From Trypanosoma brucei (taxonomy: Eukaryota): 64,000 nt of DNA. The number at the start of each line of letters is the position of its first letter. The first letter of the stretch is position 1. The DNA lies in contig CP000066.1 of the NCBI GenBank assembly GCA_000002445.1, positions 288,001-352,000 of the forward strand. Direction: 5' to 3'. Of the stretch, positions 1 through 64,000 are shown one piece after another. A program made the position numbers and the translations under genes. The notes below the pieces were generated by a model, which searched no databases, had not been told where the DNA came from, and saw only the letters and a list, made by a program, of their open reading frames with translations.

Positions 1-19
1 GAAAGGTAAGTGTGTGGAA

Positions 20-3000
20 ATGGACCAACCGGAGCGTCTTGTGGAATCACTTGTAGATTCTTCATGGGTGGTTTGTGGGACTGAGTTATTTGCTGATGAA
101 CTTAAGGACTTGGAACATTTAGAAGAGATGGATGAGAAGCTAGCATCACAACAGCAGCAACAACAACATCGGAGCGAAGTCGTCGATGGTTGCGATGTCT
201 TGCGGGAGAGTTATGATGGGAGCGCGTGGAGTCAGGAAAGACGGACCACTAGCAAGCCAAGGAAATCTCCAACGTTCTCAAAGCAAAAGTTGCCAGACCG
301 CCCGAGTTCGCGGGCGTCCACTGGTGGACAAGCTAAGGAGCCTTCCAGTATATGTTCAACAGCTGCTTCCGTTCGCGTGAAGACAGAAAAAGTAGTAAAT
401 GTTGCGGAGAATCGAGGGCAGGATCTATATAAGCAGATGTTACAAGCGCTAAAACAGCAGATACGACAGGTACGCGAAGAGGCAGATCTTCGTCGTTCAG
501 CCACGCGTCGGCAACTGCGTTTTTTTAGTGCACGCAACGTTGATGAATACTTACCCAGTGAAATCCTTCGGGGGGCCCCGGAAAAGCATTACCAGTGGAG
601 GAGTGAAGTTTCTGGTTTAGATTATGTTACTGAAGATGTATGGAGGAGGACACCGCACCAAGATGATGCAGCATCGTCTCCGTCCCCTAGTGTTACTGAT
701 AGTCGATCAGCGCTTACCATACTGCAGACGCCTTATGGGAGTGGCACAAGCTACCCTGCAATTTGTGATTTCACCATCGATCCCATAAACTTCATGGCGG
801 AAATTAATGTAGCACTGGAGAAGAATCATGGAGTTCGTATCGTCACTAAGGAGTCACAGCCGCCCGCAGAAGAACCAGATCCATCTATGTTGCTCTCCAA
901 TCAGTTATGTGAGATGTTAGAACACCAGCCGGGGCCCATGATGGACTTGAAGGAACCAACGTGGTTCAACACTGTGCTGCCTCCAATAGCATCAAAAATG
1001 GAGGAGAAATGGGTTGTCGACAATAGTGAAGGCCAAATGCCATGGAGTGGCGTTGGGCCGACGAAAAAGGTGAAGGGTGGTGGTGTGGAGAGACTACAAC
1101 TAGCATTTCCCCCACTCCCAGCCCGTGCTGGTCAAGATAGCAGGGTAGCTTCTGGTGGGACAGCGACCAAGAGAGCGGCTGTGGGGACTACCACTGATGG
1201 TTGCAACTCAAGCAAATACACGGGAGCTGGGCGCAGTGCAATCGGTGATATGGATAAACTTGTACGATGCTCTGCCACAGACGACACTGTGCGGCTGCGG
1301 GCGAAGGCGGGGACGAAGACAACTAGGACGGTGCGCTTCACTAACCACTGTACGAGGCACCTCGCCATGCGATTACAACCGGCCACGCATCCGTGGTTAA
1401 AATATTCCATTGTGAAGGCGTCCGCGGGGAAGCCGCTGGCGGCGTCGTCAGGTCTGTGTACAGCATTGGACAAGCCAGTTACCTTCTTTGAGTATATTGA
1501 CGTGATGATAACGTTTGAACCCCAAACGGTCAGGGAGCCTTCGATAGCAGAGGTTTTACGGATTGGGTATTGCGTAGAGCTAAATATCCGAAGTGGCGAG
1601 GGGGCACAGTGGCATTTTCTCGAAGTGACTGTTCTATGCGATACACAACAACCTGAATTTCGCCTCGTTCCGTTGGAAAAGGTTGCAGATCGGCGCGAGG
1701 AGGCTGCGGACACATCCGCAGAAGATTCGTCAAGAACAACACGTGTGAACTCGAGGGCCTCCAAAAAGGATTACATCACGACGTGTGAGTTTCCATGTAC
1801 TTTTGTGTTCCATTCCTTCACCAAATACTTCCAGCTGGAAAACATTGGGTCCGATGCCATCATTTCGTTAGGTACCAGTTCCTCTTGCTTCAAGATTACT
1901 TCACCCTTAGAGGAGGACATCGAAATACCCGGTGGTAGCACCGTGGAGATCGCTGTTTGCTTTTGCCCATTGAGCGAGGCTCACTATGACGCAGAGCAAT
2001 TGTTTGTTACTGTGAGGGACGAAAGAAACGGTCCTGTCTTGGCCAAACACACGTTTAACCTTCGGGGGGAAAGTGCCCTTCCCCACATTGACCTCTTGCG
2101 AATAGGACCCATGGAACTGAGTCCATTCGAAGGGGACGAGTGCAGTAGTGTGCCGCAGTATTTCCTCCCTGAAACCACATTGGGGGAGGAGGTAGTTGAG
2201 GAGGTGGTTGTACGCAACAATTGCCCAATTGCAGTAGAGTACTTTTGGCAGGTTGCCACTGTTGGTGGTGGACCCTCTGGAGCGCAACTGCAAATAACGC
2301 CGTGTCGTGGCGAGTTTCTTCCAAAACAAGACACTAGATTCACGGTGACTCTAAAACCTTCCGTGGTGGAGCCGTTCGCTGCTGTTCTCAACCTCTTCCT
2401 TGAGGGTCTTCCTAGGATTCCCATAGAGGGTGAACTAGGGAGGACTGTGGACAGCTGTGGCCCCCCGTTGCTTCCCCCACAAAATGACTCACGCATGGCG
2501 GAGTTAGATGCAACAAAGGGGGTGTTGAGGCTCTTATCTCGCTCTAGGATGGTTCCTGCTTTACCAGAGCCCGAACAATTGCGCCGACTCATGGACCCGT
2601 GTGGTGCGCTAAAGAACATTATGAAACCGCAATCGAGCGAGTGTAGTGGCGTCTTTGCGAGCGGATTCTACCTTTTTGCCGATCCTAGTCCTCCGCGTCT
2701 CATGCTTATTCCCGATCGTTTTGATGAGGGGTTGGAATGCCTCATTAACGGTGAGAACGCACGTCGCGTGGTGTTGCGAAACACTTCCCACCGGCTACTG
2801 CACTTCATCTTTGACCCGACGCCACAGGAATGCCCAGTGGGTGTGTGTTTTCCAGCCACATATGACCCAGAAACTGTGGAAGTGAGGTTTGAGCCGCGGG
2901 CAGGACGTGTGCCCCCACAAGGTTCTGTTCCTATCACATTCTTCTACACATTGAAGGAGGTTGGACATCACAGTATGTCGGTAAACTGTTACATCCCGGA

Positions 3001-6000
3001 GCTGTTTGAGCTGGGAGTGGAGTCTTCTGAGGGGTCACCTCCACTAAATCTTGTAACAGAGGTCCCGTGCACTCATGCTCTCCACCTCAGCGTGACGGGT
3101 GTTGGACCGACGCTGATTGCCAGTACTCACTTGTTGGATTTTGGACTCATTGAGCAAGGGCGGGAGTCTGAAGCGTCTTTTACTGTGACAAACGACAACC
3201 CTATTCCTGTTTCCTTTGAGCTACAGGATCCAAAGAAATGCGAGCCTCCGCGCTTCGTTTTTCTCCCGCAATCATTCCGTCTCGGTGTCGGTGAGTCAGT
3301 GGAGATTACTGTGTACCGCCAAGCTGTGGATATCACCGAGCCACAGACATTCTTTGAGTTAGTGGTGCCAAATGGTGGATCAATAGCAATCGAAACGCGA
3401 GCGGATATTCAGTTGCAAACATTGGTGTTACGCGAAACCGTCGTCAATTACGGTGTGGTGCCCAATGGGTCTTGGACAACGCAGTCGTTTGTTGTGTCGA
3501 ATCCGTTTGCCTCTGACATACCGTATACTGTCCAAGCCGTGGACGTGCCGCCGAATATTATGGTTCAGGTCCCACCCTCTGGTGTGGTGCGTGCAGGCTG
3601 TGTAGATGTCCAAATACCAATTCGCTGCGCATTTAGTGTCGTTGCAGCTGGAGGTGGGAAAAGGGCTGTCGTCAGTTTTAAGAATATGCGTACTACGCAG
3701 GAAATACTAGTAGAGCTTTGCTGCGAAAAGATCAGTGAACTTACGGTGGCGATTGATCTTATTCCCGTCCCGAAGGTATCGGAAGGCACTTGCTGCATGG
3801 CGTACACTCCCCCAATCCTGCCGTTGAATTTACCTGAAGCGCCAGAAATGGAGATATCTTCGTACATTGAGTCGGTTCTGCGTAACCTTATAGAGCTTGA
3901 GGTTCTGAAGTGTTGCGTTCCTCGCAAGAGCAGGAAAGAGAGTTTTAGTGCCGCCGTTGATGATGCTGTCACAAACTCTGTTTCTGCCTTGGACGCCATG
4001 GCAAGCGCGTCCGGAGCTGGAGGGACCGGGGAATTGGTTTTACGACCGTACTGTCCACCTGTGCATCTCCGTGCTTTACTACCTCATGGAGAGCCTGTAT
4101 GGTCAGAGTTGGTAGTTTTGCGTATAACCAATTTGACTGGCTGCCATAGTACGTACGGTGTCAACTGCACGCAGTATGGCTTCAACCAGACTCTAGTTGA
4201 TATGCGTCGAAGTCCCACAGTGGGCCGTGCAACCTCGAAGTCTATGACAATGACGGCTTCTAGCATAGCGGCCACGTCAAAAAATCGCGGTAGAAGCAGG
4301 GACGGTACCACTAGCAGGAGACGTGACTCCCGGCGTACCTTCGTCGGCAGTCCCGACAGCAGGCACCCCTTTTCAGCGGGGTATGCGGATGGTGACGACA
4401 CAAAAGGCAGAAAAGCCGTCGTGCAACCGACTTTCTGGTGCAAGAACTTGGATGGCTCAGAACAGAGGGAGCGTGAGCGTCGCGCTGCGCTGGTTGGTGC
4501 TCAGGAGGCTTTACTTGATGGTCGTGGTTGTGCCACCATCTTTGGTGGACCAACAGCTGGTGCGTTAAATCCTTTTGCCGAGTCAAAACTTCCCTTAACG
4601 CTTTCTGCCAACCTTCCCGGACGATACGAGGAGACCCTCAAGGTACACTGTGGTAACATGCCTCCCGTGCACATCCCAGTATCACTAGAGCTTCGTGGGA
4701 GACCCGTTCTTTTAGATTCCACTACTGCGGGTTTGTTGGTATCGGACGGCAAGGAGATTCTCTTAATGCCGTCAGTTCTTGCTGGTGTGGGGCGCTCTCA
4801 GCGCACGCTGCGGCTCGTCAACCGTCTTCCGCGAGACGTGAATGTGTCGTTTAAAATATTTCTGACAAACGTAACATTCTCTGTTTTTGCAGTTGATGAC
4901 AATGTGGAGGCCAATGCTGTAACGCTTCATCTCGGGCCTGTGACAGAGGAGGATCACCGACGTGAATCTGAAGGAAAGGGTGAGGTGGCCGCCGCACCTG
5001 AGAAGTTCTTTCTACCCGCGATGGGTTCGCAGTTGGTGACAATTGAATACGCTCCGGATGCAAACTTTGTGGGAGCCAACTGTTCCGAGCGGAAGTGGCT
5101 CGGTGGTGTTATTATCACAGCTGAATATGCTGACACGTCTTTTAACGATGCTTTTATCATTGATGAGTTTTATCGAATACATCCTCAATACCGGCCTATT
5201 GACCGTGTCGTTAAGAAATCTGCGCGTGAAGGTGACGCCGCGTGGACGAAAAGCCTTCTGCGACCCGCTGCAGTGTTGAAGGTGCGGCAACCTGTGATCA
5301 CACGGCCTGGTTTAATAAAAAAGAGCACCATCATCGTACCCGAGCTGGGCGTAGCTAGTTTTTCGAAGCGGAGCGGAGCATCCCGACGCAGATCTCTTCC
5401 GATTTGTTCTGATTCATTTTTGGGGGACCACACAGCTTTCAGTGACGACACCACTGATTCCGACGAGGAGGGGGGGGAAGCATCGGCTGTAATACGACAG
5501 ACGGAAACTGGTCGAGCCCAACGTCATGATGTATTACGTTCCTCGACTTCTCTGGAGGGGGAGCGCATGGAGTTGCTTTCATTCATTGAGAAGCGCCGGC
5601 AAGAGATGATGGAACACAGCAGGCGCTACTTTGTTCCCATAGAGTTGGAATTACAGGCCCTATGCGGCGTGGCCCAGCTAACTGTGGAACCATCAGAGAA
5701 CCTGGTTCGTTTTCCTACCTGCGTCGACGGACAGCGATGTACGCAAACAGTTCTTTTAACGAATAGAAGCTGTGCTGTGATGGCGTTTATGTTGGACATA
5801 CCTTCCCCTTCATTTAAATTGTTGAAAGCCCGCCTCATATTTTCTGATAAAGACTACAAGCAGCTGGAAGTGGAGGATGAGGAGACTCTCATATGCCGGA
5901 AAGCTTTAGAGAGTTTGAAGTGGTGCGGTGTGGAAGAGCGCCAAAAGGCACGACGTGTGGTGTCACTGGGTCAAAGCAAAGAAAATACAAATAAGGGGTG

Positions 6001-7003
6001 CACCCAAATTGTGTTGGAAAAATACCCTACTCAAAATCAGCGGCCAACGTCTCGTGGAAGTGCGTCCACAACTGGTGTCGTTGTAAACAAGTACCAACTG
6101 TTCCCTCATGATTCGTTACAGGTGGTGCTCGAGTATCAAAGCCAATCAAAGGCAGAGAGGGATGCCTTGGCGTGTGAGGGTGCAACAGTCACAGGTGAGC
6201 TCAATATTCTTTACCTCCCTGCTGACGTTGCTATCGTGAAGCAGCAGCAAAGTGGTGCAGTTGAGGGTAAGAAGCCATTTCATCCACCACCCGTATTGGA
6301 GCTTAAGCAAAGCATTCCCCTTTCCTTGAGCTTTTTGAACCCGTCTGTAACTAGTTCACCCTCATTCCTTTGGTTCTTCCCTGGTCAGCAGATTCATGAC
6401 GGACGTCAGCAGCCCTCGTACGTTCAGAAACTGCGGTTGATGAGCTTGCACCCCTCACCTCTCTCCTTCAAGCTATCTGTGGGAAGCACGGCCGCTAACA
6501 TTGGTTTGGTGCCGGCCCGTTGCAATGCGACACCAGCCCTTGGGTGTCTCAGCGGTGTTGCCGGTGAGCCACGGAAGGCGATTCGCCAGCTAACCTTGGC
6601 AGACGAGACACACAATGTATTCACACGTGAGCGAAAAATACGGGAGATGAAATGTTACATCAAAGATGATAATCCGCCTGCTGTTGGTGGTGTATGTGTG
6701 GAGGGCTGTGCCCCCCAAGACGGGAAAGGGGTTACGCGAGAGTTGCAACCTCGTTCAACACCATATGATAGGGAGAAACTGCTGGTAATTGAAGATGCGA
6801 GCCGCTTCACAATCACCCCCATGGAAGGCATCATTCCCGCGGCCACAAGGGGTGGCCAACCTGGAGTTTTTGAAATTTTGGTGGAGTTTAAAGAACACGC
6901 TAACATGCGCTTCGAGGCTGCATTTGATGTACTAATTGGAACTCACCATGCAAAGGCTTCAAGTTTCTTTCTCCGTGGTGACAGTCGTGAAACAGAGATT
7001 TAG
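20..7003 (+). CDS. Very large (about 2,300 aa) flagellar/ciliary ASH (MSP/PapD-like) repeat protein, hydin/CFAP-like. It may be 5-prime partial, because the frame is open to position 2 of the window.
   Basis: Single 6.99 kb ORF. The first in-frame ATG is at 20; the track start at 14 is GTG. There are many repeats of the beta-sandwich ASH signature (L.FG.v..G......F.v.N....P..F), e.g. LDFGLIEQGRESEASFTVTNDNPIPVSFELQ, VNYGVVPNGSWTTQSFVVSNPF and VRFPTCVDGQRCTQTVLLTNRS. This architecture is typical of hydin, CFAP65, CFAP74, CFAP47 and DLEC1. The family member is not resolved. Confidence 0.55.
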   Translation: MDQPERLVESLVDSSWVVCGTELFADELKDLEHLEEMDEKLASQQQQQQHRSEVVDGCDVLRESYDGSAWSQERRTTSKPRKSPTFSKQKLPDRPSSRASTGGQAKEPSSICSTAASVRVKTEKVVNVAENRGQDLYKQMLQALKQQIRQVREEADLRRSATRRQLRFFSARNVDEYLPSEILRGAPEKHYQWRSEVSGLDYVTEDVWRRTPHQDDAASSPSPSVTDSRSALTILQTPYGSGTSYPAICDFTIDPINFMAEINVALEKNHGVRIVTKESQPPAEEPDPSMLLSNQLCEMLEHQPGPMMDLKEPTWFNTVLPPIASKMEEKWVVDNSEGQMPWSGVGPTKKVKGGGVERLQLAFPPLPARAGQDSRVASGGTATKRAAVGTTTDGCNSSKYTGAGRSAIGDMDKLVRCSATDDTVRLRAKAGTKTTRTVRFTNHCTRHLAMRLQPATHPWLKYSIVKASAGKPLAASSGLCTALDKPVTFFEYIDVMITFEPQTVREPSIAEVLRIGYCVELNIRSGEGAQWHFLEVTVLCDTQQPEFRLVPLEKVADRREEAADTSAEDSSRTTRVNSRASKKDYITTCEFPCTFVFHSFTKYFQLENIGSDAIISLGTSSSCFKITSPLEEDIEIPGGSTVEIAVCFCPLSEAHYDAEQLFVTVRDERNGPVLAKHTFNLRGESALPHIDLLRIGPMELSPFEGDECSSVPQYFLPETTLGEEVVEEVVVRNNCPIAVEYFWQVATVGGGPSGAQLQITPCRGEFLPKQDTRFTVTLKPSVVEPFAAVLNLFLEGLPRIPIEGELGRTVDSCGPPLLPPQNDSRMAELDATKGVLRLLSRSRMVPALPEPEQLRRLMDPCGALKNIMKPQSSECSGVFASGFYLFADPSPPRLMLIPDRFDEGLECLINGENARRVVLRNTSHRLLHFIFDPTPQECPVGVCFPATYDPETVEVRFEPRAGRVPPQGSVPITFFYTLKEVGHHSMSVNCYIPELFELGVESSEGSPPLNLVTEVPCTHALHLSVTGVGPTLIASTHLLDFGLIEQGRESEASFTVTNDNPIPVSFELQDPKKCEPPRFVFLPQSFRLGVGESVEITVYRQAVDITEPQTFFELVVPNGGSIAIETRADIQLQTLVLRETVVNYGVVPNGSWTTQSFVVSNPFASDIPYTVQAVDVPPNIMVQVPPSGVVRAGCVDVQIPIRCAFSVVAAGGGKRAVVSFKNMRTTQEILVELCCEKISELTVAIDLIPVPKVSEGTCCMAYTPPILPLNLPEAPEMEISSYIESVLRNLIELEVLKCCVPRKSRKESFSAAVDDAVTNSVSALDAMASASGAGGTGELVLRPYCPPVHLRALLPHGEPVWSELVVLRITNLTGCHSTYGVNCTQYGFNQTLVDMRRSPTVGRATSKSMTMTASSIAATSKNRGRSRDGTTSRRRDSRRTFVGSPDSRHPFSAGYADGDDTKGRKAVVQPTFWCKNLDGSEQRERERRAALVGAQEALLDGRGCATIFGGPTAGALNPFAESKLPLTLSANLPGRYEETLKVHCGNMPPVHIPVSLELRGRPVLLDSTTAGLLVSDGKEILLMPSVLAGVGRSQRTLRLVNRLPRDVNVSFKIFLTNVTFSVFAVDDNVEANAVTLHLGPVTEEDHRRESEGKGEVAAAPEKFFLPAMGSQLVTIEYAPDANFVGANCSERKWLGGVIITAEYADTSFNDAFIIDEFYRIHPQYRPIDRVVKKSAREGDAAWTKSLLRPAAVLKVRQPVITRPGLIKKSTIIVPELGVASFSKRSGASRRRSLPICSDSFLGDHTAFSDDTTDSDEEGGEASAVIRQTETGRAQRHDVLRSSTSLEGERMELLSFIEKRRQEMMEHSRRYFVPIELELQALCGVAQLTVEPSENLVRFPTCVDGQRCTQTVLLTNRSCAVMAFMLDIPSPSFKLLKARLIFSDKDYKQLEVEDEETLICRKALESLKWCGVEERQKARRVVSLGQSKENTNKGCTQIVLEKYPTQNQRPTSRGSASTTGVVVNKYQLFPHDSLQVVLEYQSQSKAERDALACEGATVTGELNILYLPADVAIVKQQQSGAVEGKKPFHPPPVLELKQSIPLSLSFLNPSVTSSPSFLWFFPGQQIHDGRQQPSYVQKLRLMSLHPSPLSFKLSVGSTAANIGLVPARCNATPALGCLSGVAGEPRKAIRQLTLADETHNVFTRERKIREMKCYIKDDNPPAVGGVCVEGCAPQDGKGVTRELQPRSTPYDREKLLVIEDASRFTITPMEGIIPAATRGGQPGVFEILVEFKEHANMRFEAAFDVLIGTHHAKASSFFLRGDSRETEI

Positions 7004-7497
7004 TCTGGACAGTTTGTTTCGGCTGTTTATTGAGCATTGGACTGCTCGGTGCGTGAGAGAAAAGACAAAATTTCCCCTTTAGAGTGCAGGGGTTTGGCCA
7101 CTCACTTTTCTACTAAGTTGGACTTGATGTATAAGAAACACGCAGAAAATAAAACAAAAAAGTGAAAACAAGAGAACGCCACATGATTCACCTGTTTTTG
7201 CATTGTCAGTGGCAGAATAGAAGAGCATGGCGATGCTGATTCCCACTCTATTGTTGTTTGTGCAGGCTGTTTTTTTTTTGCCTGCGGTGGTGTGAGTGTG
7301 TACAGAACAGGTAGCATTATATATGTATACCGAATTGTTTGAACTATTATTATACTTTGGGATTGCCACTCTTTTCCCCATTTGTCAATTTAACTTTTCC
7401 ATTCCCCTTTCTTTCTGTTTCTCCCCCGCTAAAATGTACTTGGTTCAGAAGCACAGGAAAAGAAAAGGATATTGGAATACAAACCGTGGCCACTGGG

Positions 7498-7588
7498 CCT
7501 CCTCTTTTTTTTTTTAACATAGACAGTTTAGCATCAACAGATACATTACTGTGTTACGACCCTTCCCTTTTGCTTTTTTTGTTTTCTC
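7498..7588 (+). promoter_or_regulatory. Polypyrimidine tracts (putative trans-splicing/polyadenylation signal region) upstream of the 7770 CDS.
   Basis: ctcctcttttttttttt and ccttcccttttgctttttttgttttctc runs, followed by AG dinucleotides before the ATG. In kinetoplastids such tracts direct spliced-leader addition for the downstream gene and polyadenylation for the upstream gene. Confidence 0.5.
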
Positions 7589-7769
7589 AGAATCATTCTA
7601 AAGGTACCCTTTCACTTTTTGTCATCGTTGTTACCACCACTCCTGTTGTCTGCAACGCAGCAGAGAGAGAGAGAATTCGAAGACCAGCGGCTCCGCACAG
7701 CGCTTGGGGAGTACCTTTTAAAAAAAAAAACTATTGTTTGTTTTACAAAGTTCGGGGCCTGGGGTTGCC

Positions 7770-10091
7770 ATGAGTTTGCATGTCGGTAACGGTTTGCAGC
7801 AAATGGAGAAGAAACAATGTGTCTCCTCGTGCCTGCTGCTGACGTCGCTGCACGTGCGAGGGCCCCTGCCCCTTCCGTCAGCGCGGTCGTTAGTTGCCAG
7901 TGTTTGTGTCGGTACTTCTTCCATTACGACAGATGTTTTGCAGCCCGTGATGTCAGATGAAGTGAGTGGTTCTTCCGTGCCTTTGTCTCCGGTGTTTCAG
8001 CGCGCTTCGTCGACTCATCAGCGGTTGGCCTCCGCCAGCAGTGTTATTGGGTTGGAACCCCTTCGCATTATGTTTCCTCTCATCGACGACGACGCATGTC
8101 ACGGTGACGGCGGCTCGGGTTCTGCACAACCGCACAAGTACGAGTTTTGTATAGGATTGCGCGAGGCTGATAGCAATGCGTTATTAGGCGTCGCCATATG
8201 TACGCGGTCGGGCGCGTGGTTCCCCTTCAAACCATGTGGGGGATCTGCACGTATAACGTTTAGATACTGTGAGCAGATGGAACGGAAGAATCGAATACTG
8301 CGGCACTTACAGGAGGCGCAGTTGTATCCAACTTCTTCTGACACGAAGATGCAGTCCGATGCTTCGTGCAAGCTGGAGGCCTCGTCTTCCTTCCTTGCAC
8401 CTACGGCCTCCTCTGTTCTCTCAGCAAGTACATCCTTCGTGGACGGTGGCGGTCCGGGGAAGGGTTCCAGGCCCACACACAGTGGCTTGTCGGCCACCGA
8501 TGCACTTGCCGTTGCGCGGCCGCATTCAGCGTGTTCCTCGCCAAACTTTCCGCTGCTTCCTGCAACCGACACAAAAGTCAAACCGGAAAATGAACATTCA
8601 AGTCACATTATGTCCGTTCCCAACGTTACAACTGAGGGACCACGTCACCTTGCGAGTTCGAATGTTGCCACCAGTCAAACATGCAAGAAGGAACCGCGCA
8701 GAAATTATCATTGTGGATTAAATCCTATCTCTGTAAATGGTTTCTTTACAACATCTGATCCGTGCCCCCCTGGTGGGTTGCGGGAGCGTGAGGGCCAGCC
8801 GCGCAGCCTTGTCTTCTCGAACATACATGTGAAGGGCTTCTTTCCACTTTCCCTAACCGGTAGTTGGCGATTGGAGTTCCTAATACCGCACCCCTGCATA
8901 CCGGTTACGAAGCACACGGTAACTGTGCCAGCTACCTTCGACACAGACGGCAGCAGCGCACTTCGTGACACTCTCACGGTTGACCTTCCGTTATTCCTTA
9001 GAGGTGAGGTGCAGACGCGGCTGCGCGCCACGTGGGTCGACAGCAATAATTTGGACGATATAACGGAGGTACCCACGGTGGTGGAGTTTGACCCTATTGT
9101 TATCAAAGTAGGAGGAAGTGAGGTGTGTCAGCAGGAAAGGCGTTACCACAAGCTAGTTAGGCACAGTGCGGAGAAGTTCACGCTGTCCGAACTCGGCGTG
9201 CAACTGCTAGTGGCATTAAAGTATTTTGCCCCTCATCGGGAGGGACAGAACGGTCGACCCACCAGCGCACATTCAGACGCTCGACTTTGGAGGTCTGCGA
9301 TGGCTTGGAGGGAGGGGGAAAAGGATGCTGACGCTGTGAAAACTAAGGGTAACGGTCTTGGCAAAGGAGGGGACGGAGCAGATATGGACGTACGTTTGCC
9401 TGAACTACAGACAGCTGCAACTCCAGATGGGAAGAACATGAGCAAAAACAGTATATTTACTGAGGAAGCGATGTCCGCAAAGGCCCTTTCGTTTGGTGAT
9501 AACGCTAGCCAATCGAATGCCCACAGGAGTCCACCTTCCAAGGAGGTGCCTCCTCCACGACGGGCTTCCAAAGAGGAAGTTCGTAACCCAGGAATGGGCC
9601 ACTTTAGTACGCTGAAACCTGCAACTAATGCACAATTGGTTGCGTCAATGGACGATTTAGTGCCGTGCTACACTGAAGAGCAGCGGAGGGCTGTTTTTGC
9701 TCTCTACGACACTAACAACAGAGGCTACATGACACAGGAGCAAATACTTCACTTCTGTCGTGCTCATGTAGCCCTGTTCGATGGACACCAAAACGATGCG
9801 AATATTGTGCGGCTACTTCAATCTCTGTTCCCCCGAATGCCCCGGAGGCGTATGAATGCTACAGAGGCCGCTGCAAAAGCCACATCCTCCTATTTACTGC
9901 AATCCCGTAAGCCTTGTGCACCGGCGCTGGAACAGCGCTTAAAAAATAGAGGACTACAAACACCAAGTGGGCGTCCGACATCAGGTCAGCACACGGCGGG
10001 TGGCTCCCCACAGGGCGCGTTAGGCTTGCCGAGGAGGTGCATAACGTATGACATATTTGAGGTTATTGCCCTTCGCCTTGCCGGAATGTAG
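7770..10091 (+). CDS. Hypothetical Ser/Ala-rich protein with a C-terminal EF-hand-like loop.
   Basis: Long ORF with GC3-rich codon use like its neighbours. The first ATG at 7770 follows a polypyrimidine tract; the track start at 7734 is TTG. The C-terminal DTNNRGYMTQEQ resembles an EF-hand loop but is imperfect (Q at position 12). No other family signature was recognised. Confidence 0.45.
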   Translation: MSLHVGNGLQQMEKKQCVSSCLLLTSLHVRGPLPLPSARSLVASVCVGTSSITTDVLQPVMSDEVSGSSVPLSPVFQRASSTHQRLASASSVIGLEPLRIMFPLIDDDACHGDGGSGSAQPHKYEFCIGLREADSNALLGVAICTRSGAWFPFKPCGGSARITFRYCEQMERKNRILRHLQEAQLYPTSSDTKMQSDASCKLEASSSFLAPTASSVLSASTSFVDGGGPGKGSRPTHSGLSATDALAVARPHSACSSPNFPLLPATDTKVKPENEHSSHIMSVPNVTTEGPRHLASSNVATSQTCKKEPRRNYHCGLNPISVNGFFTTSDPCPPGGLREREGQPRSLVFSNIHVKGFFPLSLTGSWRLEFLIPHPCIPVTKHTVTVPATFDTDGSSALRDTLTVDLPLFLRGEVQTRLRATWVDSNNLDDITEVPTVVEFDPIVIKVGGSEVCQQERRYHKLVRHSAEKFTLSELGVQLLVALKYFAPHREGQNGRPTSAHSDARLWRSAMAWREGEKDADAVKTKGNGLGKGGDGADMDVRLPELQTAATPDGKNMSKNSIFTEEAMSAKALSFGDNASQSNAHRSPPSKEVPPPRRASKEEVRNPGMGHFSTLKPATNAQLVASMDDLVPCYTEEQRRAVFALYDTNNRGYMTQEQILHFCRAHVALFDGHQNDANIVRLLQSLFPRMPRRRMNATEAAAKATSSYLLQSRKPCAPALEQRLKNRGLQTPSGRPTSGQHTAGGSPQGALGLPRRCITYDIFEVIALRLAGM

Positions 10092-11526
10092 AGAGAGAGA
10101 GAAAAGAGAAGGAAGTAAAAATAAGTCCGTCATCACCGTCTTTCACGGAGCGCGGGAGTGGCGGTCTTTTTTGCGATGGAAACCAAATTACCCAAATCAT
10201 CATCGATTACGGAGGAGGAGGAGGAGGAAGCAGGAGTAACAAGTGGGAGTGGTATATAAGGGAGCATGTGTGGGAGTTGCGTGTTGACTCCTTCACTTAA
10301 AAACAGCTTATTTGGATGCGCGTTAGAGTGCTGCGGTGACCGGTAAGCCGACACGGCGCGGTGGGATCCTTCACACTGCTGTCGGTGGTTTCCTTTGTTT
10401 TTCTTTCTTTCTTGTTCGTAGTTGTTAAACTTACCTTTGCTCTTTACCATCCACTCTTCGCTTTTTTATTTGCTTATTTCTTTTCCCATTACTATTATTA
10501 TTATTATTTTCATCATTTTTGTTGTTATTTCTCTCGCGGTGGATACCTCGCTATGTTTGCTCGACTTCGCTATATGCTAAATGGGCCAGGTAAGAGAATG
10601 ATTGGAATGAGCGGCATTGAAACCGCAGGAGCACGTTTTTATGGGGAGGAGGAGGACGATTTGTTTATAGAGAAAAGAAGAAATGATTAAAAAAAAAGAG
10701 CAATTGGCTAGAGTTGCTTAGAATGTAATACAAGAAGTGGTGGTTGTGGGAGAGAGTGAGTCAATGTGATAATCGGCAAGAGCAGGTAGCACAAATAAGT
10801 TTGGTTTCCCCTCTCTTGCTCTTACAAGCACAAACGCAGGCACCCCACGGGGAGAAGCGCAACCATATACGTACTTGGTTGTGGTGTTAAAGAAGGGTCG
10901 AAACCGAGGGTAGCCTGCTTGTATCTGTGCGTTTACGCCACTATGATTTACCGGGTGCGTCACACACTGTTGTGACCAACGTGATGTACTTTTTTTCTTT
11001 TCTTCTTAACACGCTGAGCCTCTTTTCAGCAGAAGGTTAGAAGCACTGAAAAGAAAGGAGTAGGTCCAAAAACAATATGTGACCGTCAGTTGCTCTCACA
11101 TTTCTCAGATTTTAAGATAAAATTGGACTATGCTGTGAGGACGGGCGTTGTGGGGTATGCGTTCCACGAGTCATCCATATAGACGCACTCCTTGAACAAG
11201 AGGGGCATGATCATTTACAAGTTCGCAACCCACTAAAGGATGACAAAAAAACACCGGCGGTAAGGCAGCGTCTGCAAAGCTAATAGTAGCTGTGTGCAAA
11301 CGGTGCTCAAACAATTACTTACATATGAAAACAGGTATATGCACATGCGCATTTGGAAAACATTTTATCCTTTTCACCTCGAGAGAATTCTCTTCGATGT
11401 TGTGGCGTGGTGTGTTGTGTTGTGTTATCCTTTCCCGCAGGTATGTTATTAGTGGTGAACCCAACTCTTTGTAGCTAACCGCATGACACGTTTGGGGCCT
11501 CAACCCTTCGCATATCGGTTAATGGT

Positions 11527-11558
11527 GTTTTTTCTCTCTAATCTTTTTTCCTTTCTTG
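11527..11558 (+). promoter_or_regulatory. Polypyrimidine tract upstream of Sec24.
   Basis: gttttttctctctaatcttttttcctttcttg. A second T-rich run lies at 11816-11841 just before the ATG. Confidence 0.45.
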
Positions 11559-11854
11559 ACGTGAACTGTTGCGGTTAGTTGGGTTCACATGCGCTACTTT
11601 TGACCTCCTCATCTTTGTGTATTGTCAGTCACGTAGGCGCAGGCATCGGCTGCATTTGTATGTAGGGGTACTTATGCGAGCACGTCTGCATGTGCAAGTT
11701 TCTGGCGTAACGGCATCAGTGACTGCACCGCCGTCTCTGTGTGCAATGCGCGCCAGAATCGGCAGAAGAGCTATCCGTGTTTCCGTAATGCCCTACCCCG
11801 TATTTCATCAATTCATTACTTTTCCATACTTTTTTGTTACTAGCCAAATTTAGG

Positions 11855-14776
11855 ATGTCGTACCCACACAACTTTGACCACCAGGCGCCACCTCTACAAC
11901 AACTGCAGCAACAAGTACCTCCTCCATTACCACACGGGTCGTGGGCTCCGCAGCCAAACCAGGGTCCAGGTGTACCATTTAATGGTGTGGGTCCGGGGAT
12001 AACGGGAGCTTACGGCGCGGCAAGTGCCTCGGGTAACGCACCTACGGCACAGGATTGGTACTACAACCAATGCCCCACTTCGGCTTCCGGTGCACCTTAT
12101 AGCAATGGGACGAACAACTTCGCCTACACACCCGAGATGCAGTACCAACCGCCGCACGCGCAGCAGCAACAGCAGCAGCAACAACTGTCGTATAAAATTC
12201 CATCGGCGGCGGCAGCCCAACCATCATTCCCAGGCCTCGGTGCGACGGCGGCAAGTTCTCCCCACACGCCCGCTACCGTTGGTCAATATTCTGAACACCC
12301 ACCTGCCGCCCGGCACCACGACGTTTCGGAACGCAACGAGCATCGGGGAATTCCTTGTCAGGAGAACTTACGTTCCTTTCCTGCGCCTCAGTCACGGCAT
12401 AGTGCAGATTCAGAGAGACAGTCCACCGGCCCCCCACCTAATTATGTGCGTCCTCCTCCGAGACGCGCTGTGGACCTCGTTAAGGCGCCTAACCCTAATG
12501 AGTGTGTACCTCCTTCCTCGGACAGTCTCATGTCCAACCACTCTAACCTCCAGTTTCCATCTGGTGCAGATGCCAACATTAGCAACGCAAGCGTAAAGTT
12601 TTTTCGACCGACGATGAAGTGGGTGCCCGCAAGTGCCAATCTCGTGAAGGACAGCCGCGTGCCATTTGGGGCTGTGATTGCCCCTCTTTGCCAACCCGTT
12701 GATCCGCAGGAAGAGGTTCCGTGTGTTTCCGGTTACCCACCCGTTCGGTGTCAGCGCTGCCGAGCTTATGTTTCTTGTCACGCGCGCTTTACAAACATGG
12801 GTCGAAACTGGGTTTGCCCTCTCTGCAGTATGTGCAACGATGTGAGCGAAGAGTACTTCTGCAACTTAGATAATCAGGGCCAGCGGTTGGATAAGATGCA
12901 GCGACCAGAACTTTCACGGGGGAGCGTGGAGTTCGACGTGGATGCATATCCTGAGTATGCGTTACGGAACAGCGATGATGCGGCTCTCGAAGCTAGACCA
13001 CTGCATTATCTGTTTCTGTTGGATGTGTCGGTAAAGGCGGCAACGACATTTCTGTCTGACTATGTGGATGCTTTACTCCGCTCACTTCACGAGATGGCAG
13101 TTCAGTATCCCGAGTGCCGCGTTGCCTTTATCACGTACGCATCAACGCTTCACTTCTATAATGTCCGTCACCCTCGCATGCCCCAAATGATTGTTTCAGA
13201 CGTGTGCAACCCGTTCGTACCCCTTCCCTTCACGAGTCTCTGCTGGCTTACACTCGGCACTGAGTTAGACTTGGTGGATGCGTTCTTGTTGCGTGTACCG
13301 GAGTATGCGAGTGACCTCTGTGAGACCGGCTGCGTGCTGGGTGCTGCGGTGGAGGTGGCAAAACTCGTGTTGTCCGGGCAGCATGGTGGTCGCGTTATTA
13401 TAACCGCGCATAAGGCACCACAAAATGGGATCGGCGCTATCAAACCGCGCGAGCAGCATGTCCTATACGGAACGGAAAAGGAAAAGGAACTGCTGCGCCC
13501 GCTAGACGGATACTGGCAGACGATTGCAACCACGTGTGCAAAGGAGCAGATTTCACTTGATTTGCACATGTTCGCCGATGAATATTGCGAATTGGTGACC
13601 CTCTCACATCCCTGCCACGTCACAAACGGCCGTGTACATCTCTTCTCCAACTACGATAGTCAAACTGACGCCGTTGAACTGCAGGCTGTGCTTGATCAGG
13701 CGCTGTTAGAGGAGGCCGGTTATGCTGGTATACTGCGTGTTCGCTGCAGCACCGGTCTGCGTGTTCAGAGGTATCATGGACATTTCTTCTCCCAAGACAA
13801 GCACGATATGGATCTTGTTCACGTTCAGGGCTCCTCCTCCTTTTATGTTGAATTTGCGCATGAGTCGAAGCCTGATAGCAGTTCTGCCGCATACTTTCAA
13901 ACCGCGTTACTGTACACCACGCGTAGGGGCAATCGTCGGGTGCGCGTTCACTCAGTGCGAATACCGATAGCTTCGTCTATTTCATCAATTTTCGATGGAG
14001 ACACTGTGGCAGTCCTGATGGCGTACATACACCAGGTTATTTCTAATTCGGTGAACAAGGGGTTGAAATACGCTAGGGAACAGATGCATCAGCAACTGTT
14101 ACAACTGTTAACTAGCTACCGCCGTGTTGTTTCACAGAAATCCACATCGGTGCTGCTTATGCCTGGTAGCCTCCGTCTTATGCCACTCTATACGCTGTGT
14201 GTCCTGAAATCCGATGCAATTGCCGAGGGTACTACTGTTCGTATCGACGACCGGGTGCAGAAACTCTTTCACTTACTTACTGTTCCCACTCATCAATGCC
14301 TTTCGTACTTTTACCCCACCCTTTACGCCATGCATTCGTCGATGGAGGAAACGTTCTGTGGGGCGATAAACCCCGAGACCGGTGACTGCGTTATGCCACC
14401 GCGGAAACGACTGTTCTACGAAAGTATTACAACTGACGGTGTGTACATTCTTTGTGATGAGCAGGCACGGTCGGTGTACTTGTGGGTTGGCTCTGCTGTG
14501 ACGCCTGAGATATCTTTGGAGTTGTTCGGAACGGCGAATTCAGCAGAGGTGGGGCGCAGCGTATTCTTCGATCACTTTGGGGAGCGGCTGCGGAACGTAC
14601 TGTGGGCTTGCCTGAATCGTGATGGACGCATGCGGCGTTTGGTGATTTTGCATCAAAAGGACCGGGGTGAGGAAGCTTTCTTTAAGCAACTGAAGGAAGA
14701 AGGTGAAGGAGGAACGATGAGTTACGACCAACTACTGTTGAAACTGCACAAAGCGGTGGGCGAGTTGGCGCTATGA
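11855..14776 (+). CDS. SEC24: COPII coat subunit Sec24.
   Basis: Pro/Gln-rich N-terminus typical of Sec24. Sec23/24-type zinc finger C-x2-C...C-x2-C (CQRCRAYVSCHARFTNMGRNWVCPLC). Trunk, beta-barrel and gelsolin-like region follow (LHYLFLLDVS, FQTALLYTTRRGNRRVRVHS). Size is about 970 aa. ATG at 11855; the track start at 11834 is TTG. Confidence 0.8.
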   Translation: MSYPHNFDHQAPPLQQLQQQVPPPLPHGSWAPQPNQGPGVPFNGVGPGITGAYGAASASGNAPTAQDWYYNQCPTSASGAPYSNGTNNFAYTPEMQYQPPHAQQQQQQQQLSYKIPSAAAAQPSFPGLGATAASSPHTPATVGQYSEHPPAARHHDVSERNEHRGIPCQENLRSFPAPQSRHSADSERQSTGPPPNYVRPPPRRAVDLVKAPNPNECVPPSSDSLMSNHSNLQFPSGADANISNASVKFFRPTMKWVPASANLVKDSRVPFGAVIAPLCQPVDPQEEVPCVSGYPPVRCQRCRAYVSCHARFTNMGRNWVCPLCSMCNDVSEEYFCNLDNQGQRLDKMQRPELSRGSVEFDVDAYPEYALRNSDDAALEARPLHYLFLLDVSVKAATTFLSDYVDALLRSLHEMAVQYPECRVAFITYASTLHFYNVRHPRMPQMIVSDVCNPFVPLPFTSLCWLTLGTELDLVDAFLLRVPEYASDLCETGCVLGAAVEVAKLVLSGQHGGRVIITAHKAPQNGIGAIKPREQHVLYGTEKEKELLRPLDGYWQTIATTCAKEQISLDLHMFADEYCELVTLSHPCHVTNGRVHLFSNYDSQTDAVELQAVLDQALLEEAGYAGILRVRCSTGLRVQRYHGHFFSQDKHDMDLVHVQGSSSFYVEFAHESKPDSSSAAYFQTALLYTTRRGNRRVRVHSVRIPIASSISSIFDGDTVAVLMAYIHQVISNSVNKGLKYAREQMHQQLLQLLTSYRRVVSQKSTSVLLMPGSLRLMPLYTLCVLKSDAIAEGTTVRIDDRVQKLFHLLTVPTHQCLSYFYPTLYAMHSSMEETFCGAINPETGDCVMPPRKRLFYESITTDGVYILCDEQARSVYLWVGSAVTPEISLELFGTANSAEVGRSVFFDHFGERLRNVLWACLNRDGRMRRLVILHQKDRGEEAFFKQLKEEGEGGTMSYDQLLLKLHKAVGELAL

Positions 14777-16206
14777 TATCCATCCGCTTCTTTCCCCCCT
14801 TTTAAAAATTTTTAGGTGTGTTACTGCAGGCCTTCGGTTGCTCGTGCCTGGGCGGATGATGGCACTCTTATATATATATATTCTGCATATGGTCGTTTAT
14901 TTGGCGCATGAGAGGTTTCGTGTGGTTGTCATAATTAGTTGTGTCGCTTACGTCACTCCGCTGAGAGTGACTCCGTGTAAATCGTTTGTTGCGCGACCCC
15001 TTTTTTTCTTTTGTTTTCCCCTTGAAGGTGAGGCGCAACGGTGAACCTTATGGCGAAGGGTGGTCCTTCGCAGCGCTTTCGGAAACTGAATAATAGGGGT
15101 TTATGTGCGTTTTCGTGTTTTTGCTTGCGGAGGTTCAAATTCAAATCAAACTTTGAAGCACCAAAAGAATCGAGAGGGGATATGAGGGGAATCGGAATGA
15201 TAGCGAATAAGCGGGATCATCGCGATGAAAAGGAAGGAGAAAGAGATTTGAAGAAGCGAAACGTGGAAGAATTGAGGGAAGAGGAAGTACTTGTTGTGGA
15301 ATAAATTCAGTACTTAATATAGAGCACTTCACACATGTCTCTTTCACTCCCTTTGCCTCCGCTAGTTTGTTTCTTTTTCCGTATATTCCCTCTTCCCTTA
15401 CCGCTGCACTAACAATAATCCTCGTTAGGTGACTGAAGGAGGGCTTAAGTGCGTGCGTTAATTCACTCTCTTTATCTTGTTGGTAATGGTAATCCGAGGG
15501 AGTGTGAGGAGGTTTAAAACAAGAAATTGTAAACAAAAGAAACTTAAGGGTGAATGGACGAACATTCACCATTTGGGGCACATGAGTATGTGTGCATATG
15601 TTGGTGTTTTGTTAGTAGAAATATTTATATGTACGAAGTTGAGCGGCTGTGCATCTGTCATCCCTTTGTGCGTAAGAGACCGGAAACCAGTGGAGTGAAA
15701 AAGAAGGAGCGTGGAGGGGAGGGGGGAAGAATTGAACCATGGTGTCGGTGACGTGAGAAAATAATTCGCGTTAAGCTTGTTTCACTTATTCTTTCCAACT
15801 TACCTCATGTTTCCTAACTTCTTCCTTTCGTTTCCTTTCTCCGCTTCTTCTCTCGCTCTCAAATAACATTTTGATTTTTTTTTGTCATACTTCCTTTTTG
15901 TTTCTTTTGATTCGCCCACGTAGGATGCAAAATTGGAACCATTGATCTGTTTGTTGTTTCCTTCCTACATTTCCTTTAATCTCTACGCGTCTTCGCGCCG
16001 TTTTATTTCTGTGCTAAAAGTTTTTATCTCAATAGCGGCCCTAAGTGTTCATGCTGTTAAGCGCTAAAGTCTTCTCGTTGGGAGTGAACGTGCAATCACA
16101 GGCTTAGACGAGTGTCAGGAGGAAGCAGCAGGGGAAAAGTGTTAGGTTACGCAAGTCAGTGAAAGCAGGGGTTCCAGATACCTTACTTGACGCGCATATA
16201 TATATA

Positions 16207-16209
16207 CAT

Positions 16210-16259
<50 letters not shown>
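16207..16259. repeat. Compound microsatellite (CA)n(TA)n, about 19 TA units.
   Basis: tacacacacacatatatatatatatatatatatatatatatatatatatatat read directly. Intergenic, about 100 nt upstream of SLX1. Confidence 0.95.
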
Positions 16260-16264
<5 letters not shown>

Positions 16265-16349
16265 TATTTATTTATTGGTGTGGAACTGAGTGTTTCTCTC
16301 TTTTCTTTCTGGTTCGCGTTTGGATCCCGTCTACCCCAGAAAAACGGAA

Positions 16350-17885
16350 ATGGACACCCGGTTTCACTGTGTCTATTTACTCACGAGCTTGGACCCTCAA
16401 TGTGAAGGCGCGCACTACATTGGATACACGGTGAATCCCATCCGGCGCCTTCGGCAGCATAATGGAGAATTGGTGAACGGCGCAAGACGAACAAAGAGAA
16501 ACGGACGGCCGTGGCTGCTTCTAATGTGTGTCTCCGGCTTCGGTGAAGACCGCATAGCGCTCAAGTTTGAATGGTGCTGGCAGAATCCATCGAAGTCCAC
16601 GCGGTTAAAGTCACACGTATCTCAGCTACGGTGTGTTCACAAACTGACCCACGCTGTCGGTGTTCTGCTGCTGCTGTTGCGCACGGAACTTTTCTCTAGG
16701 CTGCAACTGACACTCCACATTTTTGATCGGGAGCACTTTGATAAGGTGATCTCACAATTGCTGTCGGCACTGCCGACAATGGAGCCGCTGGTGGAGACGT
16801 CTCTTCTTCGTGTGGAAAGCACGACTATAGAGCAGTTCCAGACCCAATACATGAATGATGGGCAGTGGGGTGCAGCGGTAGATTACGGCGCTTACTTCAT
16901 GCGAGCACCACCGGGAGCTAACGTCGACGTCAGCAAGCCTATCGTTGGCGGCCAGGATAATACACTTCGTTGCGGCGTCATGCATAACAACTTGTGTGAA
17001 GAAGAAGTCATCAGACAGCATGTAAAGGAGCGAACATTGCTTGAGTCCGGGCACTACCCCTGCTCGTTATGCTCGCTGCCGCTGAGAGCGCCGTACTTCT
17101 TGCGCTGCTCACGCACGCCATTCTGCAGGCTTCGTGCGCACATTGTGTGTCTTGCCATGTGGTTTATCTATGATTCCTCACAACGTGGTGGCGACCCTCT
17201 GGTGAAAGATGCCGGGCCAGCGGAGGTGGCGGAGAACAGCAACGACGCTGCCTGTCAAGTGAATGAGAACTGCTATTCCCTTTCTGGCTGTGGGCCTGTT
17301 GTTGGTGGTATTTTCAATCACGACGCATACACAGACCGAAGAGACGACAACTCGCCGCCGTCCCCACCTTGTCCCCTTCCCACTCAATCATCACAGGCGG
17401 ATGCATCGTTGGCTGCAACGAGTTTGCCGCTTGTACCACGAGCGCCATGCGATTGTCCATTATGTGATGAGGAGTTGCAATGGAGCGCGCTCGTCTACGA
17501 TCTGAAGCGCCGGGTGGCGGTGGAGAAGCGCCGTGCAGAACGTGAAAGGCGGGAGGCTATGGACGCCGAGTTCGCGCAAAGGTTTCAACGCCTTCAGTCT
17601 GAGAGCAACAAAAAATCGACAGCGCGGGAGCGGGGTGCATTGGAGGGTGTGAGACGAAAGCGAAGGCGGCGCGGGGAGGTAGCAGCCAAGTTAACTCAAC
17701 AAACAGCAGTTCGGCACGAGCCCACATCGGGCGCTTCTGGTGATCGTGCTCATTCCGCTCCGCCAGCCCCTTCATGTGGAGGGTTTGATGAAATTCCCGC
17801 CAACGTCACGAACCCCACCGCTCCGCTACATGCTGATGTCTTGCAGGTCACAGAGTTCAACGTCGACGAGTGGCTTAACCACTGA
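16350..17885 (+). CDS. SLX1: Structure-specific endonuclease subunit SLX1 (GIY-YIG nuclease plus C-terminal RING/PHD-like zinc finger).
   Basis: N-terminal GIY-YIG block [12 protein letters not shown]...[17 protein letters not shown]...[12 protein letters not shown]-terminal Cys-rich fingers CSLCSLPL...[14 protein letters not shown] and [15 protein letters not shown] at 16350 directly follows a polypyrimidine tract; the track start at 16290 is GTG. Confidence 0.75.
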
Positions 17886-18100
17886 ACCGTATTGTACTCT
17901 TGTGGGCGGAATGAAGTTGTGACACGCAAAATGAATATTTTTGTGCGTTTGCGTGTAGATCTTGGTGGAGGGGGTTGCTGTCACTTCCGCTTGTCCTGCT
18001 TTTCTTGCTCTTAGTGCTAGGAGGTAGATGCTTTTTCGGTTTTTTTCTTCGTGTGTTTACAGTAAGCAGTTGTTTAGGTGGAATGTGTCATCACCGTCTA

Positions 18101-18178
18101 AACTCAGTTTTTCCCCCCCTCCTTTTTCATCATCCTCCAATTATTTCTTGTCTTTGTGTTTCCGTTCATTCCTCTTAG
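18101..18178 (+). promoter_or_regulatory. Polypyrimidine tract upstream of the Dicer-like gene.
   Basis: tttccccccctcctttttcatcatcctcc...tcattcctctt, a long C/T-rich run about 150 nt upstream of ATG 18319. Confidence 0.5.
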
Positions 18179-18318
18179 ATGCTATTGTTTGTAAAGGCAT
18201 AGTTTTCCTCTTACTTGTGTTTACCTCTTGTTTTCGATTTGGTTTCCGTGTTCTGAGGCACGTCCGCCGAGTAAGGTACGGAATTTAGAATACAAAAAGA
18301 AATATTTGTTACCGTCTA

Positions 18319-21165
18319 ATGATTTTCGGGGAAGATATTGGACCGCAGGACTCGGTGGCCGTGTCATGTGGAAGCACTAACATGGTCAACGACACGCCCA
18401 AAGAGGCCCTTGTGCTGCAGCGACGTGGCCGATGGGTCATGAAGCTGGCAGTTGCCCTTTTTCTCAGCGGAAAGGATCTACAAAGTGAGGGGGAGCTTTC
18501 CATCATGCACAGCGAAATTTGGAGTTACGCCGCGCTCGGCAATGAGGCGGTACGTCGCGGGTACGTTCCGTTAGGCACACCGGTGGCAGGGGCACAGTCC
18601 GTATGGAAGCGAAAGCTCGGTGAGTTGTGGTTGGAAAAAGGTTTTGAACCTTGTATGATTCAACTGGAGCCATACTTTCAGCAAGAGTTTGAACGACTGT
18701 TGGCGAAGGGGATTCTGAAACCGCAATCGGGCACAGAAAAGGATAGTAATTGCAGTGCAGTACGTCCAGTTGACACACCGGAACCTGCGAGACTTTCTTC
18801 ACGAAACAACGGAGCTGTGGAGGAGTTCGCAAAGCCGTTAGCGAGCCTATATGAGGCCTCCTTGCGATATCTGCGTAATGTGGGTATGAAGACGACCGCA
18901 TCAACAAATGGATGGGTCAGCGCTGAGGAGCTCTACTCATACTTAAAAGACCGCAAGCACAGTCTAATAGTGAAGGTGCCCGATGATATCGTGAGCGAAT
19001 GCGATGTTCTTCCCACTACACCAGCTCGTCTCCTCGTAGTGCTTTCTCAACTTGATTTGATTGGACGGCTCCAGTTCCGGTGGGAGCGTAGCTCGAAAGT
19101 TGACGGAAAAAGGGATGGTGAACGTATGTCGCTTGGGGATGAGCAGGTGGAGTGCTCAGTGAGCGTTCGTGCGGCGTGGGCGCACAAAGATAGCTCTCTC
19201 GCTTCCAAGGTAGTGTCTGATCACCCCAAAATGGCGCTTGAGAAGGCGTTGGAGATTTTCAGCCCCTGTAGAGAAATTTATGATTTTGTTGAATCCGTTG
19301 AGCGCTGGGAGGTGGCGGCAAAACTCCACGGGCGTGAGATACCGACGTTTCGCCCCTTTCTGATGCTTGCGGTGGGTGATTCGATCAGAGCCCGTATCCC
19401 CAAAGATCCTGTGCGGCGGGCAGCCGCTCTGTTAGCAAGTAAGGTGACAACTAAGTCGGCCTTTCTTTCTGTCAGTAGGAGCTTTTTAGGTTTGCATCTA
19501 CAGCGCCCAGTGTGTGTTGTGCATTCAAACATTTTTGAGGGGGGTGCCATGCATTTGAGGCAGACTGCGGGTCACGGCCAGCCCCCTAGGGGGGTGCTGC
19601 TCCTTCACTTGAGTGACATAGTTTATAATGCCATTTCAAATGTGGATACAAAACGTGGGGCACTATTTGTCAAATCCGAAATTTTATACTGTGGCGATGC
19701 TTCATCTGTACGCAGCGAGTCAATCAAATCTCTTTGTCTAGAGACTGAGGAGCCTAAAACTTGCACAGAACCCCCTTCCACCAGTGCACTGCTATTTGCC
19801 CGCCTTGCTGAGAAAAGTATCACTTTCAACGTGCCAGCGGAATCGCCGAGGGTCAGTTCGCCAACGTTGGCGAACAGGATTTTAACGTTGAAACGTCCCA
19901 CTCCAACAACAAACGCTACTGAGTTTCTCTGCGGGTTGCGCTCGCTCAGTCATGGGATGGGGAATTTCGCAAGGGAGGCATTCTTCAAAAAGTGGATAGA
20001 AGACATCCTCGCATTATTGAGAGCCAGAAACAACAGAAATGGAAGTGACCGAAGTAATAGTTGCAGAACGCCGACGGAAAAGGTATTGAGCATTACTCCT
20101 GACTGTGTATACACCGACTTCTCTTTGATTATTGCAGGGAAACAAAAAAAAGATAATAGCCGTCCACCTGGTTTGCGGAGTTTATCGAAGGAGTTAATCA
20201 ACGGTATAGCAGAGGGTGGATGCGATCCATTGTACATCAAGAGCAAACAAGAAGGTACGATTGTGGTTTATTTTCAATCCACAGTAAGTGACGAGAGGGA
20301 CGTTACTGAAATTTTTTTCAGCAGCCCGTTGCTGCTTTTGCGTTCTTCATATACCGTAGGAGATAATGAGGGCAAACAAACGGAGGAGGAGACATCAGTT
20401 GCCAATCATCGCTCCGCGCTGTTTTTGCGTGTTGACAAAAGCAGCGACAGTTTTGCCGAGGGAGATACCTTCAGGAGCTTGACGGTTGTTGAATTGGACA
20501 GGGAGCAAAAGAAGGTCGCAGAGGCCTTGCGTAGCGACTGTAACACAGAAGTGACACTACGGTCGGTGGAATTGTGTGTTGATGAGTGGTGTTTGGAGGT
20601 GTTAGTTCCCCTCGAAAAAGTTGTTGAGGAATACATATTTGCCCCAATCAAGCAATGCCTTTATGGTCGTGGAAATTCTGAGTCTCCATTCCTGCTGCTT
20701 TCGGAAGCGGATCAAGCAAAACTCGAGCAGTCTTTGATGGAGCAACTGTTGTTAGCTGTCACTCCGGTGAAGAACGAAGCCCTTGAGTACCTGGGCGATG
20801 CCGTTCTTGATTTCGTTGTCGCCCAGGAAAAACTGAACAGCTGGACAGGGGGCCCCATAGTTGATGCTACGTGCAACGCATCTCTCGCTAAGTGTCTTTT
20901 TCCGCAATTGCGCAATTACTTTGAAATGAAATTGGGGATCTCCAACCAGAAACGACAAGCCGATATGGTGGAAGCCATTTTTGGTGCTGTTGCCATGGCG
21001 TTATGGGTCATTCCCCGCCGAAAAGTTTTGGAATCATCGACGGATACAACGGTGACCGGAGGTGGAGGAGGCGAAACGCCGGCAGCTGGAGGACTCCTTC
21101 CCTTCGCGGCTCTTCTGTCGGTCACTAAGGCATTGATGGATGCGTTGAATATTACCACTCAGTGA
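18319..21165 (+). CDS. DCL2: RNase III-domain protein, Dicer-like (probable nuclear Dicer-like 2 of trypanosomes).
   Basis: The C-terminal region carries the RNase III signature: EALEYLGDAVLDFVVAQEKL with downstream KRQADMVEAIFGAVAMAL (E..E.LGDA ... D..EA..GA). Length is 948 aa. The position between Sec24 and the PP2A-type gene matches my recollection of the T. brucei chromosome 3 DCL2 locus. That is memory, not a search. Confidence 0.5.
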   Translation: MIFGEDIGPQDSVAVSCGSTNMVNDTPKEALVLQRRGRWVMKLAVALFLSGKDLQSEGELSIMHSEIWSYAALGNEAVRRGYVPLGTPVAGAQSVWKRKLGELWLEKGFEPCMIQLEPYFQQEFERLLAKGILKPQSGTEKDSNCSAVRPVDTPEPARLSSRNNGAVEEFAKPLASLYEASLRYLRNVGMKTTASTNGWVSAEELYSYLKDRKHSLIVKVPDDIVSECDVLPTTPARLLVVLSQLDLIGRLQFRWERSSKVDGKRDGERMSLGDEQVECSVSVRAAWAHKDSSLASKVVSDHPKMALEKALEIFSPCREIYDFVESVERWEVAAKLHGREIPTFRPFLMLAVGDSIRARIPKDPVRRAAALLASKVTTKSAFLSVSRSFLGLHLQRPVCVVHSNIFEGGAMHLRQTAGHGQPPRGVLLLHLSDIVYNAISNVDTKRGALFVKSEILYCGDASSVRSESIKSLCLETEEPKTCTEPPSTSALLFARLAEKSITFNVPAESPRVSSPTLANRILTLKRPTPTTNATEFLCGLRSLSHGMGNFAREAFFKKWIEDILALLRARNNRNGSDRSNSCRTPTEKVLSITPDCVYTDFSLIIAGKQKKDNSRPPGLRSLSKELINGIAEGGCDPLYIKSKQEGTIVVYFQSTVSDERDVTEIFFSSPLLLLRSSYTVGDNEGKQTEEETSVANHRSALFLRVDKSSDSFAEGDTFRSLTVVELDREQKKVAEALRSDCNTEVTLRSVELCVDEWCLEVLVPLEKVVEEYIFAPIKQCLYGRGNSESPFLLLSEADQAKLEQSLMEQLLLAVTPVKNEALEYLGDAVLDFVVAQEKLNSWTGGPIVDATCNASLAKCLFPQLRNYFEMKLGISNQKRQADMVEAIFGAVAMALWVIPRRKVLESSTDTTVTGGGGGETPAAGGLLPFAALLSVTKALMDALNITTQ

Positions 21166-21324
21166 TTCATTCTCTTACTGACATTGCTGTTGTCAGGGAC
21201 GGGGAAATTATGTATGTGTGTTTCTTGTGCAACACTTTTGGGCTAACACGAGAAACACATGAACGTAAAAACGGGCCGATTGCAATAACTTAGCGGTGCT
21301 AAGCCATGGCTACTCACCTTAGAT

Positions 21325-21390
21325 ACTTCCTTTCGTTCTTTTTTTTCTCCTGTTAATAAGCCCTTTCTTCCTATCCTTCCACTTTTTGAC
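21325..21390 (+). promoter_or_regulatory. Polypyrimidine tract upstream of the PP2A-type phosphatase gene.
   Basis: tacttcctttcgttcttttttttctcctgttaataagccctttcttcctatccttccacttttt. Confidence 0.5.
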
Positions 21391-21481
21391 AGGCCGTCGT
21401 CGCACTACAAGTAGTTTTTGCTAGTTTAAGTTGTCATCTACTCAAAACCAAACCCACCAGCACATTATATAGGGGCGGGGG

Positions 21482-22453
21482 ATGCCTGCGACTACCTCAA
21501 TTCCACCGGTGACGGCTCCGGGGACCGGTGGGGAGGCGAGCAGTTTTAATGTGGATGAACTGATTCAATACGTGTTGCAGGGGAAACCTCTCAGTGAGCC
21601 GCAAGTGGCCCGACTCTGTCAGAAGGCGAGAGAGGTTTTGGAGAAGGAGGAGAATGTACACACCGTCCGTGCACCCGTCACGGTGTGCGGCGATATTCAC
21701 GGCCAGTTTCACGACTTGCTGGAACTTCTGAAGATTGGTGGACTTCCGCCGGACACTAATTACCTCTTCATGGGCGATTATGTCGATCGTGGGTACTACA
21801 GTGTTGAGACAGTAACTTTGTTACTCCTCTTCAAGATCCGTTATCCGGAGCGCGTTCAGATATTGCGTGGAAATCACGAATCACGTCAGATCACCCAAGT
21901 TTACGGCTTTTACGATGAGTGCGTCCGAAAGTATGGCAGTGCAAACGTCTGGAAGTTGTTAACGGATCTCTTCGATTATTTGCCTCTTGCTGCTGTCGTT
22001 GAGAATGAGATATTTTGCCTTCACGGTGGCCTTTCGCCAACACTTGATAGTCTTGCCCACATTCGCAGTTTAGAACGTGTTCAAGAGGTGCCCCACGAGG
22101 GGCCAATGTGCGACTTACTGTGGAGCGACCCAGAGGACAAGGACGGTTGGGGTATCAGCCCTCGCGGCGCCGGTTTCACTTTTGGCGCCGACATTACAGA
22201 ACAATTTTGTCATAATAACGGTTTGAAAACAATTGCTCGTGCGCATCAGCTTGTGGCTGAAGGGTACAGTTGGGCACATAGCGACAAACTCGTAACAATA
22301 TTTAGTGCTCCAAATTATTGCTACCGTTGTGGCAACCTTGCGGGTCTGCTGGAATTGGACGAGCATATGAACAAATGCTTCTTCCAGTTTGATCCCGCAC
22401 CACGCCGTGGTGAGGCACAGGTGTCAAAAAAGACACCTGACTACTTTTTGTGA
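21482..22453 (+). CDS. PPP-family serine/threonine phosphatase catalytic subunit, PP2A-type.
   Basis: All PPP catalytic motifs are present: [28 protein letters not shown] and H. The C-terminal tail ...[16 protein letters not shown] is PP2A-like (TPDYFL, site of Leu carboxymethylation). 323 aa. Confidence 0.85.
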
Positions 22454-23235
22454 TGAAAAAAAAAATAGATAGATGTGCTGACAAGCCTACTTCTGAAAGC
22501 GTCTAAGTGCGCGCTTCAGTTGTATGCGGATAGAAAAAACGAGTGACATTGCGCCCACTGCGTGTGGATGGACGTGTGGAAGGAGGGGCGATAGTACGTA
22601 TATGAGTGTAGGTGTGTGGTAATTGATTAATTAACGCGAACCATGGCAGTGGAGCAATCACATCCACGCGATGGCGTATGAGGTGGAGAGTGGTTACATC
22701 AAAGATGGGTATAAACATGTAGACGAAGGGCAGAGGGAGGTAAGTGAAAGAAGATATGTTTGCATGTTTATGAAAGTGACGGATGGAAAGAGGGAGAACC
22801 CAGCAGATTCATCAATATTTTTATTTTGATATCAGCGAATATGAGTGTTCAGTGTTTAGCGTTTGTTTGCGGACGCGGGTATCGTCCTCCCCCGTGCTGT
22901 CTCCTTTCTTTTGCTTCCCTTACCGCCCTTCCCTCCCCAGCTTGATTGTTTGGTTTTTTTTTTGTGGGCGTGCGCTTCTTGTTCCGCCCTTCCCTCTTTT
23001 CTTGTCCCCTTCTCCACTCTTCCCATTTAACAAATAGGCGAAGGGCGGGTGCCACTACTCCCTTCCATAGCCTTTTGTTAAGTGCAGCTTACACGCTAGC
23101 CAATGGTGAGAGAAAATGAATGATCCAACAAAACTGAAAGGAACTTACATATCACAAAGGATGCCTGTTTAGTTGGTAATGACGCCTTGTCACGTGGTAG
23201 TGGTGTCAAGATAGGCAAGTGCCGTCAATACACGC

Positions 23236-23290
23236 GAATAATTCTCTTTCTTTCTCTTTCTCTCTTCTCTCTGACTGTTTGGTTTTTGTT
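23236..23290 (+). promoter_or_regulatory. Polypyrimidine tract upstream of RPB10.
   Basis: ctctttctttctctttctctcttctctctgactgtttggtttttgttctt. Confidence 0.5.
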
Positions 23291-23366
23291 CTTAACTCTA
23301 GTTCACTAGCGTCAGCTCAGAGGGTTCGTTTCGTTGCTCGCGCTTTAGCTGTTTTTTTTTGCCCTC

Positions 23367-23621
23367 ATGCTGATTCCAGTCCGTTGCTATTCATGCGGAA
23401 AAGTGGTTGGGCACCTTTACGAACTATACCAGGAACTGCTCAACCAAGACCACACGGAAGCTGAGGCTCTGAACGCACTTCGGTTGAGCCGCATGTGTTG
23501 CCGTCGTATGATTCTTTCTCATATTGATCTTGCAGACGATTTACTGCCGTACAGTGTGCCAGTGGTTGGTTCAATGCCGCTGATAAACCCGGTTCAAGGA
23601 CCGGTGCCACGCCGGCAGTAA
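23367..23621 (+). CDS. RPB10: RNA polymerase I/II/III common subunit RPB10 (RPABC5).
   Basis: MLIPVRCYSCGKVVGHLYELYQELL...ALNALRLSRMCCRRMILSHIDLADDLL aligns nearly residue-for-residue with eukaryotic RPB10 (MIIPVRCFTCGK...RYCCRRML). It has a short C-terminal extension. Confidence 0.85.
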   Translation: MLIPVRCYSCGKVVGHLYELYQELLNQDHTEAEALNALRLSRMCCRRMILSHIDLADDLLPYSVPVVGSMPLINPVQGPVPRRQ

Positions 23622-23781
23622 TGCAACTTATGATTCGCGTAACCGTTTAAACGAATGTGGTTGAGTGGGTTTTGTGTTCGTTTCCCCCGTCCTTGCGGTT
23701 GTTGAAGGTGCTGAAGTGATCTCGAGGCGGTTGAGTAGAATCATTTTCATTGCCCCAACCTTCCCTTCTCGACCCACCGTT

Positions 23782-23797
23782 TGTGTGTGTGTGTGTA
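23782..23797. repeat. (TG)8 microsatellite.
   Basis: Read directly in the spacer after RPB10. Confidence 0.85.
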
Positions 23798-24144
23798 GGA
23801 GGAAAGAAGATAAATAAATGGATGAGGGAGAGATTCAGCGACACATTTTCAGTAGGGACATTGTCGAGCACTCTATTACCTTACAACCAACCAAACAAAC
23901 AAACACGCACATAGATATGCACAACCTCGTCGTCTGCATGTGTTCACACGTATTTGCGTGCTTTTGTTCATGTTCCTCTGCCACTCTCCTCTTCTCTCCT
24001 CTTACTTAACTTTACCTCCCCCTCCCACGCGTGCTCCCTACTGTTGTAGGGGGAAACAACACTCAATTCACAACTGTGTGCCAACAGAGTGCGCTGAGCG
24101 GGAATGTTTGTTGGAATTGTTGTTGCTGTCGCTATTATGGTGTG

Positions 24145-24148
<4 letters not shown>

Positions 24149-24178
<30 letters not shown>
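24149..24178. repeat. (AT)15 microsatellite.
   Basis: atatatat... read directly. Intergenic, upstream of the PPP4R2-like gene. Confidence 0.95.
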
Positions 24179-24180
<2 letters not shown>

Positions 24181-24231
24181 TCCCTTCCAACTGATCTTCC
24201 ATTCCACCCTCTCACATGATTCCTAATCATT

Positions 24232-24852
24232 ATGTCTATTAACTTTTCAGCACCATATTTAGTAACCGAGATGGAGGAGAAAGTGGTGACTTCGCTTCCC
24301 TCCGGTGATACCGCGAGTGGAAGCGGCGAGTCCACCGCCTCACCACCAATTGTTATTTCAGCTGCCGTACCGTACACGGAGGAGGAAAAAAAATTACTGA
24401 CAGAACAACTACGCCGACACCAGCGGCAACAGTCGCAAGGTGATGACGATAGTTCATGGAATGAGACGACGTTACCTTTTATATCTTCCATGGTGGAGAA
24501 GGTGTTGCAGCTAGCCGCGCAAAATCGTGAATCAGATAGCACGAAAGATAGTGGTAGTGGTGATGAGAATAAGCCGCAAGAAAAGGCAAATGCAACTGAC
24601 GACGTCGCCGGTGCAGATGCTGTTTCCAAAGTGGATACGTTTGTTGAGGATAACGACTATGTTTTGGAACAACTACGGCTGCAACCATGGCCTTTCTTCA
24701 CGCTCCCGCGTTTGTGTGAGATCCTTGCCGATCCATACAAGTACAACAGCATTGGTGACAAACTACGTGGTGAGAAGCTCCAGTCAGCCATTCGTCGTTG
24801 TGTCTTGGTGTCGGCCCCACTGAACTGTGATGTAAGGAACAATTCTTCATAG
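24232..24852 (+). CDS. Small acidic protein with a PPP4R2-like conserved block (putative PP4 regulatory subunit 2).
   Basis: PWPFFTLPRLCEILADPYKYNSIGDKLRGEKLQSAIRRCVLVS resembles the conserved PPP4R2/Psy4 core (PFTIQRLCELLTDP..Y...DKFLRG.EK...VVS). This is a from-memory comparison. Confidence 0.45.
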   Translation: MSINFSAPYLVTEMEEKVVTSLPSGDTASGSGESTASPPIVISAAVPYTEEEKKLLTEQLRRHQRQQSQGDDDSSWNETTLPFISSMVEKVLQLAAQNRESDSTKDSGSGDENKPQEKANATDDVAGADAVSKVDTFVEDNDYVLEQLRLQPWPFFTLPRLCEILADPYKYNSIGDKLRGEKLQSAIRRCVLVSAPLNCDVRNNSS

Positions 24853-25331
24853 AGTTGGCCGCATTCAGAGCGTGAGGAAGTTGGAAAAGGGACAAGATTA
24901 GGTCTTTATGTTCTACAAAACGTTTTCGTTGGAGTAGAATAGCACAAACTAGAAGAAAAAAGAAAAGAAAAAAAGACGATACCCCGTGCTTTCGTGCTGT
25001 CATATTGGTGTTGGTTTGTTCCAACGAAGGTTTTATGCCCACCTGTATCATTTCCTCCACGAGGTCTTCCTCTTTGTTTTTCCTTCCCCACTTTTTGATT
25101 GGCTCTTCCGGTTTTTACATTACCTCATGCGCACGTGGTGAAGTTTCCCACACTTTGGAAAGGGAAAGGGGGAACCAATAGCGGAACAATACGTGTTTGT
25201 TTTCCCGTCTTTCCCCCCAAATTTGTGGTGTTGGTAATTTATACCATCTTCACGAATAAGGCGTGTGGAGGAGTGGAGAAGTTTTTAGATACTTAATATC
25301 AGGTTTTAAAGAAAACAAAAATAGTGGAAGT

Positions 25332-26954
25332 ATGGTTGAACCGCACTTATTTTGTGGTCCAGAGTTCACACTGGAAGTTCCTTCCGAGTTGCCATTGCCT
25401 GTTGAGCCCAATATTCTTCTTCAACTACAGTCGGAGTTATATAACCTTCTCACCCCACTCGTGCGCCACAAACTTCACGCAACATGGGGAACTGGAACAG
25501 GTAGTTGTGACGGCACTGTTCCACCACCGCCCTGTGAGCTCTGCTTTGTAGAGGTGGTGGAGTCATCACCAGTGCCGGATCCCGGCGCTAGGGAAAATGA
25601 GAAGGACAACGTATCTAACGAAAAAAATGAAGCAACTGCTAAGCTGGTATTACGCATCAAAGACTCCAGAGCAGCTAGTGAATTGTTTGTTATTGGGCTT
25701 CGCAATCCTTTCATTACACTACCGCACGGCATACGTTTGCACAACCGCTGTGGTGGAAGCGCAGTGGGTACTGCGAAGGCGCGTGCCACGCCAGTTGAGA
25801 TCCTCCGCAAGAAGGAGTTATTGCGTTCCCGCATGAATTTTGACGAGGACTTGTGGGAACTGCTTCAAGGGAGCCTTACTTCTGAATGGTTGCTAGCGTT
25901 AGAGGAGACATACAAACAACACAAACAGCAGCAGAGCTCTAACCATGAGGCAGTCACATCGCTGCGTGAGTCTCAACGCCACGAACGGCGGGTGGAGAGT
26001 TTGCTCCACTATTGTGAGCAGAATGTGCTCTACATTGGTGTGATGGACGAGGAGGGGAAGGCTACTCCCTTTTTGCTTGCCATCGGAGCTTTTTATAAAC
26101 TTGGCTTAACCCGCCATGATGCACTTGTACACTTTGCGCGTCACCACCGTCGAACCATTCGTGCGCTGGCTCTCTTTATTGCGCGTTACACCACAGCACC
26201 AGAGGAGTTGGAGCCATTTTTTACACCGTCCTTGACCGATGAAGTGGTGGTGGCATGCGCGGAAGATCAGCAGGTGACTTGTTCCATGCGGCAGTTGGCT
26301 GAGGATTTGTTGCTGCATGATGAGGTTTGCGAGGCATGGCCTCCTACGCTGCACCCGTTCTGGATTGAACACACGGTGCGACCCATGATGTTGCGTGTGG
26401 AGGCAGATCGCAAGAGGCGTGAGGAGCTTTTCCAAGAGCGTGAGAGTGGTGTTGCAACTGAAAAAGAGCAGGGGAATCGGACTGGAAGCGGGAGTTCGGC
26501 CCCAGGGGGATCGGGCAAAGGTGTTGGTGTGTTTGGTTTTTGTAATATCATGGAGCTTCACGCGTACGTGCGTGAGAAACAGCGTGTGTTGGTGCCGCAG
26601 CGGGTGCTATCGATGCTCAGTAAACCCCGAGGTGGTGATAGCGGTGATCGAGATTACGCGGATGATGGTGATGATGACGATGATGATTTCCTCATCAAAG
26701 TAAGGGTTGAAGGAGATGGAGATGCGGAGCAAAATGCATTACACCACCAAAACAAGAGGGGAATAGACACAAAGCAACCGAAACAAGGGCAACAACAATT
26801 ATCTGTGAGGCAGGGAGACTCCAGGAAGAGGAGGCGCCAGGGGACCACAACTGCTCGTTCGTTGGCCGTGACTGGCGCGTACCGCACCATTCTGACGTTG
26901 CTTGGTCGAACCGAACCCTTTGATCCGCATTGTGAGCATTTTCTTCAGTTCTGA
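25332..26954 (+). CDS. Hypothetical protein with an acidic Asp tract.
   Basis: Long GC3-rich ORF. ATG at 25332 follows a polypyrimidine tract; the track start at 25263 is GTG. Contains DDGDDDDDD encoded by a (GAT)n repeat. No family recognised. Confidence 0.45.
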   Translation: MVEPHLFCGPEFTLEVPSELPLPVEPNILLQLQSELYNLLTPLVRHKLHATWGTGTGSCDGTVPPPPCELCFVEVVESSPVPDPGARENEKDNVSNEKNEATAKLVLRIKDSRAASELFVIGLRNPFITLPHGIRLHNRCGGSAVGTAKARATPVEILRKKELLRSRMNFDEDLWELLQGSLTSEWLLALEETYKQHKQQQSSNHEAVTSLRESQRHERRVESLLHYCEQNVLYIGVMDEEGKATPFLLAIGAFYKLGLTRHDALVHFARHHRRTIRALALFIARYTTAPEELEPFFTPSLTDEVVVACAEDQQVTCSMRQLAEDLLLHDEVCEAWPPTLHPFWIEHTVRPMMLRVEADRKRREELFQERESGVATEKEQGNRTGSGSSAPGGSGKGVGVFGFCNIMELHAYVREKQRVLVPQRVLSMLSKPRGGDSGDRDYADDGDDDDDDFLIKVRVEGDGDAEQNALHHQNKRGIDTKQPKQGQQQLSVRQGDSRKRRRQGTTTARSLAVTGAYRTILTLLGRTEPFDPHCEHFLQF

Positions 26955-27295
26955 ATACTTCTGAAATTATTCGGTCTTTCATTCAACTGGCTGTGCAAGA
27001 AGGGTTACGAAGTGTGCTGATGCGATTATCAGATGTTCTGAATGCCCGACTGCCTGTGATGATACTATCTCACCGCACAACCAATTTTCCTAGTTCGTGT
27101 GTTGCAGTTCATGTTTTCTGCGAAGACTTCATAATTTTCATCAGATGGCGGTTAACATGTTTTTCTTCGCCCACTTTTGTCTTGAATATAGGTAGTGATC
27201 TTGCTTTGGATAACATTTTCGATTTCTTGATTAAAGACATTGCACTTAATCGTGGGGCAGCTTATCTTCTTTGTCCTGTGCATCGTTTTTTATTT

Positions 27296-28522
27296 ATGGC
27301 TGATGCTTCTGCACTTGAAGAGTTACGAAAGGAGCGGCAGCGGCGGTACGCGCAACTTTCCCGGACCGAAAAGCCTCGCATCGAGCCGTGTTGCCACTGT
27401 AATGAACCGCCGTATAAAGAGCGAGTATGTCCCGTTACGGGAGTTTACCATAATCACGACAAACAGAAAATAGTCGGGGGTTCTGTCGTCAACTCGAACA
27501 TCGTTAACTCTTCTGAGCTGATGAAAGCCATTGAACTCTCACGTGTGCGGTGGGCGCCCAGCCGGACCAAACTCGTTCGGGTGGATGTCACTTCCTTGAA
27601 TCTGTTTCAAAGTTTTGTACGACAGAGCGGCTGGGCAGTTCAGCGATGTGGTATTTTGTACGGCAAGTACGATTCAGCCGAGTCCACGATAGAGGTTCAT
27701 GCAGTGTACGAACCAGAGCAGGAGGGAGGCTTACAGAAATTTATTTGCCTACGTGATAGTCGTGTCGGGACGGTAGATCGACTGGCGGAGCGGTTGGGTC
27801 TCCGGCGCGTGGGCATGGTGTGTACACATCAGGCAAGGGATCCAGATAAAATGGTTCTTAGCGGATACGAACTGCTACTCTGTGCTCGAGAGCAGTCCCG
27901 TTTTGGAGATGAGTGTGTTTTGTTGACCATGAGTCCAAGCATCACCACCGGACGCATTGAGTGCCAGGCATGGCAGGCGTCCCCACAAGCTGTGCACTTT
28001 TACAGACTTGGTACCCTCACCGAGAAACTTGACGCTGACCCAAGAAACAGTACCGTGGTCACAGGCACTGCCGATGGGTTTTGTGGGGATGAAATTCCGA
28101 GCCATTTTGTATACAGTAGCATTTCACTAGAGGTAGCTCAGGAACAGACAGACGACAAAGGGCGCCCGCAGGTGATTACCAAGGCCCCAAGTAAGGAGAT
28201 TGATACACGCTGGTTTACAAGTTACGTGGCGGTTGACCCGTTCGACTCACACGTCGTGAAAAATTTGTTTGTACGTATCTCCCGACCAGGGATGGATCCA
28301 CCGACGATTACAAATCTCCGCAATTACCTGAAGGATCCCAAGAGGGCCGACGTGCCGATATTGCAGAAACTTGCTGACTTTCACGTGCTTATTTTTCTTG
28401 CCTTTGATGTCTTTTCTGGCGTTAATGAGGTACTGACTATCATTGATGCGATAAAAGAGAATAGCCTCGCACCGCTTGCCGAACCGCATGTGAAAACACT
28501 GCAGTTGCTCATCGAAAGTTAG
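27296..28522 (+). CDS. NPL4-like protein (Cdc48/p97 cofactor family, MPN-like core).
   Basis: WAVQRCGILYGKYD...IEVHAVYEPEQEG and RLGLRRVGMVCTH resemble the NPL4 family core (RIGFLYGRY...IYEPPQ; LGL.KIGWIFTDL). The ORF is open from 26993 (GTG), but that would leave only about 40 nt of spacer after the upstream stop. I therefore start at ATG 27296 (MADASALEEL...). The start is uncertain. Confidence 0.45.
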   Translation: MADASALEELRKERQRRYAQLSRTEKPRIEPCCHCNEPPYKERVCPVTGVYHNHDKQKIVGGSVVNSNIVNSSELMKAIELSRVRWAPSRTKLVRVDVTSLNLFQSFVRQSGWAVQRCGILYGKYDSAESTIEVHAVYEPEQEGGLQKFICLRDSRVGTVDRLAERLGLRRVGMVCTHQARDPDKMVLSGYELLLCAREQSRFGDECVLLTMSPSITTGRIECQAWQASPQAVHFYRLGTLTEKLDADPRNSTVVTGTADGFCGDEIPSHFVYSSISLEVAQEQTDDKGRPQVITKAPSKEIDTRWFTSYVAVDPFDSHVVKNLFVRISRPGMDPPTITNLRNYLKDPKRADVPILQKLADFHVLIFLAFDVFSGVNEVLTIIDAIKENSLAPLAEPHVKTLQLLIES

Positions 28523-28669
28523 TGTGTGTGTGTATAGGGTGAAGTGGGGAAAATGAAGGCAATCATTTTGATATTCTTTATTCATACGATATCACTGTGT
28601 ATGCGAGGAGAACCCGTCCGTTTTCATCTTTTTTTGTTATTTGTGTTATTGAAGAGTATTCTCCACAAT

Positions 28670-28691
28670 TGTGTGTGTGTGTGTGTGTGTG
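28670..28691. repeat. (GT)11 microsatellite.
   Basis: Read directly. Intergenic, downstream of the NPL4-like gene. Confidence 0.9.
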
Positions 28692-29254
28692 GTGGGTAAC
28701 CCGTGTGATTGTCCAATGGTGACACCCTGACATATTCTTTTTCCAGGATGCGGACGAAGCATTAACAATGATGAGGTTTATTGCTCGTACTGAACCTCTT
28801 CCAAATTTCATGTATAAATATGTCTGGGTGTGCCGGTATATATACAATCCCTCACCTTCCGTTCTTCCTCATTCTTTTTACTCGTGCTTTACTGCGTTTA
28901 ATTTTCTCAGGGTAATTCTCAGTAGTTCTTCCGAGTGCAATTTCAGTTGTATGAGTTCAAGGCCGACGCCTTATATTCACGGTAGCAGTTTGTTTTTATT
29001 GTTTGCTCTTTCTCCCCTCAATACCCAAGAACAAAAACCACAAACAAAATCGTGAGGGGCCAGAGGCCAAGCAATTGGCGAGACGCGGGGGTGAAATCTT
29101 GCGTGTGCACACAAAAGAAGTAAAAGTTTATAGAGAACGCAACATTACCTGCTATAAATAAAGTAAAGACTTGGAGGTGGAGACTGTGGTAAGCATCGGT
29201 GACGCAAGAGCGCTTTAACTGTCGTTTCTTTAATATTTTTATCCGGGTTCTGCA

Positions 29255-32098
29255 ATGTCATCACGGACGCTGTATGATCAAGGTGTAACGCAAGCTCAGT
29301 GGGGTGAGCAGTTGCTTCATACCAAACCGTGCGTAAATATTCAGCTACCACAGCCGGAACATTCACTTCACCGCGAGGCCAGTGAGGCAGAGCGCGATAA
29401 AGCGTTGAAGTCGGCTTTAGGCATGCTGAGCGCTGTACTTGCTCGATCATCCGGGAACACGAAAGCTATCGTTGATTCTCCCGCTTTCGTGGCGAAATCT
29501 GTTGAATTACTACTACAACTGCTCTGCACCTCTTCTTTTCCGTCGCTCCCGCATCAACATAATCCTTCGGCATCACCGGCACCCCTGTCAACGGTCCCGC
29601 CTATACAACAGCAGCGGTGGCTGAAAATCGATTTTTGCGATCGAGAATATTTTGTTGATTCTGTCTGTAGGAACGTTCGCACACTTGTTGAACTAGACTG
29701 CGGCCCGCACCTCTTCGCCGAACTGGAGCAATGCCTAAAGGGGTACGTCACATCCATGGTGGAGTTACTTACGAGTAGTGGGGAAGATGGTGTGACTGCC
29801 GATGTGTTATTTGTGCGTCTTGCTCATGCATGGGGCCATTACTACCTAGCCGTTGCGGAGCTGCAGGAGGTTTGGGTCTACTTCGACCGCTGGTACGTGT
29901 TTAAAACACATGCAGTGAAGTCTATCGAGGGGTTGGCTATTGAAATTTTGCGTGAGGGGCTGTTGCTTCACCCCTGGCTTCTACCACGTGCGCAGTTGGG
30001 ATACCTGGATTGCCTCAGTCGTGATATTGTTGTGCACGCAAATAGCAGTGTAGAGAATAGCAACGGTGACGGTTGGAACTCTCGTCACGAACTTCGGCTC
30101 TTCACAGACCTGTGCGCAGCAGTGCAGGTGTATTTCTTGCGCGTGGAGCCGGAGATTGTGGCATTGGTGGGGAAGTTCTACATGGAAGAGGCAGATCGCA
30201 TGTGGAGTGCAGGTGTTCCCGCTGGAATATTCTTTGCTAGAGTAGAGCAGTTTCTGCTAGAATGTCGGGAGCGCGTGCGCGTCTGCTTGGTTTCTTACTC
30301 CTTACCAAAGCTTGAAAGCGTTACTCAGAGCTCTTTGCTGCTTACTCACGGCGTCGCCTTCCTCGAGCGTGATTTCGCAAATCTGGCAATGGAGAAAAAA
30401 TACGACTGCTTCCGTCTTGCGTGGAGGCTTCTTGCTTCGGGGAAGTATGTGCGTCTCGGTAAGCAGTGCAATGCCGTTTTCCGCGCTTATATACTGCAAC
30501 AAGGACTGTTAGTGATGCAACGATTTGCTGCGAGATCGGTGGAGAGGGATGTATTTGGGACCGTCAAAGCAATGATCGAGCTCATGCACCGTGGTGAAAC
30601 TATAATTTCTGAAGGGTTTCCTGAGGATAGTGCAACATTTTCCATACAGTTGCGTGATGCGCTAACTGAAGTCTTGCAAGGGCATCAGATGGAGTTTGTT
30701 GAGCAGTTAGCCCGCTACTTAGACTGGGTGGTGCGTGGAAGTGACACGAGCACCGCGCTTGGGCAAAGTGATCATAGTGAAAGCAAGCCGATGGCCACCG
30801 CTGATGGAAGCAGTGACGTTGGTGGCGTCCTTAAGCTTCTGGATGATATTGGTCGCATCTATTCTTTATTTCCGTCCAAAGATATTTTCGAAAAGTTGTA
30901 CTGGAGAGATCTTGCGCGTCGGCTCCTTCATCACCCGCGAGGAACGCCATGTGTGGACGTGGAGGGGCACTTTATTCAGATTCTGCGTGAAATCGTTGGA
31001 ACGGATGCGGCAAAGTTCGAGGGAATGGTTAACGACCTCATGTCGTCGCAGGAGTTAAATGAGCGATTCCGGTTGTGGGTAGTAAACAAGCACACCGAGG
31101 TGCCGCCGTTATCTCCCCCACCCACGAGCGTGGCCAATGAAGAGGATGACCAGACGGAGACACCTCAGCCGAAAGCACAACACAACAATGAAGGATATGA
31201 AGAGGAGGAGGAGAACCACGAGGCTGTTGAAGCCGCGCTCGCCGCAGTAGACGTGAAACTGAACGTTCTCACGGATGGATACTGGCCAAAGCAAACGCCA
31301 CTGAGTACCGAGCTACCCCCACAGTTGCGCGTTTTAGCCAAAAGTATGGAAGTTTTTTACCGAAAGTGCTTCGCTAAACGCCGTTTGATTTGGTTACATC
31401 AGCTTTCTTCCGCTGTTGTTAAGTCGGCAGTCGGTAACTCAAGGCGGCAATTGTCAGGAACTCTTGTACAAGCGAACGTGCTGCTCGCCCTGCAAGAAAT
31501 TATAGATGCAGGGATGCATTCGGAGCAGTTATGCGTATCAGTTGGCGAGATTTGTGGTCAACTTGGGTTGGATATCTCATTGCCTGACGTTGTTGGTGCT
31601 ATTCTTGGTCTGTGCCATCCCAAATTTCGGTTACTTCTTCGCGCTCCCGGTTCCGGTACGGATGGCTCAAACCAACATGGGAGTGATGACGCCTCCGGTT
31701 ATGGGTCTTCGGTTGGTGTTGTGGCTGCCACCCTTCTCGGTACTGATATCTTGCGCATCAACCACAGCTTTAGTGTTCCGTCACAGTTCTGCCGCATTCC
31801 GTTCCTTGGCGCTCGCCGCCGCGGAGGTGACGGAGCTGTTGACGAGAGAGCTGCTGATACCGACGGAGAGCAGACAATGGAAGACATAATGAAGGATCGA
31901 GTGCATGTCGTAGATGCCGCCATTGTTCGTTTGATGAAGCAACGTCGCCGCGCGAGTCACGAAGAAGTCATGGAGGAGGTACCGAAACTCGTGAGGTTTC
32001 CAGTAACGGCTTCTGCTGTGAAGGAGTCAGCACGGCGGTTGACGGAGCGTGGCTTTCTCGAGAGGGGTAATACAAATGAATATATATATATTTCGTAG
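29255..32098 (+). CDS. Cullin (cullin-RING ubiquitin ligase scaffold).
   Basis: Cullin-homology region, then a C-terminal winged-helix with the neddylation motif VDAAIVRLMKQRRRASHEEVMEEV (consensus IDAAIVRIMK). The C-terminus ...ERGNTNEYIYIS is cullin-like (Y.Y.A/S). An acidic low-complexity insert (EEDDQTE...EGYEEEEENHE) lies before the C-terminal domain. 947 aa. Confidence 0.75.
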   Translation: MSSRTLYDQGVTQAQWGEQLLHTKPCVNIQLPQPEHSLHREASEAERDKALKSALGMLSAVLARSSGNTKAIVDSPAFVAKSVELLLQLLCTSSFPSLPHQHNPSASPAPLSTVPPIQQQRWLKIDFCDREYFVDSVCRNVRTLVELDCGPHLFAELEQCLKGYVTSMVELLTSSGEDGVTADVLFVRLAHAWGHYYLAVAELQEVWVYFDRWYVFKTHAVKSIEGLAIEILREGLLLHPWLLPRAQLGYLDCLSRDIVVHANSSVENSNGDGWNSRHELRLFTDLCAAVQVYFLRVEPEIVALVGKFYMEEADRMWSAGVPAGIFFARVEQFLLECRERVRVCLVSYSLPKLESVTQSSLLLTHGVAFLERDFANLAMEKKYDCFRLAWRLLASGKYVRLGKQCNAVFRAYILQQGLLVMQRFAARSVERDVFGTVKAMIELMHRGETIISEGFPEDSATFSIQLRDALTEVLQGHQMEFVEQLARYLDWVVRGSDTSTALGQSDHSESKPMATADGSSDVGGVLKLLDDIGRIYSLFPSKDIFEKLYWRDLARRLLHHPRGTPCVDVEGHFIQILREIVGTDAAKFEGMVNDLMSSQELNERFRLWVVNKHTEVPPLSPPPTSVANEEDDQTETPQPKAQHNNEGYEEEEENHEAVEAALAAVDVKLNVLTDGYWPKQTPLSTELPPQLRVLAKSMEVFYRKCFAKRRLIWLHQLSSAVVKSAVGNSRRQLSGTLVQANVLLALQEIIDAGMHSEQLCVSVGEICGQLGLDISLPDVVGAILGLCHPKFRLLLRAPGSGTDGSNQHGSDDASGYGSSVGVVAATLLGTDILRINHSFSVPSQFCRIPFLGARRRGGDGAVDERAADTDGEQTMEDIMKDRVHVVDAAIVRLMKQRRRASHEEVMEEVPKLVRFPVTASAVKESARRLTERGFLERGNTNEYIYIS

Positions 32099-32721
32099 CG
32101 CCCACTCGCGCTTTTAAAAAACTGACTTTCACAGCTTTTGGGAGGCAGTGGCCTCGCCCACCCTTCATAGTGCGGTAGTGGCGATTGGGAGAACGATGGA
32201 TGCACGTTGGGTGTACAAGCGTCACTCAAGAGAGCGGGGGGGGGCCGTTAAAATGTAACTGGTTGTGCTGAGGGTTAAGGGACGGAGATTGTTATATCGT
32301 TCACCGAAAGTAAATATCATATATACATTCTCCCCTCTGCGTATCTACTGGGTTTGTACATGTGGATTACGATCGTGCGCTACTTACTGTGGCAAATAAA
32401 TTTTTATCTTTTCGCTTTTTCTCATCTTCTGCCCTTGCCTCAACTGAACGCTACCGCAGGGTAGTTGCTCCTTCGTTGAATCAAAAAGAATAGGTGAGTG
32501 CTGTAAAAGCGGTCTCAGTGTTTGGTTGAACACCTTTCTCGGAGTCGGGGCAAGAAGGGGGAAAGTGCTTCGCAAAAAGTAACAGAATAATATCACATAT
32601 CTATACATTTGTTTCCTTGTGAGCATTTAACCACACTTAACGCGTGTGTAAAGTGCCACGTGAGAAAGGAGGGTTAGCAGGCGTGCACTGTAGTTCGTGA
32701 ATTGTGCCACGTCTGTCAGTC

Positions 32722-33954
32722 ATGTGGTTCACAAACATTACGAAGGATATTGGAGAGATTACTAGCAGCTTTGTGGAGGATACGCGGAACCTCGCTAATA
32801 TCGTAACCCGCTTTGCCACTGAAGTAACCGGTGGCAATGTTCTCATTGCTGGTGATGAAGACTCACGCCTTGCGCAGCAATGCCCGCTTTCTGACACGGA
32901 TATTGCATCATTCCAGCGGAATAGCATGGTTTTTCTTGACGATATTTCGGAAGATGAGAAGGCGTCATTTGATGTATGGGCAAAGGAAAGTGAGTTTAAA
33001 TCACAGCCACTGCCTCAACGACGAGAAGGGCATGCTGAGCTTTTACCAGGTAGTCGGTATGAGAAGTTAGCAACTTTCCGCCAACAGTTGTTGGATACCA
33101 ATCCGTTCGTGAAGAAAAGGTATGCGGCGTTTGTGTTAAGCGACGAGCGGCGCCACCAAAAGGGGGGTGCGGAGGCCATTGAACATAAAAGAGACGAACA
33201 GGTTGATACAGCTGCCGAACACATGGAAAAAGATGAAATTGCTCCACTGGATGAAACCCTGCGCATTACGGAGGATGTATTTTTTGACCGTTATTTTTTT
33301 CGCCTTTCTCAGCTTCGTCTCCGCCTTGCGGCAGAGCGAAAACAGCGTGAGGAAGCCACTAAAAAGGAGGAGTTGGAGGTCAATGGAGTCGATCAGTGGA
33401 GTAAGGGGGGCCTCAAAGCATTTACCCAGCGTATTGTTGAAGCAGCAGATGGTTTGATCAACTGGGATGACGAAAACAGAGAACGAAGCGGTGAGTCGCA
33501 GCGCACGAAATCAGAGTGCGAAACTCAGGAAAATACTATAGCAGCATTGCAGTCAGTAGTGCAAGCACTGCAGAGTGAGCTGTGGAGTGAAAAACGAAAA
33601 TTAGCGGCCGTGCTGGAAGTGGCGCGTAATTGTGGACTTAGCGAGGAGCAGCAGCGGCTGCTACGTGAGGCGGCACAGAATGAGGAACATAGTGGCAACG
33701 CACCAGTGAGATCTTCCGTCTGTGAGTTGGAGTTGACAGGAAGTGGGCGAAAGTCAATGTCAGTGCGGTCAAAGGGGGGAGATAAGGAAAGTAGGGGAGG
33801 TAGTGTTGATTGCAAGGAGTCAAGGAAAAATGAAGATGGGGCGGATGGGAATGTAAAGGTTTCATCGAAGGCGGCGAGTGAGGGAGATAATAATGAGTCC
33901 AGTTCAGGTGTTCAATTTTTCGTTGACAATGATGGTTGGACAAATGTAAAGTAG
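32722..33954 (+). CDS. Hypothetical charged/coiled-coil protein with a possible BSD-like motif.
   Basis: GC3-rich ORF. ATG at 32722; the track start at 32704 is GTG. DVFFDRYFFRLSQLR loosely resembles the BSD-domain aromatic core. Glu/Arg-rich coiled-coil-like middle (LRLAAERKQREEATKKEELE). Confidence 0.35.
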   Translation: MWFTNITKDIGEITSSFVEDTRNLANIVTRFATEVTGGNVLIAGDEDSRLAQQCPLSDTDIASFQRNSMVFLDDISEDEKASFDVWAKESEFKSQPLPQRREGHAELLPGSRYEKLATFRQQLLDTNPFVKKRYAAFVLSDERRHQKGGAEAIEHKRDEQVDTAAEHMEKDEIAPLDETLRITEDVFFDRYFFRLSQLRLRLAAERKQREEATKKEELEVNGVDQWSKGGLKAFTQRIVEAADGLINWDDENRERSGESQRTKSECETQENTIAALQSVVQALQSELWSEKRKLAAVLEVARNCGLSEEQQRLLREAAQNEEHSGNAPVRSSVCELELTGSGRKSMSVRSKGGDKESRGGSVDCKESRKNEDGADGNVKVSSKAASEGDNNESSSGVQFFVDNDGWTNVK

Positions 33955-34977
33955 GTGGTAGTGTGCTGTTCACTGCTTGTACTGATTTAACTACCACTGC
34001 TACGACGTCAATTTCACTGTTATTAGTATTTTCACCTGTCGTTTAAAAAAAAAAAAACTTCCGTCATTAGATGTGAAAACTCCTCACTGTGTTGCCTGGT
34101 TCCTTTTTTACCGAATTGGCATCGTGAAAAAAAAATACTCTTGCGCGTGTGAATTTACAAATTTGTGTTGGATCTTGCGAGTGCGGAGCGTTTGAATGTT
34201 ACGACTCTTGTCGTTTTGTTTGTTCATCCGTGTGTGCTCACGCGAGTTCAGTGGAGAAGTACGTGCGGTCGTTTATTTATTTGTATATGCAGTTCCCTTC
34301 CGTTATGCAGATGGCGTTAATATACGTGCTTTGAAGGAGTTTGACTGAACGATGTGGTGACGGGGGAAATTATGGTGTTGTTGGTGTCTCCAAGCTTTTA
34401 TAATCTTTGTTTTGATAACTTTTACTCTGAGAGAGAAGAACACAATAAATGGCTGTATTTAGTCACTGGTCTAAAAAGAAAAGAAGTGTTTACCAACTGG
34501 CAGTGAGGATGTTTTGTCGAGTCACGACCTGTTTTATCATCATTGTGAGGAGCGGAGGTTCACTATTCTCAGGCGCGGAACGCAATAATTATTGACTTTT
34601 CCGTCTAGCCGTGGTCCACACAAAGTGTTAAGTGCATGGTTTGTGTTGTACAGTGCTTTTTTTTTTTAACCATTATTGTTGATACTGACTTTGTGGCCTT
34701 TTGCCAGGTGCTGCCGATTTCTTTTTATTTGTCTCTTCCCCTTTGGTATACACTGAGTTGGTGCCCTAGCCATCTTTCGATGCATGAGCGCAAATAGAGG
34801 CGCGTGTGTGGGGGGGGGGAAGTAGAGAAAGTGGGGGAAACCGGTGAGTTTTTTAAAAAAAAGAAAGATTTTAAATATGTCCAGTGGTTGTGCGTGTGTT
34901 CATGTACAGGTTCCACTTGTAGACGTTTCGTACAAAAGAAAAAGGGCATGGAAGTAATTTATGTGGGATCATAAGAG

Positions 34978-34981
<4 letters not shown>

Positions 34982-35025
<44 letters not shown>
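34982..35025. repeat. Compound (TA)n(TG)n microsatellite.
   Basis: tatatatatatatatatatatatatatatatatgtgtgtgtgtg read directly in the 1.4 kb spacer upstream of the first WD40/RING gene. Confidence 0.95.
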
Positions 35026-35120
35026 AAGTGTCTGTAACGCATACGTGCTTGTAGGTGTATTTGTGTGTGTTGTTATAGGGATGATATGAAATAATAACAG
35101 ATGTACGGGTGTTGCCAATA

Positions 35121-35205
35121 TCCCCCTCCTTCACCTTTTCACGATTTGTATTTGTTTTGTTTCTTCATCCCTTTATTGAGCGTGTTTGTTCCGCTTTTTC
35201 TTTTC
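35121..35205 (+). promoter_or_regulatory. Polypyrimidine tract upstream of the first WD40/RING gene.
   Basis: tccccctccttcaccttttcacgatttgtatttgttttgtttcttcatccctttattg...ccgctttttcttttc. Confidence 0.45.
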
Positions 35206-35361
35206 AATTTGCAAGGGAGAGGCGGCTCACCTGGACGTGAGCGTAGGCACGTAGGTGCGAGTATATTCCCAGGGGTTTAATAAAAGTGTGTTCCCCCTCC
35301 CCGTTAAGAAGATACACTTCAGTTATTTTTAGTATTGTCACGCATTGTCGCCTCTGGAGAA

Positions 35362-38300
35362 ATGTTGCTTTGCAAGCAACCAGGGGACACTACCATATTT
35401 GCCACTGCCACAGTAGACCATATCAGCCTTTACAATCTTTCTTCTGTTTCGCCTCTTGCACGGGAGTTGTCGGTAACCCCAACTCCAGACAGGCAACACG
35501 TTCGCATTATTGATTCGACCAATGAGGCCGCTGCCGACCTTTCTCCTTACGGGAATCAACCCTGTTCTGTAATTAACACCATTGTACACAATGCGTGTCG
35601 ACGACCATTTGTTCCAATATGGAGAGTCCCATTCTCGCAGGTGCGCGGTAGCGGCATTAGCGGCGGTGAAGATGAAGCGAACAGATGCACACCGCTTTCG
35701 CTTGCACTTAGTTGTGCTGGGGGCGCGCAGAGGCTATTTGTGTCCGAAAGCGGTAGTGGTGCATGGGTGGGCGAAGGGATGTCATTCTCCGCACTGTCTG
35801 TCCCCTCCGAAATTGTTACAACGAGTGCGTATGTTGACAGAGATACCAGAGCAGAATCAATACAATACACTAAAAGCGGTATTCAAGGGAATGATATTGT
35901 CACATCCGGCTGGGCGTATCGCGACCCAACATTACTTGCCATTGGTCGACATAGGGGTGTTGTGCAACTTCTGCGCGTAGAAGGTAGCGGCTCCCATCCC
36001 TCTCTTCACACCACAGTGGTTCAGGAACGTGTTCTTCAGGGAAGTGTAACTTCTCTCGATTGGGTTCCAAACAGTGACATTCTCGTCGTGGCGGCGCGAC
36101 GGCGAGATGAGTATGGTTGCTTTGCGGAGGTGATGGATTTTCGGTCTCGAGAAGTAGCTATTCGCTACCTCGGTGCCCCACCAGGCGTTACTCCCACTTC
36201 TTCACGCGCTTCGAGGCAACAACAACCCCTGCGCTGTGGTGTTGGTATTGCGTCTACGGGTGCATTATGCTTTGCAGAGGCTATTGCCTGTGACATGTCG
36301 CAGAAGTACGTCGCGGCTGCCGGCAGCAACAACCGCCATGACGTACTTCAACTTTGGGATCTGCGGATGAGCTCAAGGCCAGTTAGTGCGCACGTTCACG
36401 CCAGCCTGGGATACACGTCTCTCAGCTGGGTGTCGTGTGCAACTCCTACTGTAGTCAGCACCACCCGAAAAAGGGGGCTATGGATGTATACGTTTACAGA
36501 TTCGCAAAGTCAAGGTGGTGATGATAGTGATGATAGCGGTGAGGAAAAGGAAAGACGACAACGTTTGCTCCCTTCGGAGGACCGGTATCGCTTACATACC
36601 CGGGTGCCAGCAGCATGTGCTGCATCATTGGGGGGAGACCAAGCTGTTACACCGACTACGGGTGTTGAAACGTCACAACCGGGTGTAGCGGCGTCTCCTC
36701 ACAAGGGAAGTGCACACCATAGAGCAGGCAAATGCGACCAAGTGCAGAATGGGCAACATCTCAAGTTGCCGTGTCTTGTTCTGCTCGATGCCGCTTCGGG
36801 TGAGTTGTACCCACAAGTGGCTCTTCCGAGAAAAACAATGGTCACAATGATCAATGACATCCCTGTGTGGAGCGCGGGACCCAATGTATTTCGCTTTCAT
36901 CGTGATATTAATGAGCTGCTCGACGATATGGAGGATGACAGTAATTTGCAATTACGAAAACAGAAGGACCAGCACATACCCGACACTATCGCTAAGGAAC
37001 CTTCTGCCAGTGCCGGTAGCCTTAGCGAGGGGGAATTTGAAGAAGAGAGCGGTGAGGCGGAGCGCACTGGTGGAAACCTTTTAGACCTGCTGAAAGCATC
37101 AGTGTTCATGAACACAGATTACGACGAAACGACCCTCGCCTCTCTGTCCACGACATTACCGGCTGCAATAAAGGAACGGCCAAATATTCCTACTGTTAGG
37201 CGCCCGTTATTGTCGTTGAGGCGTCTCCGCGAGGGATTCGTGCCTTACTCACATCAAGTTTTTTCTGTGCTGTCACACGAAATGGCAGATCGTGAGGCTT
37301 ATGCTCTGTTCCGCTACGGGTGGTACATGCAACGACACATTCACAAGGGGAAAACAATTACCCCGGCATCTTCTGTTGTTCCCAGCTTACTGGAACTGCT
37401 CCGGAAAAAGCCACAGGTGCAAGTAACTAAAGTCATTCTCCGCGCAATGGGGTGGTGCATCGATCGAGATGAGGAGGCACTGATGCTGCAGCCGTTAGAC
37501 TCCCCAACAACTGTTAGGGAGAGCAGCAGGATCGGTGTTTTATCACCAAACATCGTACCGCAGACGACACACCAGGTATCCGGTCGATTTCATGGCCTTC
37601 CCCTGTATTGCCATCAGAGACCGTTGGCATCTGAAAAGGGAAGCACCATGTTTTCGTCTCCCTCAGCATCGTCCGAAAGTACAGAGTACGCGGCCGATGT
37701 GCTCTCTCAGAACTCTCTACCGCCGTTTGAAAGTCAGGTGGCGCCCTCTCCTGAGGTTGAGTTCTGCGACCGCGTTGGCGCCGCCTCACCGGAGGATGCA
37801 GTTGAACGGCGTGTTGCTATTCATGTTTGCATGGGTTATCTGAGTGAGGCGGCACGACTGCTCTCTCATTACAGTGACCTGCGGCCTTCCTACGCGAATG
37901 TCGCCCTTATACTAGAGTCAGCTGCACAGGGTCATTTTCCGGTTGCAAATATCGTTGCGCCTGCGGGCTGTAGTTACTGGATGCATTTGTGCGTTGAGCT
38001 GTTGGGGATGTATGCACATCATTCGTCCATAGGAGGCGCCGATCAAGGGAACGGCGAGCGCGAGCGACCAGGGTCAGGTTGGTCAAGCGCTTCATCACAC
38101 GTGGCAGGGCGCAAGTTCTTTACGTGTTTCACGAGGCGATACCCTCAAATGCCCCTCCCGGACCAAGTAGCCCTGGCCACAGTTCTGTTATTCCCATACG
38201 CATCAGCCGATTCGCAGGAACAGCTAGCCTCCGGCGATAATAAACGCGAGGAATCGTGGGAGGCCCTAGGTGATATACTTCAAGAGATGACGATGATGCA

Positions 38301-39123
38301 GTTTGATTCTTCTCTAGGTTGCAGTTGCTCCCTTTTCCTTTCGGCGGCTGTCGAGCCACTTGATAGCGAATACACTTCTGTACAACGTTACGTTGATGAA
38401 ACGGGTGACGTGCAAACTCCGGTGGTATACTTTGCACTATATGGGTCTACAAAGAGCAGGAGTTGGCGTTTGTGGAACGATGCCTACCGCACTCAGTTGA
38501 ACAATGGTGGCCATTCAATCCTCCGCAGTATCCACGATCTCGCGTGCTCAAAAATGTCGCAGATGCGTGAAAAGGTAAACGAGAATTTCAAGAGCAGTGA
38601 ATATAATAATTCTATGTCGTTCCCACTCGCTGGCCGGGACGGTGTAGTGCCACTCGCATCAAATTTCGTGGGGAGGACATTTAGTGGTTTCGTGGGAGCG
38701 CCGACGGCTTCCGTAATTTCTGGCACTGAAGGCAGGCCGAAGTCAAAGAGACTAACGGGAACGGGAGGTGTGGTGCTGAGATGCAAATGCGGATGTCGCG
38801 TACCCACATTTCCTGCCAATGCCGAGGGGGATGCGGTGGAACCAACATCAACGGCTATTAAGACAGCGTCCATGGAAGGGAGCCAACAGTCACTGTGCAA
38901 AATACCTGACTGCCTAACACCCATGTGCGTAGTATGCAGCGAGCCGGTATTCCGTCAAAAATCTGGTTATACGTTCGAGGAGTCTTTTACGTGGTGCACC
39001 GTCTGTCTACATGGAGGCCACTGGATGCACTTACGAGAGTGGTTTGTGAAGCATCGAACTTGCCCTGCTGAGGATTGTTCCTGTCGTTGCTACTACCCTT
39101 TAAATGAGCGTTGTGGTGTGTGA
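35362..39123 (+). CDS. WD40 beta-propeller protein with C-terminal C4HC3-type zinc-ribbon/RING module of the SEA/GATOR2 family (WDR24/WDR59/Sea2-3-like).
   Basis: N-terminal WD-like blades (LQLWDLRMSSRPVSAH...). The C-terminus is CKCGCRVP...CKIPDC...CVVCSEPV...CTVCLHGGHWMHLREWFVKHRTCPAEDCSCRCYY. The C.VC.HGGH..H...WF......CP..C.C.C signature matches MIOS/WDR24/WDR59 C-terminal zinc fingers. ATG at 35362; the track start at 35335 is TTG. Confidence 0.55.
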   Translation: MLLCKQPGDTTIFATATVDHISLYNLSSVSPLARELSVTPTPDRQHVRIIDSTNEAAADLSPYGNQPCSVINTIVHNACRRPFVPIWRVPFSQVRGSGISGGEDEANRCTPLSLALSCAGGAQRLFVSESGSGAWVGEGMSFSALSVPSEIVTTSAYVDRDTRAESIQYTKSGIQGNDIVTSGWAYRDPTLLAIGRHRGVVQLLRVEGSGSHPSLHTTVVQERVLQGSVTSLDWVPNSDILVVAARRRDEYGCFAEVMDFRSREVAIRYLGAPPGVTPTSSRASRQQQPLRCGVGIASTGALCFAEAIACDMSQKYVAAAGSNNRHDVLQLWDLRMSSRPVSAHVHASLGYTSLSWVSCATPTVVSTTRKRGLWMYTFTDSQSQGGDDSDDSGEEKERRQRLLPSEDRYRLHTRVPAACAASLGGDQAVTPTTGVETSQPGVAASPHKGSAHHRAGKCDQVQNGQHLKLPCLVLLDAASGELYPQVALPRKTMVTMINDIPVWSAGPNVFRFHRDINELLDDMEDDSNLQLRKQKDQHIPDTIAKEPSASAGSLSEGEFEEESGEAERTGGNLLDLLKASVFMNTDYDETTLASLSTTLPAAIKERPNIPTVRRPLLSLRRLREGFVPYSHQVFSVLSHEMADREAYALFRYGWYMQRHIHKGKTITPASSVVPSLLELLRKKPQVQVTKVILRAMGWCIDRDEEALMLQPLDSPTTVRESSRIGVLSPNIVPQTTHQVSGRFHGLPLYCHQRPLASEKGSTMFSSPSASSESTEYAADVLSQNSLPPFESQVAPSPEVEFCDRVGAASPEDAVERRVAIHVCMGYLSEAARLLSHYSDLRPSYANVALILESAAQGHFPVANIVAPAGCSYWMHLCVELLGMYAHHSSIGGADQGNGERERPGSGWSSASSHVAGRKFFTCFTRRYPQMPLPDQVALATVLLFPYASADSQEQLASGDNKREESWEALGDILQEMTMMQFDSSLGCSCSLFLSAAVEPLDSEYTSVQRYVDETGDVQTPVVYFALYGSTKSRSWRLWNDAYRTQLNNGGHSILRSIHDLACSKMSQMREKVNENFKSSEYNNSMSFPLAGRDGVVPLASNFVGRTFSGFVGAPTASVISGTEGRPKSKRLTGTGGVVLRCKCGCRVPTFPANAEGDAVEPTSTAIKTASMEGSQQSLCKIPDCLTPMCVVCSEPVFRQKSGYTFEESFTWCTVCLHGGHWMHLREWFVKHRTCPAEDCSCRCYYPLNERCGV

Positions 39124-39435
39124 TGTCAGGGTAATTTCTCTGTCGACATGTCAATTTTATACAGTGATACAGTTTGGGCGACGGACTCTTCGTCTGTTGG
39201 CCTCCTGTTCTTGTTAGTGTATGTGTGTTTTGAGTATTCCTTTCATTCGAACCCACGCGCGCACACCTGTATATCTATTTGCTATTCATATGCTACTTTG
39301 CCTCTGTGGGGGTGTATAACCGGACTCTGACTGACTCCAAAGCTCAACTTTCCGAACACCGTTACCCTCGCTGTACATGCGTTTCTTGTGTTTGCACGCG
39401 GATAGTAGTGGGGGCCAAAAACAGTGGTAGGAGCG

Positions 39436-42400
39436 ATGAAGTACTTTGCATGTCGTTTGGATGACCACAATGGCTTTGGTTTACTTATCGGTCACACACT
39501 TAGCTACTTCACTGCGCGCCGGGCCACGACGAAAGGCTTTAGCACTGCGACGCCGAAAAGCGCCGGCAGCGGTACCGATGGTGAAGACGCCTTCAACTTT
39601 CATGTGCAGTATACAGTGACGCTGCCGCATGTCTTCGGTTTTGCCCCGAAGTGTTTTAGCATGGCCAACTATTCTCTTTATGGAGTGGACATGGCAATCA
39701 TCGGCGGTAGCAATGGCGTGCTAGGTGTAGTGGTAATGCACGATGGCAGCATTGTGTATGCACCGGATCGCAGTCCCGAGGTAATGAATGCGAACAATCA
39801 AAGATCAGCGACTACAACATCCGTTTGGGCTCTATCGTGTGCGGCCAGGAGCTTACCATCTGTGCGAATGCTTGATACAGCCTCCACACTCAAGCAGGTG
39901 GCTGGTGCCACATCATCACCACCTTTTCCCCAACCAATGCCTCTTGCAGACAGAGGTGTTGGTACCGTTACTTGGATTCAAAACGACGCGTTGGTGTTCG
40001 TTGGATTTACGTCGGGTCAAGTTGAGTGGTACCGTGTCACCACCCGCATCCGCCAACCAGAAAGCAAAGAGAAGAGTTCGGAATTGATTAATATCGGTAC
40101 AGTTGGAAGGCCAACACGTTCGGGGTGTGTGACGGGAGCTTTTCCGGCGAATGGAGATATGTTTGCAGGGATGACTAATCCTAGTGGCGCGAATCATCGG
40201 ACCTCAGACAGCTTCCCACACCATCAAAGTACATGGGTGAACAGACAGAGTAGGAGAGAGGGTGCACCGCAGTTAGGTTCAAAAGAGGAGCATAAGGATG
40301 GTTGGTTTGTTGACATCTGCAGCCACTACTCAAGTAATTACTTTGCGGAAACTGGGGGTTTTGTGACAAGCGAATATTTCCCCGCCACAGGCCTTGTGCT
40401 TGCTGCAGCAGAGCGGGCGCTCTACGTGTTTACCAGAAAGCAGCCTGAGACAACGCTTTGCTGTGTGCCACGCACTGGGTGCACTTACATTTCCTGTCAT
40501 CCTTCTCTTCCTCTTGTTGCGTGCCTTGGTTGCGGAAACAAAACACCAAATATCAACGGAGATCCTGGGGAAGGTTCATGTGCTCTACAAGTGTTAGAGT
40601 GGACGGATGAGGGAGAGATGTGTCCAGTAACAGAAATTTGTGTTTTGACGCCATCTAGCGACTCAAGTGCACGCTGTTGTTCCCACCTGAATTGTTCGTG
40701 GAATCAGGGCGCCGAGCTGCAACTTGCGGTGTGCAACATGAAGGAGTGTGCCATTCAGTTGTTAAATCTCTCGCGTGCGGAGGAGTGGGTACACTGTGAG
40801 ACAGTACCAACTGCACGCCGTCGCTGGTATGAAATAATCTTCAACCGCGAACTGCACCACCCCTTGCGTTCACTCGTAAACGCAGAGTTCATATTACCGC
40901 GCGTGCTTGAGCAAGACCGAAAGTTGGCGAAACCACCAGCTTTCGCCAGTGACCCTGCCGCTGGTTGCCATGAACGAAAGGGTTCGCATCCGAGGGATTC
41001 TTTGGAAACCAAACGGGGTTCAACAGCAACCCTTAGCAAGGAGGCACCCCCCGCGTTGCTTGCACCGAATCCAGTGCAGGATGGTGAGGGGTGTCTTGTT
41101 AAGAATACAGTCGCTGGAGATGAACGAAGCACCCAGTCTCGAACCAGTGAGATCGCCCCTTGCCGTGCAGTGCCGTCAGTAAGCACTGTCCCTCACGTAA
41201 TTGTTGTGAACACTGTTGGTGAAATTGCGGTAACTCCCCTTCACACCGAGACAAAAGTCGCTTTCTTCGGATTGAACAGTATTGTTGCGGGTATCGGGGC
41301 GACTGTTTGCGCAATCAAGACACCAGCCAAGGAAACTAGCATTAGCGGCTGTTGTGCGGGAGCGCCGACTGCGACGATTACTTTAAGTGTGCCGTTTCCT
41401 TCAAGGAGTGTTCCGGTAACCGCACGTGAAGAGCAGGCCCGTGCCAGCATGGCGGACACGATTGACATCGAAGAGCACATGAGGAAGCGCCTTGCGGCTG
41501 GATTTGGAGTTCCTGCGGCAGCTAATGTGGAGGCGTTGACCAAGTTGAACGGTACTTCCGCCTACGATGTGGACGAACGTGTTCTGTTTTCGTATATCGC
41601 GATTATGGAGAAAGTGGGACTGGTGCGGTGTGATGGTCCGGTACCTAGTATCGTGGAGTTGCTCACTCTTCGTGGCGCACCGAACACTACGCAACTCACC
41701 GACATGGGTTTATTGCCGCATAATACAGCTGTTGTGTGTCGGTCATCCACTTCACAGAATGACTCCAGACGTTTGCTACTTCTTCACTTACTCAACTGGA
41801 TTCCCTCACGAAGTGAATCTCCACAGCGGAACCAGCAAACTCCTGCCACACGAGCGGACGTGGAGCGCGCTGTTGTGGTGGATGTGCTGCATCGGCAGCG
41901 TCTGCGTGCTGCTACATTTCTGCGCCAGCAACTTCACATAGACTCGAACTACAGCATCGTGGCTGGACTAATTGAAAACTATGACAAAGTGGCTAGTGCC
42001 ATGAATGATTGTGCGGGTGAGGTTCGAGAACCCTTTCTTCAGCGTTTGAGTCCTTGGCTACGAGTTGTCTTCACCTTCGAAGCTGACAAGATGGCTGTTT
42101 ACAAGAATGAGGCGCTGCCGTTCTGGGATCGAGTTGCCATTGCACTCATTCTGGAGCACGACACAAAACTTCTTGTTGAATTGCTTCGTAACACTTTTGC
42201 GCCTTTGTGTAATATGGTTCAGGAACTATTGTTGTTTGGAGGTATCTCTGCAAAAACATGTCAACTTATGCAAACAATCGTTGACTGCACCGGAGACTTC
42301 CAATTAGCGGCGTGTCTCTTCGCTCGCATTGGAGTCCACGCGACTGCTACTAGGGGAACGGTCCGAGAAGGTGAATCTGCTTTCAACAGGAATGGTGTGC

Positions 42401-42879
42401 ACGATGATTCCAGCTGGTTCAAGGAGAGCAGTACTGGTCGCCGGGACGAAGTCAACACTGTGGCCAACTATTGGGCACTTTGGTCGGGAGCATATCGTTC
42501 GTTTCTTGACAATGAACGGGAATTTGTTAAGCGAGTTGTGTTTGACCAACAGTGTCAAAACTGTAGCAAGTTATTATATTCTGGCGAGCATGGGACACGC
42601 ACAAAAATAGAAGTGTTGGAGCGAAGTAACAGCACTGGACATGCAGCTGGGGGCCCCGTGACAACATTACAGTTGCCGGTTGCCAATCAGCGTCGTTGTT
42701 ATGTATGTTCTTCCTCTGTACGGCTGGGACCGCTGATGGCAAGGAGTAGTTACGCCCACTGTGCAGTCTGTGGACATGGTGGCCACATCCATCACCTTCA
42801 GGCGTGGTTCCTCGCTCACCAGAAGTGTGCAGCTGCTGGGTGTGGCTGCCACTGTGCGGTGGACGGTCATGTTTCATAG
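39436..42879 (+). CDS. Second WD40 plus C-terminal zinc-ribbon/RING protein, MIOS/Sea4-like. It is a paralogue of the upstream gene.
   Basis: WD-like N-terminus (LVFVGFTSGQVEWYRV). C-terminus CQNCSKLL...RRCYVCSSSV...CAVCGHGGHIHHLQAWFLAHQKCAAAGCGCHCAVDGH closely resembles the MIOS tail (C.TCGHGGH.SH..EWF....CP.GCGCHC). ATG at 39436; the track start at 39424 is GTG. Confidence 0.55.
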   Translation: MKYFACRLDDHNGFGLLIGHTLSYFTARRATTKGFSTATPKSAGSGTDGEDAFNFHVQYTVTLPHVFGFAPKCFSMANYSLYGVDMAIIGGSNGVLGVVVMHDGSIVYAPDRSPEVMNANNQRSATTTSVWALSCAARSLPSVRMLDTASTLKQVAGATSSPPFPQPMPLADRGVGTVTWIQNDALVFVGFTSGQVEWYRVTTRIRQPESKEKSSELINIGTVGRPTRSGCVTGAFPANGDMFAGMTNPSGANHRTSDSFPHHQSTWVNRQSRREGAPQLGSKEEHKDGWFVDICSHYSSNYFAETGGFVTSEYFPATGLVLAAAERALYVFTRKQPETTLCCVPRTGCTYISCHPSLPLVACLGCGNKTPNINGDPGEGSCALQVLEWTDEGEMCPVTEICVLTPSSDSSARCCSHLNCSWNQGAELQLAVCNMKECAIQLLNLSRAEEWVHCETVPTARRRWYEIIFNRELHHPLRSLVNAEFILPRVLEQDRKLAKPPAFASDPAAGCHERKGSHPRDSLETKRGSTATLSKEAPPALLAPNPVQDGEGCLVKNTVAGDERSTQSRTSEIAPCRAVPSVSTVPHVIVVNTVGEIAVTPLHTETKVAFFGLNSIVAGIGATVCAIKTPAKETSISGCCAGAPTATITLSVPFPSRSVPVTAREEQARASMADTIDIEEHMRKRLAAGFGVPAAANVEALTKLNGTSAYDVDERVLFSYIAIMEKVGLVRCDGPVPSIVELLTLRGAPNTTQLTDMGLLPHNTAVVCRSSTSQNDSRRLLLLHLLNWIPSRSESPQRNQQTPATRADVERAVVVDVLHRQRLRAATFLRQQLHIDSNYSIVAGLIENYDKVASAMNDCAGEVREPFLQRLSPWLRVVFTFEADKMAVYKNEALPFWDRVAIALILEHDTKLLVELLRNTFAPLCNMVQELLLFGGISAKTCQLMQTIVDCTGDFQLAACLFARIGVHATATRGTVREGESAFNRNGVHDDSSWFKESSTGRRDEVNTVANYWALWSGAYRSFLDNEREFVKRVVFDQQCQNCSKLLYSGEHGTRTKIEVLERSNSTGHAAGGPVTTLQLPVANQRRCYVCSSSVRLGPLMARSSYAHCAVCGHGGHIHHLQAWFLAHQKCAAAGCGCHCAVDGHVS

Positions 42880-43284
42880 GGTGGGCAAGGGATAATTCTT
42901 CCCTTCCCTCGTTACTTTAAGCCCTGTTTTATTTCAATCTCCTAGGATTCCTGTTGTACTCTTGCATTTGAGGGGCTATATACAACGTATATACATAAAT
43001 GTCATATCTGTGTCGACTGTTGCCCTGCTCTACTTTTCCCCACTTGTTCGCTTCTGCGGGATTGGCAAGGAACACAAGAGACGCACAAAATTGCTTTCTC
43101 ACGCTGTGGTGCTTCCCCTTTCTGATTCTTCTGGTAACTGCTTGGAACATCATCGCTCCGGCTCGTTTCTGTAATATTTTCTCGATTTTATTTATTTCAC
43201 CCTTCTTCATCGACTCCACTCGGGTCGAGTGAAAGTGGTAGTACAAGTGACACACCCGCGTTGGCCCGCCGCGAGGCGCCACGC

Positions 43285-46200
43285 ATGCGAGGAACTGTTT
43301 TGATCTTTGGCAGAAAATTTAGTTGGAATGCTGTGGTCGACGAGTACGGTCACCGACTTCCTCAATGTGCAGGATTGAGTTCCACGCGTAAGAGGCTCTT
43401 GCTAAAAGATTGGAGGTATTTCACATCAACTGGGAGTGAAGAATCACTGACAACATTCTTTAGAAGTGGCCATAAATGTACGAATTCTTTAGAAGATGGA
43501 GATGATGCGCACGCTCACGTAAAAGGTAATGCTGACGTCGTGTACAACGACGGTCAGCAGGGTCGAAAGATCCATCGGGCCCTCCGAGGTGTTGCAGAGT
43601 TTATTGCAGCAACCGGAACCTTTGACGATGTGTGTGCTCCGGGTGAGCGTGGCTACTCAGATGTTTCATTAGCGGTTGAGGGTTTGAAGCGTGCCCGGCT
43701 TGCTGTAGAGTACACGGGAACTGTTCTTTCGCTTTCAAACGATCGGCGGGATGGAATGCTGGCACAGGCGCTTTCTCGAAATCGCCGCAGTGACGAGGAA
43801 GTGGTCAACCAGCAACACTTACGATCTCATTGTGGCGAGGTGCTCAGCCCCTTGGAGGTTGTGGCAATAGCACAGTGGTGTGCGTGGCATGTGCGAACCT
43901 CGTTGAAGGGTGCCAAACATCACCAAGGAACCCCGACGAAGTCGCAAGGGGATGCGGAAACTGCTCGTTGTATAGTCTCTGTTTTGACGCGCTTCCTTTC
44001 CATTCTTGTTGAGGAGGGGCTCCGCCGTTGGGCCGTTGATAGCGTTGCGTGTGAACTCGAACTTAGCGACTTGGTTTGCATCGTGACAGAGGAGGCCCTT
44101 CTTGTACTCCGTGATAATAAAAAAGCGTGCACGTCGGTGAAGTTTGCAACACCTTTGCCTACATGTTCTGTTGGGTGCAGTGCCACAAGTGAACAAACCG
44201 CACTCATGGCCGAGCATTTGAAGCCTGGGATGCGGACTTGGGAAGACCTCTGCTTTGGCGTGAAGGCGCAAGAGGCATTGCTGTGCAGTCAGCGAGAGCG
44301 CTGGCAGCGCGCCCTGCGCCTGTTGCTAGATGTGCAGCGGTGGAATGTCCTCGCAACTACAAAGAACTGTACCACTTCAACGGAAGAAGTGCTGACAAAT
44401 GAATGCGAGGGGAAGTGTCAGTTGCTAGCAAGTAAAGCATTGAACATTCTCTCGATGATCCCACATGGGGTGGTCCAAACACTGCAGTACATCTTAGCCC
44501 AGCATGGGCAGTGGCGTTTGTGCATGATGCTGTGGAAAAGGGGTATTCGTCTTCCTTCCGGCGATGCTCCGACTTGTAATGAAACCGAGGAAGAGCGGCC
44601 ACCGCACTCATTACTTCTTCACCCTGCTGGCCTCAACACCGTTATCACCGCACTGGCGCTTGTCAATGGAAGGCCTTCCAAACATTCATTCACCGCGGCA
44701 ACGTCATCCTTGTTGTGCGCAACAGCAACCGCGGGCGGAACGGAGGGTGTAGATGCGAAGTTGCTGCGGCTGCTCTTGCACCTTGGTGTCATTCCACATC
44801 GCCACTTTACAGTTACCGAATTTGCCACCCTACTCAAGGATGCATTTGGTCTTCATCTCCAAAGCAGTCATGTTGACAGCATTCTATCACCTGCAGCTGT
44901 GTGGCGGTGTTCTGAAGGTCTGCCGTCTCACATGCGTGAAGTATTGTGTTTAATGTGCTTCCGTGTTGTCGCGAGAAGTGGGCTGGCCCACACGTTAATG
45001 CTGGAAGACTTGTACGTTATCATATGCCTTTCCTACCGCACTGTGCTGTCACAAATGTGCCGTCCCATGGCAGAAAGTTCCACTCCGTCAACTCAAAGGG
45101 GGAGAGAGAATATAAGTAACTGCGCTGTGCCCAATATTCAAGGTCGTTGCGAACCGTCCCGAAACGGATTATTGACAGTCGGGTTAGCTGCGGCAACGCG
45201 CAGGACGGCCGTGTTCGCAGAAGAGGACATTCGTACAATAACCGAAGCATTTCTCTCATGTAGTAGTAGGTTATTGGTCCCCTCAGAAAGGGCAAAATCG
45301 TTTCAAAGGGAGGAAGAGGTGTATGCTGGTGTGAATTATACGGATCTGCATCTCTATCGTACGCTCGTAAATGTCAGGATTGGCAGGAATGGGAGCACTG
45401 CAATGCTCTTTACAGTTTCCTCCATGTTGACGAGACTTCTCACTGTGATGCCGCACGTTTTTACACTAGGCACCGTGTGGAGAGGCGCGCTTTGTGCACT
45501 GTCGACTAACTACCAACTGGATGCTTGTGACCATCATTTGGCAGCAGCAGCATCTGTATTCGCGGAAGTGATAGTGGGAACGGCTAGGACGTCCAATAAG
45601 GATGCCCTCGTTGACACCCTCGTGTATTTGGCTCCACTTCTTTCGCCATTCGCGATAGGCCAAATTGTGAAAGGTCCTGTTGGACGTCGGCTCAGTTGGA
45701 CTCATTGCCTTGCTCTGTTACCTTATGCGCCGTGCGCTTCTGGTGCGCAAAGATTGATGTTACGGCGCATCGTAAAAGATTGTGACGTAGAAGGGATGTC
45801 GTTTGTTTACTCCTTACTGCGTATGTCCACGCCTCCGTTGCAGTTACTGCCACAAGCGTCACCGGCTGTCTCAACGGACGTATGTACATTATTGTTACTG
45901 ACTGAGCGGAGTTGGATGCGGGCCCTGCAGGCGTATGGCCGATTTGATCTTCGGGTGCAACGTGCCTGCGCCCCGCACATTGTACGCCTCATCGTTACCG
46001 CTGGAGCGTGGTTGCCACACACTCACAACACCGGCGGGGACGCCAACTGTAGCCATTGCCTCAATGGGTTCGACTCGCTGCTCCATACTGCTCTTCAGGC
46101 AACTGAGGGGAGCCGTGTGGCGGAAGAGGTTCTGCAACTTAGTCTTAAACGTGGATTGTGGGCAGGTGGTCTTGCTTTTCATCAGCGTTTGCAACATGAA

Positions 46201-47562
46201 CATTCAGGTATACTTTTGGGGAATGGTCGAATTAAAACGTGCGCTGCAATGCTGTTTAAAGGACTACTCTCCCATACCGCTCTCGCGCACACAATAGCGG
46301 TTGCCCTCAAACATGCTCGTGCCGCGAGATGGGCGGAGGCTTGTATGGTTCTTCTTGAGGACGACGGTAGTCATGATGGTGCTGAGGAAAGTGGAAGTGT
46401 AACACATTTTGGTGTCACCTCTCTCCACCCAGCTCACTGGTCATCGTTGTTTCGTGACAAGGTGCCCCCACAACTGTCCCATTTAGCCCACACCGTGCGC
46501 TACAGTATGTTGTGTTGCCCTGGTTTATGGCAGCGGGCATTGAAATGGTTGCCACCTCAGGCGCTTCCATTTCCGGTCCATCACCAACTATTGCTTGCTC
46601 GCGTTTCCGGTTTGCCAATTGGTGTGGCAGCCGCGTGTGACGCGGTAACGCCGAAGGTGGAAACGACAACGCCACTTGTTGGCCCACCCCTATCACCCAT
46701 GTCGCTTGTGCAGGTAGCGTTGCAGGAGAAGTTGCGCTGCAGCAAGGCATCGGCGACGGTGGCATCTCAGGCGGAAGTTGAGCGCACACTCCGCGTTTTG
46801 CGTCAACGCGGACAGTGGGAACAAGCAGTCTTGGTTTACGAGCATTCGCTTGCTTGCCGTTGTTTTCCGCATAGTGCAAGTGCCACCGTTGTTGGTGCTT
46901 GCCTGCCTTCGTGGCAGGCGTCCCTTAGTTGCTTTGCGCACATGTCTCAGCGTATGCGTCCCGATGTGGCAACCGCTTCATTAGCTTTGCAAGCTTGCAG
47001 GCGTGGTAGAAAATGGAAGATTGCTCTACGTGTCCTTCAGCAATGCGTGCTTACATCTGCGTCCCGCTCGGCAGGTGAGGTTGTAAGAACTGCACCACAG
47101 TTGATAAATTACGCAATACAGGCGGTTTTGGGTGCCGGCGTTTGGGACGCCGCATTAAATGTGGTTCGCCAATATGGTCAGACAATGAGTCCCTTGCTAG
47201 CAAATACCATTCTTCTGACGTATGTGCGTGCGGAACGATACGATGAAGCTGTGAATTTTTTTTATGGCTGCGTTCGCCGTGGAGTGCGACTGCACGACCA
47301 GTCGCTTGATCTTGTGGTAGCAGCAAGCCAAGCAGTATCGGCAGAATACCATGATTTAGCGCGGTTTGTTGGGGTAATGGCGTCAACTTTGGAGGACTTC
47401 TGTCATGTTCATGGCGTGTTGCTGCAACACGTCCTACTTGTTTGTCGCAGCATTTCTGTTCCCCCCCACGCGTTGGTCCTCTCTTTTAGTTGTGATCAAA
47501 CCGGCGTATCCGCGAGTATGGTATCTGATGATGTCATTAATGCGACTGATTCTATTTGGTGA
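43285..47562 (+). CDS. Large (about 1,425 aa) helical-repeat protein, pentatricopeptide (PPR)-like, probably a mitochondrial RNA-binding protein.
   Basis: C-terminal half has degenerate 35-aa helical hairpin repeats, e.g. LANTILLTYVRAERYDEAVNFFYGCVRRGVRLHDQSLDLVV and SLALQACRRGRKWKIALRVLQQCV (PPR-like ...yn.li..y.r.g..deA..ff..m...Gv.pd). The N-terminus is basic. ATG at 43285; the track start at 43261 is TTG. Confidence 0.4.
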   Translation: MRGTVLIFGRKFSWNAVVDEYGHRLPQCAGLSSTRKRLLLKDWRYFTSTGSEESLTTFFRSGHKCTNSLEDGDDAHAHVKGNADVVYNDGQQGRKIHRALRGVAEFIAATGTFDDVCAPGERGYSDVSLAVEGLKRARLAVEYTGTVLSLSNDRRDGMLAQALSRNRRSDEEVVNQQHLRSHCGEVLSPLEVVAIAQWCAWHVRTSLKGAKHHQGTPTKSQGDAETARCIVSVLTRFLSILVEEGLRRWAVDSVACELELSDLVCIVTEEALLVLRDNKKACTSVKFATPLPTCSVGCSATSEQTALMAEHLKPGMRTWEDLCFGVKAQEALLCSQRERWQRALRLLLDVQRWNVLATTKNCTTSTEEVLTNECEGKCQLLASKALNILSMIPHGVVQTLQYILAQHGQWRLCMMLWKRGIRLPSGDAPTCNETEEERPPHSLLLHPAGLNTVITALALVNGRPSKHSFTAATSSLLCATATAGGTEGVDAKLLRLLLHLGVIPHRHFTVTEFATLLKDAFGLHLQSSHVDSILSPAAVWRCSEGLPSHMREVLCLMCFRVVARSGLAHTLMLEDLYVIICLSYRTVLSQMCRPMAESSTPSTQRGRENISNCAVPNIQGRCEPSRNGLLTVGLAAATRRTAVFAEEDIRTITEAFLSCSSRLLVPSERAKSFQREEEVYAGVNYTDLHLYRTLVNVRIGRNGSTAMLFTVSSMLTRLLTVMPHVFTLGTVWRGALCALSTNYQLDACDHHLAAAASVFAEVIVGTARTSNKDALVDTLVYLAPLLSPFAIGQIVKGPVGRRLSWTHCLALLPYAPCASGAQRLMLRRIVKDCDVEGMSFVYSLLRMSTPPLQLLPQASPAVSTDVCTLLLLTERSWMRALQAYGRFDLRVQRACAPHIVRLIVTAGAWLPHTHNTGGDANCSHCLNGFDSLLHTALQATEGSRVAEEVLQLSLKRGLWAGGLAFHQRLQHEHSGILLGNGRIKTCAAMLFKGLLSHTALAHTIAVALKHARAARWAEACMVLLEDDGSHDGAEESGSVTHFGVTSLHPAHWSSLFRDKVPPQLSHLAHTVRYSMLCCPGLWQRALKWLPPQALPFPVHHQLLLARVSGLPIGVAAACDAVTPKVETTTPLVGPPLSPMSLVQVALQEKLRCSKASATVASQAEVERTLRVLRQRGQWEQAVLVYEHSLACRCFPHSASATVVGACLPSWQASLSCFAHMSQRMRPDVATASLALQACRRGRKWKIALRVLQQCVLTSASRSAGEVVRTAPQLINYAIQAVLGAGVWDAALNVVRQYGQTMSPLLANTILLTYVRAERYDEAVNFFYGCVRRGVRLHDQSLDLVVAASQAVSAEYHDLARFVGVMASTLEDFCHVHGVLLQHVLLVCRSISVPPHALVLSFSCDQTGVSASMVSDDVINATDSIW

Positions 47563-47692
47563 GTGCAAAAGGAGCCGCGGCGACTGGTGCTGTTGAGGGG
47601 GCTGGTGCGCTGTAATGTTGTTAAACGACAGAGCCTGTAGCAGTACCCTCGGGGACGGAGTTTGCAGCATTATAAAACACAATTTCATTGCG

Positions 47693-47876
47693 TCGTTATT
47701 TATTTTTTTTTTTACAATTTCTGTTCGGCAGATCTTTTTTTTTTTTTGATGATCTACCTGTTGTTCTTTTGCATGAACGTTAATTTGAACTACAAGCACA
47801 CTTACCACGTATCTCACTTTCCCTCCTTTCTTCTTTTTTTTTTTTACGAACCCATGCCTTCCATTCTATTCTTTGT
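47693..47876 (+). promoter_or_regulatory. Extended T-rich polypyrimidine region between the PPR-like gene and the CCCH gene.
   Basis: Several T10-T16 runs (tttttttttttacaatttctgttcggcagatcttttttttttttttg; tttcttctttttttttttac). Confidence 0.45.
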
Positions 47877-48029
47877 ATCTTAAATTAATATACAAGCATG
47901 TTACGTGCGTGGCCAACTGTGCGAATAATTACAGAGTTTTCTGTGTGTTGGGAACGGTGTAACAAACCTGCACTCGGATTGAGGTGGAGAAGCGAAGGAT
48001 AAGTCAGCGCCTTTCTGCGTGATTGCGCA

Positions 48030-48033
<4 letters not shown>

Positions 48034-48062
<29 letters not shown>
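48034..48062. repeat. (AT)14 microsatellite.
   Basis: Read directly. Intergenic, about 75 nt upstream of the CCCH gene ATG. Confidence 0.95.
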
Positions 48063-48134
48063 CTGCTTGGTGTCCAGACACAGCACGACGAAGGACGCGG
48101 AGTACGTGTTGAAACGAGACTTGAAGGAGGAAAA

Positions 48135-49895
48135 ATGCCTCCCAGACGTTCCTTTGTTTTTATTACAAACATCCCTGATTACTTGCTGCAACCACTCGCC
48201 GTCGGCAACAATAACCACCACAATAAATTACGCGCTTCAAGAGACCCACGCTACGAGCGGCTACGGTCATTCCTCAGTACACACACATCAGGTGTCATGC
48301 ACGTGATGCATCTGGAAACGCGTGGCTATGCCCTTGCCCTCTATGCATCGGAAGAGGAAGCACTTGCGGCCTGCAAGACAACAATCACACCTAAATATCG
48401 GCAGTGTGAATACCCACCAATGGTGTTACGTATATTAGAGCGCCCGCGCCCGGCTCCCCTTCAGTCGGTTTATACACCAACAGTCACGATTGAGGGAGAA
48501 ACAATATTGAAGGAAGAATTAGCAAACACAAGAGGTCTGGAGTTGGTGTATCGCGGCCGTGCTATTGCGCGCTGGTGTCCCAATACGCTTTCTCAGCAAG
48601 ATTGCCCCTTCGGTGCTTCGTGCAACTGGATTCACAAGTGTGCCTATCAGCAGACCGTGCGAAAGAGGCCACGACTTGATCCCGTATCTCAACAACAACA
48701 ACAAAAGCAGCCCATGTCGTCGGAGGAACTGACGCGACTGCGCCACGTAACTCACAACACAAAATGCGGGGAGGAACAACTTGTACCAACCGACATGAAG
48801 TTTGACTTTTCTGTTTATGTTCCCGTGGCGTACAAGGAAGCAGTTGCTCTCGTGGACAGTGAAGGAACTGGTGGAAGTAACAGGTTGGTTGATGATGTTA
48901 TTAAGCGCGTAGAAGCAGCCTGTTCGGCGTATAGTGGGCCGTATTTTGTTAAATTTGCCTTTTGCGGCGGTGCGCCGTGGGATTGGAGCTTGCACAACAC
49001 TTCATTGGGTCTTTCTGCACTGCGCAAGAGAGCACCGTTTCCTACGAATGGCGCGCCTACTCCTCTTGAACGTGATATCTTCACGCAGCAGTTACTGTAC
49101 CACATGAATCAGATGAATCGCTTCGATACGATCGCATTAGCAGTCCATGCTCTTGCTAAAAGCCCAAAGGTTCGTCGGGCGTTACAACGTGAATTGGAAT
49201 ATGACCAATCCCTCACTTCATGCAATGATAAAGGCGACAAAGATGCAGTGTCCCTGCATCTTTGTGTACGGCCATGGCTGTTCTTGCCAACGGTAGGTGT
49301 TGAGGCTACTGTCTTCTTGGAGGGTGGAGGCGAAGTTCTGCGAGGTATTGTCCAACGGAAAGGGGCCGTGCGTCTCATGATTTCACATGCGCTTTTGCGT
49401 CAACAGGAAGAAAAACAGGGCATGGACTTCTCTCGCTTTGCCGTGTTAGGTAGCGGTCAAGACCTCGAAGCGGAATCTTACTTGGAGTCTGAGATACAGC
49501 GTATGTCGCTTCTGGTAAAGCGGTCGGCTCAAAGGCTACAACAATATATTCGTCAACAGCGGGATCGGTTTCCACCAGGTGCTGCGTGGTGCGTTCATAT
49601 TGCTGTCAGCCCGCCCCCCTTAGTGCCGTTTCGGCCCCAGCAGTACGGCAGTGGTGTGGAACAACAAAAGGGGGAGTGCAAGCAGGAAGAAAGTGAAGAG
49701 AGGGTGACGTCCAAGTGTGTAGTTCTCTCCTTACAGGAGTACCAACCAGCTTACGAGGAGCATGTAGCGCTTCATGGGGAACTGCGTGCAGGGGAGGTGA
49801 TGTGGAACACGAGGAAACATGGGTACGTTGCGCTCATTCCGCGCGAAATGTTGGAACGCCTTCGCCTGGAGTCCCAGGTGGAAGAAAAGGAGTAA
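48135..49895 (+). CDS. CCCH-type zinc-finger protein (ZC3H family RNA-binding protein).
   Basis: Canonical C-x8-C-x5-C-x3-H finger: CPNTLSQQDCPFGASCNWIHKC. PolyQ stretch (QQQQQKQ). 586 aa. Confidence 0.65.
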   Translation: MPPRRSFVFITNIPDYLLQPLAVGNNNHHNKLRASRDPRYERLRSFLSTHTSGVMHVMHLETRGYALALYASEEEALAACKTTITPKYRQCEYPPMVLRILERPRPAPLQSVYTPTVTIEGETILKEELANTRGLELVYRGRAIARWCPNTLSQQDCPFGASCNWIHKCAYQQTVRKRPRLDPVSQQQQQKQPMSSEELTRLRHVTHNTKCGEEQLVPTDMKFDFSVYVPVAYKEAVALVDSEGTGGSNRLVDDVIKRVEAACSAYSGPYFVKFAFCGGAPWDWSLHNTSLGLSALRKRAPFPTNGAPTPLERDIFTQQLLYHMNQMNRFDTIALAVHALAKSPKVRRALQRELEYDQSLTSCNDKGDKDAVSLHLCVRPWLFLPTVGVEATVFLEGGGEVLRGIVQRKGAVRLMISHALLRQQEEKQGMDFSRFAVLGSGQDLEAESYLESEIQRMSLLVKRSAQRLQQYIRQQRDRFPPGAAWCVHIAVSPPPLVPFRPQQYGSGVEQQKGECKQEESEERVTSKCVVLSLQEYQPAYEEHVALHGELRAGEVMWNTRKHGYVALIPREMLERLRLESQVEEKE

Positions 49896-50220
49896 CTAAA
49901 AGGAGAATACGCCCTGCACATAATCGTAACAGTTTGACACCACTGAGGAAGCCTTTCCACCGGCTGATGTTGAGGAGTATGGGATGGTAGTTTCAGCGCC
50001 GTGCTTATCGTCGTTAGGGTATGATTACTGTCTGTCTTCACGATGCGCATCCGCACATATATACGTGGACTGTTTTTTTTTTTTCTTCATTCTCTCTATC
50101 TCATTACTGCTACCAATTTTACCTTTACTCGTGATCAGCCACTTTTAAGTTACCCCGTCGCCCCAGTGCCTGTCGGGGATACGGTGGGATACATTGCGTT
50201 AAGCTAGTTGAAGCAGGATT

Positions 50221-52581
50221 ATGCAACGACGTAAGCGCTCCCGCACCCATTCAGTGGGTGATGAAGTATCGAAGAACTCGGGGTCAAAATACGTGCCGCA
50301 GCCGGAGAAGATCGCTTCCGCCGCTTCAGGGGATACCTTGGAGCGGGAGGATTCAATAAAGTTGAGTAATACAGTTCTGCGTTCTTTGGCAATTGCCCCT
50401 GATGTTTCTGGTATTCGATGCGTTGCTGTGCATCCGTCAGAGCGAGAGATTGTTCTGGCTCGTGAAAATGGCTCTCTGATCTTGTACGCCATCGAACGAT
50501 TCCAAAACGTCACTCACTTCCAAATGTTGCGTTCCACTGGTGGTCGCAAGAGTCGTACCATTACGCGGTTACGTTACCTAACTCGCGGCACGGGCAATAG
50601 TAAAGGGATTTCCACTCGTACCGCTCCTCTACTACTGGCTTCTTACCTATCCGGCCAGTTCGTTGTTTACTGCGGTGACACACTTGCTCCTCTTTGTGTT
50701 CATCAGCGGACTGGTGGAGCTATTTGGGATTTCTGTATCACAGACCACACCGTCTATGCCGCAAAGGCTGACGGGTCGTGGCACCAGTTACACGTGGAGT
50801 ACAGCAGCAATGTTGCTGGTGCGGCTGGGCCTCGCGCTCCGACCGTTCCGGCGCTGACGCTCAAGCGGATCATACCAAAGGTGCCAGGCGCGGATCGTGC
50901 GATCAGTGTCTGCTGCTCACGGCAGTGGGGAATTGTCGCTGGAACAGATGACGCCGGAAATGTTGTGGCATGGCGTCTTCCCCGACCCGAAAGTACGGAC
51001 GACCGGGACGAAGAGACGATCAATCAGGACAACAGAGGAGGTGAAGGGAACACGGGAACGGCTGGGGATAGGCCGCAGAGTCTAACAGAGCATGAGGCCC
51101 TTTGGACGAGTCGCTTGCCTGAAGGAATGGCGCTTTGTTGTACCATCAGCACCAGTAGTAAAAACGCAGCTCCGGTTGTAGCGGTTGGCACTTCGGTTGG
51201 CGATGTGGTGATATTTGAAGCAACCCGTGGTCAAGCGGTGAAAACATTCACACACCACAAAGGCCCCATTAGCTCGTTGGTGAGCTGTCAGGAATACGTC
51301 AGTGGCAATCAGTGCGGGGTGATTTATGCGTCTGGTTGGCACGAGTCTCTCCGTTCGTACCGATGTAGCGTTGAGGGTGAGTGGCGCCCCGCTGAGGTGA
51401 AACGCCGCACACATCACCATGAAACCAGCGAACTGGCGCTCCTTCACCGCCATCAGATCATACTCTCTGCCTCACGGGATGCAACCGTTATGTATTCCCC
51501 AACTCAGTGTTTGTTCTCTGCACCGGCCATGTACCTTCACACCACGTGTCAGAAACTTGCTTTTGCGAAGGAGAGGAATGTCTTGCTGCAGACACGCAGT
51601 GGCCGCATCGAAGGGTTCTGTACCGATGCCGCATTACGTCGTTGGTCCCCGCTATTTGGTTACGAAGTGAAGGGTAAATTTCACTTGCAGGGACTGTGGT
51701 GCGACGATTCGCTCGGCCACATCGTTTTCTCCACAGACGAGCGTGTCTCTTTATTGTGCTGCCGCTGGCGCAATGGACTGGAGGGGAGTCTCGCGCTTAA
51801 GCGTATTGAAGAGGTGAGGAGTCTGCCTGCCAAATACGGCATTATCGACTGCTGCTTTGTCAACACCAAAACAAACAAAAGTTGCTATCTGCTTTTCGAC
51901 GACGCGATTGTTCAGATTTCCCTCACGAAAGCGTACCCAGTGGTGACCACGCAGCTGGTACAGAGGGATGGAGACCCCGATGAAATTGACATATGTCCAA
52001 CTCGTTTCATGTGGTTAGAAAATCGGGCAGATGTTGGTGAAGAGGAGGGGACTAATCATACCAAACTTATGGTGTACGGTCGCCGCGGGTGGCTTTCGTG
52101 TAGCACTGCGGTGGATGGCACCATTGACACCAGCACTTTCACGGTACACCGCGAGGTGATGCAAATGGTGGAGTCGGTACCCCATTTGTCACAATCGCAA
52201 GGAAGGGTGGAGCACACTATTGTTGCACTTGCAAATGGTGAGCGCTATGTTGCAGGTATTGGAACTTCTCAACTGCTTCAACTTCCGCGCTCACTTCCAC
52301 ACGACACGCGGTTTGTTGCTCTGTTGCCACCGAGACGCCGGCGAAACGACTCGGGCAACGAAGTTAGTGAAGGGTTGGGCAGTGGGCCTCGCTTCCTCGC
52401 CACCTTTTCACGTGGGTTATTGTGGGTTACGAGGAACTCGTGGTGCATGTTGAGCCGGTGCTCCGCAGAGGGTGCGTTTGTTTTGCGTGGAAACAAGAAA
52501 GTGCTAATTGTGGTGCGCAACCTGGAGGGAACGCTGGAAGTGTTGCCACCCTGTTGGAGGCTGCGACGCTTCGGTAACTGA
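50221..52581 (+). CDS. WD40-repeat protein, UTP4/cirhin-like (SSU processome) candidate.
   Basis: N-terminal SGIRCVAVHPSEREIVLARENGSLILYAI parallels UTP4 N-terminal SGIRCVAY......LAVSRTDG.VEIYNL. Multiple WD-like blades follow (VGTSVGDVVIFE, ILSASRDATVMY). 786 aa. Confidence 0.5.
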   Translation: MQRRKRSRTHSVGDEVSKNSGSKYVPQPEKIASAASGDTLEREDSIKLSNTVLRSLAIAPDVSGIRCVAVHPSEREIVLARENGSLILYAIERFQNVTHFQMLRSTGGRKSRTITRLRYLTRGTGNSKGISTRTAPLLLASYLSGQFVVYCGDTLAPLCVHQRTGGAIWDFCITDHTVYAAKADGSWHQLHVEYSSNVAGAAGPRAPTVPALTLKRIIPKVPGADRAISVCCSRQWGIVAGTDDAGNVVAWRLPRPESTDDRDEETINQDNRGGEGNTGTAGDRPQSLTEHEALWTSRLPEGMALCCTISTSSKNAAPVVAVGTSVGDVVIFEATRGQAVKTFTHHKGPISSLVSCQEYVSGNQCGVIYASGWHESLRSYRCSVEGEWRPAEVKRRTHHHETSELALLHRHQIILSASRDATVMYSPTQCLFSAPAMYLHTTCQKLAFAKERNVLLQTRSGRIEGFCTDAALRRWSPLFGYEVKGKFHLQGLWCDDSLGHIVFSTDERVSLLCCRWRNGLEGSLALKRIEEVRSLPAKYGIIDCCFVNTKTNKSCYLLFDDAIVQISLTKAYPVVTTQLVQRDGDPDEIDICPTRFMWLENRADVGEEEGTNHTKLMVYGRRGWLSCSTAVDGTIDTSTFTVHREVMQMVESVPHLSQSQGRVEHTIVALANGERYVAGIGTSQLLQLPRSLPHDTRFVALLPPRRRRNDSGNEVSEGLGSGPRFLATFSRGLLWVTRNSWCMLSRCSAEGAFVLRGNKKVLIVVRNLEGTLEVLPPCWRLRRFGN

Positions 52582-53469
52582 GCAATTTGCACAAATACGT
52601 ATATCAACGTCTGTCTGTGGGTGCATGTTTGTGTGTTCGAATGGAGAGAGATGAAGGACCGCTGCCAAAAGCAGTGAAACGCCCGAGTATTATTCCAAAC
52701 AGTGAAGTCCCAGATGCGGATGCAGGGAGGTAAAACAGAAGAGGGGCAACATACGCTGCTACGGAAGCAATGTTTGTGGTGACAACCGTCAGCAATGCGG
52801 GTTGAAGACGAGAGCACGCGGGTGTGAGTAACATCAACGTTGCGGTATCTTTCCTTCCACTTTCTTCTTTTAGATCCCTTAAGGATAGTGCTTGTGCGAC
52901 TTCCCATTACTGCTTGAATTAGGGGAAAGCAGTACTGAAAGGGCTGGGTGATAACGGGAAGGCACCTTAGCAAGAAGAATGAGGGAAGGAGCGTAAATAA
53001 AAACCAAACGTAAACAGGTAAATAATTACGGTAGTTCGGTTAAAAGTCCCGCAGGCTCAAGAGCGGCCTGTTGTGTGGGGATTAAAAAAGGAAAAAGGGA
53101 GCGGTAATACAAAGTTTCTGCTCTGCTGGTGTTTCGCTGTTGTTCTGACCTGCAGAGGTGCAATATGCTGCGCGGCCCCCATTTCCCCACATGGCTTTAC
53201 CTTTCTCTTATCTGCTTGAATTCTGCCTCTCGTTATTTCATACACCCCGTCTCATTGTTTTCTCCGTATCCTTTGGCATTTTGTTGTCTCATATTATCCA
53301 CGGTAACATCGATGTGGAAAAGGTGGGCTGGGAGGGGCTGGGGTTGCTTCGGTGTGAGCGTACAGTAGACGTTGCGTTGGCCACTTCTTCTCAACTGCGT
53401 TCGCGTGCGCAGCTATAAAGCTACCCCGTCCCTCTTTTTTATTTTATTCGTCACAGTTACGGACCGTTG

Positions 53470-55335
53470 ATGTGCTCTGTTGCACCGTTAGCTTCACACG
53501 GTACGGGATGTCCTGTCGCCGCTTGTATCGTGCGCTGCAAAAGACACCTTTCAGCTGTCGTGTGCCGCTTACGGAAGCTCAAAAGGTTGCGAAGTGGCCG
53601 CAACGTAACAACTTTCAACGCCAACTTTTACGAAGCGGTGGCTGAAGAGCGGCGCTACGGAGCATTTACGGATGGTGAACACTTTGACGACTGTACACTG
53701 CACCTGCGGCGGTGGATGTTGCGTCGTGTGACGTGTGCACCGACTTTCGCTACCTCTGTTACGGGTAGTGTAGAAACGAATGAAGTGCTAACAATGTGGA
53801 CAAAGTTGAGTGATGGTGGAGTTGTGTGGAATATTTTGCAAAAAGAGCAGCAGTGTTACGCAGTGCACTTCATAGGAGAGCTCTCATCTGATTTTGTTAA
53901 GGAGTTATTTAATTGTACCGTTGACGAATATCGCTCTGGTAGCCACAATGGTGTTGTGTTGTGTATTGTGCAGCAGTTGCGTGTGTACTCTGAAGCATGT
54001 TGTAGACCGGAGGATTTCCCACCACCTCTTTACGAGCTACGCGCTGCTGCCTTACGGACACAAGTTCTCCATCAGTGTGGCAGTGCCGGCGCGTTTCCCA
54101 CTTCTACAAAGTTGGGGAAACGGTCTGAGAATGGGTCGGACTGCTTTACGTTCTCGGAGTTGTTCGCTGGCATGGGTATGTTTCGTGTTGGGCTCGAGCG
54201 AATTGGTGGGAAGTGTGTCTTTGCGGTTGAGTGCGCACCTCACGCACGTAGTGTGTATCACGCTAACCACCATTTGCCAAGGCGTAATAGTTGTGGAAAT
54301 GAGGCATTACCAGCTACTCGTCGCCCTGTTCCACTCGTCGGCGATATCACCACTGTCCCTTCGCACTACTTCCCACACCACGATGTGTTAACAGCTGGTT
54401 TTCCGTGCCAAAGTTTCGCCAAAGCAGGATCCGCCACTGGTTTGCGCGATACAAAAGGGCAACTTTTTTATGAGGTCGTGCGAGTGATACAAAGCGCCAA
54501 GCCAAAGGGGTTCCTACTGGAAAACGTAGAAAATGTACTACATGTTGGGGGTGAAGATGGAGGCGAGGCCAACGCAAGCGAGGAATCGCAACATCACTTG
54601 AAGTTTATACTTGACGCGTTGCGGTCACCTTCGCCGGACAGTAATGAAGCGCTTACTTACGTCGTCGCGTATCGGGTTATTGATGGTGCTCTTGTGACCC
54701 CGCAGAGACGAAGACGTGCCTATTTTGTAGGAATCAGAGCTGATTTACCACGTGCAAACGCGAGGGATGTTGGTGCTGTGCTTGACGATGCTGTGCGACA
54801 GCTACGAGCATACAGAGATATGCACCCGGAAGCACCACGTTGCGTGAGGGATATCCTTGATTCCACGGGTGACACGAGCGAGATGGGGGAGTTCAATCAG
54901 TCTTTAGTATCGCTGCGTCTCACGGAGTCACAGTGGGCAGCAGTTCAGCGCAGTGTAACTTTCCGCCGATCCCCTTCGTGGCGCGTGTCTGATCTCAACG
55001 GGTTGGCACGGACTCTCATGGGAAGCTACCGCGCCAGCTATCAACTCTACTCGGAGTTTGTTCCTCTGCCTGACGGTGGGCCGCCCTTTCGCTTTTACTC
55101 AATTCGTGAATGTGCCCGACTTCAGGGCATTCCCGACTGGTTCTCCTTTAATGTTGTCTGTTATCCACTGTCTCTGGAGAAGTGCAACGGTAGGAGCGGT
55201 CCCTCTCATGGAAGTGATAAGGGCTGTGAAAGGTGTGTACCTGTGGGGGCGGTATACAAACTAATTGGAAATGCAGTGAATCCCATTGTTGTTGAGTGCT
55301 TGGGTCGTGCACTTTTAAGTCGTATCCTTAAGTAA
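53470..55335 (+). CDS. DMT: C5 DNA cytosine methyltransferase (DNMT6-type), with the full set of catalytic motifs after an N-terminal extension of about 225 aa.
   Basis: Motif I F.G.G (FTFSELFAGMGMFRVG). Motif IV PCQ (LTAGFPCQSFAKAG). Motif VI ENV (GFLLENVENV). Motif VIII Q.R.R (TPQRRRRAYFVGIR). Motif IX (RFYSIRECARLQGIPDWFSF). Motif X GN.V (KLIGNAVNPIVVE). Order I-IV-VI-VIII-TRD-IX-X as in eukaryotic and bacterial m5C methyltransferases. ATG at 53470; the track start at 53467 is TTG. Confidence 0.85.
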   Translation: MCSVAPLASHGTGCPVAACIVRCKRHLSAVVCRLRKLKRLRSGRNVTTFNANFYEAVAEERRYGAFTDGEHFDDCTLHLRRWMLRRVTCAPTFATSVTGSVETNEVLTMWTKLSDGGVVWNILQKEQQCYAVHFIGELSSDFVKELFNCTVDEYRSGSHNGVVLCIVQQLRVYSEACCRPEDFPPPLYELRAAALRTQVLHQCGSAGAFPTSTKLGKRSENGSDCFTFSELFAGMGMFRVGLERIGGKCVFAVECAPHARSVYHANHHLPRRNSCGNEALPATRRPVPLVGDITTVPSHYFPHHDVLTAGFPCQSFAKAGSATGLRDTKGQLFYEVVRVIQSAKPKGFLLENVENVLHVGGEDGGEANASEESQHHLKFILDALRSPSPDSNEALTYVVAYRVIDGALVTPQRRRRAYFVGIRADLPRANARDVGAVLDDAVRQLRAYRDMHPEAPRCVRDILDSTGDTSEMGEFNQSLVSLRLTESQWAAVQRSVTFRRSPSWRVSDLNGLARTLMGSYRASYQLYSEFVPLPDGGPPFRFYSIRECARLQGIPDWFSFNVVCYPLSLEKCNGRSGPSHGSDKGCERCVPVGAVYKLIGNAVNPIVVECLGRALLSRILK

Positions 55336-55539
55336 CCCTGTTGACGGTTCGTTGGTGGCAAAACACTAAATGTGTTGGATGCACCATTTCACGGAGGGTC
55401 GCCGGGTGTTGTTGTTACATTCATTCATATGGATTTGCACTACTTATCTCACTTTCCGTCGTCACCTCAACTGATGTATGTCTTACATGCATGTGGACGC
55501 ATCATACCCCTAGCGCGCAAACAATTGTCCCTCTTCCTT

Positions 55540-55618
55540 CATTATTTCCTCTCACTTTCCTGTACGAATACTTTAATTTGTCACTGCTGGTTATAAAGCT
55601 CCAAGTTTCTTTTCGTCG
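55540..55618 (+). promoter_or_regulatory. Polypyrimidine tract upstream of RPS25.
   Basis: ctcttccttcattatttcctctcactttcctgtacgaatactttaatttgtcactgctgg...ccaagtttcttttcgtcg, ending 20 nt before the ATG. Confidence 0.5.
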
Positions 55619-55636
55619 TAGCAAACTACCGCAGCG

Positions 55637-55978
55637 ATGCCACCAAAGAAGGGAGGGAAGGACACCAAGCAGGCGCCCAAGAAGGGCAAGATGGAGAACC
55701 TCAACAAGGGTGCCAAGAAGGCTGCAAAGAAGTGGTCTAAGGGCCGTACCCGTGAGGCACTTCAGAACGCCGTCATGTTCGACAAGGAAACGATGGACAA
55801 ACTCATGAAGGAAGTACCGAAGTACAAGGTTATCACACCATCCATCATCAGTGACCGTCTGAAGATCTCCGTGGCTCTTGCCGGGAAGGGGCTCCAGCAC
55901 TTGTGCAGACAGGGGCTCATTCGGTTGGTTTCATGCAGCAGCAAGTTTCGCGTTTACACGCGCGCTGCTACCGCATAA
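55637..55978 (+). CDS. RPS25: 40S ribosomal protein S25 (eS25).
   Basis: MPPKKGGKDTKQAPKKGK...KKWSKGRTREALQNAVMFDKETMDKLMKEVPKYKVITPSIISDRLKI...RQGLIRLVS is a textbook eS25. 113 aa. Confidence 0.9.
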   Translation: MPPKKGGKDTKQAPKKGKMENLNKGAKKAAKKWSKGRTREALQNAVMFDKETMDKLMKEVPKYKVITPSIISDRLKISVALAGKGLQHLCRQGLIRLVSCSSKFRVYTRAATA

Positions 55979-56458
55979 AGAAGAGTGGATGCGTGCGAGC
56001 TGCCACTGCCACTCTTCTTTTCTCATCTGTTCATGAGCGCCTTCTCGCCCCTTGATGGCGTCTAGTCAACACTGTGAGGCCGACAAAGAAACTTGAGCAG
56101 AGAAAAGGGGTGGTAGTCCAAATTATTTTTTGGTACATCCTTTTTTCTTTTCATTTTCTCCTTTTTGTTTGACTGTCCAATAAAGAATAATGTCTTCTGC
56201 TGTTGTATGCGGAAGCACGGAGGTTTCGTGCGACTGTTTGTGGTTGACTGCTACAAACCTTTTGTTATGAGCATCACACCCATCTACTTGACCGTTTTTT
56301 TTTCACCTATTTTCTTTTTTCTGTTTGATTATCTGTGCATGTGGCACTAAACAGGTTTATTCCAGTCCTTGTGATTCTCCTCGTCTCACAAAGTAACATA
56401 TCTAGAGAAGAAGTAACCGGAGTTAATTTGTAATAATCTGTCGATAACGGACAAGTAA

Positions 56459-58042
<1,584 letters not shown>

Positions 58043-59040
58043 ATGCAGATACATTCTCTTTCTTTTACGATGCTGTTTAAAGCGTGGATGTGCGGACGTT
58101 ACTCAGACGGTGCGTGTGGTTGGGTCCAATCATTGGTTATGTTATATCTGACAGCGGAAGCCACTAAGGAGTTAAGTAATCGCACGAGGACAGGATGTTT
58201 AAAGCTTGGCTGGGGTTCGTAGGGTTAGGGTATATTAGGAAGTGGGACAAAGGAATCAGTATGCGGCGCACGTATGACAGTAGAGATGATCATTCATCGA
58301 AAAGTGTTCACGAAGGTGGTGGCACTTAAGTGAACTAATGAGAAAATGCTGGTACCTGAAGCGGAGAGCGCTAAGTTGCATGCAAGAGGGTGATGGCGGT
58401 TTATCGGCCGTGTGCGGTTTGTTGATTCCTGAGGTCTTAACGTGGATGAAGTGGGACAAAATGAGAGTGTGTAAATGACGTGTGGCGAACCGACGTATCG
58501 GATTATTTAGGACTACTTGTAGTAAAAGAAACGCAGGAAAGTGAAAGGAGAGGGATAAGCTCCGCTTGTGGCGTGCCGACATCTGAAAAAATTTGTGCGG
58601 TGTAGTGGGAACGCCAACACCATAAGCATTGTTATGTACGACTGACGGACATTGACGGTAGCGGACAATAATGGGAAAAAGAATCGCTGGGCGAATGGCG
58701 GGAAACAAAAACAAGGTTGACTGGGAAGGGCGAGCAGTTGGGAGTATTAGAAGATGGCAGGGAAGTGGACACCACAGGAGGAAGTGAGGTAATTTGTTTA
58801 CCTTCGCAGATGGTGGGAGGTTTGTCACCTCACTTCACCCTTTCTCATTTTTTAAATACTTCTCTATCATCCCGGGGCCCTCTATCTGAGCGTGAGCAGC
58901 TGGGCTTCATTCATCATTTGTTTTTGTGTTGCTGATGTGCATTAACCACTAAAACAGTGCGTACTTCTACGGGATGCTTTACTGTTTTTTTTTATGTTCG
59001 AAGGAAGTGTACTTCGCTGTTGTCGTTGGGCATGATCCAT

Positions 59041-59230
59041 CTGCTTTGTGAGTAACCTCTTTTTCTCATGCGGCTCCTTTCTCCCCCTTTTCCTCGTTTC
59101 ATTGTTTACCTTCCCGGAATTTGCTTGCCGTTTTTTTTGGTGCTGATGCGACGCGTATTATCTTTCGGTTGCTTCGTTCATTGCTCCATTTGCTTCGCTT
59201 TGACTTTCTCTTCCCTTGTCAGTTGATAGA
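59041..59230 (+). promoter_or_regulatory. Polypyrimidine-rich region upstream of the LMBR1-like gene.
   Basis: ctttttctcatgcggctcctttctcccccttttcctcgtttcattgtttaccttcccgg...ttgccgttttttttggtg...ctttgactttctcttcccttgtc. Confidence 0.45.
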
Positions 59231-59491
59231 AGTGATTGAACCCTTATATTTGCCTGCACTGTTGGTGACGTGTAGCTGCGTTTGCAGGGGACCACAGAGT
59301 AAACACTGTGCGAAGAAAGAGAAGACATTAACTGTTCATATCTTTTAGGAAAGGATCAGTGAAGGTGCCGTCCGGGAGACATTGAAATATACAGAGATAT
59401 ACGTATATTTATTTGTGTTAGCGGCAACCGAAGGTGCAGATTTGTGTAGACGTGTGACTCTTTGAGTAATTGGTGGGAGTAAACGGTACAG

Positions 59492-60928
59492 ATGTTGAAC
59501 TGGTGGCTCATAGTACTTATCGTTGTATGTTCTCTTTTGTGCCTTGCGATCGCCATATACGTGCTTTACTACTTCTCCTCGGAGGATGATCACGAGGGGA
59601 GCTATTTAACCAAAGTGATTATAGTTTTCGGCATACTTTTGGCTATAGGAGTGGTACTTTTGCTTCCCTTTGATGCCTCTAACGCCAGGGACCCCACTGT
59701 GGGAAGTAAATACGTTAACACGCTGAATACAGACCTCATGTGGGAGATTGTCTTGTGGTCACTTGCTGTCATGGCACTGGTGGTTGTTCCTTTTACAGTA
59801 TTTTTCTACGAGGCATATGATCCCGATGATGAGAGCTTCTCCAAACAGTGCGGGCAAGCGATCACTTTAACACTCATTGTATCCTTTGTGTTCATTGTAA
59901 TAACTGCCGTCTGCTTTTTGAGTTTTGGTACGGCACTTGTTCCAGTGGAGTTATATGAGGCTCTGCCGCAGATAGTAGATGACATTGACAGAGTGTCGTA
60001 TAATACCACCAGTGACAAGGACAAGTTTGAAGTGCATGTGAGTATATTCACCTACGTTGTTGGTGAACTCTGTCTTGTTGGGTGGATTGCATTCTTCTTT
60101 TACGCTGGTGTAGGACTTGTTTCGGTTCCCGTCGATTTAATCCGTGGCTTTATAAATCGGCCGAAACCGATAAGTGGATCCACCTTTGCACAGGAGATGG
60201 CCGTTATCGCAGCAAAGGGAGACACACTGCTTTCGGTAGCGCTTGCCCTTCAGAACGAGGCGCGGGGTAAAGTTCCAAGGTCAATGCGGAATAAAATTTC
60301 ATTTCTGCGTGCTGAGACACATGTTCTGGAGGAGGAACAGGAGGAACTCATATGGAACTATAAAAAGGTGGGCGGGTCACCGTTCATCGTCTATGGAAAG
60401 CTTCTGATCGGAATTTTGTCTGTCGCCCTCAGCATTTCCTGGGTATTGCAAATATTTCTGCACAATACATTCAAAATAGTGCCATTTCTTAGTACACTGG
60501 TTACCGCGCTGGATGAGGTGTTTCCACTTTTTGGTATCATAACCTATGGTATATTTGCTTTCTACTTGGTGTGGATTACGCTAGAAGGTCAAATCCGTGT
60601 TGGGCTGCGATTTGTTTTCTTTCAGATCCATCCCATGAAACCACATGATACGACTCTTAACTCTATTGTGTTTAACGTGGGTTTGCTGCTCCTTACGAGT
60701 TATGCCATCCTGCAGTTCACTACGCGCTCCTTCAACGAATACATCCCACGGACCTCAATCAATGCCCTGATGAATCTGTACGTGATGAACCTTAAGGGCA
60801 TCGGAGTTGCCGTAGAGTGGGCGCAGTTTTGTCTTCTTGGCGTTTCATTCTTGGGACTTCTGTTTGTACTTGCATGCCCTGCGAAAAATGCGGCAGCGCG
60901 ACCCAAGAAGCCAAACTATTCAACATAA
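59492..60928 (+). CDS. LMBR1-like multi-pass membrane protein (LMBR1/LMBD1 family).
   Basis: Nine or so hydrophobic segments. N-terminal MLNWWLIVLIVV...YVLYYF and a central charged loop are typical of the LMBR1-like conserved region. 478 aa. Confidence 0.55.
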   Translation: MLNWWLIVLIVVCSLLCLAIAIYVLYYFSSEDDHEGSYLTKVIIVFGILLAIGVVLLLPFDASNARDPTVGSKYVNTLNTDLMWEIVLWSLAVMALVVVPFTVFFYEAYDPDDESFSKQCGQAITLTLIVSFVFIVITAVCFLSFGTALVPVELYEALPQIVDDIDRVSYNTTSDKDKFEVHVSIFTYVVGELCLVGWIAFFFYAGVGLVSVPVDLIRGFINRPKPISGSTFAQEMAVIAAKGDTLLSVALALQNEARGKVPRSMRNKISFLRAETHVLEEEQEELIWNYKKVGGSPFIVYGKLLIGILSVALSISWVLQIFLHNTFKIVPFLSTLVTALDEVFPLFGIITYGIFAFYLVWITLEGQIRVGLRFVFFQIHPMKPHDTTLNSIVFNVGLLLLTSYAILQFTTRSFNEYIPRTSINALMNLYVMNLKGIGVAVEWAQFCLLGVSFLGLLFVLACPAKNAAARPKKPNYST

Positions 60929-62390
60929 AGGCCAGTTCGTGCGTTTTTGATTGAGTGTATAAGTGGATGTGCTTGGTGTAGATATGATTCCAACCTCGTG
61001 CAAATATCACAAGTAATCAAAAGGTTTCAGTCGCTGGGTTGCAGACGGGTGTTTTTGAATGATAACAAGTGAGCGGAGCCGGGCCCCATGATGTTTGGTT
61101 TTGTTCTTTAAGCCCCACTCCCTCACTTCTCTATCCCTTTTTGTTTATTTATCTTTGTTTTTGTGGTGGGACGATGGAACCCTACGTGAGCTGTGTTTTG
61201 TTCTCTTCATGAGAATTGTATTGTGGTGGTGGAGGTGGTATGGGCCGGCGATGATTTTTTATTTCCAATGTGCTCATACTTGCCGCACTTTTTGTCTCTT
61301 TACTGACCCGCGGTGTGGCGGTCATTCATTTTGTTTGAAGAAGTGATGAATGGTTCGTTGTCGTTATTGCTAATGTTCATGCGCGGTGCCTACTTTAAGC
61401 GTTGGTTTTATTGCTCTCCACACTTCGTTCTACGCGACATTTCTTTTTTTTTTTTTCAATCCCCTGCTGCTTCCCACTTCATAGGACTCTTTGGTGACAT
61501 CTACCGATTCAAAGTTTCCCTTTGCTCTCCTCCACAAGTGCGTGGTGATGTGCTACCAAAAGGATTGCCAAGTTGTATTGTCTCTTTCCATTCTTTAAGT
61601 TTTCCTAAATATTGGTACAACCGTTATTACTTTTAGCGAGTGAAAGGGGCAGCGTTGGAAAGCATAGGGAAATGAATGTGTCGGTATGAAATTAACGCTT
61701 GGAGACAAGGTGTTGTGGCTTTTTGCAAAACGAATCCCAGAGCGCAGGTCTATCCTTGCATTTGTTTCTTATGTTTCTCTCATTACCTCAATTTTGTCTC
61801 TCTTTACTTTCTTTTTTTACTTTTTGTCGTTGTCTAATCCCTTTGTTCGCTTGAACCATCGGGAAGGAAAATTACACACAAAACATTACTAGTAGTAGCG
61901 GTTAGTGGGAGAGTCGGGGGAAAAAAAACGACAGAAAGGGGAAGAGAGAAAGCAAGTGAAGGCATCAAAAGGGGCATTTAATACGTAGCAGTGGAGGAAA
62001 AGGAAAGTTTCAAATCAATCAATCGCTGAGTAAGTTTTCACCGGGTAAACAAGCACCAGCGGTTGACAGAAGCAGCTTTGTGGTCAGAAGTGTTTGAGTA
62101 TAAAACTTGTACGACGTACAGAAAGAAAGTTGATCCATCTATATCAACTAATTAATTTATATATACATACAGACAGATAGATAGTTATATAAATCAATCC
62201 GGAATCCGAAAGGGAAGCTGCCGGAACCGAAGGTGCTGAAGTTCATTGAAAAGAGAATATTGCGTATCACACACTTTCCAAGACACGGCAATTAATCTTG
62301 GTATCGGCACCAGGTTATTATTCCACTTCTATCTATCTATCTCACTTACTTTCTCCCTTACACACGATCACTTTCGTAGCAGTCTGCACG

Positions 62391-63395
62391 ATGACCCACA
62401 ATGTGATGTGTGATGATGTGTTGCCGCAGCTAAACCTTCCAGATGGTGTAACTAGGTGGAATGCGAATTTGCTTGAGGAGGAGCGACGTCTCCGAAATAG
62501 TGACGGACATGCTGACCGAATAATATTGACAATTAATACTCTTGGGAAGCGTAGCAAGGAGGCGCAGTCGCTGAATACCATACTCACCTCCGTACCGCGT
62601 TTGCGAGAAAACAGAGACGCCCGTCTTTATTTGCTCTGCCATGGTGGCCGGGGCGTTGGAATTTTAAAGATTGGAGTGAAGAGGTTATTCGTGGTGCCGC
62701 CGTCGCACGCGGGGCTGATGGAAATTGAACCCGTGTGCGTCCTGGACTTCTTTGTTGATACCAGCAACCAGCGGCAGGGCTACGGGAAGATTCTTTTTGA
62801 ACATATGTTGGCGTTTGAGCGGCTGAGCCCAGGTGACGTGGCCATTGACCGCCCAAGTGTCAAGTTTCTAGCATTTCTGCGAAAGCATTACGGACTGGTA
62901 GAGTACACCCCTCAGTCCAATAATTTCGTAGTGTTTCACAAGTATTTCGAGCGTCACCAGCAGCAGCGGCGTGGAGTTGGAGGTTCCGGTCGCTCTGGTT
63001 ACCAGCACTGCAACGAGACTACAACACAGCAGTTGGGAACTCAAAGTGGGTTACTGGAGGATATAAATCAAACTCATCCGGCGCCTAGTTATGCCTTGCG
63101 GGGTGTTGTTATGGGTCACACCGGCCCACCATTAGATCTTACCAATGTTACCCAACAGCAGAAACCATACCATCAACCTTTCGCAACAGGGAGGAAAACA
63201 TCGTATGAATTGCAGTACGAACGGTACCTGCAAAGTCAAAATTGCCGGCCAACCGGGAATGCGGGATATGGTGGTGGGAATGGACCTGCATCTTCAGCGG
63301 AGGTGCGTGCTACAAATTGTCAGGCACGACGCCGCACATCACCAACGCGAAGTGGTGTACCGTACAATATAATCAATGGGTCTACGGGATCTTAG
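62391..63395 (+). CDS. Alpha-tubulin N-acetyltransferase (ATAT1/MEC-17 family).
   Basis: Acetyl-CoA-binding Q/R-x-x-G-x-G/A motif in context [21 protein letters not shown] (ATAT1: ...QR.G.G..LF..ML). N-terminal [17 protein letters not shown] region conserved in MEC-17 proteins. The first ATG is at 62391; the track start at 62298 is TTG in a pyrimidine tract. Confidence 0.7.
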
Positions 63396-63468
63396 TTCCA
63401 TGTGGTAGGTGTCGAGAAAGGTAACAACACCAACATCTGAAAGGCTTGTCGAGTATGTTTTTTTTTTC

Positions 63469-63469
<1 letters not shown>

Positions 63470-63516
<47 letters not shown>
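63470..63516. repeat. Compound (GT)n(AT)n(GT)n microsatellite.
   Basis: gtgtgtgtatatatatatatatatatatatatgtgtgtgtgtgtgt read directly, downstream of the alpha-tubulin acetyltransferase gene. Confidence 0.95.
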
Positions 63517-64000
63517 AGAAGAATAAAACGGAAAAGGGAGAGTGGAAAGGTTGAAGAGAGAGAGGGAGAGAATGGAGAAAAGGAAGAGAGATTCTGCAAA
63601 TAGTTGATTTTCAGTTTTGGTTTCACTTCGTGTGGTACCGAAAGGTTTTTTTTTTATCTGAGGGCTGTGCGTCCGGGACACGTCAAAGTTATTTGAAAGT
63701 GATGTTTTTGTTTTTTTTGGTGTCCTCTTCTTCTTTCGTTTATTTACCGTTTGCCCAAAATCTGCCGCTTCATGCATGTCTTACCTTTCTCCACTTCTTT
63801 TTTGATGTTGACTCTCCTCCCCTAACCCTAACTACTATTTAATTTTGCTTTATCTTTTTTTTTGCCTGTGTCATCTCTGCGGACCTGTTGCCTCCTTATC
63901 ATTTGTTTCTTGCATTCTCTTTTAATAGTATGTGTAGCATCTTAAGGGATTGCCTGCTGGAAGGGGAAAAGAATTATTTGATGGCACACAAACTGCGGTA

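What the first reader, a model, noticed from the sequence alone, without database searches (positions are those of the whole stretch)
20..7003. Giant ASH-domain repeat protein, possibly truncated by the window edge
The 2,329-codon ORF is open all the way to position 2 of the window (no upstream in-frame stop). The first ATG is at 20 and the track start at 14 is GTG. The protein may therefore begin upstream of this window. Its body is a string of ASH/MSP-like beta-sandwich repeats, which are almost exclusively found in cilia/flagella-associated giants (hydin, CFAP47/65/74/221, DLEC1). Which family member it is, and therefore which axonemal sub-structure it belongs to (central pair projection versus inner junction), cannot be decided by eye.
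Basis: partly seen in the sequence, partly recalled or inferred. Interest (0 to 1): 0.5.

Follow-up and report, generated by a model that had tools for sequence, protein, structure and literature searches.

The report
Complete trypanosome DLEC1/FAP81 central-pair gene
The long gene at the start of the window is a complete Trypanosoma brucei gene, not cut by the window edge, and it encodes a very divergent version of DLEC1/FAP81, a known protein of the central pair of microtubules in motile flagella, so it is an ordinary though poorly annotated flagellar gene.

Summary
The ORF is real (14/20..7003, + strand). From ATG 20 it encodes 2327 aa, 100% identical over its full length to T. brucei TREU927 XP_843713.1, annotated 'hypothetical protein, conserved'. 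The gene number Tb927.3.1190 is inferred from neighbouring genes.

The gene is not truncated. In the 99%-identical T. b. gambiense locus and in an independent read-assembly contig, an in-frame TAA lies 14 codons upstream of the ATG, with no ATG between.

The family is DLEC1/CFAP81/FAP81, not CFAP65.
- The Pfam 'Ig_CFAP65_4th' hit is generic: genuine DLEC1 and hydin-like giants hit it far more strongly.
- A 15-sequence kinetoplastid profile aligns end to end with a 19-sequence DLEC1 profile (hhalign probability 100%, E 6e-93; Tb 390-2282 to DLEC1 343-1746 of 1748).
- Against hydin-like giants the score is about four times lower.
- Against solved structures, FAP81 and DLEC1 score 126 and 110 bits; FAP65 and CFAP65 score 51 and 18.
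- An AlphaFold model of the C-terminal half matches mouse DLEC1 (9IJJ) best, at E 3e-30.

By homology, the protein is a ten-domain beta-sandwich strut on the C1 central microtubule at the base of the C1e/C1c projections. Localisation in trypanosomes was not tested. Interest is low: it is a divergent member of a known family.

The parts
20..7003 (+). Complete coding sequence (2327 aa plus stop) of the T. brucei DLEC1/FAP81 orthologue. The gene number Tb927.3.1190 is inferred.
   Evidence: ORF. 100% identity and 100% coverage to XP_843713.1/AAZ10154.1. Upstream in-frame TAA in the gambiense locus. Gene number inferred from neighbours: DCL2 = Tb927.3.1230, Sec24.1 = Tb927.3.1210, Tb927.3.1200.
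20..1276 (+). N-terminal region, aa 1-419, with no Ig domains. It has short motifs conserved among kinetoplastids (aa 14-34, 251-273, 296-305) and does not align to the DLEC1 N-terminus.
   Evidence: Conservation in alignment A2. The local hhalign alignment only starts at Tb 390 / DLEC1 343. No Pfam hit.
1277..1669 (+). Ig/ASH domain 1 (aa ~420-550), equivalent to the Pfam Ig_Dlec1_1 segment of DLEC1.
   Evidence: DLEC1 368-452 maps to Tb 420-518. There is no direct Pfam hit on this segment.
1778..2089 (+). Ig/ASH domain 2 (aa ~587-690).
   Evidence: hhalign blocks Tb 587-621 and 622-802 to DLEC1 474-717, mean confidence 8-9. Weak Pfam Cep192_D4 and HYDIN-like Ig hits.
2117..2425 (+). Ig/ASH domain 3 (aa ~700-802).
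   Evidence: The same hhalign block. Pfam Ig_CFAP65_4th at 27.3 bits on the isolated segment.
2624..3019 (+). Ig/ASH domain 4 (aa ~869-1000). It carries the above-threshold Pfam Ig_CFAP65_4th hit (aa 944-992).
   Evidence: E 5.6e-14. hhalign Tb 869-997 to DLEC1 724-837.
3071..3424 (+). Ig/ASH domain 5 (aa ~1018-1135), the most conserved part. It carries the Pfam HYDIN_VesB_CFA65-like_Ig hit at aa 1034-1102.
   Evidence: E 5.5e-14. Dense invariant columns in A2. Direct phmmer alignment to mouse DLEC1 834-972.
3425..3775 (+). Ig/ASH domain 6 (aa ~1136-1252), equivalent to the Pfam 'DLEC1 sixth Ig-like domain'.
   Evidence: DLEC1 959-1062 maps to Tb 1133-1237, inside hhalign block Tb 1018-1252 to DLEC1 838-1077.
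4055..4714 (+). Ig/ASH domain 7 (aa ~1346-1565), split by a Ser/Arg-rich disordered insert (aa ~1391-1474) and a helix. It holds the motif most diagnostic for DLEC1 relatives (aa ~1480-1616).
   Evidence: AlphaFold model strands 9-44 and 165-226 with pLDDT 80-90. Most non-kinetoplastid hits in the exhaustive search match here. hhalign Tb 1479-1629 to DLEC1 1155-1317.
4733..5212 (+). Ig/ASH domain 8 (aa ~1572-1731). It is followed by an acidic/Ser-rich disordered linker and a long helix (aa ~1832-1870).
   Evidence: AlphaFold model residues 233-392 and helix 493-531. Insert of 90 aa at Tb 1724-1813.
5639..6217 (+). Ig/ASH domain 9 (aa ~1874-2066), with a helical insert.
   Evidence: AlphaFold model residues 535-601 and 655-727. 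hhalign Tb 1868-2067 to DLEC1 1476-1644.
6302..6985 (+). Ig/ASH domain 10 (aa ~2095-2322), with a disordered insert. The C-terminal motif LRGDSRxTE is conserved across kinetoplastids.
   Evidence: AlphaFold model residues 756-816 and 917-983, pLDDT about 85-90. hhalign Tb 2094-2282 to DLEC1 1645-1746. Invariant C-terminal columns.

Best explanation
Window 20-7003 is the complete, intron-less coding sequence of the Trypanosoma brucei orthologue of DLEC1 (CFAP81; Chlamydomonas FAP81). It lies in a one-strand polycistronic gene array on chromosome 3.

Shown here: the protein has a roughly 420-aa lineage-specific N-terminal region. This is followed by ten Ig/ASH-type beta-sandwich domains that correspond one to one, and in order, with the ten ASH domains of DLEC1. 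About 390 aa of kinetoplastid-specific, mostly disordered inserts interrupt or separate them.

Inferred from homology, using published Chlamydomonas and mouse structures and mutants: the chain of beta-sandwich domains lies along the outer surface of the C1 central-pair microtubule. Its terminal domains contact the PF16/SPAG6 armadillo spiral. It forms the foundation on which the C1e (and C1c) projection of the C1a-e-c supercomplex is built. Its loss would be expected to remove those projections and disturb beat frequency and waveform rather than abolish the axoneme.
For: Identity and completeness:
- 100% identity and coverage to XP_843713.1.
- In-frame TAA 14 codons upstream with no intervening ATG in the 98.95%-identical gambiense locus, and the same upstream sequence in a Logan contig.
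- A pyrimidine tract plus AG about 165 nt upstream fits a trans-splice acceptor.

Family:
- An exhaustive phmmer search of aa 560-1720 against 1.84 billion representatives returned kinetoplastid orthologues first. Next came proteins of about 1650-1780 aa matched at aa 1480-1616, one of them guinea-pig DLEC1 at E 2.5e-11.
- All 19 members of that set carry Pfam Ig_Dlec1_1 and 18 of 19 carry Ig_DLEC1_6th.
- hhalign of the kinetoplastid profile against the DLEC1 profile gave probability 100%, E 6.3e-93, 1250 columns. In Tb coordinates this is 390-2282 to DLEC1 343-1746 of 1748.
- The control against hydin-like giants scored 209 versus 834-900, with many alternative registers.
- A profile search of the PDB gave FAP81 9e-36, DLEC1 4e-31, FAP65 4e-13, CFAP65 0.002, FAP47 2e-6 and CFAP221 0.007.
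- An AlphaFold model of aa 1340-2327 (pLDDT 66.5, four beta-sandwiches) matches mouse DLEC1 chains 9ijj_P/O best, at E 2.6e-30 and 4.5e-30. That is 11 orders of magnitude ahead of the next hit.
- In a neighbour-joining tree on 759 columns, the trypanosomatid clade is sister to prokinetoplastid DLEC1-like proteins, then Euglena, inside the DLEC1 family.

Function of the family:
- Mouse DLEC1 has 10 ASH domains, repeats every 32 nm, binds SPAG6 through its terminal domains and forms the base of C1e along C1 protofilament 4 (PMC12297659).
- The Chlamydomonas fap81 mutant lacks C1c and C1e and has reduced beat frequency and altered waveform (PMC7999657).
Against: - Identity to DLEC1 is only about 17% over aligned columns.
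- The two DLEC1-named Pfam models do not hit the T. brucei protein directly, and they also hit hydin-like giants.
- No localisation, proteomic or knock-down record for this gene was found in the papers and supplements I could read.
- The protein is in no PDB entry.
- I could not search a T. brucei proteome with DLEC1, so a second, more canonical DLEC1 paralogue in trypanosomes is not formally excluded.
- The upstream stop was read in close relatives, not in the window's own strain.
- The tree has no support values.
- The T. brucei central apparatus is reported to show only 16-nm periodicity, which does not obviously fit a 32-nm DLEC1-type repeat.
Confidence: 0.85

Rival explanations
1. It is the trypanosome CFAP65/FAP65 orthologue, a C2a-projection protein, as the best Pfam label (Ig_CFAP65_4th) suggests.
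For: Pfam Ig_CFAP65_4th at E 5.6e-14, above its gathering score, plus weak CFAP65_7th and _9th hits. The orthologues carry the same label.
Against: The model is generic. Genuine DLEC1 hits it at 3.4e-38, all 19 DLEC1-family members hit it, and a hydin-like giant hits it 23 times. The kinetoplastid profile scores FAP65 at 50.8 bits and mouse CFAP65 at 18.5 bits, against 125.8 for FAP81 and 110.4 for DLEC1. In the fold search CFAP65 (9ijj_h) is at 2.5e-17 against 2.6e-30 for DLEC1. The T. brucei cryoEM preprint assigns a FAP65 homologue separately.
Confidence: 0.03
2. It is a hydin-related protein: a short hydin paralogue or a fragment-like copy of the hydin N-terminus, acting at the C2b/bridge region.
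For: Chlamydomonas hydin is the top PDB hit by summed score (3.7e-38), and its residues 100-716 are collinear with profile positions 408-1148. DLEC1 itself aligns well with the first ~1150 aa of hydin-like giants (score 744).
Against: The hydin score is summed over 18 scattered stretches of a 4929-aa repeat protein. hhalign against hydin-like giants gives 209 against 834-900 for DLEC1, with six near-equal registers. The region after aa 1300 matches only FAP81/DLEC1. The C-terminal-half model matches DLEC1 14 orders of magnitude better than hydin. The protein is 2327 aa, against about 4500-5100 aa for hydin.
Confidence: 0.04
3. It descends from DLEC1 but is a kinetoplastid-specific paralogue, or a repurposed orthologue, that no longer sits at the base of C1e. 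Its extra N-terminal region and about 390 aa of inserts would give it a different place or role in the flagellum.
For: It has 17% identity, is 580 aa longer, and its N-terminus is unrelated. Prokinetoplastids keep a canonical-length DLEC1-like protein of 1693-1731 aa with direct Pfam DLEC1 hits. The T. brucei central apparatus shows 16-nm periodicity only, and its C1a/C1e regions diverge from Chlamydomonas.
Against: All ten domains are kept in order. The gene tree mirrors the species tree, as expected for orthologues. No second kinetoplastid group was recognised among the 99 hits of the exhaustive search, though few hits could be named. C1c and C1e densities are present in T. brucei and FAP81 is listed as conserved.
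Confidence: 0.08

Closest known systems
DLEC1 / CFAP81 (mammals; mouse sperm central apparatus, PDB 9IJJ chains O and P)
   Same: Ten Ig/ASH beta-sandwich domains in the same order, aligned from the first domain to the C-terminus. It is the best fold match for the C-terminal half and the only PDB hit of the single sequence.
   Different: About 17% identity. The T. brucei protein is about 580 aa longer, with an unrelated N-terminal ~400 aa and 12 inserts of more than 20 aa, totalling 387 aa. There is no direct hit to the DLEC1-named Pfam models. Position on C1 and the 32-nm repeat are untested in trypanosomes.
FAP81 (Chlamydomonas reinhardtii, C1a-e-c supercomplex; PDB 7N6G chain 4C, 7SQC)
   Same: Second-best PDB sequence hit for the kinetoplastid profile (9e-36, 125.8 bits), with collinear stretches at profile 563-768, 1087-1149 and 1306-1520. 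Its length is similar (2215 aa) and it also has long low-complexity inserts.
   Different: The inserts lie at different places and are unrelated. The fold match to the partial FAP81 model is weaker (1.7e-15). The mutant phenotype is known only for the alga.
Hydin (N-terminal ~1150 residues)
   Same: The same type of ASH domains. The N-terminal part is collinear with domains 1-6.
   Different: Hydin is about 4500-5100 aa with more than 30 domains. The profile-profile score is four times lower and the register is ambiguous. The C-terminal four domains of the T. brucei protein have no specific hydin counterpart.
CFAP65 / FAP65 (C2a projection)
   Same: It shares the generic Ig_CFAP65_4th and HYDIN/CFA65/VesB-like Ig domain types.
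   Different: Much weaker profile and fold scores. No end-to-end collinearity was shown.

Membership tests
DLEC1/CFAP81/FAP81 | A chain of ten ASH/Ig-like domains, collinear with DLEC1 from the first domain to the C-terminus | tested here: met
   hhalign probability 100%, E 6.3e-93, 1250 columns. Tb 390-2282 aligns to DLEC1 343-1746 of 1748. Four C-terminal beta-sandwiches appear in the AlphaFold model. The count of ten domains for mouse DLEC1 comes from PMC12297659.
DLEC1/CFAP81/FAP81 | The nearest relatives outside the lineage are DLEC1 proteins, and the gene tree places it inside the family | tested here: met
   Exhaustive search plus naming. 19 of 19 and 18 of 19 of the hit set carry the DLEC1-named Pfam domains. 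Neighbour-joining tree on 759 columns, without support values.
DLEC1/CFAP81/FAP81 | The best match among solved structures is DLEC1/FAP81 | tested here: met
   By sequence profile, FAP81 scores 125.8 bits and DLEC1 110.4 bits; hydin's 133.7 bits is a sum over 18 scattered repeats. By fold, 9ijj_P/O are at 2.6e-30 and 4.5e-30, and the next hit is at 7e-19. Only the C-terminal half was modelled.
DLEC1/CFAP81/FAP81 | Direct hits to the Pfam models named after DLEC1 (PF23277 Ig_Dlec1_1, PF23316 Ig_DLEC1_6th) | tested here: inconclusive
   No hit at E <= 1 on the T. brucei protein or its isolated segments. The corresponding DLEC1 segments map in register to Tb 420-518 and 1133-1237, and intermediate prokinetoplastid relatives hit both models. 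These models also hit a hydin-like giant, so they are not exclusive.
DLEC1/CFAP81/FAP81 | Reciprocal best hit: DLEC1 retrieves this protein and no other from the T. brucei proteome | not testable with these tools
   No T. brucei proteome or genome is searchable here. The word-indexed protein search missed even close orthologues.
DLEC1/CFAP81/FAP81 | Location on the C1 microtubule at the base of C1e/C1c, in contact with PF16/SPAG6, and loss of C1c/C1e in mutants | not testable with these tools
   Known for mouse and Chlamydomonas. For T. brucei there is only a list-level statement that FAP81 is conserved. No record for this gene was found in held supplements.
CFAP65/FAP65 | Stronger and collinear similarity to CFAP65 than to other ASH giants | tested here: not met
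   FAP65 scores 50.8 bits and CFAP65 18.5 bits, against 110-126 bits for DLEC1/FAP81. The fold match is 2.5e-17 against 2.6e-30. The Ig_CFAP65_4th model is generic.
Hydin | A protein of about 4500-5100 aa with more than 30 ASH domains and a unique-register alignment to hydin | tested here: not met
   The protein is 2327 aa. The hhalign score is 209 with six near-equal registers. The hydin PDB score is a sum of scattered domain hits.

The most novel reading that the evidence does not exclude
The trypanosomatid DLEC1 orthologue has been remodelled. It has a new ~400-aa N-terminal region, about 390 aa of inserts and a kinetoplastid-invariant C-terminal LRGDSRxTE motif. It might therefore build a lineage-specific C1e/C1c base compatible with the purely 16-nm periodicity reported for the T. 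brucei central apparatus. In animals and algae DLEC1/FAP81 marks a 32-nm repeat. The protein might also correspond to one of the unassigned Ig-fold densities in the T. brucei C1 map.
Probability: 0.15. Interest if true: 0.45.

Novelty: new member of a known kind. Interest (0 to 1): 0.2.

Why it matters
The result gives a precise family name and a testable location to a 2327-aa T. brucei protein that GenBank still calls 'hypothetical protein, conserved'. The predicted location is the C1 microtubule at the base of the C1e/C1c projections. Domain databases label the protein misleadingly with a CFAP65 model.

The central pair controls the flagellar beat, which the parasite needs for viability and transmission. 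A correct parts list helps interpret the T. brucei central-apparatus maps, where several Ig-fold densities remain unassigned.

It is also a practical caution. The Pfam models 'Ig_CFAP65_4th', 'Ig_DLEC1_6th' and similar do not discriminate among ASH-domain giants. End-to-end profile alignment or fold comparison is needed. Beyond that the finding is ordinary.

Tried and rejected
1. Word-indexed homologue searches returned only the protein itself, one Leishmania cluster and an Angomonas fragment. They missed the 59%-identical T. congolense orthologue, so they were uninformative for family assignment.
2. Looking up the exact TREU927 protein in the contig index found nothing. The gambiense and Logan proteins worked instead.
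3. Single-sequence AlphaFold of aa 420-1339 failed (pLDDT 36.5) and was not used. The N-terminal six domains therefore rest on sequence profiles only.
4. Direct Pfam scans of isolated segments found nothing for domains 1, 7, 8 and 10.
5. Literature and supplement searches for Tb927.3.1190 found no mention. The mass-spectrometry source paper PMC12165780 is not held. The supplement of the T. brucei central-apparatus preprint is not held.
6. One literature query was badly framed and returned irrelevant papers.
7. Rejected readings: the GTG 14 start, which is only a bacterial-code artefact (the same artefact gives the 2321-aa Logan proteins that start at an internal GTG); CFAP65; hydin; and truncation by the window edge.
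Full report
**What the window is.** Of the 24 ORFs of at least 200 aa, 20 lie on the + strand. The four on the minus strand all overlap + strand ORFs. Cumulative GC skew rises steadily. The genes are intron-less and include kinetoplastid-specific families: a Dicer-like protein with KptA_kDCL and La_HTH_kDCL domains, and the cap-binding subunit CBP66. The protein read from ATG 20 is 100% identical over 100% of its length to T. brucei brucei TREU927 XP_843713.1/AAZ10154.1 and to a T. equiperdum protein. It sits on a 1,653,225-bp contig. So the window is part of a polycistronic unit of T. brucei chromosome 3. Papers use Tb927.3.1230 for DCL2, Tb927.3.1210 for Sec24.1, and Tb927.3.1200 for a 263-aa EF-hand protein. 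These match window ORFs at 18319-21165, 11834-14776 and the end of 7734-10091. The gene in question is therefore most likely Tb927.3.1190. That number is an inference from gene order, not a read-out.

**The observation.** It is correct. The ORF runs 14..7003 on the + strand, 2329 codons from GTG 14. The first ATG is at 20-22. The frame has no stop back to position 2. A stop-free run of this length has a chance probability near 1e-49. 'Open to the edge' amounts to only six codons.

**Is it truncated? No.** The syntenic locus of T. b. gambiense DAL972 (L001) is 98.95% identical to the first 17 kb of the window. Window base 1 corresponds to L001 base 9982. Upstream of the ATG the frame reads TAA AGA AAG CAG AAC CGT AGG ACG AAA GGT AAG TGT GTG GAA ATG. 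That places an in-frame TAA 14 codons before the ATG, at window-equivalent position -22, with no ATG between. An independent read-assembly contig (L002) shows the same upstream sequence. The deposited TREU927 and gambiense proteins both start at this ATG, and the T. rangeli orthologue aligns from residue 1. A pyrimidine tract followed by AG about 165 nt upstream fits a trans-splice acceptor, which is an inference. GTG 14 has no meaning in a eukaryote. The 2321-aa Logan proteins begin at an internal GTG for the same gene-calling reason. One caveat remains: the upstream bases were read in very close relatives, not in the window's own strain.

**Which family?** Pfam gives two above-threshold hits: Ig_CFAP65_4th (aa 944-992, E 5.6e-14) and HYDIN_VesB_CFA65-like_Ig (aa 1034-1102, E 5.5e-14). 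That would suggest CFAP65, but the label is not specific.
- A genuine DLEC1 from guinea pig hits Ig_CFAP65_4th at 3.4e-38.
- All 19 members of a DLEC1 family set hit it.
- A 4588-aa hydin-like giant hits it in 23 places.

Searched alone against all PDB sequences, the protein finds only mouse DLEC1 (9ijj_O, E 1.7e-6). The two best stretches, aa 1012-1144 and 1495-1615, are collinear with the chain.

An exhaustive HMMER search with aa 560-1720 against 1.84 billion representatives gave 99 hits. First came kinetoplastid orthologues of 2150-2770 aa, including T. congolense, T. rangeli, Leishmania and Phytomonas. Next came proteins of about 1650-1780 aa matched mainly at aa 1480-1616. These include the prokinetoplastids Papus and Apiculatamorpha, Euglena longa and guinea-pig DLEC1. 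I aligned 19 of them (A3). All carry Pfam Ig_Dlec1_1 and 18 carry Ig_DLEC1_6th.

**Profile-profile test.** A 15-sequence kinetoplastid alignment (A2) aligned to A3 with probability 100%, E 6.3e-93 and 1250 aligned columns. In residue coordinates, Tb 390-2282 aligns to guinea-pig DLEC1 343-1746 of 1748. High-confidence blocks run along the whole length, with 16.8% identity overall. The Pfam-defined first and sixth Ig domains of DLEC1 map to Tb 420-518 and 1133-1237.

As a control, A2 against an alignment of six to seven hydin-like giants scored 209 (E 9e-21) with six near-equal registers, as expected for generic repeat similarity. Against DLEC1 the score is 834-900.

The A2 profile against the PDB gave these scores:

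| PDB protein | E-value | Bits |
|---|---|---|
| FAP81 | 9e-36 | 125.8 (collinear) |
| DLEC1 | 4e-31 | 110.4 (collinear, down to the C-terminal stretch) |
| FAP65 | 4e-13 | 50.8 |
| FAP47 | 2e-6 | 28.3 |
| Mouse CFAP65 | 0.002 | 18.5 |
| CFAP221 | 0.007 | 16.7 |

Chlamydomonas hydin had the highest summed score (133.7 bits). That total is spread over 18 scattered stretches of a 4929-aa repeat protein, and only its first ~700 residues are collinear.

**Structure.** A single-sequence AlphaFold run on aa 420-1339 failed (pLDDT 36.5). With a 17-sequence alignment, aa 1340-2327 gave mean pLDDT 66.5. The model shows four well-formed beta-sandwich domains at Tb ~1346-1565, 1572-1731, 1874-2066 and 2095-2322. 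They are separated by disordered inserts and one long helix. Foldseek against the PDB put the two mouse DLEC1 chains first (9ijj_P 2.6e-30, 9ijj_O 4.5e-30). The next hit was at 7e-19, CFAP65 at 2.5e-17, hydin at about 1e-16 and FAP81 at 1.7e-15. This is the half of the protein where Pfam sees nothing, so it is independent support. Six domains from sequence mapping plus four from the model give ten. That matches the ten ASH domains described for mouse DLEC1 (PMC12297659).

**Orthology.** A neighbour-joining tree on 759 well-occupied columns was rooted on the hydin-like N-termini. It places the trypanosomatid-type proteins as sister to the prokinetoplastid DLEC1-like proteins, then Euglena, all within the DLEC1 family. 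The gene tree follows the species tree, as expected for fast-evolving orthologues. The tree has no support values. I could not run the reverse search of DLEC1 against a T. brucei proteome.

**How it most likely works (inferred from the family).**
- In mouse sperm, DLEC1 lies parallel to C1 protofilament 4 and repeats every 32 nm. [quoted passage not shown]
- In Chlamydomonas, fap81 mutants lose C1c and C1e and beat more slowly with an altered waveform.
- A 2025 preprint on the T. brucei central apparatus sees C1a, C1c and C1e densities on a PF16 spiral. It lists FAP81 among the conserved proteins, but does not model it or give an identifier in the held text.

The T. brucei protein is therefore best read as the beta-sandwich strut under C1e/C1c on the C1 microtubule.

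**What differs.**
- The N-terminal ~400 aa are unrelated.
- There are 12 inserts of more than 20 aa, totalling 387 aa and mostly Ser/Arg/Glu-rich.
- The C-terminal LRGDSRxTE motif is invariant in kinetoplastids.
- The preprint reports only 16-nm periodicity in T. brucei, which a 32-nm DLEC1-type repeat would not obviously fit. I leave that open.

**Verdict.** The gene is real, complete and ordinary. It is a strongly diverged member of a known ciliary family, under-annotated in sequence databases. Confidence is about 0.85 for family and orthology. Confidence in the exact position in the trypanosome flagellum is lower, because that was not tested.

Noticed in passing
window 7734-10091 (+); the true gene is probably only the last ~263 codons, about 9300-10091: The next gene downstream has an EF-hand (Pfam EF-hand_6/7 at ORF aa 652-683). 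It matches Tb927.3.1200, a 263-aa EF-hand protein reported as specific to the proximal axoneme or the start of the flagellum attachment zone (FAZ) in T. brucei (PMC11971395). Two flagellar genes therefore sit side by side. The bacterial-code ORF (785 aa from TTG) and the gambiense gene call (923 aa) both look over-extended.
   Followed up: partly
alignment A3 (DLEC1 family) versus hydin-like giants P0053, P0076, P0083, P0084, P0096, P0111, P0109: DLEC1 residues 357-1744 align with the first ~1150 residues of hydin-like giants at hhalign score 744, E 2e-79. The 'DLEC1' Pfam models also hit the hydin-like protein. DLEC1 looks like a free-standing relative of the hydin N-terminus. I did not check whether this has been described.
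   Followed up: partly
Pfam models PF24507, PF23316 and PF23277, tested on P0044, P0053 and A3: Pfam Ig models named after one position in one protein (CFAP65 4th, DLEC1 6th, CFAP74 1st and others) cross-hit all ASH giants strongly. Family assignment from the top Pfam name is therefore unreliable for this protein class.
   Followed up: yes
window 18319-21165 (+), 16290-17885 (+), 11834-14776 (+), 48135-49895 (+): Housekeeping neighbours were identified by Pfam: Dicer-like DCL2 (KptA_kDCL, La_HTH_kDCL, RNase III), an SLX1-like GIY-YIG nuclease, Sec24, and the kinetoplastid cap-binding subunit CBP66. A PP1-type phosphatase, a cullin and an NPL4-like protein are also present. Nothing was unusual.
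   Followed up: partly
window 39424-42879 (+), 43261-47562 (+), 32704-33954 (+): Three long ORFs (1151, 1433 and 416 aa) have no Pfam hit at E <= 1e-4. They were not examined further.
   Followed up: no
P0021 (4448 aa, EukProt entry of unnamed species): One relative is twice as long, and only its residues ~1560-4448 are collinear with the whole T. brucei protein. It is probably a fused gene model. It was not resolved.
   Followed up: no

What the first reader, a model, noticed from the sequence alone, without database searches (positions are those of the whole stretch)
18319..21165. Dicer-like RNase III protein with only one readily recognisable RNase III signature
The C-terminal region carries a clear RNase III catalytic signature (EALEYLGDAVLDFVVAQ ... 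ADMVEAIFGAV). Canonical Dicers cleave with an intramolecular dimer of two RNase III domains, but I cannot see a second ERLEFLGD-like motif in the upstream 800 aa. Either the RNase IIIa domain is highly divergent, as reported for trypanosome Dicer-like enzymes, or this protein acts as a homodimer. No recognisable PAZ or helicase motifs were seen either. If this is the nuclear DCL2 locus, it is the enzyme that processes repeat-derived siRNAs. The microsatellite-rich spacers in this same window are the kind of sequence such a pathway monitors.
Basis: partly seen in the sequence, partly recalled or inferred. Interest (0 to 1): 0.5.

Follow-up and report, generated by a model that had tools for sequence, protein, structure and literature searches.

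The report
Trypanosome Dicer DCL2: hidden dead half
This gene is the already-characterised nuclear Dicer-like enzyme DCL2 of Trypanosoma brucei, and its "missing" second RNase III domain is at the very N-terminus, recognisable only by predicted fold and apparently without catalytic residues.

Summary
The ORF at 18319-21165 (+, 948 aa) is real. It is TbDCL2 (Tb927.3.1230), the known nuclear Dicer-like enzyme of T. brucei.

Sequence methods find only one RNase III domain, at aa 820-893. Its catalytic residues E820/E823/D827/D882/E885 are invariant in the six Trypanosoma sequences aligned. No PAZ, helicase or dsRBD is detected.

No acidic residue is conserved at any candidate catalytic position of this fold. 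It carries an invariant basic motif, R35-R36-G37-R38-[WFY]-x-x-K42, plus K97. R38 and K97 appear to sit where the catalytic Asp and Glu should be.

The protein therefore most likely has one live and one dead RNase III domain, so one cleavage centre per chain. Whether the live domain pairs with the dead one or with a second DCL2 molecule is unresolved.

The gene is already known, so interest is modest. The suggested link to microsatellites is not supported.

The parts
18319..21165 (+). Complete ORF of TbDCL2 (948 aa plus stop codon)
   Evidence: ORF list. 99% identity to the T. b. gambiense protein. N-terminus matches the Tb927.3.1230 row of PMC4169256 Fig. S5. Synteny and 98.9% DNA identity to FN554966.1.
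18397..18708 (+). N-terminal RNase III-like fold (aa 27-130): five helices, apparently a catalytically inert 'RNase IIIa'
18421..18444 (+). Basic motif R35-R36-G37-R38-W39-V40-M41-K42 in helix 1, in the place of the RNase III signature
   Evidence: G37 and K42 are invariant, and positions 36 and 38 are always basic, in 19 homologues from Trypanosoma, Leishmaniinae-type and more distant kinetoplastid-like proteins. Best ungapped segment matches put G37 on the Gly and R38 on the catalytic Asp of LGD: Giardia IIIb 7/24 identities, also Aquifex and the protein's own C-domain.
18607..18609 (+). K97: basic in all 19 homologues, inferred to occupy the position of the catalytic Glu (E110 of Aquifex RNase III)
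   Evidence: Column statistics. The register is inferred from the G101 (+4) and G108 (helix end) anchors and from W96 on the Phe of D-x-F-E. This is inference, not a computed superposition.
18844..19107 (+). La-type winged-helix domain of kinetoplastid Dicers (PF18177), aa 176-263
   Evidence: Pfam E 1.3e-23, 83 bits against a cut-off of 27.5.
19153..19608 (+). KptA/Tpt1-like domain of kinetoplastid Dicers (PF18176), aa 279-430
   Evidence: Pfam E 6.2e-61, 205 bits against a cut-off of 25. The same domain is in DCL1-type P0031 and in distant homologues.
19609..20550 (+). Middle region (aa 431-744), poorly conserved, no recognisable domain
   Evidence: No Pfam match at E <= 10. A profile of four orthologues finds nothing in the PDB. 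Structure not predicted.
20665..21162 (+). C-terminal catalytic RNase III domain (aa 783-948; Pfam core aa 820-893)
   Evidence: Pfam PF00636. Ortholog profile against the PDB: Giardia Dicer 3e-5, C. jejuni RNase III 5e-4, plant DCL3, Drosha.
20776..20826 (+). RNase III signature EALEYLGDAVLDFVVAQ (E820, E823, D827)
   Evidence: Direct reading. Invariant in six Trypanosoma sequences. E823 and D827 are also invariant in the 15-sequence alignment. Aligned to ETLEFLGDA of Aquifex RNase III.
20959..20991 (+). Second catalytic motif ADMVEAIFGAV (D882, E885), preceded by invariant K878
   Evidence: Direct reading. Invariant columns.

Best explanation
The ORF encodes TbDCL2, the nuclear Dicer-like endoribonuclease of Trypanosoma brucei. 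According to the literature it makes siRNAs from retroposon, CIR147-repeat, inverted-repeat and convergent-transcript dsRNA.

Its architecture is: N-terminal RNase III fold, then La-type wHTH, then KptA-like domain, then a variable middle region, then C-terminal RNase III. The DCL1-type paralogue has the same La-KptA-RNase III core.

Shown here: there are two RNase III folds. The C-terminal one has the complete catalytic set. The N-terminal one has no conserved acidic residue and instead carries a conserved Arg/Lys cluster.

Inferred: the N-terminal domain is a pseudo-nuclease, comparable to a natural D44R/E110K double mutant. It can contact RNA but cannot bind Mg2+ or cleave, so each chain has one cleavage centre.

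Most likely, at about 0.5 and by analogy only: the dead N-domain pairs with the live C-domain as an intramolecular RNase III pseudo-dimer. This resembles the IIIa/IIIb pair of other Dicers and the live/degenerate pairs of trypanosome editing endonucleases. The basic cluster would hold the uncut strand. Cutting both strands would then need two chains or two binding events.

The La-type and KptA-like domains, rather than a PAZ domain, are the candidates for RNA-end recognition. This is inference.
For: Identity.

Architecture. The same La_HTH_kDCL, KptA_kDCL and RNase III core is in the 1648-aa DCL1-type protein P0031.

Live C-domain: Pfam, PDB profile hits, and E820/E823/D827/D882/E885 invariant in the Trypanosoma set, with four of the five also invariant across distant homologues.

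Loss of catalytic residues: among 19 homologues the strongly conserved polar residues are R35, R36, R38, K42 and K97. The only columns with mostly acidic residues are E76, in helix 3, and position 93, which is Gln in T. brucei and T. congolense.

Register: G37 and R38 fall on the G-D of LGD.

An Aquifex E110K mutant that was crystallised bound to dsRNA is itself among the Foldseek hits (1rc7).

Function in vivo: PMC2978370 and PMC3447711.
Against: The N:C pairing was not tested.

A single active site per chain does not by itself explain production of duplex siRNAs.

The residue-level register for K97 is inferred from helix boundaries and glycine anchors, not from a printed superposition.

Profile-profile comparison of the N-domain with RNase III domains gives no signal: hhalign E 0.5-0.7. 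Homology, as opposed to shared fold, therefore rests on the predicted structure alone.

I could not read Patrick et al. 2009 or Shi et al. 2006. I do not know how those authors delimited RNase IIIa, or whether they already noted its degeneracy.
Confidence: 0.75

Rival explanations
1. Homodimeric Dicer. Two DCL2 chains pair through their C-terminal RNase III domains, as in bacterial RNase III, budding-yeast Dcr1 or the Entamoeba RNase III. This gives the two active sites needed for a staggered double cut. The N-terminal dead domains pair with each other or stay free. They would act as a non-cleaving dsRNA clamp or ruler, substituting for the missing dsRBD and PAZ.
Against: No dimerisation data are available here. 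An RNase III fold has one dimerisation face, so this model leaves the conserved N-domain without its most obvious partner. Every full-length family member seen carries both domains, which suits N:C pairing at least as well.
Confidence: 0.35
2. Canonical two-site Dicer. The N-terminal domain is catalytically active despite its divergence, using unconventional residues, so one chain cuts both strands.
For: The domain has the RNase III fold. Position 93 is acidic in 13 of 19 homologues and E76 in 15 of 19.
Against: No acidic residue is conserved in helix 1, where E37, E40 and D44 should lie. Position 93 is Gln in T. brucei and T. congolense, both RNAi-competent trypanosomes (per the title of Fig. 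S5 of PMC4169256). The inferred D44 and E110 positions hold Arg and Lys in all homologues. Single substitutions at these positions inactivate RNase III enzymes; this is established knowledge, and the E110K mutant appears.
Confidence: 0.06
3. The N-terminal 'RNase III fold' is a prediction artefact, or a generic helical bundle unrelated to RNase III, and the protein is simply a one-domain RNase III enzyme.
For: There is no sequence-level similarity to RNase III in Pfam, PDB hmmsearch or hhalign. The domain is short (105 aa) and lacks the two N-terminal helices of canonical domains.
Confidence: 0.04
4. It belongs to the mitochondrial RNA-editing RNase III class (KREN/KREPB) rather than to Dicer-like enzymes.
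Against: The two Pfam domains specific to kinetoplastid Dicers score E 1e-23 and 6e-61. The C-domain profile scores Giardia Dicer at 3e-5 but editing MP61 at only 0.92. The sequence is that of Tb927.3.1230, experimentally the nuclear Dicer.
Confidence: 0.01

Closest known systems
TbDCL2 (Tb927.3.1230) and its orthologues in other kinetoplastids
   Same: It is this gene. The N-terminus matches the published Tb927.3.1230 row, it is 99% identical to the T. b. gambiense protein, and the gene neighbourhood is the same. Orthologues in T. congolense, T. grayi, T. theileri and Leishmaniinae-type proteins share both RNase III folds.
   Different: Nothing differs at gene level. I could not check whether the primary papers already describe this.
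TbDCL1-type kinetoplastid Dicer (P0031, 1648 aa)
   Same: It shares the La_HTH_kDCL, KptA_kDCL and single Pfam RNase III core. Its N-terminal block (VGEKxxKAxAS...FPxGDxxKLTNxxRVLxS) aligns weakly to RNase III (hhalign E 0.014) and to the DCL2 N-domain (E 0.12).
   Different: DCL1 carries an extra Prim-Pol (PPL4) domain and a long C-terminal extension. According to the literature it is cytoplasmic. Its N-domain keeps a Glu next to the signature Gly, where DCL2 has Arg.
Canonical Dicers and Drosha (Giardia Dicer 2ffl, human Dicer, Drosha)
   Different: The two folds are about 650 residues apart at opposite ends of the chain, not adjacent. The first fold lacks all catalytic acids. No PAZ, platform, helicase or dsRBD is detected.
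Trypanosome RNA-editing endonuclease pairs (KREN1-3 with degenerate KREPB partners)
   Same: The principle is one catalytic RNase III domain combined with a degenerate RNase III fold, giving one active site. The degenerate partners are good structural matches.
   Different: In the editing complex the two folds are on different polypeptides in the mitochondrion and make a single-strand nick by design. DCL2 is a nuclear RNAi enzyme with kDCL-specific domains, and its C-domain is not close to the editing nucleases in sequence.
Single-domain non-canonical Dicers (budding-yeast Dcr1, Entamoeba EhRNaseIII) and inactive RNase III folds (Mucor R3B2 core, mitoribosomal mL44)
   Different: Yeast Dcr1 has dsRBDs and no second RNase III fold. 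R3B2 and mL44 are not fused to a live RNase III domain.

Membership tests
Kinetoplastid Dicer-like proteins (kDCL; TbDCL1/TbDCL2) | La_HTH_kDCL (PF18177) and KptA_kDCL (PF18176) domains | tested here: met
   E 1.3e-23 and 6.2e-61, both far above the gathering scores.
Kinetoplastid Dicer-like proteins (kDCL; TbDCL1/TbDCL2) | A catalytic RNase III domain with the ExxE...D / D..E residues | tested here: met
   PF00636 at aa 820-893. E820, E823, D827, D882 and E885 are invariant in the Trypanosoma alignment. PDB profile hits.
Kinetoplastid Dicer-like proteins (kDCL; TbDCL1/TbDCL2) | Sequence identity with the gene named TbDCL2 (Tb927.3.1230) and a syntenic position on chromosome 3 | tested here: met
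   Match to the Tb927.3.1230 row of Fig. S5 of PMC4169256. Gene ID given as TbDCL2 in PMC2978370. 98.9% DNA identity and the same gene order as FN554966.1.
Kinetoplastid Dicer-like proteins (kDCL; TbDCL1/TbDCL2) | Nuclear localisation and requirement for CIR147, retroposon and convergent-transcript siRNAs | not testable with these tools
   Taken from the literature only (PMC2978370, PMC3447711).
Canonical Dicer (class with helicase, PAZ, RNase IIIa, RNase IIIb, dsRBD) | Two RNase III folds in one polypeptide | tested here: met
   C-domain by sequence. N-domain by predicted structure and fold search.
Canonical Dicer (class with helicase, PAZ, RNase IIIa, RNase IIIb, dsRBD) | Both RNase III domains carry the catalytic acidic residues | tested here: not met
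   No conserved acidic residue at any candidate catalytic position of aa 27-130. Arg/Lys are conserved instead.
Canonical Dicer (class with helicase, PAZ, RNase IIIa, RNase IIIb, dsRBD) | PAZ/platform, helicase and dsRBD modules | tested here: not met
   No Pfam match at E <= 10. The middle-region profile finds nothing in the PDB. This was tested by sequence only, so a PAZ-like fold in aa 431-744 is not excluded.
Canonical Dicer (class with helicase, PAZ, RNase IIIa, RNase IIIb, dsRBD) | Intramolecular pairing of the two RNase III domains | not testable with these tools
The single-sequence full-length model was unusable, pLDDT 33.
RNA-editing RNase III proteins (KREN/KREPB) | RNase III domain closer to editing endonucleases than to Dicers or bacterial RNase III | tested here: not met
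   MP61 scores E 0.92 against Giardia Dicer 3e-5 and bacterial RNase III about 1e-3.
Homodimeric single-domain RNase III / yeast Dcr1-type Dicers | One catalytic RNase III domain per chain | tested here: met
Homodimeric single-domain RNase III / yeast Dcr1-type Dicers | Homodimerisation through the catalytic domain, plus a dsRBD | not testable with these tools
   No multimer prediction was available. No dsRBD was found by Pfam.

The most novel reading that the evidence does not exclude
Kinetoplastid DCL2, and perhaps DCL1, would be a 'half-site' Dicer. Its RNase IIIa has been converted into an obligate pseudo-nuclease. The former metal-binding pocket is lined by an invariant Arg/Lys cluster (R35, R36, R38, K42, K97) that grips an RNA phosphate instead of cutting it. 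Measured double-strand dicing would then require two chains, or two oppositely oriented binding events. RNA-end recognition would be delegated to the La-type and KptA-like domains. This mechanism would differ both from intramolecular two-site Dicers and from yeast Dcr1, and it may not have been described for this well-studied enzyme.
Probability: 0.3. Interest if true: 0.55.

Novelty: already known. Interest (0 to 1): 0.3.

Why it matters
TbDCL2 initiates nuclear RNAi in T. brucei. Knocking it out changes the sensitivity of the RNAi tool widely used in this parasite; that point is from my memory of Patrick et al. 2009, which I could not read. Identifying the gene adds nothing new.

The structural reading may be useful. 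It explains why motif and HMM scans see only one RNase III domain, and it locates the second fold precisely. It also predicts that this second fold is a phosphate-binding pseudo-nuclease. That turns 'how does a PAZ-less, helicase-less Dicer cut both strands and measure length?' into a small set of point-mutant and oligomer-state experiments. The same logic would apply to the DCL1 paralogue and to the orthologues in Leishmania (Viannia) and Crithidia.

Tried and rejected
1. Single-sequence AlphaFold2 of the full protein gave pLDDT 33 and was unusable.

2. Sequence-level detection of the second domain failed in every form:
- Pfam at E <= 10 on the whole protein and on 17 N-domains.
- hmmsearch of N-domain profiles against the PDB. 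The only hint was Drosophila Dicer-2 aa 1219-1252 at E 0.72.
- hhalign of N-domain against C-domain alignments, E 0.5-0.7.

4. Two further word-indexed homologue searches added nothing. The full-length alignment returned the same five proteins, and the N-domain alignment returned none. The exhaustive representative search supplied the distant homologues instead.

5. The afdb50 fold library was not available.

6. Patrick et al. 2009, Shi et al. 2006, and two reviews whose PMC ids I gave from memory, were not held. The published delimitation of RNase IIIa in TbDCL2 could therefore not be checked.

7. The exact window protein is not in the gene-position index. The T. b. gambiense orthologue was used for synteny instead.

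9. The KptA-like region has no sequence match to solved Tpt1/KptA structures, so I make no statement about its catalytic residues.
Full report
OBSERVATION

An ATG-initiated ORF of 948 codons occupies exactly 18319-21165 on the + strand.
- EALEYLGDAVLDFVVAQ at aa 820-836 (window 20776-20826).
- ADMVEAIFGAV at aa 881-891 (window 20959-20991).

Pfam reports a single RNase III match: PF00636 at aa 820-893, E 7e-6, 27.1 bits, just above the gathering score of 27. A weaker PF14622 hit covers the same stretch. At E <= 10 there is no PAZ, helicase or dsRBD.

A profile of five orthologous C-terminal regions hits solved RNase III domains. The best are Giardia Dicer (3e-5), C. jejuni RNase III (5e-4), Arabidopsis DCL3 and Drosha. 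The trypanosome editing protein MP61 scores only E 0.92. E820, E823, D827, D882 and E885 are invariant among the six aligned Trypanosoma sequences. Four of these five are also invariant in a 15-sequence alignment with distant homologues. No second ExLExLGD or ADxxEA motif exists in the protein.

IDENTITY

The protein is 99% identical to a T. brucei gambiense DAL972 protein. It is 30-38% identical to proteins of T. congolense, T. grayi and T. theileri.

Its first 59 residues, including the diagnostic G8 and D25, match the row labelled Tb927.3.1230 in Fig. S5 of the T. rangeli genome paper, PMC4169256. PMC2978370 gives Tb927.3.1230 as TbDCL2.

Window 14304-25166 is 98.9% identical over 10.8 kb to T. 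b. gambiense record FN554966.1. The gene order is the same: Sec23/24-like, SLX1-like, DCL2, PP2A-like phosphatase.

So this is the known nuclear Dicer-like enzyme. According to the literature it is needed for snoRNAi and for siRNAs from CIR147 repeats, retroposons, inverted repeats and convergent transcription units.

Pfam finds La_HTH_kDCL at aa 176-263 (E 1e-23) and KptA_kDCL at aa 279-430 (E 6e-61). Both families are defined on kinetoplastid Dicers.

A 1648-aa DCL1-type protein (P0031) has the same La-KptA-RNase III core plus a Prim-Pol domain. It too has only one Pfam RNase III hit.

THE SECOND RNase III FOLD

Alignment of orthologues shows a strongly conserved N-terminal block at aa ~30-125. 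Its pattern is RRGRWVxKLAxALFL ... HSExW..LG.E ... WK..LG ... GF..C..L.PYF.

An exhaustive profile search found 35 family members. They include 1250-1500-aa Leishmaniinae-type proteins and shorter, more distant proteins of 600-1050 aa. The block recurs in those that are complete at the N-terminus.

Sequence methods see no relation to RNase III:
- Pfam.
- PDB hmmsearch.
- hhalign, E 0.5-0.7.

I then predicted aa 26-130 with AlphaFold2 using a 21-sequence alignment. The result was mean pLDDT 97.2 and pTM 0.86, with all five models at 96.7 or above. The model has five helices: aa 27-50, 57-67, 70-79, 89-107 and 109-129.

The domain sits at the extreme N-terminus, about 650 residues from its presumed partner.

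THE N-TERMINAL FOLD LOOKS CATALYTICALLY DEAD

Column statistics over 19 homologues show conserved basic residues:
- R35 in 18 of 19.
- Position 36 always basic.
- G37 invariant.
- Position 38 always Arg or Lys.
- K42 invariant.
- Position 97 always Lys or Arg.

Only two columns are mostly acidic. E76 lies in helix 3. Position 93 is Gln in T. brucei and T. congolense, both of which the T. rangeli paper groups with the RNAi-positive trypanosomes.

The best ungapped segment matches to Giardia IIIb (7/24 identities), Aquifex RNase III and the protein's own C-domain all put G37 on the Gly, and R38 on the catalytic Asp, of the LGD signature. The following 'EG-LS' loop-helix also matches.

The register for the fourth helix is my inference, not a printed superposition. 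It rests on the conserved small residue at +4 (G101), the Gly that ends the helix (G108), and W96 on the Phe of D-x-F-E. On that register, K97 falls on the catalytic Glu (E110 in Aquifex numbering) and S94 on D107.

Whichever register is used, no conserved carboxylate is available to bind Mg2+. By established knowledge of RNase III enzymes, single substitutions at D44 or E110 abolish cleavage. An E110K mutant crystallised with dsRNA appears among the Foldseek hits (1rc7). The domain should therefore be inert. It may still be able to contact RNA through its basic cluster.

MECHANISM

Shown:
- Two RNase III folds.
- One complete catalytic centre.
- La-type and KptA-like domains between the two folds.
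- No detectable PAZ, helicase or dsRBD. This was tested by sequence only; the middle region aa 431-744 matched nothing.

Inferred:
- One cleavage centre per chain.
- I favour, at about 0.5, an intramolecular N:C pseudo-dimer. RNase III folds work as dimers. Both folds co-occur in every full-length family member seen. T. brucei already uses live-plus-degenerate RNase III pairs in its editing endonucleases. Such a unit would nick one strand, so duplex siRNA production would need two chains or two binding events.
- The main rival, at about 0.35, is a C:C homodimer of the bacterial or yeast Dcr1 type. In that model the dead N-domains serve as a non-cleaving dsRNA clamp or ruler.

I could not discriminate between these two.

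The editing-class alternative is rejected.

The idea that the window's microsatellite-rich spacers are what this pathway monitors is not supported. Near the gene there are only (AT)32 and (TA)15 runs. [quoted passage not shown]

NOVELTY AND VERDICT

The gene, its role and its family are known, and Pfam even has dedicated kDCL domain models. The added value here is threefold:
- The precise location of the cryptic second RNase III fold.
- High-confidence structural support for that fold.
- The finding that its would-be active site is replaced by a conserved Arg/Lys cluster.

I could not read the primary TbDCL1 and TbDCL2 papers, so I cannot say whether this degeneracy has been noted before.

Interest is modest at 0.3. 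The most novel reading not excluded is a 'half-site' Dicer whose dead domain is a phosphate clamp. I give it a probability of about 0.3.

Noticed in passing
window 16290-17885 (+): The upstream neighbour is an SLX1-like structure-specific endonuclease subunit: GIY-YIG domain E 6e-11 and SLX1_C E 4e-7. The listed ORF starts at a GTG. The T. b. gambiense gene model is 511 aa, so the true start is probably an internal ATG.
   Followed up: partly
window 21482-22453 (+): The downstream neighbour is a 323-aa PP2A/PP4-type serine/threonine phosphatase catalytic subunit, Metallophos E 6e-42.
   Followed up: no
window 1-64000: All ORFs of 400 aa or more lie on the + strand. Cumulative GC skew rises monotonically across the window. 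This is what a single trypanosomatid polycistronic transcription unit looks like. The other large ORFs, for example 14-7003 (2329 aa) and 43261-47562 (1433 aa), were not examined.
   Followed up: no
window 16196-16259 and 24148-24178: These are intergenic dinucleotide microsatellites, (AT)32 and (TA)15.5. They are the only tandem repeats within 14-26 kb. There is no evidence that they are RNAi targets.
   Followed up: partly
P0031 (DCL1-type homologue, not in the window), residue 966: D966 is the first Asp of the motif TIDFDG, inside the Pfam Prim-Pol (PPL4) domain at aa 891-1039. PMC2978370 describes a dominant-negative TbDCL1 allele D966G. If P0031 is TbDCL1, that mutation lies in the primase-polymerase-like domain, not in an RNase III domain. 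P0031 has the same 1648-aa length, but its identity was not verified.
   Followed up: partly
T. rangeli DCL2 rows in Fig. S5 of PMC4169256; P0006 (760 aa): In RNAi-deficient T. rangeli the retained dcl2 gene model starts at MNVGKMARIHSELW. It therefore lacks helix 1, with the RRGRW..K motif, of the N-terminal RNase III fold. P0006, whose sequence closely resembles those T. rangeli rows, lacks the whole N-domain. This could be decay of the domain or a mis-called start.
   Followed up: no
Leishmaniinae-type homologues P0010-P0015 (not in the window): Their C-terminal RNase III signature reads E-[LQV]-[RSC]-E-F-Y-G-D, with Tyr replacing the usual Leu before Gly-Asp. The proteins are 1300-1500 aa long, with Ala/Ser/Pro-rich inserts. 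The N-terminal basic motif is RRRGR[FY]VIK.
   Followed up: no

What the first reader, a model, noticed from the sequence alone, without database searches (positions are those of the whole stretch)
35362..42879. Tandem pair of paralogous WD40 + MIOS-type zinc-ribbon/RING genes: SEA/GATOR2-like subunits side by side in a kinetoplastid
Two adjacent large genes (about 1,250 and 1,150 aa) have WD-repeat N-termini and end in the same unusual Cys/His module. Gene 1 ends C.C...C..C...C.VC.HGGHWMHLREWF..H..CPAEDCSCRC. Gene 2 ends CAVCGHGGHIHHLQAWF..H..CAAAGCGCHC. The HGGH-centred C4HC3-like zinc ribbon is, to my knowledge, characteristic of the Sea2/Sea3/Sea4 and WDR24/WDR59/MIOS subunits of the SEA/GATOR2 complex, the nutrient-sensing arm upstream of TORC1. 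It is not the RING-H2 of the Vps11/18/41 tethers. Two such subunits from an ancient duplication sitting in tandem would point to a SEA/GATOR-like complex in this lineage, and I do not recall one being characterised there. Which subunit each gene corresponds to is not resolved.
Basis: partly seen in the sequence, partly recalled or inferred. Interest (0 to 1): 0.7.

Follow-up and report, generated by a model that had tools for sequence, protein, structure and literature searches.

The report
Tandem MIOS paralogues in a trypanosome
Two neighbouring trypanosome genes are both diverged copies of MIOS/Sea4, a scaffold protein of the GATOR2/SEACAT nutrient-sensing complex; the family was already recognisable in databases, but the conserved duplicated pair seems not to have been described.

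Summary
Two separate + strand genes (35362-39123, 1253 aa; 39436-42879, 1147 aa) end in the same HGGH-centred Cys/His module.

The module is the GATOR2/SEACAT type, not a HOPS/CORVET RING. But the genes are not two different subunits. Both are full-length homologues of one subunit, MIOS/Sea4:
- Solved structures: MIOS and Sea4 come first for both; WDR24/WDR59 are far weaker or absent.
- Profile comparison with a verified MIOS alignment: E 6.5e-54 and 4.2e-57.

Gene 1 keeps all 16 MIOS zinc-ligand positions. Gene 2 keeps 12, having lost the first zinc finger. A propeller-type N-terminus is well supported for gene 1 and only moderately for gene 2. Both structure predictions failed (pLDDT 34-39).

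The pair is in tandem across Trypanosomatidae. Bodo saltans has gene 2 without gene 1 directly upstream. A crude tree puts the duplication inside the euglenozoan lineage.

Databases already name the orthologues "MIO zinc-ribbon", and a Leishmania paper lists GATOR2 homologues. I found no experimental work and no mention of the paralogue pair.

Best guess: the two proteins fill the two non-equivalent MIOS positions of a GATOR2-like cage. Interest is modest.

The parts
35362..39123 (+). Gene 1 (G1), 1253 aa. This is the canonical-type MIOS/Sea4 homologue. By position it is probably the T. brucei Tb927.3.1310 orthologue (inference).
   Evidence: ORF. Best solved-structure hits are MIOS (1.7e-8) and Sea4. 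The family profile hits only MIOS and Sea4 below E 0.1, at 7e-9 to 9e-7. hhalign against a verified MIOS alignment gives E 6.5e-54 over residues 175-1243.
35362..36891 (+). G1 N-terminal all-beta region (aa 1-510). It is WD40/beta-propeller-like. Its last conserved strands (aa 461-510) align to the MIOS segment just before the solenoid.
   Evidence: hhalign of the G1 N-terminus against the MIOS WD40 region gives 97.7%, E 1.7e-12, with repeat-shifted secondary hits. Shuffled controls give E >= 0.39. The AF2 model shows only strands here but at low confidence.
37201..38601 (+). G1 alpha-solenoid (aa 614-1080), including the RLRxGF and QRYVDETGDVQTP motifs.
   Evidence: hhalign against the MIOS solenoid gives 99.5%, E 3.5e-22. 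The AF2 model places helices at 614-1080. The motif is aligned to human MIOS YVDRTGDVQTA.
38770..39096 (+). G1 C-terminal zinc domain (aa 1137-1245). It has a zinc finger (CxC...CxxxxC) followed by a CxxC...CxxCxHxxH..H..H..C....CxCxC RING-like part.
   Evidence: hhalign against the whole MIOS C-terminal domain gives 99.9%, E 2.4e-33. All 16 MIOS ligand positions are kept. Pfam PF17034 scores 24.6 bits against a cut-off of 27.
39124..39435 (+). Intergenic spacer between the two genes, with pyrimidine-rich tracts as expected for trans-splicing and polyadenylation signals.
   Evidence: Sequence read. The G1 stop is at 39121-39123 and the G2 ATG at 39436.
39436..42879 (+). Gene 2 (G2), 1147 aa. 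This is the divergent MIOS/Sea4 paralogue. By position it is probably the T. brucei Tb927.3.1320 orthologue (inference).
   Evidence: ORF. Best solved-structure hits are MIOS (6.7e-11) and Sea4. The family profile gives MIOS 1.6e-18, Sea4 1.1e-13, WDR59 7.6e-5 and WDR24 2.7e-4. hhalign against MIOS gives E 4.2e-57 over residues 8-1143.
39436..41310 (+). G2 N-terminal region (aa 1-625). It is probably a beta-propeller with large inserts. It includes the conserved start MKYFAC.PDSHNGF and strands at aa 584-625 that align to the MIOS pre-solenoid segment.
   Evidence: hhalign of the G2 N-terminus against MIOS WD40 gives 91.4%, E 9.2e-7. With -M 50 it gives only E 1.9e-3, score 35.6, against at most 16 for shuffled controls. 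The full-length alignment starts at residue 8. The AF2 model has strands only, at pLDDT < 50.
41458..42579 (+). G2 alpha-solenoid (aa 675-1048), including the RLAAGFG and IVDCTGDFQLA motifs.
   Evidence: phmmer aligns aa 762-960 to human MIOS 472-677. hhalign against the MIOS solenoid gives 99.9%, E 1.2e-36. This is the best-predicted part of the AF2 model, with pLDDT 63-81 at aa 800-900.
42685..42858 (+). G2 C-terminal RING-like zinc module (aa 1084-1141). It starts at CYVC, and the upstream MIOS zinc finger is missing.
   Evidence: hhalign covers only positions 52-121 of the 122-position MIOS C-terminal domain, E 1.6e-27. 12 of the 16 ligand positions are kept; the first CxxC...CxxC pair is absent in Trypanosoma G2 orthologues.

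Best explanation
Both genes encode MIOS/Sea4-type scaffold proteins. Each has an N-terminal WD40-like propeller, a short strand segment, a MIOS-type alpha-solenoid and a C-terminal zinc domain. They are paralogues from a duplication inside the euglenozoan/kinetoplastid lineage, and they have stayed adjacent in one polycistron throughout Trypanosomatidae.

G1 is the conservative copy, with the full four-zinc C-terminal domain. G2 has lost the first zinc finger.

Inferred mechanism, not shown. By analogy with MIOS, the strand segment would complete the open propeller of a Sec13-type partner. As in human GATOR2 and yeast SEACAT, each copy would bind such a Sec13-type propeller; Seh1 is reported absent from excavates. 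Each would join through its zinc domain to a WDR24-like or WDR59-like subunit to build a cage at the lysosome that feeds into Rag/TORC1 nutrient signalling. In human GATOR2 four identical MIOS chains sit in two non-equivalent places, the 'brace' and the 'gloves'. In trypanosomatids the two paralogues most plausibly divide these two places between them.

The confidence of 0.6 is for the whole statement. Membership of the MIOS/Sea4 family alone I put at about 0.9. Membership of a GATOR2-like complex acting on TORC1 I put at about 0.55-0.6. The brace/glove division of labour I put at about 0.35.
For: - Family assignment. phmmer and profile searches of all solved structures rank MIOS and then Sea4 first for both genes, far ahead of WDR24 and WDR59. 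hhalign against a 29-member MIOS alignment gives E 6.5e-54 for G1 and 4.2e-57 for G2, full length for G2. That alignment was verified with Pfam: 29/29 PF17034, 23 MIOS_a-sol, 22 MIOS_WD40. All three domains match separately, and shuffled controls are clean.
- Paralogy. G1 family against G2 family gives E 2.5e-42 over the solenoid and C-terminal domain.
- Zinc ligands. G1 keeps 16/16 and G2 12/16.
- Both copies are under long-term selection. Intact orthologues of both, in tandem, occur in T. cruzi, Lotmaria passim and another trypanosomatid. In T. conorhini, T. rangeli and T. grayi the two orthologues carry consecutive locus tags. The G2 orthologue in Bodo saltans is confirmed by its conserved downstream neighbour.
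- Lineage-specific duplication. G1, G2 and six unnamed protist sequences separate from all other MIOS, Naegleria included, in 97/100 neighbour-joining bootstraps.
- Complex context from the literature. Human GATOR2 is 4 MIOS-SEH1L + 2 WDR24-SEH1L + 2 WDR59-SEC13, with MIOS in brace and glove positions (PMC12507694). Leishmania has WDR24-, WDR59-, MIOS-, SEC13-, Sestrin-, RagA- and RagC-like genes (PMC7901767). T. brucei has a Sestrin with GATOR2-binding motifs (PMC11429811).
Against: - No evidence here or in the library shows that either protein is in a complex, sits at the lysosome or affects TORC1.
- Both structure predictions failed (pLDDT 34 and 38.6). The folds rest on profile homology alone, and the G2 propeller match is only moderate (E 9e-7 to 2e-3).
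- NPRL2 and NPRL3 were not found in Leishmania by BLAST and DEPDC5 only weakly. Seh1 is reported absent from excavates (PMC8421043). The pathway may therefore be wired differently.
- The tree is neighbour-joining on very divergent sequences without a WDR24/WDR59 outgroup. Long-branch attraction could create the G1+G2 grouping.
- G1 and G2 are about as far from each other as from other MIOS by HMM score.
- In Bodo, G1 is not directly upstream of G2, so tandem duplication as the origin is not proven.
Confidence: 0.6

Rival explanations
1. One of the two genes is the lineage's WDR24/Sea2 or WDR59/Sea3 orthologue. The pair would then represent two different GATOR2 subunits.
For: All three subunit types share the propeller-solenoid-RING plan. 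G2 also gives weak hits to the WDR59 and WDR24 C-terminal domains (7.6e-5 and 2.7e-4) and to Pfam zf-RING_16 (1.3e-3).
Against: - For both genes MIOS and Sea4 score many orders of magnitude better.
- The solenoids match the MIOS solenoid specifically (E 3.5e-22 and 1.2e-36).
- No RWD domain was found.
- The top 150 of 937 homologues of G2 are all MIOS-type where checked.
- Leishmania has separate best hits for WDR24 and WDR59 on chromosomes 20 and 30.
Confidence: 0.04
2. The two MIOS-like proteins are real family members but work outside canonical GATOR1/Rag/TORC1 control. They could act as a coat- or tether-like scaffold, or as a RING E3 ligase module of the endolysosomal system, or form two separate complexes.
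For: - GATOR1 appears incomplete in Leishmania: NPRL2/3 were not found by BLAST.
- Seh1 is absent from excavates.
- SEACAT/GATOR2 proteins are coatomer-derived (PMC9727805).
- The two copies are highly divergent (about 25% identity over the aligned part), and G2 has lost a zinc finger. Both points are compatible with neofunctionalisation.
Against: Rag GTPases, Raptor, TOR, a Sestrin and WDR24-like and WDR59-like genes are all present in trypanosomatids, which is the natural context for MIOS. BLAST is a weak test for the fast-evolving NPRL2/3.
Confidence: 0.25
3. G2 is a decaying duplicate with no function of its own.
For: - It lost the first zinc finger.
- Its N-terminal half matches MIOS only weakly.
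- In the window's copy, Ala replaces the conserved Pro after one ligand Cys (CAAAGC instead of CPxxxC).
Against: - A full-length open reading frame is kept from Bodo saltans to Trypanosoma and Leishmaniinae.
- The 12 remaining ligand positions are conserved: ten are kept in 15 of the 16 G2 sequences examined, with T. vivax left unaligned, and the CxxC pair is kept in the four aligned Trypanosoma sequences.
- Its solenoid is closer to MIOS than the G1 solenoid is (E 1.2e-36 against 3.5e-22).
Confidence: 0.03
4. They are HOPS/CORVET-type (Vps11/18/39/41) RING tether subunits.
For: They share the same general propeller-solenoid-RING plan.
Against: There are no Pfam or solved-structure hits to any Vps protein for either gene or either family profile. 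All significant hits are GATOR2/SEACAT chains.
Confidence: 0.01

Closest known systems
Human MIOS (GATOR2 subunit; PDB 7UHY, 9LVJ, 9DX0-2) and Pfam families PF21720 MIOS_WD40, PF21719 MIOS_a-sol, PF17034 zinc_ribbon_16
   Same: The domain order is the same: propeller region, strand segment, MIOS-type solenoid with the (R)A..G(Y/F)G and YVDxTGDVQT motifs, and a C-terminal CxxCxHGGHxxH...WFxxHxxCPxxxCxCxC module. MIOS is the best hit in solved structures for both genes.
   Different: - Sequences are very diverged. The single sequences fall below every Pfam cut-off, and the proteins are 270-380 residues longer, with large low-complexity inserts.
- There are two paralogues instead of one gene.
- G2 lacks the first zinc finger.
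- The usual partner Seh1 is reported missing in this lineage.
- CASTOR, the arginine sensor that binds the MIOS propeller in humans, was not found in Leishmania.
Yeast Sea4 (SEACAT subunit; PDB 8ADL, 9H5K)
   Same: It is the second-best solved-structure hit for both families (9.1e-7 for G1, 1.1e-13 for G2). It has the same architecture and is likewise long, with inserts.
   Different: It is a single gene in yeast and pairs with Seh1. No paralogue specialisation is known.
WDR24/Sea2 and WDR59/Sea3 (the other RING subunits of GATOR2/SEACAT)
   Same: They share the protocoatomer plan and a related C-terminal RING. In human GATOR2 they are the partners of the MIOS C-terminal domain in the junctions between C-terminal domains.
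   Different: Similarity is much weaker and confined to the RING, with no hit at all for the G1 profile. There is no RWD domain. Leishmania has separate candidates for both.
Leishmania donovani LdCL_250018400, listed as the MIOS homologue in PMC7901767
   Same: It is a trypanosomatid best BLAST hit to human MIOS, found through its C-terminal 82 residues. It is probably an orthologue of G1 or G2 (inference; I could not fetch the sequence).
   Different: The paper lists one MIOS hit only. It does not mention a second paralogue or the tandem arrangement.

Membership tests
MIOS/Sea4 (GATOR2/SEACAT scaffold subunit) | C-terminal zinc-ribbon/RING domain of the PF17034 type with the CxxCxHGGH...H..C....CxCxC signature. 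| tested here: met
   Pfam PF17034 scores 24.6 and 22.7 bits, just under the 27-bit cut-off. hhalign of the family C-terminal domains against the MIOS C-terminal domain gives E 2.4e-33 for G1 (whole domain) and 1.6e-27 for G2 (RING half only). Ligand positions kept: 16/16 in G1, 12/16 in G2.
MIOS/Sea4 (GATOR2/SEACAT scaffold subunit) | MIOS-type alpha-solenoid (PF21719). | tested here: met
   The single sequences do not reach Pfam. phmmer aligns G2 762-960 to human MIOS 472-677. hhalign gives E 3.5e-22 (G1) and 1.2e-36 (G2) against the solenoid of a Pfam-verified MIOS alignment.
MIOS/Sea4 (GATOR2/SEACAT scaffold subunit) | N-terminal WD40 beta-propeller (PF21720). | tested here: inconclusive
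   G1 is supported: E 1e-12 to 1.7e-12, with repeat-shifted secondary hits. G2 is weaker: E 9.2e-7 or 1.9e-3 depending on settings. Shuffled controls give E >= 0.39. The AF2 models show only strands but at pLDDT < 50. No Pfam WD40 hit.
MIOS/Sea4 (GATOR2/SEACAT scaffold subunit) | Closer to MIOS/Sea4 than to the sister subunits WDR24/Sea2 and WDR59/Sea3. | tested here: met
   Profile search of all solved structures. G1 hits only MIOS and Sea4 below E 0.1. G2 gives MIOS 1.6e-18, Sea4 1.1e-13, WDR59 7.6e-5 and WDR24 2.7e-4. No rooted phylogeny was possible.
MIOS/Sea4 (GATOR2/SEACAT scaffold subunit) | Assembles with Seh1/Sec13, WDR24 and WDR59 into the GATOR2/SEACAT cage. | not testable with these tools
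   Only literature context is available. Leishmania has WDR24-, WDR59- and SEC13-like genes, and Seh1 is reported absent from excavates. Affinity purification or a multimer structure prediction is needed.
MIOS/Sea4 (GATOR2/SEACAT scaffold subunit) | Acts upstream of Rag GTPases/TORC1 by opposing GATOR1. | not testable with these tools
   No functional data were found in the library. NPRL2/3 were not found in Leishmania by BLAST.
WDR59/Sea3 | RWD domain after the propeller, and a PF17120-type RING as the best C-terminal match. | tested here: not met
   No RWD hit at E <= 1. PF17120 is weaker than PF17034 in both genes. WDR59 chains score E 0.47 (G1) and 5.3e-5 (G2), against 1.7e-8 and 6.7e-11 for MIOS.
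HOPS/CORVET RING subunits (Vps11, Vps18, Vps39, Vps41) | Clathrin-heavy-chain/Vps-type solenoid repeats and a RING-H2 or Vps39-type C-terminus. | tested here: not met
   No Vps, CHCR or zf-RING-H2 family appears among the Pfam hits at E <= 1. No Vps chain appears among the solved-structure hits at E <= 1.

The most novel reading that the evidence does not exclude
Trypanosomatids, and perhaps all kinetoplastids, build a GATOR2/SEACAT-like cage in which the two structurally non-equivalent MIOS positions are filled by two dedicated paralogues. In human GATOR2 these positions are the 'brace' pair that binds the arginine sensor and the 'glove' pair, both filled by one gene product. G1 would be the copy with the full four-zinc domain. 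G2 would be the copy that has shed the first zinc finger and so has a different junction or hinge. The cage would use Sec13-type propellers only, because Seh1 is absent. This would be a natural experiment that separates the functions of the two MIOS positions, in a parasite whose nutrient sensing drives its life-cycle transitions.
Probability: 0.35. Interest if true: 0.55.

Novelty: new member of a known kind. Interest (0 to 1): 0.33.

Why it matters
How trypanosomes sense amino acids upstream of TOR is poorly understood. The GATOR2 side of that pathway has only been listed by BLAST in Leishmania. This work gives two concrete, testable candidates. They are probably Tb927.3.1310 and Tb927.3.1320 if the window is T. 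brucei, an inference from gene order.

It also shows that the lineage carries two MIOS-type scaffolds, one with a trimmed zinc domain, kept side by side across Trypanosomatidae. If they occupy the two distinct MIOS positions seen in the human cage, they would let the roles of those positions be separated genetically. That cannot be done in organisms with a single MIOS gene.

If they do not, the finding is simply a lineage-specific duplication of a known scaffold gene.

Tried and rejected
1. Structure prediction. Both AlphaFold2 jobs gave unusable models: G2 full length with 5 sequences (pLDDT 34, pTM 0.28) and G1 residues 1-1200 with 9 sequences (pLDDT 38.6). The permitted alignments were too shallow. 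I ran no fold searches on them, because matches to such models would be meaningless.

2. The third word-indexed homologue search, with a mixed G1+G2 C-terminal alignment (A3), returned only two already known proteins. It was a wasted call.

3. Single-sequence Pfam does not reach the cut-off for any MIOS domain and finds no WD40. Profile-profile comparison was needed.

4. Dokudovskaya et al. 2011 (taxon distribution of the SEA complex) and Valenstein et al. 2022 (first GATOR2 structure) are not held. I used the 2025 Nature paper from the same group instead.

5. Phylogeny. No maximum-likelihood program was available and no WDR24/WDR59 sequences were in hand for rooting. The top 150 hits of the representative search were all MIOS-type. 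Only a bootstrapped neighbour-joining tree was made. In it 'G2' as I defined it was not monophyletic: Bodo P0033 and P0032 fell next to G1 and unnamed sequences. Orthology of the Bodo protein to G2 therefore rests on HMM scores (168 against 64 bits) and on synteny.

6. I considered and rejected the readings as HOPS/CORVET RING proteins, as WDR24/WDR59 orthologues and as a decaying pseudogene (see rivals).

7. Searching the rest of the genome for Seh1, Npr2/3 and Iml1 was not possible, because only the window is available. The window itself holds none of them.

Full report
**What is in the sequence.**
Between 35362 and 42879 there are two long ORFs on the + strand. Gene 1 (G1) runs from the ATG at 35362 to the stop at 39121-39123 and encodes 1253 aa. 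Gene 2 (G2) runs from the ATG at 39436 to the stop at 42877-42879 and encodes 1147 aa. A 312-nt spacer with pyrimidine-rich tracts separates them. Every ORF of 250 aa or more in the 64-kb window lies on the + strand, which is the usual look of a kinetoplastid polycistron. The coordinates, sizes and shared motif are therefore confirmed.

**Which organism.**
The closest named relatives of G1 are T. congolense (48% identity) and T. vivax (38%). For G2 they are T. grayi, T. conorhini and T. cruzi (35-39%). The window also carries:
- a kinetoplastid Dicer of 948 aa;
- an SLX1-like nuclease and a Sec24;
- a cullin and CBP66;
- a C5 DNA methyltransferase.

In T. brucei, DCL2 is Tb927.3.1230 and CBP66 is Tb927.3.1340. 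The window is therefore most likely T. brucei chromosome 3 or a very close relative. By gene order G1 and G2 would be Tb927.3.1310 and Tb927.3.1320. That is an inference from position, not a database result. Neither identifier occurs in the main text of any paper in the library.

**Family assignment.**
- *Single-sequence Pfam.* The scan gives only sub-threshold hits, and all of them lie in the last 40-60 residues. PF17034 zinc_ribbon_16 scores 24.6 and 22.7 bits against a cut-off of 27, and PF17120 zf-RING_16 is weaker.
- *Solved structures.* phmmer ranks human MIOS first for both genes (1.7e-8 for G1, 6.7e-11 for G2), then yeast Sea4. WDR24 and WDR59 score weakly. For G2 the match includes about 200 residues of the MIOS alpha-solenoid. 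For G1 it includes the motif QRYVDETGDVQTP against MIOS YVDRTGDVQTA.
- *Family profiles.* With profiles built from the Trypanosoma orthologues, G1 hits only MIOS and Sea4 below E 0.1 (7e-9 to 9e-7). G2 hits MIOS at 1.6e-18 and Sea4 at 1.1e-13, against 7.6e-5 for WDR59 and 2.7e-4 for WDR24.
- *Exhaustive search.* An HMMER search of 1.84 billion representative proteins with the G2 profile found 937 homologues. I aligned 29 full-length ones. Pfam confirmed them as MIOS: 29/29 PF17034, 23 MIOS_a-sol, 22 MIOS_WD40.
- *Profile-profile comparison.* Against this MIOS alignment hhalign gives E 6.5e-54 for the G1 family (residues 175-1243) and E 4.2e-57 for the G2 family (residues 8-1143).
- *Domain by domain*:

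| Domain | G1 family vs MIOS | G2 family vs MIOS |
|---|---|---|
| Alpha-solenoid | E 3.5e-22 | E 1.2e-36 |
| C-terminal zinc domain | E 2.4e-33 | E 1.6e-27 |
| N-terminal region | E 1.7e-12 | E 9.2e-7 |

- *Controls.* With a different choice of match columns the N-terminal values are 1e-12 for G1 but only 1.9e-3 for G2. Six column-shuffled controls gave E 0.39-0.85.
- *Excluded families.* No Vps/HOPS/CORVET family and no RWD domain appears anywhere.

Both genes are thus MIOS/Sea4-type over their whole length. The propeller is well supported for G1 and moderately for G2.

**Structure prediction failed.**
AlphaFold2 with the shallow permitted alignments gave pLDDT 34 for G2 and 38.6 for G1 residues 1-1200. 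The models show strands only in the first 500-600 residues, helices in the middle and a small beta element at the end. This agrees with propeller, solenoid and zinc domain, but it is not evidence of fold. I ran no fold searches on them.

**How the two copies differ.**
- The families match each other only over the solenoid and C-terminal domain (E 1.6e-27; E 2.5e-42 with deeper alignments).
- Their N-terminal halves barely match (E 1.3e-4).
- By HMM score each is about as far from the other as from MIOS of unrelated eukaryotes.
- The clearest structural difference is in the zinc domain. MIOS has 16 conserved Cys/His positions, and the human cage model holds 32 zinc ions in its eight C-terminal domains.
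- G1 and its orthologues keep all 16 positions. These include the upstream finger LRCxCG...C..P.C...P.C.VC.
- G2 aligns only to the RING half. It keeps the last 12 positions and lacks the first CxxC...CxxC pair. The loss is clear in Trypanosoma, while some Leishmaniinae keep remnants.
- In both proteins a conserved strand segment aligns with the MIOS segment between propeller and solenoid: G1 461-510 and G2 584-625. From my own knowledge of GATOR2 structures, that segment is the part that completes the open propeller of SEH1L. I did not test this here.

**Age and arrangement of the pair.**
- *T. cruzi.* The order cullin, small ORF, G1, G2, large ORF, CBP66, WD40 protein is the same as in the window.
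- *T. conorhini, T. rangeli and T. grayi.* The two orthologues have consecutive locus tags.
- *Lotmaria passim (Leishmaniinae).* The gene upstream of the G2 orthologue is the G1 orthologue (763.8 bits to the G1 HMM) and carries the full zinc domain.
- *A further trypanosomatid contig.* The G1 orthologue is followed by an ORF that starts MKYFSCQPDSHNAF, the G2 N-terminus.
- *Bodo saltans.* The G2 orthologue scores 168 against 64 bits for the two HMMs. It keeps the downstream neighbour, which is homologous to the window's 1433-aa gene at E 1.1e-13. The gene upstream is an unrelated methyltransferase-like protein.
- *A distant G1-type protein from an unnamed organism (P0129).* It has no G2 downstream.

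The tandem arrangement is therefore fixed in Trypanosomatidae. G2 is at least as old as kinetoplastids. Whether the pair arose as a tandem duplicate is open.

A bootstrapped neighbour-joining tree of the solenoid and C-terminal domain (437 columns, 86 sequences) separates G1, G2 and six unnamed protist sequences from all other MIOS, Naegleria included, in 97 of 100 replicates. G1 is monophyletic in 98. This favours a duplication inside the euglenozoan lineage. The method is crude, there is no outgroup, and long-branch attraction cannot be excluded.

**What is already known.**
- SEA/GATOR subunits are said to have 'some representation in protists' (PMC8534245).
- A Leishmania donovani paper tabulates BLAST homologues of SEC13, WDR59, WDR24, MIOS (one gene, on chromosome 25), DEPDC5 (weak), Sestrin and RagA/C. 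It reports NPRL2, NPRL3 and CASTOR as absent (PMC7901767).
- A Sestrin with GATOR2-binding motifs is reported in T. brucei (PMC11429811).
- Seh1 is reported absent from excavates (PMC8421043).
- UniProt already labels the T. conorhini, T. rangeli and T. cruzi orthologues as 'GATOR2 complex protein MIO...' or 'WD repeat protein mio zinc-ribbon...'.
- I found no paper that mentions two MIOS paralogues, the tandem pair, or any experiment on either protein.

**Most likely mechanism.**
Shown: both are MIOS/Sea4 family members, paralogous, long conserved and adjacent.

Inferred: they are scaffold subunits of a GATOR2/SEACAT-like cage. In the human complex four MIOS-SEH1L units, two WDR24-SEH1L units and two WDR59-SEC13 units form an octagonal scaffold. 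The MIOS C-terminal domains form junctions with those of WDR24 and WDR59. The four MIOS propellers sit in two non-equivalent places, a dimeric 'brace' that binds CASTOR1 and two 'gloves' (PMC12507694). A lineage with two MIOS genes could assign one to each place. The loss of a zinc finger in G2 would then alter one type of junction.

This is attractive but untested. I give it about 0.35. The main rival is that the pair works outside canonical GATOR1-Rag-TORC1 control. It is kept alive by the apparent lack of NPRL2/3 and Seh1.

**Verdict.**
It is wrong in expecting two different subunits and an ancient duplication, and it overstates the novelty of a GATOR2-like set in kinetoplastids. What is new is modest: a conserved tandem pair of MIOS paralogues, one with a reduced zinc domain.

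I rate it a new member of a known kind, interest 0.33.

Noticed in passing
window 43261-47562 (+); L005 12102-17342: The 1433-aa gene directly downstream of G2 has only a weak TPR hint. It is also the downstream neighbour of the G2 orthologue in Bodo saltans (phmmer E 1.1e-13) and in T. cruzi (a 1494-aa gene). The G2-to-this-gene adjacency is therefore older than the G1-G2 adjacency. Its function is unknown, and synteny in polycistrons need not mean a functional link.
   Followed up: partly
window 16290-21165 (+); L005 17557-21846: An SLX1-like GIY-YIG nuclease and a kinetoplastid Dicer (KptA_kDCL and La_HTH_kDCL domains, 948 aa, consistent with TbDCL2) lie about 14-19 kb upstream of G1. In Bodo saltans the same two genes lie just downstream of the G2 block. 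The neighbourhood is shared but rearranged.
   Followed up: partly
window 53467-55335 (+): An ORF of 622 aa has a strong C-5 cytosine DNA methyltransferase domain (PF00145, E 5.6e-45). It is presumably the trypanosome DNMT-like gene.
   Followed up: no
window 32704-33954 (+): The 416-aa ORF directly upstream of G1 has no Pfam hit. By position it would be Tb927.3.1300, which one paper says was once listed as a protein kinase but lacks a kinase domain (PMC2716717). A 439-aa gene sits at the same place in T. cruzi.
   Followed up: no
window 56483-58042 (+) and 59492-60928 (+): A V-type ATPase A/B-family subunit and an LMBR1-like membrane protein lie 14-18 kb downstream. In other eukaryotes both families are linked to lysosome biology. 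Their proximity to the MIOS pair is probably coincidental.
   Followed up: no
window 14-7003 (+), 11834-14776 (+), 62298-63395 (+): Other genes in the window are a 2329-aa HYDIN/CFAP65-like Ig-domain protein (running in from the window start), a Sec24-type COPII subunit, and a MEC-17-type alpha-tubulin acetyltransferase.
   Followed up: no
proteins P0036, P0037, P0039, P0049, P0041, P0084 (metagenome/Logan, unnamed): Six MIOS-type proteins of about 880-1070 aa from unnamed organisms cluster with the kinetoplastid G1/G2 group rather than with mainstream MIOS. Several share the G1-style finger (L.C.CGQ.LH.TA). They may be from diplonemids or euglenids and could date the duplication, but their source organisms could not be identified.
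   Followed up: partly

What the first reader, a model, noticed from the sequence alone, without database searches (positions are those of the whole stretch)
53470..55335. Complete C5-cytosine DNA methyltransferase with a long N-terminal extension
All canonical m5C-MTase motifs (I F.G.G, IV PCQ with catalytic Cys, VI ENV, VIII Q.R.R, IX, X GN.V) are present and in canonical order, so the enzyme looks catalytically competent. Kinetoplastids are better known for base J than for 5mC, and they carry a single DNMT6-class enzyme whose in vivo substrate (DNA versus tRNA, as for DNMT2) is still debated. The first 225 or so residues carry no MTase motif and have no obvious domain (Cys-rich start MMCSVAPLASHGTGCPVAACIVRCKRH). 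This region could be a targeting or regulatory module.
Basis: partly seen in the sequence, partly recalled or inferred. Interest (0 to 1): 0.55.

Follow-up and report, generated by a model that had tools for sequence, protein, structure and literature searches.

The report
Known trypanosome DNMT6 methyltransferase gene
This is the already published single cytosine-5 methyltransferase gene of Trypanosoma brucei (Tb927.3.1360, DNMT6 class); its long N-terminal part is translated and is a conserved folded domain shared by DNMT6 enzymes of many protists and fungi, which I did not find described in the papers I searched.

Summary
An ORF at 53470-55335 (+) encodes 621 aa and carries every m5C-methyltransferase motif in canonical order. 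The protein is identical to T. brucei TREU927 XP_843730.1 (Tb927.3.1360, TbDMT/TbDNMT). Its ten motifs were published in 2008 and it has been placed in DNMT6, so the gene is already known.

Published spliced-leader mapping puts the main acceptor 166 nt upstream of ATG 53470. Residues 12-50 are conserved across trypanosomatids almost as well as the catalytic domain.

What I add concerns the N-terminal 205 aa. They match no Pfam family, but AlphaFold2 predicts a confident ferredoxin-like beta-alpha-beta-beta-alpha-beta domain with a trypanosomatid-specific insert. The same domain sits directly in front of the methyltransferase in DNMT6 proteins of chytrids, green algae, haptophytes and an ichthyosporean. 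Its signature is G.PVGAFVV...LR...WLK.G.NVT / AVHV / W.PGLRV.S..C. Bacterial relatives lack it. Recent papers say DNMT6 has no companion domains. The "Cys-rich start" is specific to T. brucei and is not conserved.

The substrate is still open. Literature reports a cytoplasmic protein and no genomic 5mC. This, with the conserved TRD and the basic N-domain, favours a conserved non-chromatin substrate, probably RNA. That is inference only.

The parts
53176..53299 (+). Pyrimidine-rich tract upstream of the mapped trans-splice acceptor
   Evidence: Read directly from the sequence. It lies immediately 5' of the predominant acceptor listed by Kolev 2010. Boundaries are approximate.
53304..53469 (+). 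5'UTR of 166 nt, from the predominant spliced-leader addition site to the start codon
   Evidence: Kolev et al. 2010, Table S12: for Tb927.3.1360 the predominant SAS is chr3:341304 with a 5'UTR of 166 nt; the averaged SAS is 341311 (158.6 nt), with dispersion 8.6. The window offset of 288000 was verified on the start codons of Tb927.3.1350.1370 and .1380. The dinucleotide before 53304 is GG in this strain's sequence, which is unexplained.
53312..53368 (+). Upstream ORF of 18 codons inside the 5'UTR, out of frame with the main ORF
   Evidence: Function was not tested.
53470..55335 (+). CDS of Tb927.3.1360 (TbDMT/TbDNMT, DNMT6 family), 621 aa plus stop
   Evidence: Identical to XP_843730.1 (P0061) of T. 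brucei brucei TREU927.
53503..53619 (+). N-domain, first half (aa 12-50): strand, helix, strand. Signature CPVAACIV...L..VV.RLR...RLRSGRNVTTF. Very basic (10 K/R, 0 D/E).
   Evidence: P15, R35, L40, V46, T47 and F49 are invariant in 14 trypanosomatid sequences. L40 and T47 remain invariant when non-trypanosomatid DNMT6 proteins are added. pLDDT is 79-95. Identity to other trypanosomatids is 38-54%. Charge.
53620..53850 (+). Trypanosomatid-specific insert in the N-domain (aa 51-127); variable in length and sequence
   Evidence: Absent from the compact N-domains of chytrids, algae and Creolimax. Identity is 6-23%. pLDDT is mixed, 49-86.
53851..54084 (+). N-domain, second half (aa 128-205): strand (YAVHF), helix, strand, LRVYSEACC, and a long helix at 185-202
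   Evidence: A131, H133, G136, R171 and C177 are invariant in trypanosomatids. A131, H133 and R171 are invariant family-wide. pLDDT is 86-94 apart from one loop.
54085..54144 (+). Unconserved, low-confidence linker (aa 206-225)
   Evidence: pLDDT is below 50 for residues 210-218. Identity is 0-21%.
54145..55332 (+). C5-cytosine methyltransferase domain (aa 226-621) with motifs I-X in canonical order
54406..54408 (+). Codon of the catalytic nucleophile Cys313 (motif IV, GFPCQ)
54739..55089 (+). Target-recognition domain (aa 424-540) between motifs VIII and IX, with the conserved stretch L.LT..QW.AV.RS.TFR..P.WR..DL.G.ARTLMGSYR.SYQLYSEFVP
   Evidence: 22 invariant positions at 482-532 among trypanosomatids. 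The signature is found in 72 of 81 proteins with the N-domain and 13 of 109 other relatives.

Best explanation
**Identity (shown).** The feature is Tb927.3.1360, the single DNMT6-family C5-cytosine methyltransferase of Trypanosoma brucei (TbDMT/TbDNMT). It is translated from ATG 53470.

**Architecture (shown by sequence comparison and structure prediction).** The protein has two domains.
- Residues about 12-205 form a ferredoxin-like alpha/beta domain, here called the DNMT6 N-domain. It is found directly upstream of the methyltransferase in eukaryotic DNMT6 proteins from several supergroups. In trypanosomatids it carries a lineage-specific insert of about 75 aa.
- Residues 226-621 form a complete, monomeric, bacterial-type m5C methyltransferase, with both the catalytic and the target-recognition subdomains.

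**Chemistry (inferred from family knowledge).** Cys313 attacks C6 of a flipped-out cytosine. Glu351 and Arg414/Arg416 activate the base. The methyl group comes from SAM held by motif I, E254 and D292.

**Substrate and role of the N-domain (inferred, not shown).** The enzyme most likely acts in the cytoplasm on one conserved nucleic-acid target, with RNA more likely than DNA. The basic N-domain probably works as a substrate-recognition or docking module next to the conserved TRD.

My confidence is about 0.97 for the identity, about 0.85 for the two-domain architecture, and about 0.4 for the RNA substrate and recognition role.
For: **Identity**
- The protein is 100% identical to XP_843730.1.
- Window coordinates map to chr3:288001-352000, and four gene starts agree.
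- Tb927.3.1360 is named TbDNMT and placed in DNMT6 in PMC7463849.

**Start codon**
- The predominant SL acceptor lies 166 nt upstream of the ATG.
- The next in-frame Met codons are at 83 and 109. Starting there would delete the conserved block at aa 12-50.

**N-domain**
- Invariant residues across 14 trypanosomatids and across 23 sequences that include non-trypanosomatids.
- A compact form occurs in Creolimax, chytrids, Cymbomonas, Tetraselmis, Nephroselmis, Prymnesium and Diacronema.
- An exhaustive profile search of 1.84 billion representative proteins found it only in PF00145-bearing proteins.
- AF2 full length: pLDDT 82.8, pTM 0.88. N-terminal part alone: pLDDT 78.2, pTM 0.72, with identical secondary structure.

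**MTase domain**
-.

**Substrate inference**
- YFP-DMT is cytoplasmic and gives no ChIP signal (PMC8559703).
- Whole-genome bisulfite sequencing finds no 5mC in T. brucei or in L. donovani wild type, knock-out or overexpressor (PMC7463849).
- The TRD is strongly conserved across the clade, unlike the differing TRDs of its bacterial relatives.
- The first half of the N-domain has pI 11.6.
- A related subgroup carries zf-CCHC knuckles at the same N-terminal position.
Against: - No substrate has been demonstrated for any DNMT6.
- The known T. brucei tRNA m5C sites (C12, C34, C48-50, C60) can in principle be made by the seven NSUN-type enzymes, and the DNMT2 site C38 is unmethylated. So there is no orphan RNA m5C that requires DNMT6.
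- Militello 2008 reported 0.01% 5mC in T. brucei DNA (cited).
- The nearest solved structures and bacterial relatives are DNA methyltransferases, some of them fused to Vsr.
- T. brucei and T. vivax replace two residues that are invariant in 22 compact, non-trypanosomatid N-domains (G17A, K41R).
- I could not inspect the model coordinates, so how the N-domain contacts the MTase is unknown.
- I did not verify that diatom DNMT6 proteins, the founding members of the family, contain the N-domain.
Confidence: 0.6

Rival explanations
1. The enzyme is a genuine nuclear DNA methyltransferase that makes rare, site-specific 5mC. On this view the N-domain targets it to particular loci.
For: - The full set of DNA-MTase motifs is present, and the closest structures are M.HhaI and a Shigella putative DNA cytosine methylase.
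- Bacterial relatives include Vsr and HTH fusions typical of DNA modification systems.
- Militello 2008 reported 0.01% 5mC in T. brucei DNA (cited in PMC7463849).
Against: - Whole-genome bisulfite sequencing found no reproducible 5mC in T. brucei. It also found none in L. donovani wild type, DNMT6 knock-out or 64-copy overexpressor.
- YFP-tagged DMT is cytoplasmic with no ChIP-seq signal.
- No chromatin-reader domain is present.
Confidence: 0.12
2. The N-domain is an allosteric small-molecule sensor in the manner of ACT, PII or NDK-like ferredoxin folds. It would regulate the methyltransferase rather than bind the substrate.
For: - A small set of conserved polar residues (K/R41, T47, H133, R171) could form a phosphate or nucleotide pocket.
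Against: - RNA-binding ferredoxin-like proteins (uS10, S6, mL48, EF-G domains, TiaS, Trm5) score the same.
- No ligand-binding motif of ACT, PII or NDK is present, and Pfam finds none of these families.
Confidence: 0.2
3. The N-terminal extension is an annotation artefact, and the real protein starts further downstream.
For: Trypanosome start codons are often mis-called, and one T. b. equiperdum record (RHW73599.1) has a different, shorter N-terminus.
Against: - The SL acceptor is 166 nt upstream of ATG 53470.
- There is no in-frame ATG between the upstream stop and 53470, and the next ones are at Met83 and Met109.
- Residues 12-50 are 38-54% identical across trypanosomatids, against 6-23% for the insert.
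- The motif in residues 12-50 recurs in chytrid, algal and ichthyosporean DNMT6 proteins.
- The equiperdum variant is a frameshift of the first 12 residues only.
Confidence: 0.02
4. The gene is a dispensable relic of an ancient bacterial acquisition and has no physiological substrate.
For: - The L. donovani knock-out is viable.
- The gene appears in a list of lateral-transfer candidates (PMC4711719).
- No product has been detected.
Against: - All catalytic and cofactor residues, the TRD and the N-domain core are invariant across trypanosomatids.
- The two-domain architecture is kept in distant eukaryotes.
- Together these indicate sustained purifying selection.
Confidence: 0.06

Closest known systems
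TbDMT / TbDNMT (Tb927.3.1360) and LdDNMT (LdBPK_251230), the trypanosomatid DNMT6 enzymes (Militello 2008; Cuypers 2020, PMC7463849)
   Same: It is the same gene. The protein is identical to XP_843730.1. The L. donovani protein labelled DNMT6 is the 38%-identical orthologue.
   Different: Nothing differs at the gene level. The published descriptions that I could read cover only the ten MTase motifs, not the conserved N-terminal domain.
Bacterial type II m5C DNA methyltransferases: M.HhaI (10mh) and a Shigella putative DNA cytosine methylase (3lx6/3me5)
   Different: These enzymes lack the ferredoxin-like N-domain. They methylate duplex DNA in restriction-modification or Dcm/Vsr contexts. DNMT6 has extra loops after motifs II, VI and IX.
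DNMT2/TRDMT1, the tRNA-Asp C38 methyltransferase
   Different: They are different clades: no DNMT2 appears among the PDB sequence hits at E<=0.01. DNMT2 has no N-terminal domain. DNMT6 has no CFT motif in its TRD. C38 is not methylated in T. brucei tRNA.
Ferredoxin-like N-terminal modules of RNA-modifying enzymes (Trm5 D1 / Pfam Trm5_N; ferredoxin-like domain of TiaS)
   Same: A small alpha/beta domain placed N-terminal to a Rossmann-fold methyltransferase. Block 1 has a similar strand-helix-strand pattern.

Membership tests
C5-cytosine methyltransferase superfamily (Pfam PF00145) | Motif I FxGxG plus acidic motif II/III residues for SAM binding | tested here: met
   F232-A-G234-M-G236, E254 and D292, all invariant in orthologues.
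C5-cytosine methyltransferase superfamily (Pfam PF00145) | Motif IV PCQ with the catalytic Cys, motif VI ENV, motif VIII QxRxR | tested here: met
   P312-C313-Q314, E351-N-V and Q412/R414/R416. They align with the M.HhaI motifs.
C5-cytosine methyltransferase superfamily (Pfam PF00145) | TRD between motifs VIII and IX, motifs IX and X at the C-terminus, non-permuted order | tested here: met
C5-cytosine methyltransferase superfamily (Pfam PF00145) | Methyl transfer to cytosine C5 (enzymatic activity) | not testable with these tools
Eukaryotic DNMT6 family | Placement in the DNMT6 clade of DNMT phylogenies | not tested
   I built no tree. Membership rests on identity with Tb927.3.1360, which published trees place in DNMT6 (PMC7463849). 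It also rests on best hits being trypanosomatid proteins, one of which a source labels DNMT6.
Eukaryotic DNMT6 family | No chromatin-associated companion domains (PMC9998398, PMC12344493) | tested here: met
   Pfam finds only PF00145. However, a conserved non-Pfam N-domain is present.
Eukaryotic DNMT6 family | Proposed here: N-domain signature (G.PVGAFVV...WLK.G.NVT / AVHV / W.PGLRV.S..C) directly upstream of motif I | tested here: met
   Present with two conservative changes, A17 for G and R41 for K. Found in 81 of 123 relatives that have an N-terminal region of at least 60 aa. Among the 42 that lack it are the relatives with a bacterial source name or an HTH or Vsr fusion. Not checked in diatom DNMT6.
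DNMT2/TRDMT1 | CFT motif in the TRD, no N-terminal extension, tRNA C38 methylation | tested here: not met
   No CFT in the TRD; the only CFT is at 225-227, before motif I. There is a 225-aa N-terminal region. C38 is unmethylated in T. brucei tRNA according to PMC11045063.
Trm5_N / Trm5 D1 domain (for the N-domain) | Significant sequence or structure match to Trm5 D1 | tested here: not met
ACT / PII / NDK-like ferredoxin-fold ligand-binding domains (for the N-domain) | Family-level sequence match or strong structural match | tested here: inconclusive

The most novel reading that the evidence does not exclude
The N-terminal about 100-aa core is a previously undescribed domain that defines DNMT6. 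It is ferredoxin-like, basic, and has conserved K/R, T, H and R residues. On this reading it recognises a conserved cytoplasmic RNA, or another non-chromatin nucleic acid. Acquiring it would have converted a bacterial DNA methyltransferase into a dedicated eukaryotic enzyme. This would explain why organisms that have only DNMT6 lack genomic 5mC.
Probability: 0.3. Interest if true: 0.6.

Novelty: already known. Interest (0 to 1): 0.33.

Why it matters
The gene itself adds nothing new. It is the published TbDMT, and the finding restates what is already annotated.

The useful by-product concerns DNMT6, which reviews call "poorly characterized" and lacking companion domains. I find instead a conserved, foldable N-terminal domain and a conserved TRD shared from trypanosomes to chytrids, green algae and haptophytes. 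This gives concrete handles for the open question of what DNMT6 methylates:
- a delta-N construct;
- point mutants at T47, H133 and R171;
- a domain profile for comparative genomics.

Trypanosomatids carry DNMT6 as their only DNMT, so they are the cleanest system in which to test these.

Tried and rejected
1. A word-indexed homologue search with the trypanosomatid N-terminal profile (A2) returned nothing at E<=0.001. Candidate selection was probably swamped by low-complexity words.
2. Foldseek against AFDB50 was not available, so I could not ask whether the N-domain occurs in other architectures.
3. The hypothesis that the N-domain is a Trm5/TYW2 D1-type domain came from memory of sequence patterns. 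It is not supported.
4. Profile searches of the N-domain against PDB sequences (A4, A6) gave only chance-level hits.
5. An exact-sequence contig look-up for the window protein found nothing. Identity was established through cluster members instead.
6. The supplements of Nilsson 2010 (spliced-leader trapping) held no entry for the gene. Table S12 of Kolev 2010 did.
7. Militello 2014 (PMC4004664) is not held. Its result, no C38 methylation, was taken from the same group's 2024 paper.
8. The bacterial promoter and terminator scan is irrelevant for a trypanosome.
9. The candidate polypyrimidine/AG acceptor 13 nt before the ATG (AG at 53455-53456) is not the predominant site in the published mapping.
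10. The C-terminal 277 aa of the fusion protein P0109 looked by eye like a 2OG-oxygenase HxD...H string. It hits nothing in Pfam or PDB.
Full report
**1. Observation**

The window has one long ORF at the stated place. It runs from ATG 53470 to the stop codon ending at 55335 on the + strand and encodes 621 aa. A eukaryotic ribosome would start at the ATG, so the protein begins MCSV. An in-frame TAA lies at 53416-53418.

Pfam PF00145 matches residues 226-562 at E=5.6e-45. NCBIfam TIGR00675 matches at 3e-44. The best sequence matches among solved structures are a Shigella putative DNA cytosine methylase (3me5/3lx6, about 2e-24) and M.HhaI (about 1e-23 to 1e-21).

All motifs are present in canonical order:
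- I: F232-A-G-M-G236
- II: E254
- III: G291-D-I-T
- IV: G-F-P-C313-Q
- VI: E351-N-V
- VIII: Q412-R-R414-R-R416
- TRD dipeptide: T515-L516
- IX: R546-ECARLQG
- X: G600-N-A-V

They are invariant in 14 trypanosomatid orthologues.

**2. Identity**

The protein is identical, residue for residue, to XP_843730.1 of T. brucei brucei TREU927. The window corresponds to chromosome 3, 288001-352000. The published splice-site coordinates plus 5'UTR lengths of Tb927.3.1350.1360.1370 and .1380 land exactly on the start codons at 50221, 53470, 55637 and 56483.

Tb927.3.1360 is TbDNMT/TbDMT. Cuypers et al. 2020 state that Militello et al. 2008 had already shown all ten conserved motifs. They place the trypanosomatid enzymes in DNMT6, as the only DNMT in most of these organisms (PMC7463849). 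The core of the finding is thus already known.

**3. Is the N-terminal extension translated?**

Kolev et al. 2010 (Table S12) list for Tb927.3.1360 a predominant splice acceptor at chr3:341304 with a 5'UTR of 166 nt. The averaged site is 341311 with dispersion 8.6. This is window 53304, upstream of ATG 53470.

There is no other in-frame ATG before Met83 and Met109. Starting at either would remove residues 12-50. Those residues are 38-54% identical between T. brucei and other trypanosomatids. The catalytic domain is 48-65% identical, and the insert and linker only 0-23%. The extension is therefore real coding sequence under selection.

**4. What the N-terminal region is**

No Pfam family matches it in any of 12 trypanosomatid sequences or 22 compact sequences from other eukaryotes. 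Profile searches against PDB sequences give nothing either.

Alignment shows three conserved blocks:
- Block 1, aa 12-50: consensus YP.GAFVV..K..L.PLV.RLR...RLKSGRNVT.F
- Block 2, aa 128-136: Y.AVHV.G
- Block 3, aa 163-178: VAY...LR.FS..CC

P15, R35, L40, V46, T47, F49, A131, H133, G136, R171 and C177 are invariant in trypanosomatids.

An exhaustive HMM search of 1.84 billion representative proteins with this profile found only 15 proteins. All of them carry PF00145. Two are not trypanosomatid. These two, together with other relatives, carry a compact version of about 100 aa of the same three blocks directly in front of motif I.

A further homologue search recovered the wider family:
- Chytrids: Cladochytrium, Chytriomyces, Irineochytrium, Blyttiomyces, Dinochytrium and others
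- Green algae: Cymbomonas, Tetraselmis, Nephroselmis
- Haptophytes: Prymnesium, Diacronema
- The ichthyosporean Creolimax

A local iterated profile search detects the domain in 81 of the 123 relatives that have at least 60 residues before motif I. Among the 42 without it are the relatives with a bacterial source name and those fused to HTH or Vsr domains.

The family consensus is G.PVGAFVV-x7-V...LR...WLK.G.NVTP ... AVHV ... L..G.A.W.PGLRV.S..C. G, K, A and R are invariant, and T and H nearly so.

AlphaFold2 gives a confident model. The full-length protein has pLDDT 82.8 and pTM 0.88. The N-terminal part alone has pLDDT 78.2 and pTM 0.72, with the same secondary structure. The conserved core is:
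- strand 16-21, helix 24-36, strand 46-49
- strand 129-135, helix 140-147, strand 163-168
- a long helix at 185-202

This is a beta-alpha-beta-beta-alpha-beta arrangement. Residues 51-127 form a trypanosomatid-specific insert, variable in length and sequence.

- PII, ACT, NDK, uS10/S6/mL48 and EF-G domains
- Best Foldseek E-value 0.19

I conclude that this is a ferredoxin-like domain with no identifiable relative. It is not in Pfam. It is at odds with the statements that DNMT6 proteins lack companion domains (PMC12344493), though these rest on searches for known domains. PMC9998398 reports only that chromatin-associated domains are absent, which my result does not contradict. De Mendoza 2018 also reports no additional known domains.

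C2, C14, C19, C23 and C32 are Y, F, S or other residues elsewhere, and only C177 is invariant.

**5. The catalytic half**

It is thus a complete monomeric bacterial-type m5C methyltransferase, including the TRD.

The TRD is unusually conserved. There are 22 invariant positions between residues 482 and 532 among trypanosomatids. The signature A.TL..SY...Y..SEFV occurs in 72 of 81 proteins with the N-domain but in only 13 of 109 other relatives. From general knowledge, restriction-modification enzymes vary their TRDs with sequence specificity. A TRD fixed across supergroups therefore suggests a single conserved target, as in DNMT2. This is an inference.

**6. How it most likely works**

The shown parts are the identity, the translated two-domain architecture and the intact catalytic machinery.

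The chemistry is inferred from the family. Cys313 adds to C6 of a flipped cytosine. Glu351, Arg414 and Arg416 activate the ring. SAM is held by motif I, E254 and D292.

Substrate:
- The literature reports no reproducible genomic 5mC in T. brucei. It also reports none in L. donovani wild type, knock-out or overexpressor.
- N-terminally YFP-tagged DMT is cytoplasmic with no ChIP-seq signal (PMC8559703).
- The first half of the N-domain is very basic: 10 K/R, no D/E, pI 11.6.
- A related subgroup of MTases carries zf-CCHC knuckles, which from general knowledge bind single-stranded nucleic acids, in the same N-terminal position.

I therefore favour a conserved cytoplasmic nucleic-acid substrate, RNA more likely than DNA, with the N-domain acting as a recognition or docking module. 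My probability for this is about 0.4.

Evidence against this view:
- No orphan RNA m5C points to DNMT6. T. brucei tRNA m5C sits at C12, C34, C48-50 and C60, not at the DNMT2 site C38, and seven NSUN-type enzymes exist.
- The closest relatives are DNA enzymes.
- The fold matches are equally compatible with a ligand-sensing role.

**7. Rivals**

| Rival | Probability |
|---|---|
| A true low-level DNA methyltransferase | 0.12 |
| N-domain as an allosteric small-molecule sensor | 0.2 (not exclusive of an RNA substrate) |
| Annotation artefact | 0.02 (effectively refuted) |
| Functionless relic | 0.06 (contradicted by the conservation pattern) |

**8. Comparison and novelty**

The added value is the family-wide N-domain and the conserved TRD. 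These are modest but concrete leads for the open DNMT6 substrate question.

I did not verify the domain in diatom, Micromonas, Emiliania or dinoflagellate DNMT6. I built no phylogeny. I could not inspect the model coordinates or search the AlphaFold database.

**9. Verdict**

Novelty is "already known", with an incremental new observation about the N-terminal domain. Interest is 0.33.

Noticed in passing
window 53302-53304: The published predominant spliced-leader acceptor of Tb927.3.1360 (chr3:341304) is preceded by GG in this TREU927 sequence. The six neighbouring genes I checked all have AG immediately before the listed coordinate. This may be a strain polymorphism, a mapping ambiguity or a non-AG acceptor.
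   Followed up: partly
window 53312-53368: An 18-codon upstream ORF (MWKRWAGRGWGCFGVSVQ) starts 8 nt downstream of the predominant acceptor. It lies inside the 166-nt 5'UTR and is out of frame with the main ORF. It might dampen translation of the methyltransferase.
   Followed up: no
window 53424-53456: A second short pyrimidine tract is followed by AG at 53455-53456, only 13 nt before the ATG. It looks like a splice acceptor but is not the predominant site in the published mapping.
   Followed up: partly
window 54172-54174 and 54508-54510 (codons 235 and 347): The TREU927 allele has M235 (the second x of FxGxG). T. b. gambiense and the two Logan alleles have I235, as do 11 of the 13 other trypanosomatids (the other two have V and L). 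T. equiperdum keeps M235. TREU927 alone has G347; T. equiperdum, T. b. gambiense and the Logan alleles have A347. Among other trypanosomatids G347 is shared by T. vivax, A is the commonest residue, and Strigomonas has C and P0007 has T. Of 9 differences from T. b. gambiense, 8 lie in the catalytic half and 1 (D115G) in the N-terminal insert.
   Followed up: partly
P0063 (T. b. equiperdum RHW73599.1), residues 1-12: This 608-aa database version has a frameshifted N-terminus (MSCRRLYRALQR...) that then rejoins the normal sequence. It is probably an assembly or annotation artefact, not a different start.
   Followed up: partly
window 55159-55236 (aa 564-589): A cysteine cluster, C564-x7-C572-x13-C586-x2-C589, sits in the loop between motifs IX and X. 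It looks like a possible metal site, but it is absent from T. vivax and other orthologues and has low pLDDT.
   Followed up: partly
P0120, P0122, P0127, P0131, P0135 (metagenomic / Logan proteins): These relatives of about 415-430 aa have an MTase with a DNMT6-like TRD. They carry an N-terminal zf-CCHC zinc knuckle (P0120 also shows a second CCHC-like motif by eye) where DNMT6 has its N-domain.
   Followed up: partly
P0109 (1061 aa), P0124 and P0132 (about 800 aa): Multi-enzyme fusions occur. P0109 has an FkbM-type methyltransferase, then the N-domain, then the C5-MTase, then a 280-aa C-terminal region with an HxD...H-like string that matches nothing in Pfam or PDB. P0124 and P0132 have the C5-MTase followed by a Methyltransf_16 (lysine methyltransferase) domain. 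The local profile search did not detect the N-domain in them, although the P0124 N-terminus looks like a divergent version by eye.
   Followed up: partly
window 50221-52581, 55637-55978, 56483-58042: The neighbours on the same strand are Tb927.3.1350 (786 aa), a 113-aa protein that looks like ribosomal protein S25 (Tb927.3.1370) and the ATP synthase beta subunit (Tb927.3.1380). All large ORFs of the window are on the + strand, as expected for one polycistronic unit.
   Followed up: partly
window 1-64000: There are no tRNA genes and no Rfam family at gathering threshold anywhere in the 64-kb window.
   Followed up: yes
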